Assembly (NCBI RefSeq): GCF_004010195.1
Contig: NC_057753.1
Location: forward strand, 2,898,087 to 2,962,086
DNA: 64,000 nucleotides
Direction of reading: 5' to 3'
Origin: Chiloscyllium plagiosum
Taxonomy: Eukaryota
The notes under the pieces were generated by a model. The model searched no databases and was not told where the DNA came from. It was given only the letters and a program-made list of their open reading frames with translations. Both the position numbers and the translations under genes were made by a program. Positions 1 to 64,000 of this stretch are shown here, piece by piece. Position 1 is the stretch's first letter. Each line of letters begins with the position of its first letter.

Positions 1-936
1 ACGAATATTTCTCTTCTGTTTTCACTCAGGGAAAGGAAAACATTGTAGAGTAGAAGAATGAGATATGTGATATTAGACTACAAAGGATCGAGGTTAGTAA
101 GGGAGAGGTGCTAACAATTTTAGAAGAGGTGAAAATAGACAAGTCTACTTGGTCGGATGCGATTTATCTAAGGATTCTCTGGGAAGCTAGGGAGGAGATG
201 GTGGAGCCTTTGGCTTTGATCTTTGATTCGTCATTGTCTGCAGGTTTAGTACCAGAGGACTGGAGGAATGCAAATGTTGTACCCTTGTACAAGAAGGGCA
301 TTGGAGATGATTCAGGTAATTATAGAGCAATGAGCCTTACGTCTGTTGTATGAAAAGTTTTGGAAATGATTATAGGAGATAGAATTTATAACCACCTAGC
401 AAGCATCAATTTGATTTCAGATAGTCCACATGGCTTCGTCAAGCGTAGGTCATGTCTCACAAACCTCAGTGAGCTTTTTGCGAAGATTATCAATCATGTG
501 GATGAGTGCCGCCGCACTTGGAATATTATGGACAGTTCTGGTCGCCCCATTACAGGAAGGATTGAAAAAGGTGCAGAGGAGATTGGCCAGAATGTTTCCT
601 GGTATGGAGGGAAATTCTTATGAGGAAAGGCTGAGAGACCTGGGTGTATTCTCATTGGAAAGAAGAAGGCGAAGAGTGGATTAGATATAGACATACAAGA
701 TGATCAGAGGATTAGATAGGGTAGGCAATTAAAGTCTTATTCCTAGAATGATGACGTCAGCTTGCACAAGAGGGCATATTTGCATAGGTAAATGGGTGGG
801 AAGAAAATTGAAGGTTACCAACCAAATGCAGGCAATTGGATATATTGGAAACTATTATGGGGCATCATAATCAGCATGGACCAGTTTGGGCCGAAAAGCC
901 TGTTTCGATGCTGCATTACTGTATGACTGTATGACT
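1..936 (+). mobile_element. Degenerate CR1-type LINE ORF2 (RT) fragments with 3' tail
   Basis: ORF-track peptides VPEDWRNANVVPLYKKG..GNYRAMSLTSV, HGFVKRRSCLTNL and YEERLRDLGVFSLERRR are CR1 RT motifs. Internal deletions and stops; (TATGAC)-type tail near 920. Confidence 0.9.
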
Positions 937-2959
937 CTCGAGGCAACGGGGTCAAGTACTGACAACTTGGACTAGTTTAGTTTGGGAAACATAGTCAGAA
1001 TGCACAAATTGGACTGAGGAGTCTTTTTTCGTGTTGTATGAAGCCAAGACTCCATGATAGATGGTCCTCAAGAAATCTGGCAATGTACCTTTTTTATTAT
1101 GTATCAGTTTTCCACGTCACATTCCGCGAATCTGCATTTTCCTCCAATTTTACTTTTACGTTACAGCAGTGACGACAATTCTATGGCACTTGTTTCGCTT
1201 AAAATCATCTTTAAAGGTCCTGAGATAGTTAACAGGCTATATTTATAAATAAGCTGGTTATTCTCTCTGTCAGTTATTATAACTGAAAAGACAGATGTAT
1301 TTATGTAATGTATACATATCTTTGAGACTCTACTTGCCTCCGAGGTCACTATTCTTCTGTTCAACGCTTTATCTGTCTCTATCTTGCTATGTAACCTTTT
1401 AACCCGTAGGTCTCATCAGCTTTGTTTATTTTTCTCTGATGCTCATTGTTTCCTTCTTATTGAAGATTCTCTGGGATGAAATACATCGCTCTAGTGACTA
1501 TAGTGAAATCAGAGGTGTTTACAATTTCCTCTTTGCTGCGACATTTCGGACGTGTAACCATGATGGTGCACCTGAACTATGAAAAACTCAAATCATTTCT
1601 TATTAGAGCGGATTATTTTCTCTGATAGACAAAGTATGCATATTTGAGCTTCCAATTTGCAGTTAATTTGTCTCCAGAGATGAGGCATTTCTGTTACGTG
1701 ACAGTTAGGGCAAGGAATAACCGTTCTCCCTTGTAGAAAATTACGATATAATTTAACTGTAATTTTCAGGAATTTTCTGTCGAAAACTAGAGTGCAAAGA
1801 TTTAATATAATTTACACAGGCAATATTAGATTTCTTTCTGATGCATCTGTGCTTAAGCTATTTAGTTGACTGCCTGTAATGTAGTAGGAAATTAGTTAAA
1901 TCATATAGCTTCATATTAAAGAGTTGAAAACAAAACATAATTTTAAGACAGGCAAGAAATGAGAACGAATACCTGGACATGAAATGCCACATCAATTCGC
2001 TATATTCAGGTATTGCTTAGTTTTTGTTCATTTGGAATGTTAAGTACGATCTTTTTGAAATTTCAATTTCAGTCATTAGTTCCGCATTTTGTTTCGCATT
2101 TCCAAATTTATTGAAGCATTACAGTGCAGATTCTTGCTTATATGTTTCAGGACACCTGCTCGGCTTAATATTTGGTTCTTACCTGAATTTGGTTTCACAA
2201 GCGGTACTTCAAAATTTTTGAAGTTTGGAGTGTGGAATTTTCAGAGATTGCTAAAAGCACAAAGTTTAAAATCAAGGTAAGAAAGATAATTCGTCGTTAG
2301 TGTGTCATCGAAACGTAAAGAGTTCCTTTTCGTTTTCCAGAGAAGTCCAGACAACTCTAAAAGACAAATTGTATAACTTCAAAGGTAATGCATCAACAAA
2401 CGCTTCTACTTGCAAACATGCACATATCCAAGATGGTGCGACTAATCACAGATACGAAGATGAACAAGGTATCCAAATTTCTGGACTTTATAACTTGTTT
2501 CACTGAGAACAGATACCAAAAAAAATTAAACCAATATTAAACAGTGCTTGCCTCAGCTGGCGATTTGCTTTAAGTTATGGACCATAAGTTTGGGTAAATG
2601 TGGGAACAGTAGCTCGAGTACATTAAGTGTCAATGAGGCCATTTCTACAGATGAAACACTTCTGCTTCATAGACAGCAGAGAATTTGGAACTGTTCTACC
2701 TGCAGAACACAAATGTGTCATTTCACTGACGTCTTCAAACTCATGATGGTGTTGGGCAGTGCAGATAGTCAGGCATTTCCTGTTGAAAGAATCAAAGCGC
2801 AAAGTTTTAATATAATAGACAAAATAAGCAAAAACATCATTATAATCACCGAAGCCTCCCGGTGTGTAAAGAGATCAGTCAGCCAATCGAATCTGCACTG
2901 ATCCATTGAAGAATATATCAGCAGACCTGGCACCTGAACCTACGACCACATTTTCCACA

Positions 2960-3122
2960 TGGAAGCTGCATATTTGTGGATTGTGAAAGGCAATAGGAAC
3001 ACCTGCTGGCAATTCAGACAGACATTTGGAGAAACTATTCGCAGACAGTCACCTTCATTTTAATCAAAACCACGCCCCTCGCGCTGTGAAGCAGCAGTAC
3101 TAACCATTGGGCAACCTTGGCA
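2960..3122 (-). mobile_element. Degenerate HE1/V-SINE-like tRNA-derived SINE (paralogous copy ~23835-23992)
   Basis: Reverse-complement similarity to the SINE at 20121 (gcgctgtgaagcagcagtactaaccattgggcaacc). Confidence 0.65.
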
Positions 3123-5324
3123 TATATTCATAGCCTGTGCTCCTTCTTTCAGAAAATGAATGAGGATATATAATGCACTGCTAAGGAGCTCACAGGAGGA
3201 CAAGTCCAATCAGTGAATTAATAAGAGAATTGGCATAAAGCCTGATGTGTATTTTTGAAACAGAAGTTTCGATTCATCAGTGATGTCATTTGTTCCAGTC
3301 ATGCAATAACCAGACAAATCTATCCACGCAATACGCACACTTCACAATGCGCCACTAATGTTTCAATCAATTATTTTGTCTTGAATTACATACTCACGCC
3401 AGAATCATCTTATTCACATCGATTCCTTATGTCCACCCAATGAAGTTTTGGCGTGAATCACCGCAGGCCAACGGTTATGGTAGAGACTCAATGTGTTTTA
3501 TACTTTCAATCAGTAAAACAGTCGGTTTACTTTTGAAAGTATTTGTAAAGTGTGGTGCAGAAATGGAACGAGCAGACAGAGGGAGTGGCAAAGGTGACTA
3601 AAATTGCAATACCTTAAAGACATTTCGAAAGATACGTAGATAGGGAAGTTGAAAGCGGATATCGGACAGTTACAGGCAAATGAGACAAGTTTAGATTTGG
3701 AATCTTGTTCGGCATGGATGCGTTGGGCTAAAGAACATGCTGTGGACCTTCATGACCCTAACCGAATACGGGCATTATTCTTGGAGGAACAGACAGAGGC
3801 GAGGCAGTAGTGTGTAGCATGCACCCCTCGTGGCTAACTCTACCGCCAAGGACGAATGGTGAGTTGGGACATGCAAGATATCTTTATCGAGAAAGAGGGA
3901 GAACACAAAGTCTGGAATAAATGACACTGCTTCTCTCTCCACAGTGTTACTGGAGCTGTTGGGCTACTACAGGATTTTCAATTTTTACTTCTGATTTCCA
4001 GCAGCTGCAGTATTTTCATTTTGTTTGATTGATATTATTTTTAATAGGTTGTGCAGTGATGTGCAACATTTTCGAGACACAAGTGACAGGCAATGACCAT
4101 CTACCACAAAAATAAGTGTAACTTATTCTCCTTGTCATTCAATGGAATTGCCATGACTGAAAGCACTATTATCAACTTGGTGGAGGTAATCGGGGACATG
4201 TGTTAAATACTCATTCAGAAGCTGGGAATTATGCGGAAGGTTTTACATCACCTAACTTCCAAACGACTCCCAAGATTTAAAAGGCTCAACTCAGGAGTAA
4301 GGTGAAATACCCGCTACTTGTGAGGTTCGGTGCAACTCTAACAATACTCAAAAAGTTTAAATTTTCAGGACACGACAGCCCATTTGATTGGAAACCCATC
4401 CAATATTGAACCATCCTGGTAGCAGTCAAAACTATTCATAATTTACAGTACAGTAACTCACTAAGGTCCTCCCGCAGTAATTTTTAAAGTATCAAATTCA
4501 ACACCTCGAACAATAGAGCAGAAGATTTATCAGAGCACCACCAGATGCAAGTTCCCCGCAAGACATGAACTATACTTATTTCGAAATTTATCAGCATTCA
4601 TTTTCAGTAGGTACACCAAAATCTTGATAGCCCCTTCCTTACAGCTCTGTGGATTTACCTCCACCCCTGAAATATACAGCTTCAAATAAAACTTCCTTCT
4701 GAAGTAACAATGCGAATGGACTATGGATATAAGCACGACCAGCAAAATGACGATCAATGAACGATTTCAATAGGGAAATACATTTGACAAAAGAATGCAG
4801 GAGAATGAGTTGAAAAGCATGTCATTCATAATCTAAGCATGGAGCAGTTGATTGGGCCGAATTGTCTAACTCTTCTCCTATACCTTGTGATATTTTAGTC
4901 TCACAATCATTGGCGCCCGCATGTGTGTAATGGGTCGAATGGCTTCCTTCTGTGCGATAAGATTCTTTGATTTTATTTAACTCAGCAAAAATTCCTCTGC
5001 TCAATTTACTTGAAATGAGGATTCGTTCACATCGTAAATTGTTTTGTGAAAAACAAACACAAAATTACATGTCAATGAACTGAGGAATTTAATGGAAATT
5101 TTGGTTTAGATATTATCAGAAATTGAAGGTTTATTGTAAAACGTAAAAATCTATTGCCACACTGTGTCATTTTAAGTCTTTCACAGAAATGCAGTGAGTG
5201 AATTCTGCCTCTGTGTTGTGTCCAGTCGGATCACTGTAAAGTATTTTAGTTAGTCATTGATCGTGAAATTCAAAAATATTGCACCAAATAATGCATTCAT
5301 AAAATTAAGCAAATCAAACTTAGA

Positions 5325-6130
5325 GAAGGTGGATTCGCTGTTGGTTTGCTCACCGAGCTGGGAAGTTTGTTGGCACACGTTTCGTCACCTTCTTAGGTGA
5401 CATCGTCAGTGCTGTGTTGTCTGCTGTTAAACCTTCAATCCTCGTCTGATTCGAATTTATGTGGTTCTTTTTGAGCTGTTTCCGCTTGGTGCCTGTTACA
5501 GTATTTCCATTGCAGAGCTTCGTACATCTGGTCGAACTTCATGTGTTTGTTGAAGGAGTCCGAAGATGTGTACTATGCTTCCAGCAATTCCTTTGCTGTT
5601 TTTTTGTTTAGCCTGTCCTAGTATTGTTGTGTTGTCCCAGTCAAATTCAGGATTCTTGTTGCCCGTTGTATGGAGATCAGAGAAAGTTAGTCGTGTCGCT
5701 TAATTGCTACTTGGTGAACATGGATCCGGGTTACAAGCTGTCTGGCTGTTTGTCTGACATAGTGCTTAGGGCAGACGTTGTGTGGTGTTTTGCAAATAAT
5801 ATTCGTACTGCACATCGTGGATATTGGTACTAGCACAGTTCCTGGAAGCATGATACTCATCCTCTGACTCCATCAAGAAACACATTGACCTGGACCCAAT
5901 ATACAGTACAAACTGCTGCAATGGAAAAAGAAACAGGAACCAGCACCAACCGGAAACAGCTCAAACAGGATTACATAAAATAGTACGGCAGTGCTTCACA
6001 GTCCGCAACATAGCACAGATGATGTCACCTAGAAACATTACAAAACGTCTACTAATAAACCCACTCGCCCCGCGAACAAAGCGGCAAAGAATCCAATCAG
6101 CTCCCCAGCAACAGATCTTCGCAACATCTT
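5325..6130 (-). mobile_element. Penelope-like element 3' fragment (GIY-YIG endonuclease remnant) with inverted terminal copy
   Basis: The paralogous minus-strand ORF 25978-26454 reads KHYVGQRARQLGIHIHGQQLAIKRH..FDWDNTTILGQAK..LLEAWY. Segments ~5328-5590 and ~5838-6100 are imperfect inverted copies. Confidence 0.8.
5372..5413 (-). ncRNA. Hammerhead-ribozyme-like motif (probably inactive, GUG triplet)
   Basis: Minus strand reads gcaCTGACGAtGTCACCtaagaaGGTGACGAAACGTGtgc: CUGANGA, 6-bp stem II, GAAAC, then GUG instead of GUH. Confidence 0.7.
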
Positions 6131-8039
6131 TAAATTTAGAACTTGTTTTGTTCTCCACTGAAACAGTGAAATAAGATGGCCTCCTATCGAAATCAGTTAG
6201 CCGCTGCTTTCTTCACTTTCATTTCCACTTCTTCATGCTAACATGTGCTGAAGAGCAGGTTAGTCGATAAGAAAGTTCAGACATTCAAAATGATGAAAAC
6301 TTTTTTATTCTCAAGACCTCAGTAAGTGAAAACATCATACATGAATCGGCTTTGTCAATCTTTTTCAGTACAATATGTCTTTTTTCTTTTCATACTTCTC
6401 ATGTCTCACTACATGAGTGAACACAAGCTCTGATTGACCAATCTCAATTCTCAAAACTTTCTGCCATCACGGAAATAAGTCACGTGAAACTTTATTTCAT
6501 TGTCTCTATGGATGTAATATTCTATCTGTGGTACGTAGACCAATTCTGCCCAAAGTACCCGGAAGTGGCCGATACAATGTTCTTGAAGCAAAACTTAACT
6601 AAAAGAAAATCTAACAATGAAAATGTCCGGGTGGTCCAGCAGCACCTGCGAAGAGGCAAGTGACGTTAACACTTTGCATCCAAAGTCTCTTCTGTAGAAA
6701 GAACACGACTCTGAACTTCCAATTCTGAACTTCCAATTCTGAGCTTCCACTTCCAACAGTACTGTTGTTACTGTTTCCACAGAAGGTAGCAGAGCTGCTG
6801 CATTTCTCCATTATTTTCTGCTTTCACCTTAGATTTACATCGTGGGCAGCATTTTGTTATTCCAAAACTTCCAAACCCTGTAAGTAAATGTTTATAAGAT
6901 TTTTAACGATTCATTGGGCTCTAAAAGAAACTTCTCTACATCTATATCTAAAAAAGACGTTTCTTTCTTTCGTCAGAGCATTCGAGAGTCACCAGGACGT
7001 CTAACCACAAAATAAAACTCTGTTTTTCTTTATTTAAAAGCGGACGCATGTTAAGCAAATATTCATGGTGAGGCCGGTACTGAGGACCCAGAAAGAGAAT
7101 GACCTAACCGACGTGATAAGGGGTCATTCTATGTAGATTAGAACATTGCGTACAAAGAATTCGATAGACCACGAATGGTGGATAAGCTTAACCAATAGTT
7201 TTTCAGCATCTTGAAGTCATCAATTGGAAAAGATAAGTGCTGAGACAGTAGAACTTGCAGTTAACTCTGAAGAGGGGAAATACAATTGTCAGAGTGGGCT
7301 GTAAAATTGCCCTGCACCTCCATTCATGTTTGTTCCCACTTCATTGGTGGGATAACAGTGATAAATATCAACGAGAGCAACACAGAGTGACATTCACGGT
7401 TTAAAGGGGCAAAGCTCTGGTCGCCCCCTCAGATATCTCTCGCTCTGGTGAGTGATGGCCTACCTGACACAGAAGACTCGAGAGGTATCAACATGGTGAA
7501 TCATATAAAATGGGAAATACCCAAATAAGTGCCAGAGCACCAAGAAACTCCTTGCAATGATGTACCACGGTCGACTCCATCCAGTTCATGCACGACTCCA
7601 AGCGTCTATCTCAAGTAAGGAAATCGAAGTGTTCAATGACTGCTGTCCTTGTCAGTGAGTTCTAATGATTATTCCTTTCTGACCCCACTCATCCCGTGTC
7701 CTCAAATTCGGAGGGATGCAAGAGCGCGAAAGTCAGTTTCTGAAATGAACTGAGAACATATTCTGATTTGAGTATTGATGCAGAGTTCTTTATACGTTCT
7801 TAAATTTGTCACATGAAAGAGGGTTTTAAACAGAGGATACTGTGAAAGCAGTCTGTGTGTAACACGAAGAGGATATGCTGCATGCACAATATCCTTCAGG
7901 TTAATTAGTTTCATTTTTCAAAATTTTTATATTTTAATAAAGGTTCATTGGATATTTTGATTCGCTCTAGGCTTTGGTATAAATGAAAAGATTGACGCAG
8001 GAACTTAATGATTGGATTAAAATCTGGTGTCTTCGATGA

Positions 8040-8640
8040 AAAATGCTAAGGAGGCGCACGGTGTGTAAGCTTTTATTGGTATAGGGATTTAGTTTCAGAG
8101 CCATGAGGACATGTGGTAGCTGTACAAAACTCGAATGCAGCCGCACTTGGATTATCGAGTACAGCTCTGGTCGCCTCACTATACAAAGGATGTGGAAGCA
8201 CGGGAAAGGGTGAAGGGGAGATTTACCAGGATGTTGCCTGGTATGAGGGAAGGCCTTATGAGTAAAGTGAGGGACGTGAGGGAAGAGTGTTCAAAGCTGA
8301 CTTTATAGAGGCATACAAGTTGATCACTGGATTAGCCAGGGTGCAGAGTGAAAGCCTTTTCCCTCGAATGATGAAGGCTAGCACGAGGGGACATAGCCGT
8401 AAATACAGGGGTGATAGACGGAGAACAGATAACGGAGGTCGGTTATTTACTCAGAGAATAGTAACGGTGTGGATTGCCCCGCCTGCAACAGTAGCAGAAA
8501 TCGCCAACATTTAGGGCATTTAAATGGTAATTGGATAAACGTGTGGATGATAATGTTATTGTGTAGGTTAGGTGGGATTTAGATTGGTTTCACATGTCGG
8601 TGCAATATCGACGGCCAAAGGATATATAATTTTCTACGTA
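8040..8640 (+). mobile_element. CR1-type LINE 3' fragment
   Basis: ORF 8287 (AYKLITGLARVQSESLFPRMMKASTRGH..FTQRIVTVW) matches the CR1 ORF2 C-terminus. Confidence 0.85.
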
Positions 8641-9769
8641 GAATTGCTAAAATTGAGACCTGAAGTCAAAGTAATGTTTGCGAGTTGGGCACATGGGATC
8701 TATATAAAACATAACCATTATAACAGAATTAAACAACCTGGATTGCTGAAGAGTAAATCAATTGACTTTCTCCACTTCACTATCTCTAAACCACCGTGAT
8801 ATTTGCCATTCCTCCGAGACCAGTTTTCATGTAAAACCTCTGTATCGCAAGAGTATGTTTGACAGTGAGTGTACTGAACTGTAAAATCAGAATAAACAGG
8901 AGTAGAGCTGTTAAAATAAATGTATACAAGTTGTAGCATATGTCCGTGATGTGTGAGCAATGACATTTATGGTGCGAACAGGAAATGTTGTTAGTTATGT
9001 ACATAGCGTCTCATAGATAATACAACACGTCATGTTTGCACTGGCCGGGGTGAACCTGCGTCCGATAATGCAAGCTCTCATCTTCCCAGTGCAATGCCGC
9101 CTTGGAATCAACGCATGTCATTCTCCTCTCACTTTCGGAATTCTGCTCTTTTCGCCATGATTAAACCGAGGCTTAAATGAGGTCAGAAGTGAAGTGAGAC
9201 TGGCGGATTCCAAACTGGGCTTCACTAAGCAGGTCATTGCTGAGCAGGTGTTGTTTTATACTCGTGTTGATTACATGTTCCATTACTGACGTTGCAGAGT
9301 AGACTGAGGGGATTTGTCCTGCTTTTTATGTTCTGGACATATCTGAGCAAGTTTCAAATTGGCACGGAGATATTAGTATTAAGGCTTAACCAATAGCTTG
9401 GCGAAGGGTACGGCGGATTCTGGAGCACAAACTTTCATTATGATTACCGTAATGTTCTCAATGTCCACAGACTTTTCCGTGTCCAGTGCCTCCAAATGTT
9501 TCTTTGACGCACTTTGGACAACCTGAAAATGAAGAAGGGATTATATAAAAGTAAAAATTCAATTGTTTGTTTCCACAACGGTCTTGTACTGTTAACAGCC
9601 AGTGTCTTGCTGAAAATTCGTTTGCATGTATGAAATATTGTTTAGAAACAAATCACACTTAAAATCCTGCTCTGGAAACAGGGCCTGCGGACAATCGAGT
9701 CCAAACAAACTCCCCCGAACAGTATCCTACCTGTACTCAACCACAACCGTTTCCATGCATTTCCCATGG

Positions 9770-10430
9770 CCAATCTGCCTAACCTGCACATATTTGGACC
9801 GTGGGAGGAAATTGGAGAATGCAGAAGAATCCCACGCGGTCGCTGGTAGAATGTGGAAAATCCACACAAGCAGTCACTCAAGTGAGGATTCCATAAGACC
9901 ATAAGATATAGGAGTGAAGCTACTTGATTCAGCCAATCGAATCTGCTGCCCCATTCGATGACTGATAGGTTTTTAAAACCCATTTTCCCTCTTTCTTCCT
10001 TTAACCTTTGATCCCCTTTGCAATCAAGAATTTATATATCTCTGTTTTAAATATACTCAATAATGTTGGCTCCACAGTCTTTTGCACCAATGAATTCCAC
10101 AGATTCACCACTGCCAGGTTGCAAAGGTTTCTCATTAGCTCCGTTCTAAAATGTCTTTTTATTTAACTATAATGCTGTGCCCTCGCGTCTTCATCTCGCT
10201 TACTAATGGAAACATCTTCCCAACGTCCATCCTGTACAAAACTTTCAACATTTGGCAAGTATCAATCAGACCTCATCCTTCTGGACTCCATCGATTATTC
10301 TCCCAGATTCTTCGAAGGTTCCTCATATGTTAAGCCTTGTATTCCAATGATCATTTCTGTGAACCTCTCCTGGGTGCTCAAGGCTAATACATTTTTCCTG
10401 TGGTATTGGATCAAAATTGCTCACCATAAT
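9770..10430 (-). mobile_element. V-SINE fragment (~9770-9875) followed by CR1 3' fragment (~9897-10430); paralogous at ~30490-31360
   Basis: SINE V-domain reverse complement (ggccaatctgcctaacctgcacatatttggac). The ccataagaccataagatatagga tail and body resemble the CR1 at 12388. Confidence 0.7.
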
Positions 10431-10589
10431 CTAAATAAGGTATATAAAAGTGATTTGATTCTGAGATAAGGTTCATAGTTATGTAAACCAGCAGTACTAA
10501 CAGCGATGCCAACGTTCCACAAGTTAATTCAGGCTGCCAAGCCTGTTTCTGTAACATGACGAACTGTTTATCCACATCAATGCTCTAGC

Positions 10590-10830
10590 GGAGGCGATGG
10601 TGTAGTGCTGTTATCCCTGCAATACTACTTCCAGAGCAATGCCCTCAGTTCGACTGTGTCATGGCAAATGGTGGTATTTGAATTCAATAAAAATCAGAAA
10701 GTAAGAGCCACATGATGACAATGAATCCATTGTAAATTTTTGGCAAAAAACACAACTAACTCATTAATCTCCTTTACAGAAGGAAACTGCCGAACTAACT
10801 TAGTTTGGACTACTTGTAGTTGTAGTATCT
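10590..10830 (+). mobile_element. tRNA-derived SINE-like repeat (second family); paralog ~31500-31730
   Basis: A-box-like ggcgatggtgtagtg head, and gaattcaataaaaatc and ggaaactgcc motifs shared with the copies at 16040 and 31500. Confidence 0.55.
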
Positions 10831-12204
10831 GGAAAACCGTCGATCTCTAAATCAGTCGTACACAACAACTGGGGTAGATAACATATGCAGTGGCAATAAC
10901 TTGACATGTGGCCTTTGGCGATCTTGAGCTGCTGTATCCATGAACGACTTAAGACATTACCCATACAATTGTGAGGTGAATTTCGAACAACAAACGGGAA
11001 CAGTAAACTTTATGGCAAATGGTTAATGTTTGAATGTTCAACTGGACTTGGAATAAATACTACGAAATTGGAGACCTGTATTGGCAAGAGAACATTAAAA
11101 ACATATAAACTTAAAAAGAGTTCCTACGAACATCAAAGAGCCTAGAAATTTATATTGTCTTCTGACATGGATGGTTCCAGGGCAAACATTGTTTAAATGT
11201 ATTTGCATATATATCACAAAAAATGGTGTTAGTGAATGAACAATCATGTTTCCTGTCTGCATCTACAAGTCTAGACACTGCAATTTAGAAAGTTGAAAAG
11301 AATACAGCAGAGAATAATGTCACGAACTTAAAGCTGAAATGATTGTGACCTTTGGTACTGTCCTGTAAAAGTGGTGAAGGAGACAGATTATATGTTAGTC
11401 TTCATAAGGAAAATGAAGACGTTGGATGAGTAGGCAACATTAAAAAGCACACAGCACCAGGTTGTCAATAAGCTGTTGAGCTATAGAGTGGTTTCGTGTG
11501 AATTTTAACTTCATAATGGTATCTGGAATAAAGGAGCAGTGATGCGTTTCTGCTTTTGCTTCGGACCTTGCTGAGATGATTGGCTATTTTGACTATGGAA
11601 TGGGTGCAACCAATGTTTGCCAGACTGATTTCTGGGATGGCAGGAATGTCATATAAAGAGGAAATCGATCAGTTTGGACTATATGTACTGCAATTGGGAA
11701 CAATGGGGGGATCTTATAGAAAATATCACAGCATGAGTAGACAGGGTCAAAACAGAAAGCATATAGCCAGTCTCCGACAGCGTAATGGACTATTCCTTCT
11801 TCAATTTTCTATGTTTCTATAAAGTCACAATTGGATTAGGGGTCACTTCGTGCTTCTTCTGTGGTCGCATGTACTAAATGAGGATTAGCAAGAAGTAATA
11901 TTCATTTCTCATCACAAGAAACGGTAAAAATCTTACCTCGATATCCAGACAGTTATTGTTTCTGTCAAGGAATGTTATTGGGAAGGGTTTGGGTCTCAAT
12001 GAATATCACTTTGGAAATATCACGAAGGTAGATAATTGGTCCTTCAAAGCATGAACACCACCTGAGCAACTGCTGCACAGATCTGTTTGTTAAAAGGACT
12101 TCAAAAAACTTAACAAACTAATGAGGTCCCCGGAGCCTACAATGAGGCATAAATATCACAATTTTACACTGAAAATCTGAACAAGCTCACAGCGTCTGAT
12201 AGAA

Positions 12205-15200
12205 ATGCATGAAGCACTAAAAGGTCTGCTGTTTGCCGTTTACTATCCCGTCATTGCAGTAATCGGAGTTCTAGTTAAGTTACTGTCCATGTAGTGAGTG
12301 CACGAATGATGCGTAAGCAGCAGTGAATGAGATAGTTCATTAGAATCGCCTCTCCACTTATCAGGTACCCTGTCTTTGATTTCATTTCCATAAGAAACCA
12401 TAAGACATAGGAGTGGATGTAAGGCCATTCGGCCCATCGAGTCCACTCCGCCAATCAATCATGGCTGATGGGCATTTCAACTCCACTTAACCGCATTCTC
12501 TCCGTAGCCCTTAATTCCTTGTGACATCAAGAATTTATCAATCTCTGCCTTGAAGACATTTAGCGTCCAGGCCTCCACTGCACTCTGCGGCAATGAATTC
12601 CACAGGCCCACCACTCTCTGGCTGAAGAAATGTCTCCGCATTTCTGTTCTGAATTTACCCCCTCTAATTCTAAGGCCGTGTCCACGGGTCCTAGTCTCCT
12701 CACCTAACGGAAACAATTTCCTAGCGTCCATCTTTTCCAAGCCATGTATTATCTTGTAAGTTTCTATTAGATCTCCCTTTAATCTTCTAAACTCCAATGA
12801 ATACAATCCCAGGATCCTCAGCCGTTCCTCGTATGTTAGACCTACCATTCCAGGGATCATCCGCTGGACATGCTCCAGTGCCAGTCTGTCCTTCCTGAGG
12901 TGTGGGGACTAAAACTGGACACAGTACTCCAAAAGGGGCCTAACCAGAGCTTTATAAAGTCTCAGTAGCACAACGGTGCTTTTATATTCCAACCCGCTTG
13001 AGATAAATGACAACATTGCATTTGCTTTCTTAATCACGGACTCAGTCTGTATGTTTACCTTTAGAGAATCCTCGACTAGCACTCCCAGATCCCTTTGTAC
13101 TTTGGCTTTATGAATTTTCTCAGTCTTCTGATTTCGCAGTGCTCTTGGCCACATTAGAGGATCTCTCTCTTTCTTTAATAAATTTCCTGACTTCCTTTGT
13201 CAGCCATGGCTGTCTAATCCCTCCCCGGATAATCTTTATTTTCTTGGGGATGAACCTCTGTACAGTGTCCTCAATTATACCCACAAACTCCTGCCATTTT
13301 TTGCTCTACTGTCTTCCCCGCTAGGCTCTGCTTCCAGTCCATTTTCGAGGTCAGACTCATTTACCCGTCATGAGCACAATAGATTTCGTTTAACTGTGAT
13401 AATTGTTTTTCACCAATCTTGCATTGCTTCGTTATTTCAACTTCATGATTTCTCCTACGCCTATAATTTTAACAAAATTTGGCAGAATTAATCTGCAACT
13501 TCTCCACGTTATTATGTTTATTTCAAATTTTAAATCATAAAGCTTCTTGATTTTTCCTCTCTAATTTGATGTTCAGCAGTATTCTGTCTTCCAAAACGCA
13601 TTGAATGTCATTGTTCTAATTATATAATTCCGTCAGTTTAGTGCTTATATCATATTAGGTCACAGTTATTCTAATGGGCAACTGTCCCTGCTCCTGCAGT
13701 GGATTTGCATAATGTTATCATGGCGTCAATTCTATTCTGTCTGGCAGTGACTCTGGTCGTGCAAGTGAATTAAAGAATGCTTTAATTCTGTGTAAATTAT
13801 TTGTGTCGACGCACTGAAACTCACATATTATTACGTCCTATTCTGTTATTCGCTTCAGATTGGATACGTTACCACATTGTTCACAATGTGCAACTGTAGA
13901 TTTATTGCCGTATTGCCAACTGCATAGAATAAACACGATAATTCAATAATTTGAGATCCATTAACAGTTGAATAATGTATGAATTAATTTAAATATGAAA
14001 AATGACAAAGCGACGACATATGACACCGAGATAATGACCAATAATAACAGATAATAACAGTCTGTCTGGATATGCTCAACCACATTTCCGTTGCCAAAGT
14101 ATCCTGAGACGGAACGTGAATCCAAATGTTCCCACCAGAGGTAATGACATTACCCCTGCAACAAAAACCTGAAGTGACTTCTGGATAAGTACTGTGATCA
14201 TTGCATTTTTATGGTCACTGATTTTTTTGTTCTCAGCCGCCACAAAAGTCAGCCCTTCAGCATTCCTATCCTTCACAGCATTCGCTGTTGTTGACGGTTC
14301 TTTAATGACTGCTTTCCTTTCTTTTCCTTTTCTCTTCACTACATAGAAATGCCCAGACATCTTTTTCATCATATTCTTCAGACTGAGTAAAATCCTACAA
14401 ATTGTACGATCTCACATAGCCATGATGGATGGATTCTGCCTTTAAATGTCCACTAAATAATGAAGTCAATTGCTAAACCAAACAGTGTAGCACGCGATTT
14501 TGGGCGAAATTTTAAAAGAGCTTTTCATTGTTTGTGCGTCATTGTCTGTCATTGTATTCCATGCATTCGATACCAACAAATCCCAATTTATTACTCGATG
14601 TTGAAACTCCAATTTTCAACTGAGCTTTATGAAACATTTTCTTTTCAAAATCGAAGATGTAATTATTGTGATTTTGCATTAATCTTGATATGAATAGTTT
14701 TTACGCATCTTCACTACTGTTTCAACCATCAATCGTTTTGCATCATTTTTGGGTGTGCAGTGTAACATATTAAATGCCCATGTTGATTTAATTGCTTATT
14801 ATCAGTTCCACTAGCTTTAGCTATTTCAAACGTTTCTGCAATTTTCTGTACTCTTTCCAAGTCAGATCTGTTTTCCTCAATGTTAGAAGATATCAAGTTA
14901 ATTTTGCAATATATAGACATATATTTGTTGTTCTTTCTCATCTAGACACTTTGATAAATTGCAAGAATAGGTTTGGCTGGATTTCAGCACAACTCACATT
15001 GGAGTTTTGCATCATGAAAGTCTCAAATTTATGAAGAATCATTGAAAAATAATGTTTTGCGATTAAAATTTGTAACATTCACCTTCTTTCTTTCTGTGTC
15101 TGCTGTTACAGCTAACTTAGCAGTTATTGTGATCGTCTCTTGAAGAAGGTGCGGTATTTCCACATGCATCACTTATTACCTGGTGTCAATGGCGGTGTCG

Positions 15201-16029
15201 GATCTAATGGTCATAGTTACAGCTGTCATATTAAACCGTGTTGCTGGAATTTATTTCCCATTCACTTTTCTCTCCATCACGCCCGTGTGCAGTTTGCACT
15301 CTGTATTCAATTACGGGTTTATTGACAGTTCTGCATGGTTAACAGTTGCTTTCACCACTGATCGATTTAGAGCCATTTGTTGTCAGACGCTCAAAATAAC
15401 ATATTGCACCAAGAAGATGGCAATGCATCTTGTCGGAATTGTGATCATATTAAGTTGCATTAAAAATGCATTTGTGTACTTTACATATGAACCGAGGTAC
15501 ATGGTAAAAAAATATACCCTGGTTCTGTAACATAAAAGATATGTTTTTCACTTCACGTGCATGGACTGCCTATGACTGGATTCGTTCAATTTTAACCACT
15601 TGCCTCCCATTCATTGTGATTTTACTGCTCAATGCTCTGACCGTCAGATACATTCTCGTGGCTAATAGAGCCCGCACGAGACTCCAGAACCAGAATATCG
15701 GGAAAAATCAGAGAGATACAGAGCTGGAGAAGCGGAGAAAATCAACTGTTTTGCTCTTTGCCGTTTCAGGCAGTTTCATTCTATTCAATGCATTGTACTT
15801 TATAACTATCCTGTATGTCCGCATTGGGAATCTTACTTATGCCTCTGGTTCTGACTTTAATAATCTCCCTTTTGTCCTCAATGAAAATGCATTTATGCTT
15901 CAGTTTTTGAGTTCCTGCATTAATCCATTTATTTATGCTGGAAATCAAAATAAGTTCAGAGCTGAGTTAAAGAATGTGTTGCAACATCCTTGGAGTCTTT
16001 TACTCAAAAAGCTGAAGATCAGAAGGTAG
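12205..16029 (+). pseudogene. GPR139/GPR142-like class A GPCR pseudogene (exon 1 12205-12274, exon 2 15112-16029)
   Basis: Exon 1 MHEALKGLLFAVYYPVIAVIGVL. Donor is ttaagt (12275) versus gtaagt in the paralog. In-frame TGA at 15141 where the paralog has CGA. A 7-A run at 15506-15512 (6 in the paralog) causes a frameshift. DRF and NPFIY motifs are retained. Confidence 0.92.
12388..13348 (-). mobile_element. CR1-type LINE, internally deleted, in the pseudogene intron only
   Basis: ORFs 12477-12860 (YEERLRILGLYSLEFRRLKGDLIETYKI..) and 12909-13154 (RDLGVLVE..YKALVRPLLEYCVQF). Absent from the unit 2 intron near 33320. Confidence 0.92.
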
Positions 16030-16036
16030 ACAATAG

Positions 16037-16350
16037 GGAGAGAGTGCAGTGGTATTGTCAATAAATTAGTAATCTAGAGGTTCAGACTGACAAAACGTCA
16101 ATGAAGCAGGGCAATGGCATTTAAATTCAAACCAATAAATCTGGAATATAATGCTGGTCTCAGTAACAGTAACTTCCAAGCTCTCACACAACCCAACCTC
16201 GGTCACTGAGGACCTCCAGGAATGGAAATTTGCAAAGTTGACCTGATTGTGTCTGTGTGACCACAATTCCTCTGAAATGTGGTTGACTACGAACTGCCCT
16301 TTGAAATAGTGGAGGAAATAATTCAACTTAAAGGCCATTGGGGACAGGCA
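16037..16350 (+). mobile_element. tRNA-derived SINE-like repeat starting just after the GPCR stop codon (truncated paralog ~36598-36742)
   Basis: gcagtggtattgtca head; aaattcaaaccaataaatctggaat and aatgtggttgactacgaactgcc motifs, as in the 10590 family. Confidence 0.55.
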
Positions 16351-16352
16351 AT

Positions 16353-16950
16353 TGATACGACACTGAAGTTGAAGCTTAGTGTTAATTAAATACAAACACC
16401 CAGAAAAGCTCGCCTCGTATCATAATCTGTTAAAATGTGAGTGACAGACTTACTATTTTCACTATTGAAAGAAAAATGACAATTTATTTTCCTAATACAA
16501 CACTAACTAAAACTATTAACAAGTACAACACTCTTTCCCCTAACTGAACAACAGCCGATCAACAGCAACCAAAATTCAGGAAACGCTTTAATAGCCAATT
16601 GTTACATGTATCCAATTTGGAAAAGTCAGTCTCTCAGCCTTTCCTTTTGGGCAGCTGAGCCTCCACTTTATGTTTGTATCAATATTCAGAAAACACACGA
16701 TATTTTCAAGTGAACATGTATGCTTTCGACTTCGTAACACAATGACTGTTGCCTTTGATCGCAATGCCCATTGAAGGAAATGATCGGTTAAAAAGAAGGT
16801 GATGATATATTTCAAATAGTTCCTCTTCTCATCCACATACCCCCTCGAGAAACGTACCCATCAGGCCAGCAAACCAGTTGAAGCCTGATCATCTAGGAAT
16901 TGTTTTTAGCTGATCTTCACTGCATTATAAAGCTGGCTCCAATTAATTGA
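16353..16950 (-). mobile_element. Solo LTR (family A, same as the LTRs of the 55200-62799 element); far end uncertain
   Basis: caaacacccagaaaagctcgcctcg..taatctgttaaaatgtgagtgacaga is the reverse complement of 55330-55390 and 62700-62760. Confidence 0.7.
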
Positions 16951-17877
16951 AAGATGCACAGTAAGATTTCTGAACAGATTGACTGGCACATATCTTTGAT
17001 AAGAACTGTTTGCGTTCTGTAAATAAAGTCGAAGGGAGCACGATTCGATTTAAATTTCTCATATTTCGCTGTATTACCAATAAGTTTGTCACTAACATGC
17101 CAAAAAAGGCCATTCCATGGATGAATATAATATGCCATTTTGGTGCATCTGATAGTGTAAACGTGCAAAATCAAACGGAGAGTACATCAGGAATCTTATT
17201 TATTCATGTGTAGAATTTGTGAAATGCTAAGCCGACTATATCAATGATATTGGATCCTAGATGCGATTTTAATGCTTTTTGTCACGAAATGGAGTCACAT
17301 GTTTGTTAAGTAAAAGTGATGATGAGCTATTTGAGAAGAGATCCTCAACGCCACTCACTGGAATAGTGGGTATTGCTAAGACAAGAGCAGATAGATAGGA
17401 ATAAGCCATTCAGCACCGCCTGTCTCTTCTACCAATTATTGAAATCATGACTGATTTTCGGCATGACTCCATGTATCCGCCTCTGAGCCATAACCCTGAA
17501 TGACTTATAGTGACAGTGAAAACCATCTCGGATTTAAAACTACAAACTTATCGAACATTAACTGCCTTGCGTGGAAGAGTTCTTTTAAAACATTTGTGTG
17601 TGTCGAAGTGCTTTCTAGCATGTCGCCTGACTGTCTGGACCAAATTCAAAGACTATTTTACCAGTTCTTCAAGCTCCAAACAATTAAATACTTCCTCTTG
17701 ACAGACCCTGTCTTTTTCATGTTAATGTCTTTAAAGCTTCGATCAGATCACTTCCTGAGCTTCTAAATTCGAGAGAATTTATCTGGTGATGCATGTTGTA
17801 TGCAAAACGCTTGGCATTTTTGTTGGGCTCCCTTGTTTGTACTGTCAACCGACGTTAACCAAACCAGCGAGATACCA

Positions 17878-19475
17878 AGAGCAAAGAACAGTACAGCACA
17901 GTACAGTGCGGCCCTCCAAGACTGTGCGAATCCAGATCCTCTATCTAAACCTGTCACCTATTTTCTGTTCCTAGCATAATCGCGTATCTGTCTGGATAAA
18001 TCTTTAATACCACTATCGTGCCCGCCTCTACCACCTCCGCTGCAATGCGTTCCAGGCATCCACCATCCTCCATGTAAAGCAATTTCAAAGCATTTCTCCC
18101 CTAAACGTTTCCCCTCTCACTTTGAACACGTGACCCCCGTGTTCAACTTTCTTCCAAATTAGAACAGATCCTATCCATCAGTATGTTCTCCAGCAGCTTC
18201 CCTAAAACTGACGTCAGGCTCATCATTCTATAATGACAGAGATTATTCCTGCTACTCTTCTTATGTGGCAACATTAGCAATTCTCCAGTCACCTGGGACC
18301 TCACCGGTGTTCAATGATGCTGCAAAGATATCTGTAAAGGCCCAAGATATTTCCCTCAGTATTTCTCGCTTCCCTCAGTAAACTGCAATCGATCCCATCC
18401 AGACCTGGGGGCTTGTCCACCTTAATGCCTTTTAGAACACCTAACACTTCCTCGCTTCTTATCATAACTTGGTCGAGGATAATCAAACACCTATCCCCAA
18501 CCTCAGCATCAGTCATGTCCCTCTCTTTGGTGAATACCCATGCAAAGTGTTCGTTAAGAATCTCTTCCATTTTTCTGACATCACGAATAACTATCCTCCT
18601 TTCTCCTTGAGTGGGCCAACCCTTTATCTATTTACCCTCCTTCTCCTTTTGTATGAATACAAGGCTTTGGGATTTCCCTTAACTGTGTTTGCTAAAGATA
18701 TCTCATTCTCCTTTTATCACTCTTTAATCCTCGTTTCAGATTGATCCTGCATTCCTGATACTCTTTCAAAGCTTCGTCCGTTTTCAGTCGCCTAGACCTT
18801 ATGTATGGTTCCTTTTTCCCAGTTTGGCCAGTCTCACAATTTCATCTGTCATATATGGTTCCATAACGTTGCTATTCTAGCCCTGATTTCACAGTGCTGC
18901 ATTCTAATCAACCTCTCTGTAACAGCCTGGCACATATTAAATGTGGATTTTCTTTCAAATAAATGCTCCTAATCTGCATTCTCCAGCTCCTGCCGATTTT
19001 TGTATAGTTGGCCTTCCCCCGGTTTAGCACTCTCCCTTTCGGACCATTCACGTCTTTATCCATGAGTATTCTAAAACTTATGGAATTGTAATCACTACTT
19101 CCAGACAACAAAGAAAAGCGCTACTGAATTTTCAAGCCCCTTGCCGGTCTCATTCCGCAGTACGAGGTACAGTATGGCCTCTTCCCGAATTCGACTATTT
19201 ACATTATGCTCCAGAAAACACTCCTGGATGCTCCTTACAAATTCTGCTCCATCTAGAGCTCTAACACTACTGGAATCCAAATCAACGTTGCCAAAATTAA
19301 AATTTCCTATCACCACGACCCTGTAGCTCGTGCATCTTTCCATAAACTGCTTCCATATTTTTATCACACTAGCTGTTGGAGGGCCTGTGGTATATCCCCA
19401 ACATTCTTACAGCACCCTTCCTATTTCTCAGCTCTGCCCATATTGCATTACTGATCGAGTCCTCTATAGTGTCCT
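17878..19475 (-). mobile_element. CR1-type LINE (endonuclease end, linker, RT start, 3' tail), unit 1 only
   Basis: ORFs 19095-19367 (VVVIGNFNF..EAILYLVLRNE) and 18301-18570 (EILNEHFAWVFTKE..KPPGLDGI). Absent at ~37645. Confidence 0.88.
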
Positions 19476-20120
19476 AAACACAGTTCCTCTCGCAGTTTGA
19501 CAAATGTACTTTAAAAATAACGGAAAATTTTCATTGATATTTCGTCGTTGTGTGTATCCACTTTGTTGTCTGTATGTGAATGGCTGTTGCCTGTTGGTGT
19601 CTAAATATCTGCCACTCGTTAGTTTCGTTATAGTGTTTACATATTCAAGGTGTTCTTCTGACTTGTACCTTCCCTGCCTCTCCGATTCGTCATCACATCG
19701 TTTCGGATCTCCTTTGTATCTGCATTGAAAGTGAAAGCTTGGATATCTTTCAAAATTCTACAACCAGAAACTCTTCTAAGTACCATTAAATTAGCAGTTG
19801 TGAATCTTCACTGGCGAAGAAAGCAACTTTGTTGTGTACTGTGAGGAACAGGCAGATATTCCGTGCTTTGGTTAATAGAGTTGTGAGCATCTGTGTGTGT
19901 AGAATAAGAACAAGATATTCTAACCTCCCTATTGAAAATAACTAAATTTATTCAAAGACATTTTATCGCCATTGTGGAACTTCAGGGAGTCCTCAGAGAA
20001 TCGATAGAAGATTGAAAGAAGCTGATTTCTTTTATTTAATTCTGATTTTAGGTTTTCATGACAGCCATTCTTTGTCAAGAGCTGGACAAGTGAGGTTTTA
20101 ACTGGACAGCACAGCACAAC

Positions 20121-20441
20121 TGGGGCGGCATGGTGGCTCAGTGGTTAGCACTGCTGCATCACTGCACCAGAGTCCCAGGTGCAATTCCAACTTCGGGTGA
20201 TTCTCTGTGTGGAGTTTGTATATTCTCCTCGATTCTGCGTGGGTTTCCACCTGGTGCTCCGGTTTCCTTCCAAAGTTGTGCAGGGTAGGAGAATTAGCCA
20301 TGCTAAAATTACCCAGAGTGTTAGGTACATTAGTCAGAGTGAAATGGGTCTGGTTGGGTCACTGTTTGTTGGGACGGTGCGGAATTGTTGGGCCGAAGGA
20401 CCTGTCTCCACACTGTAAGGAATCTAATCTAATCTAATCTA
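20121..20441 (+). mobile_element. Near full-length HE1/V-SINE-type tRNA-derived SINE
   Basis: A box tggctcagtgg; V-domain gtgtggagtttg..ctgcgtgggtttcc..gtgctccggtttcc; CR1-like 3' end gggccgaaggacctgtctccacactgta with (AATCT)n tail. Confidence 0.88.
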
Positions 20442-20759
20442 ACTCAACACACCTTCACGGTTGATCAATCTGTACGAAGCAAAGCGATTTGACTACATGC
20501 ATTCTGCAGATCTCACTACCTCGACATAGCCCCATACTTGAGGTGTGGTCACCCTCTGGTTAAACCACTCCGTCGTCTGTCTCTAATGACAGATATGTTT
20601 AAGTGTTGTGGATAAAAACCTAAAGGGATCAGAAGGGAAACTTTTTCCAGAGGGTTGTTCGTATGTGGAATGAAATGCCAGAGGATGTGGTAGGTTCAAG
20701 AACAGTTACAACATTGGAAAGACATTTGGGCAGTATATGAAAAGAAAATCTTTCGCAAG

Positions 20760-21817
20760 CTCGTCATGAAGAGTAGGTCGCATGAGATCCTGGGAGTGCT
20801 GACTGGATTCAAATTAAGCTCGATGTTGGGATGCAGAGAGTGAGGATTGAACGTTCTTTTTCGTACTGGACGTCAGTGCAACAGGGGTCGGCGCCGGGCC
20901 TTTTTTATTTACACAATTGATCTGCATGTGAATGCACAAGGCATGATTAGTAAGTTTGCAGATGATACAAAATTAGGAGGTACTTTGCTGCACGGAAGGT
21001 TTCCAAAAATTGCAGAAGGATCTTCATCATATCGGAAATTGGGCTGAGGATTGACAAATGTAATTCAGTACAGGTAAGTGTGAGGTGTTGTACTTTGGAA
21101 AGTCAAACCAAGTTAGAGCTCCTTCAGAAGATGGTAAGGTCCTGCGGATTGTTGTGGAACAGAGGGACCTAGAAGTATAAGTACATAGTTCATAGAAAAT
21201 GGCATCAAAGGTAGAAAAGGCGATGAAGAACATGCTGGCCTTCATCAGTCAAAGCATTAAGTAAAGGAGTTGAGACGTTATCTTACTGTTGTACAAGTCG
21301 AAAGTGAGGCCGCATTTGGAGCATTGTGTACCGTTTTGGTCACTTTGTTTTATAAATGACGTGATTAAATTGGAAAGAGTGCAAAGAGGATTTACGAGGA
21401 TGTTGTCAGGAAGAATAGGCCTGAAGTTTTTGGAAAGGTTGACTACGTTAGGACTTTATTCCTTGGAACATAGCAAAATGAGGGGTGACCTCATTAAGGT
21501 GCATAAAATAATGAGGATCAGAAACAGGATGAATGCATTTCGTCTTTTTTTTGCCAGGCATAGGGAAGTGAAACCCTGAGGGCATAGGTTTAAGGTGAGA
21601 GAGGAAAGATAATGTGGTTGAGGCAAAAAAAAAAACAGGCGCAAAAGTTTGAACATATTTGCATAGGTATTTGGGTGGGTAGAGAATAGAAGGATACCGA
21701 CCAAACGCAAGCATTTGGAACTATTTGAACTGATGATGGGGCACCATAATCAGCATTGAAAAGTTTAGGCCGAAAGGCCTGTTTCAATGCTGTACTATTC
21801 TATGACTGTATGACTCT
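20760..21817 (+). mobile_element. Degenerate CR1-type LINE RT and 3' end
   Basis: ISKFADDTKLGG (ORF 20847); YKSKVRPHLEHCVPFW..LERVQRGFTRM (ORF 21289). Confidence 0.88.
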
Positions 21818-24800
21818 AGAGGCAATGGAGTCAAACGCTGACAAGTGGGACTAGTTTAGTTTAGGCAACATTTTCAGCATGCACAAGTTAGACTGAAGGG
21901 CTGTTCCCGTGTTGTGTGATGCTATGACTCCATGATAGATGGTCCTCGAGAACTATGGCAACGTACTTCTTTTATATTGTATTGTTTTCCTCTCCACATT
22001 CCCTGAATCTGCGTTTTTCTCCAATTTGATATTTGCGTTACGGCAGTGACTACACTTTCACGGCACTTCTTTCACTTCAAAACACCTTTAAAGGTCCGGA
22101 GATAGTTAACAGGCTATATTTATAAATAGGCTGGTCATTGTCTCTGTCAGTTACTATAACTGAAAAGACAGATGGAACTAGGTAATCTGTACATATCTTT
22201 GAGAATCCTTCTTTCTCCATACTGGATCACTGTGCTTCTTTCACCGCTTTATCTGTCTCTAACTTGCTGTGTAGCCTGTCAACCCGTAAGTCTCATCAGC
22301 TTTTTTTTTCTCTGGTGCTCATTGTTTCCTTCTTATTAAAGATTCTCTGGGATGAAATACATCGCTCTAGTGATTATAGTGAAATCAGAATTGTTTACAA
22401 TGTGCTCCTTGCTGCGATATTTCTAACAGTTAACCATGATGGTGCACGAAAACAATAAAAAAATCTCAAATAGTTTCTTATTAAATCGGATTCTTTTCTC
22501 TGACAGACAAAGTACGCATATTTGAGTTCCAATTTGCAGTTAATTTGTCTCCAGAGGTGAGGCACTTCTGCTACGGGAAAGTTGGGGCAAGCAGTAACTG
22601 TTCTCCATTGCAGAAAAGAAAATTATAATTTAACTGTGTTGCTAAGGAATTTTCTGTGGAAAAATAGAGTGCAAAGATTTAACAGCCTGTGCTTAGGCTA
22701 TATAATTGACTGCTGGGAGTGGGATAGAAACTGAGTTAAACGATAGAGCTTCATATTAAAGAGTTGGAAACAAAACTTAATTTTAAGACAGGCAAGAAGT
22801 GAGAACGAATGTCTGGATATGAAATGCCAACTCAATTCTCTCTATTCAGGTACTGCTTAGCTTTCGTTCATTTGGAATATTAAATGTGATTTTTTATTTT
22901 AATTTCAATTTCAATCATTAGTTCCCCATTTTGTTTCACATTTCCAAAATTATTGAAGCGTGACAGTGCAGAATCTTGGTTGTACGTTTCAGGATACCTG
23001 CTCAGCTTAATACTTGGTCCTCCCCTGAATTTAGCGTCACAAGCAGTACTTCAAAATTCGTTTAGAGGGCGGAACTTTCAGAGATTGCTGAAAGCAGAAA
23101 GTTCAAAGTCAAAGCAAGGAAGGGAATTCGTTGGAAGCTTGTCAAATGAAAGATGAAATCTAATTCATCAAAATGTAAAGAGTTTCTTTTTGTTTTCCAG
23201 AGACGTTCAGACAACTCTGAAAGAGAAAATGTGTAACTTCAAAGGTGATGCATCAGCAAACGCTTCTACTTGCAAATTTGCGCATATCCAAGATGGCATC
23301 ATTAATCTTGGATACCAAGATGAACAAGCTATCCAAGTTTCTGGACTTGATAACTTGTTTCACTGTGAACAGATATATTAAAAAAAATTAAACCAATATT
23401 CAGCAGTGCTTGCCTCAACTGATAAATTGCTTTCAGTTCTGGATCATAATATTTGAGAAGACGTGGAAGCATTAGTTCGAGTACATTAAGTATCAATGAG
23501 ACAATTTCTAGGGATGATATACTTCTGATACATAGACAGCAGAGAAGTTGGAACTGCTTTACCGTGCAGAACACAAAGTTGTGATTTAATTGACGTCTTC
23601 AAACTCTTGATGGAGTTGGACAGAGCAGATAGTCAGGCATTTCCTGTTGATGGAATGGCCAACAACCTGAAAACAAAGGTTTAATATAATAGATAAAATA
23701 CGCAATAGCATCATTATAGTCACAGAATCCTGACGGTGTGGAAAGAGTTCAGTCAGCCAATCGAGTCTGCACTGATCCTTTGAAGAATATGCCAGCAGAC
23801 CGAGCACCTGAACCTATGCCCACATTTTACAAGTGGAAGCTGCATATCTTTGGACTGTGAGAGGCACTCGGAGCACCTGGTGGCAACTCAGGCAGACTTT
23901 GGGAAAAAACTGTTGGCAGTCACCTGGATTGCAATCAAAACCAGGTCCCTCGCGCTTTGAAGCAACAGTACGAACCACTGAGCCACTTTGGCATTTGTTG
24001 AAAGCCTATGCTTTTTCTTTAAAAAAAAAAGACTCGGGATATTTAATGCACTGCGAAGGAGCACAGAGGAGGACAAGTCCACTCAGAGAATAAATAAGAG
24101 AATTGGCATAAAACCTGGTGTGTTTCTTTAATACAGAAGTTTTGATTCATCAGTGATGTTGTTTGTTCCTGTAATGCAATAACCCGAAAAATCTATCCGG
24201 GCAATACGCACATTCTAATGTGCGCCACTAACGTTTTAAAAATTTATTTTGTCCGGCGTTACACACTCAGATTAGAGTCATCTTATTTACAGTGATTCCT
24301 TACTCCAGCCTGACACATTCTCTTTTGATTTTTTGAAAGTTAGGTTGCATCCAGTTCTGAGCTTAACGTTTCAAAGTGAAGCCTTGGTGTGGATCATCGC
24401 AACCCAACGGTTATGATAGAGACTCAATATGGTTTATACTTTCAATCAGTAAAACAGACGGTTTACTTTTGAAAGTGTGTGTAAAGTGTAGTGCAGAAAT
24501 TGAACGAGCTGACAGAGGAAGTGGTAAAGGCGACACAAATTGCAATACCTAAAAGACATTTCGACCGGTACATGAATAGGAAAGGTGAAAGGGGATATCG
24601 GACAATAGCAGGCAAATGAGACCAGTTTAGATTTAGAATCTTGTTTGGCATGGATGCGCTGGGCCAAAGAACATACTGTGGACTTCTATGACCGGAAACG
24701 AACGCTGGCGTTATTCTGGGAGGATTGGAAAGAGACAACGCAGTAGTGTTTAACATGCACCCTCGTGGCTAACTCTACCGCCAAGGACAAATGGTGAGTT

Positions 24801-25869
24801 GGGACAGGCAAGGGATCTTTATCGAGAACGACAGAGAACACAAAGTCTCGAATAAATGACAATGCTTCTCTCTTCGCAGTGCTACTGGAGCTGCTGGGCT
24901 TCTACAGGAGTTTCTGTTTCTATTTCCGTTTCCAGCAGCTGCAGCATTTTCATTTTATTCGATGGATAGCATTTTGAATTAGATTGTGCAGTGGTGTGCA
25001 GCATTTTCGAGACACAAGCGACACGCAATGACCATCTACTACAAAAGTAATTCTAACTAATTCGCATTGTCACTCAATGGAGTTGCCATTACTGAACACA
25101 CTATTATCAGTTTGGTGGAGGTTATTGGGAAGGATGTGTTAAATACTCATTCAGAAGTCTGGAATTGTGTGGAAAGTATTACGTCTCCTGACTTCCCAAC
25201 GACTTCCATGATTTAAAAGGCACAAATCAGGAATAACGTGAAATACCCTGTACTTGCGAGGTACGGTGCAACTCTAGCGACACTCAATAAGCTAAAATTT
25301 TCAGGACAAGACAGCCCACTTGATTTGAAATGCAGCCAATACTGAAACATCTTGGCAGCAGTCAGAACTATCCATAATATACACTACACTAACTCACCAA
25401 GTTTCTCCCCCAGTAATTTCTAAAGTATCAAATTCAACACATCGAAGAATTGAGCAAAAGATTGATCAGAGCGCCACCAGACCTTGGACCCTGGTGCTGT
25501 GAGGCAGCATTGCTAACCACTGAGCCACCATGCACGATTTACTTGCAATAGGACTTCCTAAGATTCGTTCACATCGTAACTTGTTTTGTGAAAAACAAAC
25601 ACAAAATTACAGGACAACGAACTCAGGTATTTAATGGGAAAGGTTGATTTGGATATTATCAGAAATTGAAGGTTTATTGTAAAACGCAAAAATCTATTGC
25701 CACACTGTATCATTTTAAGTCTTTCACAAAAATGCAGTAGAGTGAATTCTTCCTCTGTGTTGTGTCCAGTCGGATCACTGTAAAGTATTCTAGTTAATCA
25801 TTGATCGTGAAATTCAAAAATATTGCACCAAATAATACATTCATAAAGTTAAGCAAATCAAACTTAGAG

Positions 25870-26650
25870 AAGTTGGATTCGCTGTTGGTCTGCTCACCGA
25901 GCTGGGAAGTTTGTTGGCACACGTTTCATCACCTTCTTAGGTGAATCGTCAGTGCTGTGTGGTCTGCTGTGAAGTCTTCAATCCTCGCCCGATTTGAATT
26001 TATGTGGTTCTGTTTGAGCTGTTTCCGCTTGGTGCCTGTTACAGTATTTCCATTGCAGAGCTTCGTACATCGGGGCGAGCTCCATGAGTTTGTTGAAGGA
26101 GTCCGAGGATGTGTACCATGCTTCCAGCAATTTCTTTGTTGTTCTTTGTTTAGCCTGTCCTAGTATCGTTGTGTTATCCCAGTCAAACTCGGGGTTCTTG
26201 TTGGCCATGTATATGGAGACCAGGGAGAGTTGGGCGTGTCGCTTAATTGCTAGTTGTTGACCATGAATGTGGATTCCTAGCTGTCTGGCTCTTTGTCCGA
26301 CATAGTGCTTAACGCAGACGTTGTGTGAGGTTTTGCAAATAATATTTGTCCTGCACATAGTCGATATCGGTACTAGCACAGTTCCTGGAAGCATGGTACT
26401 TATCCTTTGGCTCCATAAACAGACACATTGACCTGGATCCGATATACAGTTCAAACTGCTGCAATGGCAAAAAAAACGGAACCAGCGTCAACCGAAAATA
26501 GCTCAACCAGGATTACATAAAGTAGTACGGTAGTGCTTCAAAGTCGGCAACACAGCACCGATGATGTCACCTAGAAACGTTGCGAAATGTCTGCTAATAA
26601 ACCCACCTGGCCCGCGACCAAAACGGCAGAGAATCCAATCAGCTCCGGTA
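25870..26650 (-). mobile_element. Penelope-like GIY-YIG fragment with inverted terminal copy (paralog of 5325-6130)
   Basis: ORF 25978-26454. Hammerhead-like motif on the minus strand at ~25915-25955 (CTGACGAttcacctaagaaggtgatGAAACGTG). Confidence 0.8.
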
Positions 26651-27189
26651 CAAAGTACTTCGGATATGGCCGACACAATGTTAGTAAAGCTAAACGTAAC
26701 TAAAGAAAAAAATAATAATTAAAATATCCGGGTGGTCCAGCAGCACCTGCAAAGAGACAAGTGATGTTAACATTTTGCATCCAAAGTCTCTTCTATAGAA
26801 AGAACATGACTCTGAACTTTTAATTCTGATCATACATTTCCAATAGTACTGCTGTTACTGTTTCGACAGTTGCCGTCAGAGCTGCTGTGTTACTCCACCA
26901 TTTTCTGTTTTCACCTTAGATTTAGATCGTGGGCAGTATTTTGTTATTCCAAACTGCCAAAACCTGTAAGCAAATGGTTATAAGAGTTCTAAAGATTCAT
27001 GAGGGTCTAAAAGAAATTTCTCTTCATCTATATCTAAAAGAGACGTTTATTTCATTCGTCAGAGCATTTGTCTTAGTTCTAGAGTCACCAGGACGTCTAA
27101 CCACAAAATACAACTCTGATTTTGTATTGTTGTGAGGACGCATGGTAAGCAGTGTTCCTGGTGAGACTTGTACTAAAGACCCAGATCAC

Positions 27190-29849
27190 AATATCGACTA
27201 GAACCTCCTAAGTGCAGATGATTTTGATGGGGCCGTTTTTGTCAAGTGTGTTCAGGAGGGTTTTCTTAATCAGTATGTAGACAGACCGACGGAGGGAGAG
27301 ACCATTTTGGATTTGGTGCTAAGCAATGAGCCAGGATAGGTGTCAAATCTCGCGGTGGGAGGACACTTTGGTGACAGTGATCACAACTGCCCAACATTTA
27401 ACATAGCCTTAGAGAGGGAAAGGAGCAGTTACCGACGGAAGATATTCAATTCGCGAAAAGGAAATTATGACGCTATCAGACAGGAAGTGGGAAGTACAGA
27501 CTGGGAGCAATTGTTTCACAGAAAGTGCACAGAAAACATATGGAGACTGTTTATGGAGCAGTTATTGCGAGTGATTCACGCATTTATTCCTCTGTGACAG
27601 GTAAGAAGGAGTAAGATTAAGGAGCCTTGGATGGTGAGAACAAAAGAGCTTATCATCAAAAGGAAGAAGGCAGCTTATACAAGGTGGAGGAAACAAGGGC
27701 CTAGCACAACTGTAGAGTATTAAACGTTTGCTAGAAAGGAGCTCAGAAATGGACTAAGGACAACCAGGAAATGGCGCGAAAAAGGCTTGGCGAATAGCAT
27801 TAGGGAGAACCAAAAACATTTTACTCATAGGTGAGGAATAACAGAATGGTCAGGAAGAAGGTAGGGCCGATCAGGGATAGCGTAGGGAACTTGTGCATGG
27901 AGTTTGAGCAGATACGGGAAGCCCTAAATGAGTATTTTGCTTCAGTTATCTCTAAGGAAAGGGACTTTGTTGTGAATGAGAACTTTGAGGAGCTAAGATA
28001 CAGACTTGACTAGATCAGGATTGATGATGTTGATGTGCTGGAAAGTTTGGAAAACATTAATTTGATAAGTCCCCAGGACCAGACCAGATTTATTCTAGAC
28101 TGCTCCAGGAAGCAAGAAAGGAGTTTACTAAGACGCTGGCGATGATCTTTACCTCCTCACTCTCCACGGGAGTCGTACCGGAGGATTGGAAGGAGAAGAA
28201 TGTTGTTCCTCTTTTCAAGAAGGGTAATAGAGAAATCCCTGGCAATTACAGACCAGTCAGTCTTACGTCTGTATGGAGCAGTTATTGCGAGTGATTCACG
28301 CATTTATTCCTCTGTGATAGGTAAGAAGGAGTAAGATTAAGGAGCCTTGGATGGTGAGAACAAAGGAGCTTATTATCAAAAGGAAGAATGCAGCTTATAT
28401 AATGTGGAGGAAACAAGGGCCTAGCACAACTGTAGAGTATTAAATGTTTGCTAGAAAGGAGCTCAGAAATGGACTGAGGACAATCAGGAAATGGCGCGAA
28501 AAAGGCTTGGCAAATAGGATTAGGGAGAACCCAAAAACATTTTACTCATTGGTGAGGAATAACAGAATGGTCAGGAAGAAGGTAGGGCCGATCAGGGATA
28601 GCGTAGGGAACTTGTGCATGGAGTTTGAGCAGATTCGGGAAGCCCTAAATGAGTATTTTGCTTCAGTTACCTCTAAGGAAAGGGACTTTGTTGTGAATGA
28701 GAACTTTGAGGAGCTAAGATACAGACTTGACTAGATCAGGATTGATGATGTTGATGTGCTGGAAAGTTTGGAAAACATTAATTTGATAAGTCCCCAGGAC
28801 CAGACCAGATTTATTCTAGACTGCTCCAGGAAGCAAGAAAGGAGTTTACTAAGACGCTGGCGATGATCTTTACCTCCTCACTCTCCACGGGAGTCGTACC
28901 GGAAGATTGGAAGGAGAAGAATGTTGTTCCTCTTTTCAAGAAGGGTAATAGAGAAATCCCTGGCAATTACAGACCAGTCAGTCTTACGTCTGTGATCAGC
29001 AAAGTTTTGGAAAGATTTCTGAGGGATAGGATCTATGACTATTTGGCAAAGTATACTGTGATTAAAGGCAGTCAGCATGGCTTTGTGAGGTGTATGTCAT
29101 GCCTCACAAATCTTATTGAGTTCTTCGAGGTGGTGACAAGACAGGTTGACGAAGGTCGAGCAGTGGATGTGGTGTATGTGGACTTGAGCAAGGCATTTGA
29201 TAAGATTCCCCATGGTAGGGTCATTCATAAAGTCAGGAAGTATGGGATACAGGGAGATTTGGCTATCTGGATTCAGAATTGTTTGCTGACAGAAGGCAGA
29301 GAGTGGTTGTAGATGGAAGGTATTCTGCCTGGAGGTCAGTGTTGAGTGGGGTCCGGCGGGGCTCTCTTCTTGGGCCTCTGCTCTTCGTAGTTTTTATGAA
29401 GGACTTGGACGAGGAGGTTGAGGGGTGGGTTAGTAGATTTGCCGATGACACAAAGGTTGAAGGTGTCGTCGATAGTATCGAGGGCTATTGCAGGCTGCAA
29501 CGTGACATAGATAGGATGCAGAGCTGGGCTGAGAAATGGCAGATGGAGTTCAAACTGGATAAATGCGAAGTGATGCATTTTGGAAGGTCGAACTCGAATG
29601 CTGAATATAGGATTAAAGACAGGATTCTTGGTAGTATGGAGGAACAGAGGGATCTTGGTGTACAAGTACATAGATCCCTCAAAGTTGCCCCCAAAGTGGA
29701 TGTGGTTGTTAAGAAAGCATATGGTGTTTTGGCTTTCATTAACAGGGCGATCGAGTTTAAGAGCCGCGAGGTTTTGTGACAGCTCTACAAGTCCCTGGTG
29801 AGACCAGGTTCGGAATATTGTGTCCAGTTCTGGTCGCCCTACTATAAGA
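27190..29849 (+). mobile_element. CR1-type LINE ORF2 (endonuclease end through RT), unit 2 only
   Basis: ORFs 27340 (GDSDHN), 28863 (PGNYRPVSLTS..QHGF..SCLTNLIEFF..DLSKAFDK) and 29279 (GSLLGPLLF..FADDTK). Confidence 0.95.
27552..28992 (+). repeat. ~720-bp tandem duplication inside the CR1
   Basis: tatggagcagttattgcgagtg starts at 27552 and 28272; both copies end gtcttacgtctg; near-identical. Confidence 0.95.
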
Positions 29850-30980
29850 CTAATTGAGATCATAATTCTGTTGTCTTCGATGGAAAATGCAAAGAAGGCG
29901 TACGGTATATTAGGTTTTATCAGTAGACGATTGAGTTTCGGAGCCATGAGGACATGTGAGCAGATTCTGTTTTATAGCACTGGTGATTAAACATTCCATT
30001 ACTGACGTTGAAGAATAGACAGAAGGGATGGTAATTGGCCTTATTGGATTTGTCCTGCTTTTTGTGTCTTGGACATATCTGACAATTTTCAAAGTATTGC
30101 GGAGACACTAGTATAAAGGCTTAACCAATAACTTGGAAAAGAGTACGACAAATTCCGGAGTGCAAACTTTCATTATGATTACCTTAATGTTGTCAGTGCC
30201 CACAGGCATTACCGTATTGAGTGCCTCCAATTGTTTCTTTGACACAATTTGGACATCCTGAAAATGAAGAAGGGATTATATCAAAGTAAAATTTCCATTT
30301 TTCGATTCCGCAATGGTCTTGTCATGGCACCAGCCAGTGTCTTGCTGAAAACTCGCTGGCATGAATGAAGCATTGCTTAGAAAAAAATCACACTTCAAAT
30401 CCTGCTCTGGAATCAGGTCCTACTGACAATCGAGTCCAAACAAAACCCCCGAACAGTATCGTACCTAGGCTCAACCTCAACCGTTCCCATGCATTTCCCA
30501 TGGCCAATCCACCTAACCTGCATATATTTGGATTGGGAGGAAATCGGAGGACCCAGAAGAAACCCACGCGGTCGCTGGCAGAATATGGAAAATCCAGACA
30601 AACAGACACCAAAGGGAGGATTCCATAATATCATGAGACATAGAAGCGGAAGCTATGCAATTCAGACAATCGAGCTTCCCTCCCCATTTGATTATGGCAC
30701 ATGGGTTTTTTAGACGTTTTTCCCATTTTCTTCCCATAACTTTTGATCCCCTTGGCAATCGAAAATTTATATGTCACTGTTTAAAATATACTCAACGATA
30801 TTGGCTCCATAGCCTTAAGTGGCAATGAATTCTACAGACTCACCACTATCAGGCTGAATGTTTCTCATTATCTCCGTTCTAAAATGTGCTTTCGGGTCCT
30901 CATCTCGCTTACTAAAGGAAACATCTTCTCAACGTCCAGTCTGTACAAAATGTTCAACATTTAGCACTATCAATCAGACC

Positions 30981-31360
30981 ACTCCTCATCCTTCTGGCAT
31001 CAATCGCTTGTAGTCCCAGATTCTTCGAAGGTTCCTCATATGCTAAACATTGTATTCCATTGGTTATTTCCGTGAACCTCACCTGGGTGCTCAGGGCCAA
31101 TACATTCTTCCTGAGGTATTGGGTCAAAATTGCTCACAATACACTAAATGTGGTCTGTCCAGTATCTAAACTCCTCATCCTTCTGGCATCCATCGCTTGT
31201 AGTCCCAGATTCTTCGAAGGTTCCTCATATGCTAAACATTGTATTCCAGTGGTTATTTCCGTGAACCTCACCTGGGTGCTCAGGGCCAATACATTCTTCC
31301 TGAGGTATTGGGTCAAAATTGCTCACAATACACTAAATGTGGTCTGTCCAGTATCTAAAC
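30981..31360 (+). repeat. 189-bp tandem duplication
   Basis: actcctcatccttctggcat..agtatctaa at 30981 and 31170, with 2 visible mismatches. Single copy in unit 1 (~10270-10440). Confidence 0.95.
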
Positions 31361-33082
31361 GTGATCTGATTCCGAACCAAGGTTCACAGTTGTGAAATAG
31401 CAGTGCTAAATGTGATCCCAACTTTCCACAAGTTAATTCATGCTGCCAAGCTTGTTTCTGCAATATGACGAACTGTTTATCCACATCAATGCTCTAGCGG
31501 AGGCGATGGTGACGTGCTGTAATCGCTGCGCTGCTGCTTCCAAAGCAATGCCCTCTGTTCGAATGTGTCATAGCAAATGGCGATATTTGAATTCAATAAA
31601 AATCAGAAATTACTGGTCATATGATCACAGTGAAATCATTGCCGATTTTGAGGGAAAACAACTGGCTCATTAATCTCCTTTACAAAAGGAAACTGCCATC
31701 CTGACTAAGTTTGACCTACATGTATTTGTCGGTATCTGGAAATCCGTCATACACAACAACTGGGGTAGATAACATATGCAGTGGCAATAATTTGAAATGC
31801 GACCTTTCACGATCTTGAGCTGCTGTATCCATGAACAACATACACATCTTAACATACTGCTCATAAAATTGTAAGATTAACTTCCGAACAATAAGCAGGA
31901 ACAGTAAACCTTTTGACAAATGGCTAATGTTTGAATAGAATTGGAATAAATATTATGAAATTGGAGACCTATACTGGCAAGAGAACATTAAAAACATAGA
32001 AACTTAAAAGATTTTCCACGAGCATCCAACAGCCTAGGAAATTCGACCATGAATAGTTTCAGGGCAAAAGTTGTTGAAATCTATTTGCATATATCATAAA
32101 ATAATGTTGTTCATGACTGACTAATTATGACTTCTGATTGCATCTAGAAGCCGAGAGACTAAAATTTAGAAATGTGAAAAGAATATAGCAGCGAACAATG
32201 TCACGAATTTAAAGCCCAAATGATTGTAACCTTTGATACTACCCTATAAAAGCGGTGAAGAAGGCTGATGATATGTGCGTCTTCAAAAGGAAAATGGTGC
32301 CGTGGAGGTGCTGAGATGGGACGGTGTGTGGACAACATTAAAAAGCACACAATACCAGGTTAACGTTAAACTGTTGATCTATAACCTGGTGTTGTGTGAC
32401 TTTTAACTTCATAATGGTATATGGTATAAAGGAGCAAGTATGTGTTTCTGCTTTTGCATAGGGACTTTTTGACTATCGAGTGAGCGCTACCAATATTTGC
32501 CAGACTGATTTCTGGGATGTCAGGAAATTCATGTAAAGAGGACTGGATCAGTTTGTACTGTATGTACTACAGTTGGGAATAATGGGGGGATCTTACAGGA
32601 AAATGCAAAATTCCAGCACGAGTAGACAGGGTCAAAACAGAAAAGGACATTTCTGATGACCAGGAGTCCACAACAAACGCAGTCTCCAAGAACATAATGG
32701 AGTATTCCTTCTTCAATTTTCCATGTTTCTATGAAGTCACAACCGGATTTGGGGTCACATCCCACTTCCTCTGTGGCCACAGGTACTGAATGAGGATTGG
32801 CAGGCAGAATCTGGTAGCGTTTACTGCGAAAGGCTCATTTCTCATCACAGGTAACGGTGAAAACCTTACCTTGATATCCAGACAGTTATTGTTCCTATCA
32901 AGAAATGTTATTAGGAAGGGTTTGGGTTTCAACAAATATCATGTGCGAAATATCACGAAGTAAATAATTCATCCATCAAAACATGAACACCAGCCGAGCA
33001 ACAGCTGTACAGATCTGTTTCTTTAAATGGACTTTAATAAAAACTTAACAAACTAATGAGCTCCCAGGTGCCTAGAATGAGA

Positions 33083-33090
33083 CATAAATA
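33083..33090 (+). promoter_or_regulatory. Possible TATA-like element upstream of the GPCR start (paralog 12148-12155)
   Basis: cataaata ~55 nt upstream of the ATG in both copies; position only. Confidence 0.25.
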
Positions 33091-33138
33091 TCACAATTTA
33101 CACTGAAATTCTAAACAAGCTCACACAGACTGATAGAA

Positions 33139-33208
33139 ATGCATGAAGCACTAAAAGGTCTGCTGTTTGCCATTTACTATCCCGTCATTGCAGTAATCGG
33201 AGTTCCAG
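33139..33208 (+). CDS. GPR139/GPR142-like class A GPCR, coding exon 1 (N-terminus and most of TM1)
   Basis: ATG at 33139, MHEALKGLLFAIYYPVIAVIGVP+G, canonical phase-1 donor cag|gtaagt. Too short for the ORF track. Confidence 0.88.
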
Positions 33209-34875
33209 GTAAGTTACTGTCCATGTAGTGAGTGCACGAATGATGCATAAGTAGCAGTGAATGAGACAGTTCATTAGAATCACCTCTCCACTTTTCAGAT
33301 TGCCTGCCTCTGATTTAATGTCTTCTCATTTCCCTATCACGAGTGCAATGGATTTCGTTTAACTGCGATCATTATTTTTCTCCAACCTTGCATTACGTCT
33401 TATTTTAACTTCATGATTTCTCCCATGTCCATCATTTTAACAGAATTTGGCAGGATTGAACTGTAACTTCTCTACGTTATCCTGTTTATTTCAAATTCTA
33501 AATCATTAGGCTTCTCCATTTTGCCCCTATAATTTGATGTTCAGCCGTATTCTGCCTCCCAAACACATACAATTTCATTCTTCTAATTATGATTCCTGCA
33601 GTTTAGTGCTGACAGCTACATTTGTAGTTCTACTGCGTGGCTGGCCCTGCTCCTGCAGTGAATGGGCATAATGTTATAATGGTGTCAGTTCTGTAAATTT
33701 CTAGTACTGACATTTTTCTTGTGGGTGAATTAACGAAACCTTACTGTTATGCAAATTAGTTCTTTGGTGTCACTGAATTTCACATTATAAATGAAGTGCA
33801 AGTTATGTCCTATTCTGTTATTCACTTCAGGTGTGGATAAATTGTCACATTGTTCACAGTGGTGTAACTGCAGATTTATTGTGATATTGACTACTACAGA
33901 GAAAAACACAAAGAATTAATAATTGAGACTTGTTAGCCACTGAAAAATATATGACAGAATTTAAATAAGGGAAATGTTAAAGAGGCAATATGTGACACCG
34001 AGACAATGACCAAATCGTTTTTATCAGTCTGCCTGGATAAGTTTGATCACGTATCCATAGTCACCTTATTCTGAGACAGCACTTGAAACCAAACCTTCCC
34101 ACCGGAGGCAATCACTTTAGCCCACAAAAAAAATCTGAATTGATTTTTGCCTAAACTTTGTTATCACTATATTTCATTGGACATGATATGTTTCAGTGTT
34201 TCGGTTCTCAGCCTCTACAAAACTCCATACATCAGCATTGCTATCCTCCATCCCATTCTGTGTTGTTCAGTGTTCTTTAATGACTGATTTCCTTTCATTT
34301 CCTTTTTTGTCACCACATAGAAATGCTCAGACACCATTTTCACCATATTTTCCACATTGAGTGAAATCCTACAAATTGTAGCATCTCTCATAGGCATGCT
34401 GCATCGATTCTTGGTTTAAATGTCCACTCAACAATGAATTTAATTGTTAATCCAGACAGTTCTGCATAAGAATTTGGCTACAATATGGCTTGTCACTGTT
34501 TGCAACTCTCAATCTGCAGTTGAAGTCCGTGCAATCGACATCCACAAATATCTATGTGTTACTGTGTTGAGGCTCAAATTCACAACTGAGTTTGATAACA
34601 TGTCCCTTTCAAAGCTGAAGATAAAATCATTGTCATTTTGCATTCAACTTGATTTGAATAACTGTCTGGCGTCTTCACTGCTGACATTTTGAAGAAGGAA
34701 TCATTTTTACAAGAGCTTGTTTCATGCATCACTTTGAATGGGCAGTGTGACGCACTCAATATCCTTCGTGAGTTAATTGCTTATTGTCAGTTTCTCTATC
34801 TTTAATTCTTTCAATATTTTCTACAATTTTCTGTCATGTTTCCAAGTCAGCTCTGTCTTCTTCCGTGTTAGAATT

Positions 34876-35462
34876 TATGGCGATGCTGCTCCATTAACAA
34901 GATAACGTTGGCCTTGTTACTTTGTCGAAGGATTTAAAAAGGTGGATGTTCCAATTTGTCTAGGTTTCGACACTTTCATTCTGGCTGGCAGCACTTAAGA
35001 AAAAAGACTTTTAGATTTTTTTTTAAATCTTGTACAATGAAAAGGATGTGGCCAGTTCCCCCAGTTCAAAGATCATTCTAGTTTGGTTTTTGTTTTAGCT
35101 GCGGACCCAGAAAAGTTGATGGAGTGAACAGAGGTTCCACGATTCGGAAATGATCCCTAGCTGATTCTCTCTGCCATCTCCCTCTCCTCTCAGCACCTGT
35201 ATTTGAATTTAACTTTTTACTTTGTGTATGGGATTTTGCGGGAAATCAGAACAGCTCTATGTTGGGTTGCGGCAGACATTGCATCGGTCGGGTTTTCAAA
35301 TCATTGTTATTCTGAATTCTTTGTTTTCTTTTGTTTGTGTTTCCTCTGGTGGTGAGTAAATACATTTTACTTGAAGCCAAATGGTTTGACGACCTTCTTC
35401 TCTACTGAGATTTCCAACTGGAAAACAATTTGAAAACTTAGTTCCTGGACTGGTCCATAACA
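34876..35462 (+). mobile_element. Solo LTR (family B) in the intron of the intact GPCR
   Basis: Starts tatggcgatgctgc (cf. tgtgacgatgctgc at 55730) and ends tggtccataaca (cf. 51790). Absent from the unit 1 intron at ~14888. Confidence 0.78.
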
Positions 35463-35675
35463 AAGCCATTAAATTAATTTTGCATTATATTGACATTTAC
35501 TTGGTGTACTTTCTCATCTGGAAACCACCAGAAACTTCATAAGCAGTCTTGGCGAGCTTTATTCATAACTTACATCAAGAAACTTTCAAATTTACAAAGA
35601 TTCCTTTAAAGAAGAGTGATTTATTTTGGGAGTAAAAAACATTCAGTTTCTTTTTTGTGTGTGTCAATATTGCAG

Positions 35676-36592
35676 CGAACTTAGCAGTTATTTCGATCCT
35701 GTCTCGAAGAAGGTGTGGTATCCCCGGGTGCATCGTTTATTACCTTGTGTCAATGGCAGTATCGGATCTACTGGTGATAGTGACAGCTGTCGTTTTAAAT
35801 CGCATTGCTGGGATTTATTTTCCATCCAGTTTTCTCTCAATCACGCCTGTGTGCAGTGTTCGTTCTGCATTCAATTACGGATTTATTGATAGTTCTGCCT
35901 GGTTAACAGTCGCCTTCACCATTGATCGATTTGTAGCCATTTCTTGCCAGACACTCAAAATGACATACTGCACCAGGAGGACAGCGATGCGCATTGTAGG
36001 AATTGTGACTACATTAAGTTTCATAAAAAATATATTTGTATATTTTACATATGAACCGAGGTACATCGTAAAAAATAAACCCTGGTTCTGCAACCTCAAA
36101 GATGTATTTTACACATCAGTTGTATGGGCTGCATATGATTGGATTTGTTCAATTTTAACCACTTGTCTCCCATTCCTTCTGATCTTACTGCTCAATGCTC
36201 TGACCGTCAGATACATTCTAGTGGCTAATAGAGCTCGCACGAGACTCCAGAACCAGAAGATGGGAAAGAATCGGAGCGATGCAGAGATGGAGAAACGAAG
36301 AAAGTCAATCGTTTTGCTCTTTGCCATTTCAGGCAGTTTCATTCTGTTCAATGTGCTGTACTTTATAACAATCCTCTACGTCCGCATTGGGAATCTTACT
36401 TATGCCTCCGGTTCCAACTTTAACAATCTCTCTTTTGTCCTCAATGAAAGTGCATTTATGCTTCAGTTTTTGAGTTCCTGCATTAACCCGTTTATTTACG
36501 CTGGAACCCAGAATAAATTCAGAGCTGAGGTAAAGAATGTGGTAAAATATCCATGGCGCATTTTCTTCAAAACGTTGAAGATTTCGAAGTGA
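35676..36592 (+). CDS. GPR139/GPR142-like class A GPCR, coding exon 2 (end of TM1 to TM7 and C-tail); spliced product 328 aa
   Basis: Acceptor ttgcag| joins G+CG to give GVP-A-N (TM1 GxxxN). MAVSDLL (TM2), PVC (C3.25), DRF, ECL2 WFC, NPFIY (TM7). Open to TGA at 36590-36592; 70+917=987 nt. Confidence 0.93.
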
Positions 36593-39500
36593 AATAGAGA
36601 GAGACTGTAGTGGTGTTGTCAATATACTAATATTCCAGCGATTCAGAATAATGTTGTGAGCATATGTTGTGAAATCCTGCAATGAAGCAGGCTTTTGGAA
36701 TGTATATTCAAACCGATAAATCTGGATTATAATGCTGGTCTCAATATCTTTGAACAAAACTGTTTGCATTCCATTTATAAGATACAATGCAACTTATTTT
36801 GATGTAACTTTCTCATATTTGGCTATAGACCATTAAAGTTACTGCTACTATGCCAAGTCAAAGAGCAATCTCATGAGTGAATTGAATTTGTCATTTAGTC
36901 ACATCTGAAAGTGCAAGTATGCAAAATCAATCAAAGAGTCCACCAGGAATCTCATTTATCGTGCGTTGGATTTGTAAAATGATGAGCCGTCCGTCTGAAT
37001 GATTTTGAGCCGGAGGGGCGAAATCAATGCTTTTGGTCACCAAATGCAGCATAAATTTGTTAACAAAAAGTGAATATGACTTGTTTTAGAAAAGGTCTTC
37101 AATGCCACTCATCGCAACGGTCGATATTGCTGAGATAAGGTATTAAGAGGAGCATGCCATTCTGCCGCTCTAGTCTGTCCTGCCATTTATTGAAATCACG
37201 ATTTACATGTGACATGACTCCATATAACTGCATCTGTGCCATAACCCCCACTACCGTTTTTTTCTTAACAAAAAAAGAAACCATCTCAGATTTAAAACTA
37301 ACAACTAATCTACCATTAACTGCCGTGTGTGGAAGAGAGTTATAAACGTATACAGACCTTTGCATACAGAAATGCTTCCCAGCATCTTTCCTGACTGTCT
37401 GGGCCAAATTCCCAGACTATTCCTTCAGTTCTCGAATCTTCAGCAATTTGAAACAGTTAATCTATATCTGCCCTGTCTTTGCCTGTTAATATCTTGAAAA
37501 GGTTAATCAGATCAATCACACCTTGATCTCTAAATTCTAGGGAAATGTGTCTGGAGACCACGTGTTGTGTGCTAAATGCTTCGCAATGTTGTTGGGGTTC
37601 CCTTGCTTATAAATCAAATTTTACCAGTCAGCTAGATGAATGACAGTTTCTCTCTCAGCTTAAATATTTTATGGTATCTAGTTGTTGTCTATATCCACTT
37701 CTTTGTCTGGATGAGAATGGATGTTGCCTGCTTGTGTCTAAATGTGTGCACACCTTTCCTTACTTTTGTCAGTGTGATTCACATATTCAATGTGTTCTTC
37801 TGACAAGGTCGGCTTTCACTCCTTCCAATTACTCATTATTTTGCTTTGCATTTCCTTTGGAACTGCTTTGAACGTGAATGCTTAGATTTATTTCAAAATT
37901 TGGCAATTAAAAGTTATACTAAATATCATTAAATTAACATGTGCAAATCTTCGCTTAAAACGGAAGAAACATTGTCGTGGACTGTAAGGGACAGGAAGAT
38001 AATCCGTGTTTTGGTTATTAGCGTTGTTAATATCTCTGTATATAGAATAACAGCCAAGTATTCTAACTCAATTCGGGCAAACAATAACTGGATTTACTCA
38101 AAGACACTTTATTGTCATTCGAAACATCAGAAACCCTCTCATAGAATCTATAGAATACTTAAAGAAGCTTGCGTTTTTTTAATGATTTTACTCTGATTTT
38201 AGGCTTTTTGGCTCCCCTGTTTTCGAGGAGCGCCGACAAGTGAGATTGGAACTGGACAAAGCGATTTGACTGCACAGATTCCACATATCACACCTGGCCG
38301 AAATCGCCCCTCTTTTGTGGTGCGGTGACACTTTGGATAAACCACCACCAGTTGTCTCTTTATAATGAGAGATATTTTTAAAGTGAGAGCAGAAAAAAAT
38401 AATAAAGGGACGCGAGCAGCTACTTCTTCCAAAGGGTGATTCATAATTAGAATGAACTGCCAGAGTAGGTACAGTTGAAAGACATTTGTACAGATTGGTG
38501 ACTAGGAAATGTTTAGAATGATATGGCTCAAACGCAGGCAAGTGATACTAGTTCAGTTTTGGAAACATGGTTGGCATGGACAAGTTGGACTTAAATGTTA
38601 GTTTCCGTGCTGTATGACTCCATGACTCCATAAAGGATGGTCCTCTAGAAATTAAACTCTTTTACATATTGTATACATGTTCCTCTCCATATTCCCTGAA
38701 TCTACATTTCCCTGCAATTTAATATTTACATTACAGCAGTGACTGTACTTGCATGACAGTTCTTTGCCTTTGCAACAATTTGAAAGGTCCTCAGGTAGTT
38801 AACAAGTTATATTTACACATAAATCGGTCATTCTCTTTGTCAGTTAATGTAAGTGAAAAGAGAGATAAAGTTATGAAAAATACACACATCTTTCAGCTTC
38901 TACCTGTGTCCATGTGGCGTCTCTATGCTTCTGTTTGCTGTTTTATCTGTCTCTGTCTCCATGTGGTGCCTGTCAGCCTGGATGTCTCATGAACTTTGCT
39001 TTTCACTGATGATTATTGTTTCGTTCTGATTGAAGATGTTCTGGGATAGAACGTTTCCCTCTGGTCAGACAATAAAGTCAGGATTATTTTCAATTGCTTC
39101 TTGCTGTGATATTTCTAACAAGTAATGATGATGGTGCAAGGGATACGCAGACGTTAAAATTAGGAAAATATTAATCTATTACTTACTAGAACTGTTCTTT
39201 TCGCTTTTGGAAAAAAATGTCTATTTTGAGCTGCAAATGTGTATTTTCCTGTATCTGAGAATTTTTCTGTCAAGAACAAGAGAGCAAATATTTAATATAA
39301 TTTGCAAAGGTAACAGTAGATTTTTTGATGCAGCATGTGCTTAGAATATTTAGTGGAGTGTTAGGATTGCAGTGGAGACCACATTAAATAATATAGCTTT
39401 ATATTAAACTATTGCAGACTAAAATAACCTCACTCAATCTGGTATCCGGTCACCAAGTCACCCTTTATTTATTTGTACACAGTACGCTGGCTGTAGTCAG

Positions 39501-40180
39501 CCAGCTTGGAGTCAGTCCCCTCAACGGAGGAGATTCTAAATTTTCTGTTTATATTGGTCAAACAGGGCTTCCAAATTGCCTCAGGTTAACATCTTCAATC
39601 ATAGATCTATTAGCGAATGAGATCAACCTAGTTTCAATCACTGCATCCATCCACCCATGCACCCTCTACCCCACCCCCGTGGCCACTTCTGCCTGGGGAT
39701 GTCGGCGTAGTATTTCTCTTGTACCTTTTCCTGCTACATTTTCACTTCAGCCCCGATTACTCTGACACGGATTTGACACGGATGACGTGTACCAAACTGT
39801 AGCCCGCCTGTTGCATCTGGAGAATCTCGGGGGAGTTTCTTCCTCTTCGTCTGATGGTAATGGTATTGAGGCTGCATCCATATCACTTTCTTAAGGTTTC
39901 CTCGACACTAATGGACGGGGGAACCGACGGTGTCTGGCAGACCTTCTGGTTATTCTGAGGTTCATGAGGTAACAGCTTCCATGTGATCCAGACACATGTT
40001 GTTTACATGACAACCTCACCGACTCGAACTGTGTAAGTTAAGATAGGAGTACCCTCATATAAACGTGGCCTCATTTCCATGCAAGGCCAATTCCATGGTT
40101 CTGGCACCAAACTTCATCCCTCAAATTGAAGTATCTTTCTCACTTCGAGGAGGCATGATGCCGGCATTGGTGTTCCTGCT

Positions 40181-42058
40181 AAATTTTCTTTCTTTTTTGA
40201 GATTCTAATCTCCTGTTTATGTTTCAACTTTATAAAATGGAACAAGTTACAAGCACAATTAGGAATAAACAAAAAGCAGCAGTTCACAAAAAATACTACT
40301 GACAGGGGAAAGGGCAGCAAGGATAAACCCCAAACCCCACCGTTCAGTTGTCAGGGAAAAAAAGAACAATCGTCAAATCTCACTTTCACTCAAAGACGGA
40401 ACTGTAATAAACACAGACAACACAGTCCAATCAAATAACAGACAGTGCAAAGAATACAGACATAATTTAGCTAAACCTAACACATGAAACCGGTCCACAG
40501 CATGTGCTGATCCGGCCGTCCTGAACCAGCTTCCTGCAGGTCAGGAAGCCGACCCTCCTCAGAGCCGCTTTCCTCCGGAATGTTCGCCGACTTCTCAGCT
40601 CCCAGTCGTGCCATGTGCTGACTAGACTACCCCAGGCCGCTTTCCTACGAGCTGGTTGTCGGTCTCCTAGTCTCCAGCCGCCCTGCACACTGACTGTCCT
40701 TCCACAGTCCACTTATCTCCTGCACTGTCGTCAGCTACTGGTTCCTGGTCACACCGCATACTAAACAAACCAACCCCGACCTGCTTACCTACAATCGGGC
40801 TGCCGGGCCTTACAATAACCAGCCACCCCACATACTGACTGACCCTTTCCCCTGTCCAGCATTCTTAAGGACTGCCCATTGGCTGTCCAGATTCCAGATT
40901 CCCTGCTTATTGACCGGTCTGCCCCCAGTCACCTTCACACAGGCTGCCGCCAGCTGTCTGGCTCAGCCTCCCAGCATATTGACTGGCCTGCCCTATACCA
41001 GCTTTTCTGCAAGGTCGCTACCAATTGCCTGGCACCGCCTTCCCCAGATGTAGACAGGTCTCTCCCAGCCCACTTTTCTCCAGGCTGGTTATTGACCCTC
41101 TGGCCCCCAGCCAATCCACTTTCTGGTTACTCCTCCCCTGATCAGCTTTCCTATCAGCCCGCTGTCAGCTGTCTGGTCCCAGGCCACCCCGAGCATGAAT
41201 AGATACCCCACAACTCACTTTCCCTGAGGTCAGTCATCGACACCCTAGCTCCTAGCTGTCACACACACTAACCAGACTACTCTAGCCCACTCCAAAACAC
41301 AATTTGAAAACCCACATACAGTAACAGAATTTACAATATCATCACAATAAGAGTTTGCAGCACCCAGGCAGAGTCCACTCCCAACGGCAGAGTCCTCGCC
41401 CAAAGGCACAGTCCATGCCTGAAGGTGCAATCGCCTCAAATAGGCAGAGTCCGCTCCAACAGGCAGACCCCACTCCTGAAGGCAGCAAATGCGCACCCCA
41501 CAGCACCCACAGAATTGCTCAGTCTCCATAGAGGTCTGATCCATCCATAGAGAACTGGGGCCACTCACAGGAATACAGTTAACTCAAGGGACTCGGTCCA
41601 CTCCCGAAGGCAGAATCCACTACCATAGGCAGCAAATGCTCACCTCCCAGTGCACGTAGCTGCCTAGACCACCCTCAGAGGACCGGGCCGACCAACAAAG
41701 GAACATTTCGGCTGGAAAGGTGCAGTTGACTCACAGGGGCTCAGTCCAAACACCAAAGCTGGAAACATATGCAAAAGGGAAAGTTCAGACATTAAAAATC
41801 AGAGTGCAAGGGCGAAGCCCTGCCACAAAGCTAACACAGTTCTTTTCTCAAACTAAGCACAAAACCAGTAACACACAGGCTGTAACCTGTCAGTGAAGCA
41901 ACAGTTCCCTAATGAGAACTGAAATACACGTGGAACACATTGACTGTGAAGATCAGCCAGTTCGGAAATTAGTCCTCAATAAAGAAATACCAGTAATAAA
42001 CTGGCTGTATAGATCAACCAGTTCAGGAATCAGGTCCCCCAAAAAGCAGAAACCAACA
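40181..42058. other. Unclassified ~1.9-kb C-rich insert with internal short repeats
   Basis: Lies between two copies of a ~700-bp Gypsy 3' segment. No recognisable protein. Confidence 0.5.
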
Positions 42059-45000
42059 ACAGTACACTAGCTGTGACCAGCCAGCTTGGAGTCAGTTTCC
42101 TCAGCGGAGGAGATTCTAAATTCTATGTTTATTTTGGTCAAACAGGGCTTCTAGATTTCCTCATTTTAACAACCTCAATCAAAGATCTAGAAGTCATTGA
42201 AATCGACCTAGTTCCCATCACGGCAGCCATCCAGCCACACACCCACTCCCCCACTCCCGTGGCCTCTTATGCCTGGGCATGTCGGCCTGATATTTCACTT
42301 GTATCTTTTCGTGCGACATTTTTACCTCTGACCCGGTTACTCTGACATGGACTTGACACGGACGATGTGTACCAGACTGTTTACCGCCTGTTGCATCTGG
42401 AGCATCTTGGGAGAGTTTATTCCTCTTCGTCTGATGTTAATGGTATTGAGTCTGCATCCATCTCACTAGCTTAATGTTTCCTCGACACTAGATGGACCTG
42501 GGAACCTACGGTGTCTGGAAGACCTTCTGGCTGTTCTGAGGGACCAAGTTAGTGAGATAACATCTTTCATGTGATCCAGACGTTTGTTCAGGAAAACCTC
42601 ACCAACTCAAACTGTAAGTCATGGAATCTGCCCTCATATAAACTTTGCCTCATCTCCATAAGGCCATTTCCATGGTTCTGGCAACAAACTTTATCCCTCA
42701 AATCAAATTATCCTTCTCTCTCAGAGGAGGCATGTGGCCGCCATTGGCGTTCCTGCTGCCATTTCAGCCTCCATCACAAGTCTGGGAGTATCAGGTTTTA
42801 ACCTGGTGCAGAGTGTTCTCTGCATTGCTAACTCTGCTGGAGCTATATTTGTTGTTGCATGAGGGTAGGTTCTGTAATTGAACTGGAACCAAAACAGTTT
42901 GGTATCAAATGATGCTGTAGACTGCTTCTTCAAGCATGCATTCGATGTTTGAACTGCTCTGGCAACCAGACCACTGGATGATGGATGGTATGGAGCTGTC
43001 CTTATGTGCCAAATGCCATTCAACGTAAGGAAATACTCATATTCCCTGCTGGTAAATGACGTCCCATTCTCCATGACCAATACTTCCAGGAGTTCATCTA
43101 TCATGAATGATGCCCTCAGATTCTCAGCTGTTATCCTGGAGTTGCCAAACGAATTTTATGCACGTCCAAATATTTTGAATGGGCATCCACAATGACCAGG
43201 ACTATTCAGCCCATGAAAGGACTGGCAGAGTCGATTATGCAACCGACTCCTCGATTTTCCCCAGCCATTTCCATGAATGTGGGGCGCCAGGAGTGGCAAG
43301 TTTTGTCCTTGATGGTGCTCTGGGCATTGCCCAAACAATGTAACTATGTTGACATCCAATCCTTGCCACCAGACATAGCTTCTTGATGGCGTCATCATCT
43401 CGGAAATCCCTGGATGTCCCTGGTGCAGTTCCGCCAGTATCTGGCAGCGACATTTACTCGGGACAATTACGCTTGCTATGCATAGCAATATGTCGTCCTC
43501 GACAGTGGTGTCACACCTGCAAGTGTCCCTTCTGGGTTTAAACTTGCTGGATTCCTTTCCAAACACCGCTGGTCACAAAAACAGCCTGTCCTGGTGAAAC
43601 TGAAAAAACTGGTTGTAGTAGGGGAAACATAAGGACCATTGCAACTGGCATTCAAACCTTTCTGGACCCGACTAGACTACATCACCGTCGAGTATGATGT
43701 ATTCCTATCCTGAGCACGAGTAATTGTCCCGAGTAAAGGTTGCTCCTAGATACTGGCTTAATTCCACCACGGTAATCCAGGGATTTCCTAGATGAAGGGG
43801 TATGGGGATGCATTGCACCTCCCATTTCAGATCAGAGTGGGTCACTACCGTAGTTGATCCCAACTCTTTTTTTCAATTCATTAAATAAACTTCTTGGCTA
43901 CGTGACCATTTCCAAAGCTGACCCTTTTTCAATAGTAGGTGTGATGGTGCCAAGGTGGACGCCAGGTTACATATGGATTTTCCATCATAATTTACTAAAC
44001 CAAGAAAAGAACTTGGTAAGATCTGGTACAGACACGGGAGCTGCAACATCTTTTATCCCCCTCGCTTTATCTTCTAACGGGTGGAACCTGGTTTTGTCGA
44101 CTCTGTAACCCAAAAAAACCACTTGGGGTGCTTTTCGAACGCACTCTTTCTTCTCTTCTCAGGTATACGCCGGCCTGGGAGAGAAGTGAATGCTCTATGT
44201 CTAAATAATTCAAACGCTCTTAATTTGTTTTCATGATTATTAGCAACTCATTCAGATAAATGGCCGTTGTTAAAATGTTCTCCATTGTCTTATGGAAGAG
44301 GGTGCAGACTGGTGATGCCCAAAATGGCAGCTGTATGTATTGACATAAACCGTAAAGCATAATTCCGGGATCCCTCATCCAGTTGCAATTACAGGTCGGC
44401 ACGGTTCATGGCCAGGTTCATAAAGGATGGCTCCCCTCCCGCCCCGCCAATTTTGCATACAAGTCCTTTGTGCAAAGAATTGGGTATTTATCCAGCTGTA
44501 AGAAGCAGTTTACCGTTTGCTTATACTCCCCACTGGCCGAGTTTTTTCTTAACACAAGGGTTGGAATACCGAGTGAATCTTGTTAAAGACCGGTTCTGCA
44601 ACCACAGATACAGCTGCACCGGTATTGACCTCCACGAGAACAGGATGACCATTTAACAAACCATTAATTACAATCGGTTCTGATTTGGATGTCATTAAGC
44701 AGTTTAGTTGTTCCAACTCATATGTCGGGTGAATTTACTTACTCGAATCAGCCCCTGTAGGACTGCTTTGCTCCCTCGTGTCTGCAAACTGGCAACAACT
44801 ACAATGACTTGCCGGACCAGATGCTGAAGACCTTTTTAGCCTCTCGGCTGAGGCTTGGTTTGGTTCTGCTAGAGTCTTAGAGTCTCTCTGCTTAGGATAT
44901 GTCCTGCACGAGGCTCTGCGATTGCTGACACTCAATTAGTGTTCCTCAAGTTCAGTCTCATAGGTGAGGGTGTCCACTTTAAATAGGATGCCCTGTAGCT

Positions 45001-45924
45001 CCCATATTCCACTTGCTACATTTTATAATGGCAAAGTCTGTTTTAGCGCCTGTTTGAAGTACAGTTGAACTTCAGCTATTAGGCGCTTAGAGTCATAGAG
45101 TCATAAAGATGTACAGCATGGAAACAGATCCTTTGGTCCAGCCCATCCGTGCCGACCAGATATCCCAACCAATCTAGTCCTACTTGCCAGCACCCGGCCC
45201 ATATCCCTCCAAACACTTCCTATTCATATACCCATCCAAATGCCTTTTAAATGTTACAAGGTGACATCATTAATCCCACATAGCAAATAGTCTGTCAGCA
45301 TCAACGAACATCAAACGTCCATGGCGGTACTTAACTCATCAAAAGGCCTAATACTGATCACCCGGCTCTCTAACTGTCGAATAAAACTGATGGCATCTCA
45401 AATTTAACAGAGATTTGGGGTTGAAATATTCCTTAACCAACTCTGTCAACTCTTGAAAGGTTTTTGTGTCTGGTGCCTCTGGGAATGTTAAGTCCATTAT
45501 CACTGAGAATGTTGGGGGTCCGCAAGCAGTCAGAAGGATTACTCCTTGTTTTTCAACCCCTACAATGTCATTTGCTCAGAAAGAAAGAAGTCACATCATT
45601 TCCACATAATGGGCCTAATCTTTTACAGCCGGATTAAACAAATTAAGCTCCCCAAAAAAAGACATAATGCCAGAAATGTTTACCCCAACTCCAAGATGAT
45701 TGTTGCAAGCAAATGTCCTTTAGCCATGTCCTACTTCTCCCGTCGCCTTTTAATTAACAGCACAGAAGCCAATAGCCCATCACCAAGTCACCCTTTATTT
45801 ACTGGTGCTCAGTACACCCACTGTCGGAAGCCAGCACAGAATTAATCCCTTCGACTGGGGAGATTCCAATTCCCCGTTTAGACTCTTTTTCCACAGCCCG
45901 CAACTGAGGAGATTCTAATTTCCT

Positions 45925-46540
45925 GTTTTTTTTTTCCTTATCGCCTAATTGCAGGAGTGCTTATTTTTCCCTGCCGCCCAGTCGTGTGTGTGCAGCTGTA
46001 CGACACAGTGAAGAACAACAGGTGTTTAAATCTTTATTTGTTTTCCACCACCAGGACGAAACGAAACACCCGAGTGGCCAGTGACAAGCAATGTCCTTCT
46101 CATCAAAGAGCCATGCTGTGTGATCTAAAAAGTGAAGGGGATGGCAGGAATTAAATCAGAACGGAGTTGGAGAGGGAGTTAAAACACTCCACTTCCTGCG
46201 GTAAATCATAAGGGATCTGGACAGAGTGGATAGGGGAAATAATTTCCCACTTCTGAACAGATCAAGAATCAGACAGCACGTCCCCTGTTTAGCATTTTTT
46301 TCGTTTTTTTTGAAAATTGCCGTTTAGTTTTTTTCCCCAAGTGGCCAGTGACAAGCAGTGCCCTTCACAAAAGAGGGCAATGCTGTTTCTTTTTCACCCC
46401 CACACTACCGCCTAACTGCGGTAAGAGCATGGGGAGAATGTGCAAACTCCACACAGACAGTCGACCAAGGCGGGAATTGAACCTGGGTTCCTGTCACACT
46501 GAGGTCGCAGTTTTAACCACTGAGCCACCGTACCACCGGC
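45925..46540. mobile_element. Composite insertion in the Gypsy LTR: unclassified repeat plus V-SINE 5' part (minus, ~46425-46537)
   Basis: LTR homology breaks at ~45925 and resumes at ~46545. ggggagaatgtgcaaactccacacagacagtc..taaccactgagccacc is the SINE reverse complement. Confidence 0.65.
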
Positions 46541-47369
46541 ATGCCATGTTTAGATGGGTCAACCAGGGCTTCCTGATTGGTCCAGGTTAACAACCCCAAT
46601 CAACTAACCAGCGAGATCCACCTGATTCTAATCACTACAAGATAGAACATAGTATTAATATAGATAAGAAGTGAGAACCAATGTCTGAACATGCAGTCTT
46701 GTTTTTACGTTTCCATACTGAATGGACTGTTGCAGTGCAGATCCATAGGTTATACGTTTCAGGGCACACACTCAGCCTAATATTTAGTGGTGACTTCAAT
46801 TTGGTGTCACAGGCGTAACTTGAAAATTTGTTTACAGAAAGCAACTTTAAGAGATTGCTGGTAGCATAAAGTTGAACGCCAAAATGATGTAGAGAGTTTG
46901 GTTTAAAAAAAAGTGTCAAGTGGAAAATGGAGTTTAATTCATCGAACTGTCAAGTGTTTCTACTCTTATTTTCAGAAAAGATTCGACAACACTGGAAGAG
47001 AAAATGCATAATTTCAATGAAATTTAATTCTTTGAACTGTCGAGAGGTTCAACTTTTTTTTTGTCAGAAAATCTCCGACAACCCTGGAAGAAAAAACGCA
47101 TAACTTCAAAGGTAACAAAAAACAATGGCTCCGGCTTGTAAATGAGGGAAAATCCGAGAATGAGCCATTGGACTAACTAGCCTTTAGTTTCCTGTTTTCT
47201 GCCTTTTTTTGAATAAAAAAGTCAGATGAGTAATTTTCTGATGTAGAGGTAGCTTCCCCGACTCTATTTTTTTTAAATAAAAACCAACCCATTAACCACC
47301 TCGCTAGCAATTTCGCTCACAATCCGAGAATGAATTGGGCCAGCAAAATTCTCGGGACCAGCCTCGGAA

Positions 47370-47650
47370 AACCGTGTGTAGTTTGCACATTCTGCCCGTA
47401 TCTGTGCGGGTTCACTCCAGTACTCCTGTTTCTTCCCACGTCCAAAGATAATAAGGTTGCTCAAATGGCCATGCTATATTTCCCATAGCATTCAAGAGTA
47501 GGTAGGTTAGGTGGATTTGCCATGGGTAATACAGAGTTACCAGGAAAAGATGGGGGGGGGGGTGAATATGGGCGGATTGCTCTTTGGACAGTCAGTGTGG
47601 AGTTGTTGGGCCAGATGGCCTGTGTCTACACCTCAGGGATTCCATGGAAA
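47370..47650 (+). mobile_element. 5'-truncated V-SINE
   Basis: gtgtgtagtttgcacattctgcccgtatctgtgcgggtt V-domain; gttgggccagatggcctgtgtctaca 3' end. Confidence 0.75.
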
Positions 47651-48119
47651 CTCTAAAGATCAACATATACCTTTACGAAATCTCTCAGGATTTGGATACT
47701 TGTCAACTTGCAATTCCAACTATTTGCTCAATACTAATTCCCTGTCAGTTTAACTTTCTTGAGTTCCTCCCTCCCTTTTAAATCCCCGTGTGAAGTTGTT
47801 TACAGGATGTTGTTTGCAGTTTTTACAAAGAGACCAACGTAAAATATCTGTGCAATTCTTCCGCCATCGCTTTATTACTTACCAAGGCCCATTTTCTGTA
47901 GGACCAATTCTTACATTGTCAACTCGTCTTTTTAGAAATATCTGAATAAGCTTTTCTTGCCTGTTTTTTTATCTGTCTCTTGCACTACAACGTTTCTCTC
48001 CTTATTAATCTTTTAGTAGTTATTTGCTGTTCTTTTCTGGGGAGGATGCAAGTGACCTCAATGGGTTGCAGAGGAAATTTTCCAGAATGTCTCCAGAAGA
48101 CAAATAGGGAATTGTGTTA

Positions 48120-48326
48120 GGAGAAAGTGAGGTCTGCAGATGCTGGAGATCAGAGCTGAAAATGTGTTGCTGGAAAAGCGCAGCAGGTCAGGCAGCATCC
48201 AGGGAACAGGAGAATCGACGTTTCGGGCAAAAAATTCCTGAAGAAGGGCTTATGCCCGAAACGTCGATTCTCCTGTTCCCTGGATGCTGCCTGACCTGTT
48301 GCGCTTTTCCAGTAACACATTTTCAG
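48120..48326. mobile_element. Short palindromic element flanked by a target-site duplication
   Basis: 74-bp inverted arms 48156-48229 and 48253-48326 with 2 mismatches. Direct repeat agggaattgtgtta at 48106-48119 and 48325-48338. Confidence 0.92.
48233..48270 (+). ncRNA. Minimal type I hammerhead ribozyme motif
   Basis: aattc CTGAAGA a GGGC ttat GCCC GAAA CG TC gattc: complete core, 4-bp stem II, palindromic ACGT stem III, GUC triplet ending at 48265. Stem I is weak. Confidence 0.75.
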
Positions 48327-49084
48327 GGAATTGTGTTACAACGTTAGAATGGAAAAGCTGGGGCTGAGGGAAGATTTTATCAAGATGTGCAAGATTTTAA
48401 CACCTTCAGGTAAGATAGGCAATGAAAAAGCTGTTTCCAGTACATAATGGTGCAACGCTGAGGGGACCATTTAAGATTTGGGAAAGAGATAGTTGGGTAA
48501 AGGGTTTTGATTATCTGACGACTGGCAAAATACAGAACATATTGCCAATAAGGATGAACAAAATGTGGGTGATCAACGAGTGAAGAAGGGAATTACATCA
48601 GCATGTCGGAAAACATTTGCAGGACTTTGTGGAAAGAAAAGGGAATGCGACAGATATGACAATTATACAGGGAGCCAGCGCTTAACGTGTTGGTCTGAAC
48701 TGCCTCTTTGATACCTGACTGAACACCTGCTTAGTTATTGTAACCTGCTCTGTTAACTTACTCCCTGGAATTAACTTATCATTCGAGCAAATCTGGTCTC
48801 TATATCCTATAATGTCAGTACCATCGGTCCTCACCCAGGCAGTTGAATATATACTCCGGGGTTGTCTAACCAAGAACTTGAATATCTCAGTGCGTTTACA
48901 GTCACACCAAACCTAAAATAATTTTCCAGAAACAGACGAACCGAATATTTTTCTCCCTATCATCAAAAGCAGCTGATTCCAGGCCTTGGTGAAGCGAGTG
49001 AATCTGTCAGATCTTGATGCGATGTTTGTTTTAATCTTCGTGTTTGTGAATCATAAATGCATTTTTATCCCATGTTCAAATTTC

Positions 49085-49835
49085 TGGCAAAGTTAACAAG
49101 AAAATACAAATTAGCGCTCAATGAATGGGAGGACACTAGGAGGCTCAGAAGAACAGAAGGATCTTGGGTTGCTTATCCACAGATCCCTGAAGGCAGCAGG
49201 ATATGTGAGTAGGGTAGTTACAACATATAGGACTTTGCTGTCATTAGTTGTAAATCAGCTTATAACCGCAGAGATTTTAGATTTGCGCTGTGTGAAGCTT
49301 TGGTTAGGCCACATGGGGAATACAGAGCGCAACTATTATCGCCACACTAGAGGAAAGATATAGTTTCACTAGAGAAAGTACAGAGGATACGCACCATCAT
49401 GTTGCCTGGCTTGGAACATTTAGCTGTGCTTAGAGGCGATACAGGCTTGGGTTGTTTTCTTTCGAACAGACGAGGCTGAGCAGGGAACAGATTGAGATGT
49501 ATGGAATTATGAGGAGCATTGACGAGTTGGATAGCATGCAGATGTTCAACTTGCTTGTAGTGTCAATAACAAATGGAACACCATTTTAAAGTGAAGTGTT
49601 TAGAGGGAATTTAAGAAAATATTTTTTAATGCAGACAGAGTTGGGAAACTGTAACACATTGCCTAGATAGTCGTCGATGCAAGAAACTTCACAACGTTTA
49701 AATACATGTGGATGAGCACTCGAATTGTCATAACATTCAAGGGAATGAACCACGTGCTGGAAAGTGGAGCTAGTGTAGATATGTTGGCACAGATTGGATG
49801 CGCTGAGGGACTTCTTTAGTATGACTCAATGACTA
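49085..49835 (+). mobile_element. Degenerate CR1-type LINE 3' part
   Basis: ORF 49121 NGRTLGGSEEQKDLGLLIHRSLK; tatgactcaatgact tail. Confidence 0.8.
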
Positions 49836-50099
49836 TCTCTCTCTGACTACAAGTGATCGGTAAATCTAGAAATGTCAGTCCAGCATAGACACTCAGAACA
49901 AACAAACTTCTCAATAATTTCCATTTGTAGAATCATAACATCATGGAACATGAACAACCTCTTATCAAGTATGTCTCTACAAATGTACACTAAATCAGCA
50001 CTGGTCCCAACTCATTGTGTGTAAATCTTCCATTTAACCTGACAGAATATAGTACAGGAAAGGGATAGAGAGCTAATTGGCAAGATGTAAAGATAACAA

Positions 50100-50805
50100 A
50101 CGCCCTCCTAATATCAGCATAATAAAGGAGCTCGTTGTTCATGTCAGGAAGAAGAGTGGACAGCACGTCCTTGTCTGAATCAATGGTGCTGAGGTCAGGA
50201 TGGTCGAGAGCATCAGGTTTCTGAGAGTGATTGCCAACAATCTGGCCTGGCTCACTTACATTGTCATGACAGCCTGCTTCCTTAGAAGCTAATGGAACTC
50301 TGCATGGCAACAAAGGCTCTTACTATTTTTTTAATCGATGCACCATGCAAAGCATTACATCTGGCTGCATCACAAATACAATGCTCTTCCCAAGATCATA
50401 AGAAATTACAGAGTGGCTTAAACCATAGCCCAATCAGTCACACAAGCCAACCTTCCATTGATTGACTTGATCTGTACTTCCTGTTGCCTTGAGAAAGCAA
50501 CTAACAAAATCAAAGACGCCTCTCATGCCGCTTCTACTCCTTCCAACCACTTCCATCAGGCAGAAAATATAAAAGTTCGAATGCATGTACGAACAGATTC
50601 AAGAATTGCTTATTCTGTGCTATTATCAGACTTTCGATTGGACATCTCAAATGCTAATTCTGTTCTCTCTTTCTGCACATTCTCTGCAGCTGTAAAAGAG
50701 CATTTTGCACTTTGTTTTGCCGCCCTGATGCACTTTACATGGTTCAGCCTTCCGAAATAATACGCAAAATAATAAATTTCACTATATCTCGTTACATGTG
50801 ACAAC
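50100..50805 (+). mobile_element. Degenerate Rex1/L2-type LINE RT C-terminal fragment
   Basis: Plus strand reads KELVVHVRKK..INGAEVRMVESIRFLRVIANNLAW, resembling the KTKELVVDFR..VESFKFLGV region. Confidence 0.65.
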
Positions 50806-50954
50806 ATTTTTTTTAAAAACTCATACCCAAACCAAGGGGCTTCCAAACTCCCTCACTGTCAGCCCATGAGATTAATTCAGAAGAGAAAAACAATTAGGAT
50901 GAGGGTCAAAAGATTTAAAAGAAAATCGTCCATGCCAAACAATTTTCCCAAACT

Positions 50955-51174
50955 AAATTACCTGTAACACCGTTCGCCTGCATTTGGCCAATATTCCTCT
51001 GAATTTTTCCTATTTACGTACCTATCCAAATGTCGTTTAAATGTTGTAACTGTATCTGCATCTGCTATTTCTTCTGGCAGTTCATTCCATATGTGAACAA
51101 CCGCTCTATGAAAAGGCTGCCCCGAGGTCGCATTTAAATCTTTCTCCTTCCAGCTTAAAGGTATGCCCTCTAGT
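50955..51174 (-). mobile_element. CR1 3' fragment truncated by an LTR
   Basis: TRGHTFKLEGERFK and VVHIWNELPEE..TFKRHLDRY (ORFs 51106 and 50958). Confidence 0.8.
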
Positions 51175-54100
51175 TGTGACAATACAATGGCTGCAACGGA
51201 TGTATTTTGTTCTTTTTTTATGATGAGATGTTGAGAACGTGGAATCGAATGGCCTGTTCAAAACCAATAGAGTAAACAAATTGTGAGGCCTTGGGACATT
51301 TTTTAAAGTTAGATCAATGGAAGCAGCTTGAAGACGTGGTGTCAAGCTCCCACAGAACTAGGCTTTCAGTTTAAATTTCAGTAGCTGTTGGGTTAGCAAA
51401 ACATTTGAGTTCTCTCTCTCTCTCAATATTTTCTCTTGATATTTTGTCCACCTGGACTCAAGAATTGTATGTGGGGCAATCTAACTTACTTAATGTTCTC
51501 TTGCCAAGGGTGTGCTTATGGAATGTTATTACTTTGGAACAGTTGCGATTTCATAGTGAAATAATCTAATATTCTGCTGGGTTTTCCAATGCAGTTAACT
51601 TATTACCAATTCTTCTTTAATTCGTTTGTATTATAACTCTGATGTCAGAATACATTGTGTGGTTTCTGCAGACCTGGTAGTTTGACCAATCGAATTGCAT
51701 CTGAAACACATGTTACTCTTCCTTTAAAAATAAGAAAATGTTGGGATCTAATCTATCAGTCTTAATATGTTTTGAGGGGGCTTGCTCTAGTCCATAACAA
51801 TTTTTGGGGCTCCTGCCGAGATGAAAATTTCTAATTCCAATTTGGGTTTATGATATTGGACACAAAAACAGTGAGTAGTGTGTGTTGGTGATCTCTTTTC
51901 AGATACATTTGGCTGGTTTAAGTAGGGTGTGCCTTGTGCAGTAATGGCTTTTTCAGTCACTAAGAGTTTTCTGGCGGTGGAAGAAGTCACCTAGGAGGTT
52001 AACAGAAAGTGAGCAAGGCCAAGCTTTTGGAAACGGCAGGCAAGCTGGTGTTGAATTGCCTTTGTCTATGGGAAAAGGGGAGGTAATTGCAACAAAAGCT
52101 CGACATTTAGATTGCCAGAAATCTACTCAAAGTCATAGGAAATTGTTAATGCTCAATTGCTGATGAAGCAGCTTCAATTAGCAATCAATGGCAATGAGAA
52201 AATAGAGACAGTCAAAAGAAAAAAATAAAGTATAGCTCTGGCAGATGAAAAACAGGAATGGATAGACACAAAGGAGAAAGAGAAAAGCTTGTTTAACTTT
52301 GATGATGGAATTGAAAACTGAAATTCGAATTTAAATGGTGCTGGTAAAGGGGAAAGGTTGGAGTAGTGCTGAGGGCAATGATGGACAATCAAAGGAGTGC
52401 TGGGGATCGACTTCAACATGTTCATTGGCTAAGTTCGACAAGAGGAACGCACAAGCTTTTCTCACTTCATTTGAGAAAGTGGCTAAAAATGAAATGGCCA
52501 GTGATCATGGGAGCATTGATGATCCAAAACAACATTAATAGGGAGAGCTAGTAAGGCATTTGCATCACTATCAGCGGAAGCGTTTGGAGAGTATGATGAG
52601 GTGAAAAGGCCATTTAAAGTGCAAACGAACTGGTGCCAGAAGCATGCAGATAATGTTCTGGTCATATAAGGAGGAAACTTAGTCAAATGTGTATTCAGTT
52701 TAAAAGGATCAACAGAGTAATATTGATAGATGGATAAAAGCACTGAGTATACAGCAAACATGTGACACTCTTAGAGAGACGATCATTCTCGAGGAACTGA
52801 AAAATTCACTTTTTGACGTAATGAGTACTCGTGTTGAAGAGCAGAGTTACAACTGCCAGATTAACAGCATAAACATAAGTTGGTTTATAATTAAACTTTG
52901 CTTTCCGACATCAATTTCAATCTGTGAGTCATAGGAATTAGGAAAAGGAGACATACTCCTGTGGTAAAGAAAAGAAGATCTCGTTGAAGATGGTAAAGGC
53001 AGTTTACCACAGGTTCACCTGTTACAACATGGGATAAAGCCGTCTGCTAATTTAAACCAGCAACACAAAAAATATTCACTCCAAGTTATAATCTGTTAAA
53101 ATTTGAGAGGCAACGAACTATCCAAAAAGTCACTATGTAAATTAAAAACTAACAATTTTTTTTTAAGTCTAACAGAGAATAGTTAACTAGCAACTATTTA
53201 AAATTCCTTCCTCTAAACCTATTTCTACCTTCCCTTTTAAGATACTGGTCCGATAAAACAAATCCCCATTACGATTTACAAAAAATATATATAATCACGT
53301 TGCAAAACCAGTCAGCCTAGCCGAACGTCCTCTGTAGATTTTCTTCTGTCTTCTTTTCAGGGATTCCTACTTCACAGGTCTTTAATAGATAAAGGTAGTT
53401 TTAACAGAACAGTTTGCGGGCAGTCTGTATTGTTCTGTTTTTCTTGGTGCTATTGGCCACTCCGGGTAATTATTCAAATGTAGGATATTCCAAAACATCG
53501 GATCGTTTCATTGGTTTTAATATTCTCAAAACACTAAATTCAACTTGATTGGAGTTTTGTATGTTACGACACGGGATAAACTCTCCTTCTTAATTTGAAC
53601 CAGTAGCACAGAAAAGGTTTATTCCGTGCAGTAATCTGTGAAATTCGAGTGGCGATGAACTATGTAAAGTAAAAATTAACAACTTTATTTCTTAAAACAT
53701 AACAGAGAATAATTAACCTACGACTATTTACAATTTATTTCTCTAACCTATCTTTCACCTTCCCTTCGATAATGCTCCTCTGATAAAACTCCCAATTAAG
53801 ATTCACAAAACAACACTTCTTCTCTCAAAACCAGCCAGCTTGTCCTCTGATCTTCCTTTGTCCTCTTTTCTCCTTGTTACGAATTTCTGCATCATATTCT
53901 GCATCGAAAAGTTACGTTTAAGAGAGTTTTTTTTTCAAACAGTCTGTTACATGCTGTGACTCGGCACTTTTCCTCTCAACTATTCAATTTCCACCCTGCC
54001 CTATACCCCAGCGCATCAGGCTTTTAAGATTGTCAATACACTCAATTCAAACTTGATTGGAAATTGGCATTTTTCGGGGTATAATTTAAACCGATTGTTC

Positions 54101-54450
54101 GAATTTGAATTGGCTTTTGTCTCCAGGCAACGAACTAATCGAGTTGTTCGACCCAGCATTACATTATTGCCTTATTGAGAACACTTGGTGCTAAGCTATC
54201 TTGGAAGATAATTTAAACTGCTTCGTTGAATTTGAATTTGCTTTTTTTTATTCAGTCAGCACAGCTCTTAGCTAATTGTTTGACCAAATGTTACAATGTT
54301 ACCTTGTGTTAGCTCGAAATGTCAGCTCCATTAAAGGTACAGTATACCCACATCTTCATAACACTCCATTAGAGAGAAACAGAAGTTAAGGAGCGCAGGT
54401 GTTTTCACTGTTATAAAGTCGGCCAAAGTATGGTGCAATGTTGATGAATT
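51175..54450 (+). mobile_element. Truncated Gmr1-like Gypsy element: 5' LTR (family B, 51175-51799), PBS, gag remnant
   Basis: TG..CA LTR followed by tggggctcctgccgagat (tRNA-Pro-like PBS). Gag AKFDKRNAQAFLTSFEKVAK; zinc-knuckle start RCFHCYKVG at ~54397. Confidence 0.78.
53020..54363 (-). mobile_element. Solo LTR (family A-related) with a second related LTR nested at ~53562-54195
   Basis: tgttacaacatgggataaa (53020) and tgttacgacacgggataaa (53562) begin parallel sequences. The outer copy ends cttcataaca; flanks cacc/ctcc. Confidence 0.78.
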
Positions 54451-54489
54451 AGAAAAAGCACTTGCAATCACAGAAGGTGTAAACACTAC

Positions 54490-54830
54490 CCATTTACTTC
54501 CTCATCGTCAAACGCCCCTTAAATATCTTCAAAATGATTTATCTGCACTTCACTCAACCTAGTCTGCTATCTTTGCTGGTCACAATGTGGTCTCCTCGAC
54601 ATTTGGGAGGCAAAATGCAGGGCAGTTGGTGGTTTTGACCTTCTGCCTGCAAAAATGACCAGTTGTCTTCAACATACCACCGTGTTCCCATCGAAACATG
54701 TCTGCCATAGGCCTGCTGCAATGCTCCAGTGACCCTCGGCTCAAACTCCATGAAATCACATTTTCCACTTGATCTTTCAGCAGTGTCTAGGACTCAAAAT
54801 CAAGTACAAAAACTTTACAGCCTGATTCCA
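54490..54830 (+). mobile_element. Penelope-like GIY-YIG endonuclease fragment (second family)
   Basis: From 54541: ICTSLNLVCYLCWSQCGLLDIWEAKCR, resembling the CxSxNVVYxIxCxxCGLxYIGET motif. Confidence 0.65.
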
Positions 54831-55429
54831 TCCTTCTACATTTTTTTTACCCACACCACATCTGGCCCTGTTATGACATAGGTTGCTTTAACACAATTAC
54901 CTATTCTCAACTACTCCTTGGCCCATTATGACATTATGTACGTGGTTTTCAGTAGACCTCACTCATTTTCTCCTATTATGAGCTTCTGTTATCACTTATT
55001 TAATGTTTCTTCTTTTCTTATCATGCTAACCATAATCTCTATGGAAGTGCTTGCCAGTTTGGTTGGTGTCTAACGATCGGTTTAACGATCTTTGGCCCTT
55101 AGACAGGAATTGAGAGAATTCAAGAAGAAGTGGACCAATACTTATTTAATCCTGACTACAATACAAAGGCAGACAGATTCTTAAGATGTAACAGTGATTT
55201 TTTTAAAAAGTTTGGCATGTTAAAGAGGTGCCTTAAACATAAAGTCTTCGACCTTTTGTTTAGTGTTCACTGTGAGAGTTGGGAAAATAAATAGTTATTT
55301 TTCTTCAACTGGTTGAAATTAGAAGTTCTCTGTCACTCACTCATATTTTCAACGGATTACGAGTGAGGTGAGCTTTTCTGGGTGTTTGGTCTTAATTAAG
55401 AGGAGATCCACCTACATGCCGTAATAGAT

Positions 55430-55450
55430 TGGGGGCTCGTCATCTGGGAT
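55430..55450 (+). promoter_or_regulatory. tRNA-Pro-type primer binding site
   Basis: tgggggctcgtcatctgggat versus canonical TGGGGGCTCGTCCGGGAT, 3 nt after the LTR end. Confidence 0.75.
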
Positions 55451-55660
55451 TTGGACAGGTTTGGACAGATCCAGTCTGGGATTTGGACAGGTTTGTACAG
55501 ATCCAATCTGGGATTTGGACAGATCCAGTCTGGGATTTGGACAGGTGTGGACGGATCCAATCTGGGATTTCGACAGATTTGGACAGATCCAGTTTGGGAT
55601 TTGGACAGGTTTAGACAGATCCAGTCTGGGAATTGGAGAGGTGTAGACGGATCTGGACGG
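55443..55660 (+). repeat. 32-bp minisatellite, ~7 units (one shortened to 22 bp)
   Basis: Unit tctgggatttggacaggtttggacagatccag starting at 55443, 55475, 55507, 55529, 55561, 55593 and 55625. Confidence 0.93.
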
Positions 55661-55729
55661 ATCAGTTACAAGGTTTGGACGGAATTAAACAGATTGAACA
55701 CATTTGGGGCAGGAAAGGTTCCAGAAAAT

Positions 55730-55993
55730 TGTGACGATGCTGCTTCTTGGTTATTCCGTCCTTGGTATTTTTTCAAAAGGTGTCGTAAAGACAGTGATGT
55801 CGAAATATATGGACTGACTACTTCAACAGGCTAACAGATGCTGCCTACGTCAACAATCAGAAAAGGCTTTCAGGCTTCTTTTTTAAAAAATTTATGCAAC
55901 GAAAGGAGAGTGGCCAGTCCTACCGGTTCAAGGTAGTTTTGTTGCTTTGGGTTAGTTTTAGCTGGTGACCCAAAGAAACAGCTCCATGCTGAT

Positions 55994-56047
<54 letters not shown>

Positions 56048-56393
56048 ACTCACGCTCTCTCTCTCTCTCTGACATCTCTCTCATATAAAAATGTGTGTTT
56101 GAATTTACCTTTTTGAAAGGGATGTCTTCATAGGCTGTTACAGGAAATCAGAACAGCTTTTTGTTAATTTGCGTTTTCATGTTGGTTGGGTTTTCAAGTA
56201 GTTGTGTCATTTGATAATTGGTTTACTTTTGTTCTTGTATATGAATAAATTATATTTTGGTTAAAACCGAATGCTTTGACCAGTTGTGGCCTCCTGGAAT
56301 ACTCATCTTACATTTGCTGAGGGCAACTCGAAAAGGTACGTTCTGCGTTCTTGTCTTAAAATGTTTTGAAGTGGTCTGTCCTGGTACATAAGA
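55730..56393 (+). mobile_element. Solo LTR (family B) containing a (CT)n microsatellite at ~55997-56080
   Basis: Starts tgtgacgatgctgc and ends ctggtacataaga; similar to 34876-35462 and 51175-51799. Confidence 0.75.
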
Positions 56394-56474
56394 AGATTCA
56401 AACACTTAGCGATTAATGTTTTAAACATTTAAATAAAACTCAGGTGAGAAAATTTGTTCAAATACAATTATACA

Positions 56475-57530
56475 GAGAACATAGAACAGTACAGCAGAGC
56501 ACATGCCCTTTAGCCTTTAATGTTGTGCCAGCCTTTTATCCTACTCTAAGATCAGACTAAACTACATACCCTTCATTCTTCTACATCCCATGTCCCTATC
56601 CAATAGTCGCTTAAATGTCACAAATTTATCTGAGACTACTATGTCTGCCAGCAGTGCATTCCATGGACCCACAACTCTTTGCATAAAGCACCTACCTCTC
56701 CCTTAAACATTCCTCTAGTTATCTTAAAATTATGCCCCCTCATAAAAGACATTTCAGCCATGGGAAAAAGTCTCTGGCTAGCCACTCTATCCATGCTTCT
56801 TAATGTCTTGTACACATCTATCAAATCACCTCTCGTTCAATTGAGAAAAGCTCTGGCTCCCTCAACCTTTCTTGAGAAGACATGCCTTCCAGACCAGGCA
56901 ACATCCTGACAAATCTTCTCTGCACCCTCTCGAAAAATCCACATCTTTCCTTTAACGAGGAGAACAGAACTGAACACAATATCCCTCGTGTGGTCTAACC
57001 AGTGCTCGATAGAGCTGTAGCAAAACCTCGTGACTCTTAAACGCAATCCTCCCGCTAATGCAAGCCATTGTATTATACACTTTCACAATAAGTTTATCAA
57101 CTTGGAGGAACACTTTGAGGGCTCTGTGAACACGGACCCCAAGATCCCTCTGTTACTCCACACGTTTTACGTTTTTCAAAATTTTCAGCACATCCTCGTT
57201 CCTAACATCGAACTGTTGTAGCAGAGGAGTCTGTTTCACCCTGTCCTCACAACCGTCAAAGTCCCTCTCACTAATTAATTCTGAAACAAAGCATTCATTA
57301 AGTACCTCCCCTACTTCGTCCGACTCAAGCTCTGACTTCATCCGACCCATTAAACGTTATCATGGCCCCTTCTAGCTCTCCTAAGTGCATATTTCAGTTC
57401 CTTCCTGGCCACCTTGTAACTCTTTAAAGCCCGATCTGATCCTTGCCTCTTCAGTTCTAAGTGTGTTTCCTTCTTCCTCTTGACTAGATATTCCACATCC
57501 CTTATCACCCAAGGTTCTTCCATGTTACGT
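56475..57530 (-). mobile_element. CR1-type LINE fragments nested in the Gmr1-like element
   Basis: ORFs 56639 (IDVYKTLRSMDRV..RGHNFK) and 57153 (EVLNECFVSE); agaacatagaac tail. Confidence 0.85.
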
Positions 57531-58004
57531 CTGTTTGGTTACATTAGAAGTGAGGGAAATAGCTCTTTATATTGCTGAAGCGGTTCTGTGGTTTGAAGCT
57601 GTTTCTCAATTTGCCAAGCAAGTTTAGAAAGACGTAGGAAAGATATAATTTTAGAATCGACAAATACATTAGAATCGTGTTTACCAAGGGACAAAAGGAA
57701 AGTTAAAATTGCAGTGGAATTGATCATGCACTTAGCTACATCAGAGAAACAGACAAGTGTAGTAGAGTTAGAAAAACACTTAAATTTCTGATGAGGCAAT
57801 TGGAGTTTGAAGGTAACAAAAGGGAGAGAAGGTTCTTGGCTGACTAAAAAAAGAAGGGAAAGAGAGGGCAAGCAACAGAAATGGAAGAAAGAGAGAGAAG
57901 GAAAAGAAATGGAGAGTAGGTTCTTGTTGAACAAAAAGAAAGAGAGAAAGAAGAAATCGAAAAGGAAAGAGAATTTGATCTTCAGAAGTTGCGAATTAGT
58001 CAAG

Positions 58005-58097
58005 AAAGAGAGTGTGGTGCTGGAAAAGCACGGCAAGTCAGGCAGCATCCGAGGAGCAGGAGAATGGATTTTTCAGGCATAAGGCCCTTCATCAGGG
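58005..58097 (-). mobile_element. Single-arm copy of the hammerhead-bearing short element, TSD-flanked
   Basis: Similar to 48163-48229. Minus strand CTGATGAagggccttatgcctGAAAaatc. Direct repeat attagtcaag at 57995-58004 and 58098-58107. Confidence 0.8.
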
Positions 58098-61000
58098 ATT
58101 AGTCAAGCAAGTCAAGTTAACAGGATGGAGATGAAGGGGAAAGATAGCGATGTATACAAATATGTTAAAATACTACCACATTTCGATTGGAAAGATTTTG
58201 AAGCTTTCTTTATCTCATTTTAAAAATTGGCTTCGCAAGTGGCGTGGCAAGAGAACTTGTGGGTCATGCCACGTTGGTAGGCAGAGCGAATGAAGTTTTT
58301 GCAATGCTGTCAGATGAGGTGGTCATGACATTAGACAGATTTCAAACAGGATATATTGAGGGCCTATTGTTTGGCACCTGAAGCATCGACACAGCGGTTC
58401 AGAAAGATAACGAAGGAAATAGGTCAGTCTTATTTTGAGATAGAAAGAACTAAACTTAACAATTTTGATAGGTGGGTGGGGGGCTGAAACATCGACATGA
58501 CATGTGAGGCACTAAAAGAGATTATTCTGCTGGACGAGTTTAAAAACTCACTTCCAGAGATGATAATAGCTGATGTGGATGAACTGAAAGTTCAAGAAAT
58601 GATAACAGCGGCAGAGATGGTCGATAAATAGGCATTGGTACGTAAGGCAAAATTTAGCTTCCAATAGGAATTTTATCCCCTAACGGACTGAAATTGGGAG
58701 GGGAGGGGAGGGGGAATCATTCAGTACAAAACAAAGAGTAGATCACACTGGAAATGGTTTATTACAAGTGAGAAAAGAAGCCCTAGGAGGTGAAAAGGAG
58801 GCGAAAGACCTTAGGTGTTTCAACTGAGATAATGCGGGACACATAAAAACGCAGTGCTGGTTGAAGTTAGGCACTGTGCGAAACGATGCAGTACAGGAAG
58901 CTACACCAGTGGGATTAGTGCAAGTAGTAAAGGTAACTCCAGGAAACGTTGAGGAGCTGCAGGCAAATGCGCAGCCCATGCAGAGATTGGGAATTGATGT
59001 TAGTGCCCGATCTCTTTTAAGACTTAACCTCTATAGGTAACGTTTACTCAGGAAGAACAGGAAGAAAAGGGAAAGAAGTTACAATTCTGGATTGGGTCGG
59101 GCTCTAAAAGCAAAATCTGCAAGTATTTTCACTCTTCTGGAAATTATCAGAGAGGTGATAATTTGTTGAATAGATGGACAAACATTTAGCGTTCCCCTGT
59201 ATAAGATCAGGTTAGAGAGCCAAAACAAAATTGGGAGAGTGATAATGGGAGTGACTGCCAGTCCCAGGACGACAGTTTCTTCTTGGAAACGACTTAGCAG
59301 GAGTAACGCCTCTTGAGTTGGAAAATGAAAAGCAAGTTCAGGGATCTCAGGAGTTAAAAGAAAAATACACTGGACTTTTACCAGACTGTTTAGTAATAAG
59401 ATCCCCCTGTCATACCTTACAGCAAGAAGGAAAAACTGAAAAGAAAGATGAAGGAGTTGACGTTCAGTTAGCTGATATACTGTTTGAGGTAATGGTTCAG
59501 GAAAAATCTCGAACAAGTAGAGGGTCAGGTCTGGGTTTGCTCCTGAAAGGCTAATGGACTAACAGCAGAATGATGAGACTATAGAAGATGTATATTATGA
59601 TGCATACTCAGAAAATGATTCAGAATGTATTCCCGAGGGTTGGTATCTTAAGGATAGAATCCTGAAATGAAAACGGAGACCATCACAGACCAGTGCAGAG
59701 GGGAAATGAGTGAAAATGAACCAGATTGTGTTTCAGATGGCATGCAGACAGGAAGCATTACAGGCAGCACGTGAATTGCCATTAGGAGTTCATCTAGGTG
59801 CGAGATGACTCGGGCAAAGGTTTAAAAAGCATAAAAAACCTGGATTGCATAAAAAATGTGGTTGAACTCTGCCATGCATGCCATTCAATACAAAACGTAA
59901 GTCAGCCTCAGGCAGTAATAAAACCTGGATCTCTATTGCCAATTCCCGCATTCGAAGCACATTTCACGTAGTTTATAATTAATTGTGTACGTCCCCTCAC
60001 TCAACGTAAAAGTGGGAACCAATATTTGCTTAACTTAATGGATGTGTCTACCAGATGTCTGGACGCAATACCATTACGGAGTGTCAAGGGAAAAAGTGTG
60101 GTGGAGGAGTCGGTTGCTTTCTTTACCCAGTATTGATTACCCAAGGAGATTCAGCCCGCCAAGGGTCTAATTTTACTGGTAGGATATTTAAGGAAGTCAT
60201 GGATATCTTAGGCTAATAGCAGTTTAACACAAGTGCGTACAATCCTGAATCCCAGGGAGCCTTGAAAACGTGGCATCAGACCCTGAAGACCATGTAAAGA
60301 GCATACTTTCAGGATTACCCAGATAATTGTGGTGAAGGTATTTCATTCATATTGTTTGCCATTATGGATGCCCCAAACGAATCCATTCAGTTTACTCCCT
60401 TTGAATTAATTCTTGGACATGAAGTGAGAGGGCCTTTAAAAATAATTAAAGTAAAACTGAAGGACCAATGTCAGAGATCTCAAGCTTTGATTATGTACCT
60501 GAGGTGAGGGAGAGACGAAATCGGGTAGGTGAATTCGCTAAACAGTACCTCAAGAGGGCGCAGCATAGAATGAAGCCCGAGACAGATTAAAAACTTTAAA
60601 ATTCCGACATTTTCACCTAGGGATGATATTTTGGTAGTGTTATCAGTGGTAGGAGATCACTTCAAAGCTAGGTTTTGTGGTCCCTATCAAATTGAGAAAA
60701 CATTGAGGCATGTAAACTACCTGCTCAAGATGCCAGATTGAAAAAAAGCCGTATCTGGTATCTCATGTAAATATATTGAAACATAACTGTAAAAGAGACA
60801 GGGAACTGAAGAAACAGGTGTTCGTTCCTGCCCTGCAGGGTGAAGTATCAAATGCAGATGGCATCAATTTTGATGGGCCTTGAAATATGTTAAAATATGA
60901 GGAATTCATTGAGGAATGAGAAAGAATACTGAGCTATCTGTCTCTGGAGCAAAGAACCGATTTGAAAGGATTGTTGCAGCAGTATAAGGACACATGCAGG

Positions 61001-62853
61001 AATCAAATGAAGAGAACTAATACTAGTGTGCATGAGGTGGAAGTAGGGAATGCGGTTCCGATAAAACAGCAACCCGACAGGCTTGATCTTATTTCAACCG
61101 CACAGGAGCAAAAGGAAGTAATTGCAATGCACAACAAAGACATCACAAAACCGAGTCAAAGTGAAAGGAATTAGCCAGTCCTGCTAGATCCCAAACCTGA
61201 CGGGATTCAATGCTTGTGAGTGGATTATTGGAAGGTCAACGTCATAACTAAATCAAATGCCTATCCAGTGTTGGACTGCATAGAGAAATTTGGACAAGAC
61301 AGTTACATCACAAATTTAGAATTACAGCGTGGTAATTGACAGCACCTTCATCAGAGAACGTAAAGATCAAATTGTACAGTTTGCAAAACTCTTTGAACTA
61401 CTATGAAAACTAAAACTGGTAATAAACCTAAAGAAAACAGAATTTCTGAAGGCAGAGGTGAAGTTCTTGGAATATAACGTGGGACATGGAAGAGTGACGT
61501 CAAGGAACGTGAAGATGAAGACCATCGAAGAAAGAGGTGCTTCAATTTTTGTGATTCAGTGGGTTCTGCTGAAAGTTTAGACCAAATTTCAGTGACATGC
61601 TGGCACCGCTGGCGAATTAACTAAAGAAGAGCACGAAATTAGGGAGGACAGAAAAATGTAAGGAGGCATTTCAGGATGGGAAAGTCATATTAAACATTGC
61701 ACCAGTTTTACCTACACCATCCTCTTTCAAACCCTTAAAAGGTGCAATCAATGTGAGCGATATAAGCGTTGGAGATGTATTGATGCAGGAAAATGATGAT
61801 GGAATGGAATGGCCAATTGGCTATTTTTCAAAGAATCTTGATTCCCACCAAAACATATACTCGACTATCTAAAAACTGTCATTAAGTTTGGTACTAGCCT
61901 TACGACATTTTCATGTTTATGTGACGAGCAATGCGTCAGAGACGGTTGCATGCATGGACCTGAAACGGCTCACATTTTGGAAAGGTTTAAAGTCAAAACT
62001 ATAAGACTATCTCGTTGGAGTCTTTGGTTACAGAATTACACTTTACAAATAATACCTGCTGCATTTCGTATAAATGTGATTATAGTTGCGTTATTGCAGA
62101 CATAACAGAAAAGGTGCAGATAAGATTGGAGAGCATTGAGAGATATAAAGGTAGGTTAATAACATATGCATTTCATTGTAAAGGTATAAAGAATTACAGA
62201 AATAAAAAACACTTCTTTTCATTTTGGTAGTTCTTTTATTCCAGGAGTTATAAAACCAGGGACAATGTTAGCGGTTATGAAACAAAGGTATTTTGAAAAT
62301 TTGGTCATGTAGCAACTACGACCAAACAGCAGAGCAACTGCCATAGAGCCGGAGAGCTGACTCCCTATCTAACGTCTTGTTCTCAAATAAATTAGAAGAC
62401 ATTCTCTATCAAAAAGCTGTCTTCATATAAAACATAATCATGTTAAAAAAAGACCCAGGGAGATCAGCAGATAAAAGATTGAGGACAGTAGAAAAGACAA
62501 GGAGTGTGTTAACTTGAAATTAAGTTAATGTAATATATAATAAGTATGTGATTTGAACAGCTCTTCTTGTGTTGGGGTCAGATAGTACGTAGTTAAGAAA
62601 AAGGGGCTTGCATTTGTGATTAGATTTTCTTTAGTTTTCACGATGAGAGTTAGGAAAATGAATTGCTATTTATCTTTAAATAGTGGAAATTGGGAGTACT
62701 CTGTCACTCATCCACATTTTAACAGGTTACAAGGTGAGACGAGCTTTTCTGGGTATTTGGCTTTGAGTAACAGAGGAGTCGGATCTCAACGTCGTAACAC
62801 AAAGTATTGCAATATTCATTGTGAGGAGAGTGATTTTTAAAAATATATTAAAC

Positions 62854-64000
62854 CTACTTATCCATTACTTTCTTCGGATTATACAGCGTATTTTATAAAA
62901 TTTCCCTAAATTTGCTTTGAGACTTTGCATCAATAAATGTGTTTGTACAGCAACTCAGCAACTGAACCTAGATCACACATTCTTGGAATATACTTTTGGT
63001 GCAACCGGAGACTTTTATAGCATAATCAGTTGCATGCCATTCATAAAACAGCTCAAGAATATACGGGCTTGAAATCACCCAAAAAGGCGACGAGTAACAT
63101 GAAGGACTTTCTCTCATTCTGCACGTCTGGGTCACGATGACCATCTGTATTGCCTTGATCACCGAATATTTCTGAGCTTTGCTGAACCATTAATACTTGT
63201 TTAACTGTCAGAGGATTCAGTGTGTTGTAACATGGCGATGGACACTTCTGCTGATTAAACCATACTCTGAGAATGCCAGCTTTTTTTTGTGTGTCCACCG
63301 CAAACATTGGATGATCCCACTAGTTTAAAGTTGTCAAAACAGTAAAATTCAAATTTGATTGGGGTTTTGTATCCTAGAGCATCGTTTAAACTGATTGATT
63401 AATTTCAAACTGTGATCAAAATAACTGAGGTATCTAGTTTACAGCCAAGTGTTGCATATATTCAATTTTCCAGAAAACTTTGAGACTTCTAGTCAGTCAC
63501 ATGACAGTTGCCTGCAACTAAGTGCAAATGGCCCATCACTCTCTCTTGTTAGTACATTACATGCCTGCGACTTCATAACGAGGAAAAGAACGAAACAGAA
63601 CAGCCAGGGAAGGATGAAGATAAGATTAAAACAATTAAGCACTGACCACAAATGAGATCCAGTGAATGTCTTCCAGTTTGCACCATTAAGTGGCGTAATC
63701 AATGACAAAGATCGTTCGTGAAGAAAATACCTTGCAAACGTCTCAGCAGAAACCATTCCTATAATCATTACTGTCTTCTATCAGTGAAATGTCTTCTTTT
63801 CAGCTTCAGGATAAAAAATGGACGGAAATCGATCAAATATGAAAGCAACACTAAACCATGCAGAGCTATCTCTGGATGTCTGGATAAAAGCATTGTTGAC
63901 ACCGCACACTTGTGTAACAGACAATTCTGCATGGAAAATGTTTGTCAGGAAAATGGTTCATTTACGCAGTAATAACGTGGTTTTCAATCACGCCCATGGA
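62854..64000 (-). pseudogene. Highly degenerate GPR139-like GPCR pseudogene (exon 2; continues beyond the window)
   Basis: Minus-strand frames give LSVTQVCGVNNAFIQTSRDSSAWFSVAFIFDRF, LNPLTVKQVLMV..HRDPDVQNERKSFMLLVAFLGDF and VQLLSCCTNTFIDAKSQSKFREIL, colinear with the 35676-36592 protein. Many stops and frameshifts. Confidence 0.88.
63223..63580 (-). mobile_element. Internally deleted solo LTR (family A-related) inserted in TM5 of the pseudogene
   Basis: Starts tgttgtaacatgg and ends cttcataacg, like 53020 and 54363. Receptor homology stops and resumes at its edges. Confidence 0.75.

Follow-up and report, generated by a model that had tools for sequence, protein, structure and literature searches.

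Two truncated, head-to-head ends of a hammerhead-bearing repeat inserted in a decayed CR1-like fragment: a probable Penelope-like insertion

Anatomy of the insert and its target site

The locus lies in a 64,000-nucleotide stretch of DNA (referred to here as the window) and consists of a short insert within a decayed fragment of a CR1-like LINE. The original prediction, made from the sequence alone, described it as a palindromic mini-element carrying a complete hammerhead ribozyme core. The features of the locus, together with a second copy of the same repeat elsewhere in the window, are as follows:

48044..48465, plus strand: decayed CR1-like LINE 3' fragment that received the insertion, recognized from translations and from an nhmmer profile of 7 window remnants
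48106..48119, plus strand: left copy of the 14-bp target-site duplication (TSD), host CR1-like sequence; an exact repeat; in the empty site it aligns collinearly to the CR1 profile
48120..48155, minus strand: 36-bp putative "tail" of the type known from Penelope-like elements (PLEs), continuing the 3' end of the repeat and present in the inverted copy only; called from the sequence, the family terminus, the second window copy, which aligns into it, and the 30- to 40-bp tail described in PMC8557442, PMC3846280, and PMC11167929
48156..48229, minus strand: left arm, an inverted 5'-truncated copy of the repeat end; it reaches no further than the stem II loop and thus has no CUGANGA half of the ribozyme
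48230..48233, no strand: head-to-head junction with a short A run, 1 to 4 bases being unlike the family majority
48233..48269, plus strand: minimal type I hammerhead motif, with its core at 48238-48244, a 4-bp stem II, palindromic ACGU at 48261-48264, and a predicted cut after C48265
48234..48326, plus strand: direct 5'-truncated copy of the repeat end, tail-less; its last 2 bases are common to the right TSD, and it has private C>T changes at 48299 and 48313
48325..48338, plus strand: right copy of the 14-bp TSD; an exact repeat, and X1 record 7 spans this junction without differences
57973..58100, minus strand: second, older copy of the focal family, 82% identical, solo, without an inverted arm and with a degenerate hammerhead

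The 14-bp direct repeat that was predicted to flank the insert is indeed perfect, with exact copies at 48106-48119 and 48325-48338. A 14-mer match has a chance probability of 6.5e-9 at one given place and of 6.5e-7 across 100 placements. Between the two repeats lie 205 bp. The insertion itself therefore stands as first described, while its size of 207 bp was too long: the AG with which the right arm closes also belongs to the repeat, and these 2 bases had been counted twice. Microhomology of 1 to 2 bases is present at both ends of the insert; on the left, the last 1 to 2 bases of the TSD copy also match the tail end of the family, whose loose ends begin before 48118/48119. The host sequence is a CR1-like 3' fragment, as was proposed, and it is collinear across the empty site: when the insert is removed, a profile built from the 7 CR1-like remnants of the window gives a single collinear nhmmer match of 25.7 bits, compared with a best score of 0.4 in 300 shuffles.

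The insert is also found in other organism A samples, where X1 records 1 and 7 span its two junctions and X3 record 16 spans the left one. The ortholog in a related species (organism B) is without the insert: the flanks aligned in X13 record 9 (47885-48119 and 48367-48600) are 17 letters apart, 11 fewer than the 28 of a clean empty site. The two arms differ at 2 of 74 positions (2.7%; 95% range, 0.3 to 9.8) and the orthologous flanks at 23 of 468 (4.9%; 3.1 to 7.4), values that would fit an insertion later than the species split. The empty site in organism B could alternatively reflect exact loss of the palindrome between its direct repeats. The 14-bp repeat, the empty ortholog, and the CR1 collinearity all agree with the TSD-type insertion that was predicted.

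The arms at 48156-48229 and 48253-48326 pair across 74 bp with two G.T mismatches, at 48169/48313 and 48183/48299, which reproduces the earlier description of inverted arms whose only two mismatches both read as G-U in plus-strand RNA. The element is not a symmetric palindrome, however. A 36-bp unpaired extension (48120-48155), initially overlooked, flanks the arms on one side and has no counterpart on the other, and 48234-48249 belong to the direct copy alone. On the minus strand, this extension carries the sequence of the right arm 36 bases further. The insert comprises an inverted copy of 113 bases, running from 48232 in the stem II loop to 48120 at the end of the extension, and a direct copy of 93 bases (48234-48326), which starts just 5' of the core and is without the extension. 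The two copies stand head-to-head, and neither includes the other. Family reads part at the junction, with loose ends behind 48229 and before 48234 and variant rows at 48230, 48233, and 48234. A stop-free plus-strand frame of 76 codons crosses the whole insert (48120-48350), which we take as chance; protein searches with this frame and with a 44-codon minus-strand frame that is open across the tail returned no candidate, which is weak evidence in both cases.

Hammerhead motif and predicted folding

The letters of a minimal type I hammerhead are found where they had been reported: CUGAAGA at 48238-48244, an extra A at 48245, stem II as GGGC/GCCC (48246-48249/48254-48257), GAAA at 48258-48261, then CG, U48264, and C48265, the last of these being C17, with palindromic ACGU forming stem III. 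PMC4209133 defines the minimal hammerhead (min-HHR) and describes opposite-strand motif pairs 100 to 700 bp apart. The core fits that definition (CUGANGA...GAAA...UH, a G10.1-C11.1 pair, an extra base at 9/10.1, and a palindromic 15.2-16.2), and it shares these traits, and a putative short helix I, with the metazoan PLE min-HHRs described there. It is unlike the Schistosoma min-HHRs of the same source in that helix II has 4 bp here rather than 7 to 8, and the inverted copy is without the 5' half of the core. Stem I has 4 bp, is bulged, and lies one A from the junction. The earlier caveat that this stem is short (~4 bp) and bulged was apt. Its pair probability is at most 0.085 even in the isolated motif.

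An Rfam search, which had been suggested as a check, recovered no hammerhead family. At this locus there were 15 matches at E<=10, all below the gathering score and none a hammerhead, and the whole 64-kb window contained 0 hammerheads at the gathering score; the best matches here are sub-gathering miRNA hairpin models, owing to the long helix. A relaxed minimal descriptor found 2 sites in the window, both of them copies of this repeat; random 64-kb sequences (n=60) gave 0.2 on average and never more than 2. By itself, the hammerhead motif is only modestly above chance, and its support is the context. Position N7 (48242) reads A>T in 421 of 1,000 RNA reads. Of the 40 variant rows listed (there are 116 further), no other falls in the core, a suggestive hint of core conservation.

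Long inverted arms, the lack of an Rfam hammerhead match, and the 0.2 descriptor matches per random 64 kb are all features that a DNA-transposon MITE with chance hammerhead-like letters would share. In such an element the inverted repeats should be terminal, however, and here the 36-bp tail lies outside them; the TSD is 14 bp, the second copy in the window is one-armed, and the junctions vary among loci (see below). The original prediction had named fixed short TSDs with terminal inverted repeats as the marks of a MITE; the TSD at this locus is long, and the arms are not terminal. Contradicted by the solo copies and the variable junctions, the MITE reading has in our view almost no probability.

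The predicted fold of the region has an energy of -165.9 kcal/mol (z = -20.8), a stability that 0 of 200 shuffles equaled. Forcing the ribozyme fold costs 30.1 kcal/mol in the full element and 4.4 kcal/mol without the left arm. The probability of stem II is 0.0 in the full element and also in a nascent RNA ending just past the core; the left arm comes first in transcription. In a model without core contacts, a double-hammerhead fold reaches -9.5 kcal/mol, versus -16.4 kcal/mol for two monomers and -24.1 kcal/mol for the free dimer. The hairpin and the ribozyme had been portrayed as two alternative, mutually exclusive folds. We rule out a two-state switch of this kind because the hairpin is favored over the ribozyme fold by about 30 kcal/mol. 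On this folding model, the ribozyme is predicted to be inactive at this locus, trapped by the hairpin.

The two G-U pairs were also considered as a sign of RNA-level selection. Reads of the family show C in 482 of 517 cases (93%) at 48299 and in 257 of 291 (88%) at 48313; both pairs are ordinary private C>T transitions in the right arm. Given two transitions, the probability that both read as G-U on one strand is p = 0.25. Their private status and this value rule out the selection interpretation.

The repeat family and its variable junctions

The family was surveyed in 4 of the 24 listed sequencing runs at a likeness of 80. Contigs matching the repeat numbered 64,127 and 97,084 in the organism A runs and 76,196 in the organism B run. 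Summed depth reached about 1e7 on the element versus about 4 to 50 in most flank bins, a figure that is not a copy number. The repeat family is very abundant. The tail end is a common terminus of the family: among the 24 loose-end rows listed (of 1,274), all 4 runs have ends before 48118/48119, and the flanks beyond this terminus are unlike one another (agreement, 0.32 to 0.49). A pattern scan found 0 family members in viral contigs; its 27 metagenome and 11 GTDB contig matches are attributed to chance, since 0 of these 38 align beyond 26 bases. In one RNA run (polyA single-cell, ~2% read) there were 3,792 family reads on both strands, 98% of which continue into unlike sequence. The flanks adjoining the insert have essentially no depth in this run, which is weak on transcription, and the family reads have no pile-up of starts or ends, a result that is likewise weak on cleavage.

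Head-to-head joints are variable. Among the 15 joints listed (of 552), the inverted arms end at 15 different places between 48142 and 48210, and the direct copies start at 48233-48245; these joints come from both organisms and have 0 to 5 letters in common. The clustering of the direct-copy starts is partly forced, because the stretch has nothing upstream of the ribozyme. Depth across the palindrome center is 0.29%, 0.93%, and 0.42% of the depth at the core. Because junctions vary by locus and the center depth is below 1%, we conclude that the hairpin most likely arose during insertion rather than being the replicating unit.

Two observations speak for a palindrome that is itself the replicating mini-element, regulated by alternative hairpin and ribozyme folds. 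A few junctions have 20 to 60 times the depth of the flanks (48181>48242, for instance, has a depth of 298 in X1 and of 286 in X3, from a single contig in either run), and the center region is crossed by 5 pieces of contigs that belong to other loci. Those 5 pieces, however, differ by 7 to 18 letters and 2 to 10 gaps, and a single replicating unit is difficult to reconcile with junctions that vary and a center at less than 1% of the depth. Regulation by folding is also at odds with the 30-kcal/mol lead of the hairpin, with prior transcription of the left arm, and with the private nature of the G-U transitions. We consider this reading improbable. The high-depth junctions count to some extent against a hairpin made only at insertion; they can be explained by recurrence via microhomology in a huge family or by amplified palindromic units, and a subset of junctions may have been re-amplified in the latter way.

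The form of the source element is a separate question. Letters 5' of 48234 agree poorly among copies (0.33 to 0.45 across 30 letters in all 4 runs), save for the last dozen or so, and the second window copy likewise begins at the 5' edge of the ribozyme. Both observations would suit a short, non-autonomous, SINE-like family made only of the pLTR (about 130 to 150 nt, from ribozyme to tail) and served in trans by a PLE protein, with the head-to-head form still made at insertion. Non-autonomous PLE derivatives and trans mobilization are described in the literature. A long element that is heavily truncated at random 5' points, however, would show the same loss of agreement, and a boundary at 48234 is inevitable in a stretch without sequence upstream of the ribozyme. 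We view a pLTR-only source as possible, with the balance somewhat against it. It is compatible with our preferred explanation, a PLE insertion, and differs from it only in the master copy.

Other repeats in the window provide some context. The second copy of the focal family (57973..58100) aligns into the tail region; its core is decayed and degenerate at 15.2/16.2. No reverse transcriptase (RT) or GIY-YIG open reading frame (ORF) was recognized by eye upstream of it. Ten bases are directly repeated at 58107 and 58004, which may reflect the TSD of a tail-less copy or chance in a decayed tail. Another PLE-like family occurs on the minus strand at 25873-26638 and 5365-6060, two loci that are segmental duplicates. 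It has a GIY-YIG fragment (ORF 25978-26487), a hammerhead-like motif just downstream (25952 and 5409), and an inverted copy. The GIY-YIG remnant has an Atlas score of 0.93 with 190 shared features, the Pfam family being present on 20 to 28% of cluster members; a Pfam search of the remnant itself gave no match. Its layout is that of the focal insert, here with coding remains; the family is an unrelated one, and the parallel is one of analogy rather than linkage.

Weak matches (E 0.6 to 2.9) to both orientations of the repeat, facing apart, are found at 6608-6849 and 26700-26933, where a related family may have inserted head-to-head long ago; more weak repeat matches lie at 3920-4011 and 24854-24945. 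The window also contains an old tandem segmental duplication (211-22446 versus 21654-39138, about 70 to 90% identity) with rhodopsin-family GPCR genes, of which 35636-36592 is intact (7tm_1, E 8.7e-24), whereas two frames share the coding sequence of its paralog at 15144-16029. Near-identical tandem duplications at 27552-28993 (721 bp, 97.8%) and 30981-31360 (190 bp, 99%) are either recent or an assembly artifact. An inverted pair at 43395-43795 (117 bp, 79% identical) adjoins an integrase zinc-binding remnant (42721-43572, Integrase_H2C2), and we describe this region as an LTR-retrotransposon-like fragment with a local inversion. Finally, 32338-32406 is an imperfect 69-bp palindrome (78%) without a recognized core.

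Origin by a Penelope-like insertion

We propose, with a probability of roughly 75%, that the insert represents two 5'-truncated copies of a hammerhead-bearing repeat end, joined head-to-head, with a tail on one of them, and likely made in one event by a PLE RT/endonuclease. Membership of the focal family in the PLEs is likely and rests on its anatomy; a single ORF with RT and GIY-YIG endonuclease, the coding mark of such elements, did not turn up in protein searches with two frames of the insert. The earlier idea of a ribozyme-bearing retroelement mobilized by PLE machinery is upheld with respect to the PLE-type minimal hammerhead and the TSD insertion. The palindrome as a distinct mini-element is not, given the published PLE pattern of an inverted copy plus tail, the variable junctions, and a center at less than 1% of the family depth.

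This pattern has precedents in the PLE literature. In Adineta, Pen2a_Av has an inverted pLTR, an optional 31-bp tail on one inverted copy, and TSDs of 8 to 10 bp, with head-to-head the commonest arrangement (PMC3846280). A scheme in the Fig. 2 legend of PMC8557442 depicts PLE insertions with a 30- to 40-bp tail, often at one end only. The present insert resembles these endonuclease-positive (EN+) PLE insertions in its head-to-head inverted truncated copy, its tail of 30 to 40 bp on one copy, its long TSD, and its terminal-repeat hammerhead. It is unlike the published ones in consisting of stubs of 113 and 93 bases without an ORF, in having a TSD of 14 bp rather than 8 to 10, and in belonging to a very abundant family.

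A biochemical parallel is provided by the Poseidon protein of Anolis carolinensis (PAc), which, according to PMC11167929, cuts and extends both target strands in vitro and assists the ribozyme. The tail in that system is the distance between two internal RT start sites, and hammerhead cleavage is not required. The minimal hammerhead, the short region, and the tail are like those of PAc, whose internal starts would explain tailed and tail-less ends. Unlike PAc, in which an ORF runs from stem II, the stem II ATG here opens only 26 codons.

A mechanism for the focal insertion can be outlined on this basis. Staggered nicks 14 bp apart in the two target strands would each prime reverse transcription on uncleaved element RNA; the template would have been uncleaved because the direct copy retains sequence 5' of the cut site. 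One start at the outer site would give the tailed arm, and the other, 36 to 38 bases further in, the tail-less arm. Both cDNAs would stop within or just past the ribozyme, and end joining that adds a few A's would connect them. On this view, the hairpin would be a by-product and the hammerhead a passenger from the source element, and read-through RNA at the locus would fold into a 74-bp helix with no cleavage.

The inversion could also have arisen, still with a PLE origin, from a single cDNA that folds back and primes its own copying (or from antisense-template priming), with the endonuclease then trimming one tail. Palindromes at the junctions of inverted copies led PMC3846280 to propose fold-back self-priming, and PMC8557442 ascribes the tail to EN-mediated resolution. 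At this locus, the inverted arm ends exactly at the stem II loop, a ready fold-back site. The tail, however, is only on the inverted arm, and 48234-48249 are only on the direct arm. Because a self-copied cDNA cannot give both a tail and a direct-only segment, fold-back would need an extra trimming step; moreover, the tail observed in vitro matches two RT start sites (PMC11167929). That neither arm contains the other favors two priming events over simple fold-back, which we regard as unlikely though far from negligible. In a search of mostly open-access literature, we found no paper that states a two-priming model for PLE inversions; PMC3846280 argues for self-priming. Extending the two-priming scheme, we tentatively suggest that such stubs may be genomic traces of twin priming, carried out by a dimer of the PLE protein, in which both strands prime at the tail-defining sites and both stall at the ribozyme fold. 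This is a speculation that we hold as plausible but short of even odds.

Animal non-LTR retrozymes, as described in bioRxiv 10.64898/2026.07.22.740005, are likewise short, non-coding, pLTR-related, and equipped with a type I hammerhead. That preprint ties animal retrozymes to pLTRs, reports cleavage of 1 of 9 dimers, and records retrozymes in one chondrichthyan genome. Retrozymes form head-to-tail arrays with a complete ribozyme per unit, unlike the single head-to-head insertion with one complete core seen here. We rejected a non-LTR retrozyme on these grounds: there are no head-to-tail units, one core is complete, and the copies are inverted. With respect to cartilaginous fish, an expansion of Penelope-like elements is reported in a whale shark preprint, and such elements are also listed in PMC8455134; 2 of the 3 supplementary files of PMC4209133 contain no cartilaginous-fish names. 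Our search found no paper on Penelope with a hammerhead ribozyme in cartilaginous fish or on Penelope/Neptune in a shark genome.

The insertion pattern at this locus is already described for PLEs, and the locus is one of very many copies, so that singly it matters little. As a class, such stubs could test how the inverted copy and tail of PLEs arise and what part the ribozyme plays, because a single stub preserves, in about 230 bp, the two start sites, the junction, and the TSD. Should twin priming prove true, the very many copies and hundreds of head-to-head junctions would form a dataset for distinguishing twin priming from self-priming, and the same dataset could tell whether the hammerhead sets the truncation point. 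The long perfect hairpins that such insertions scatter through a vertebrate genome may also be a source of double-stranded RNA.
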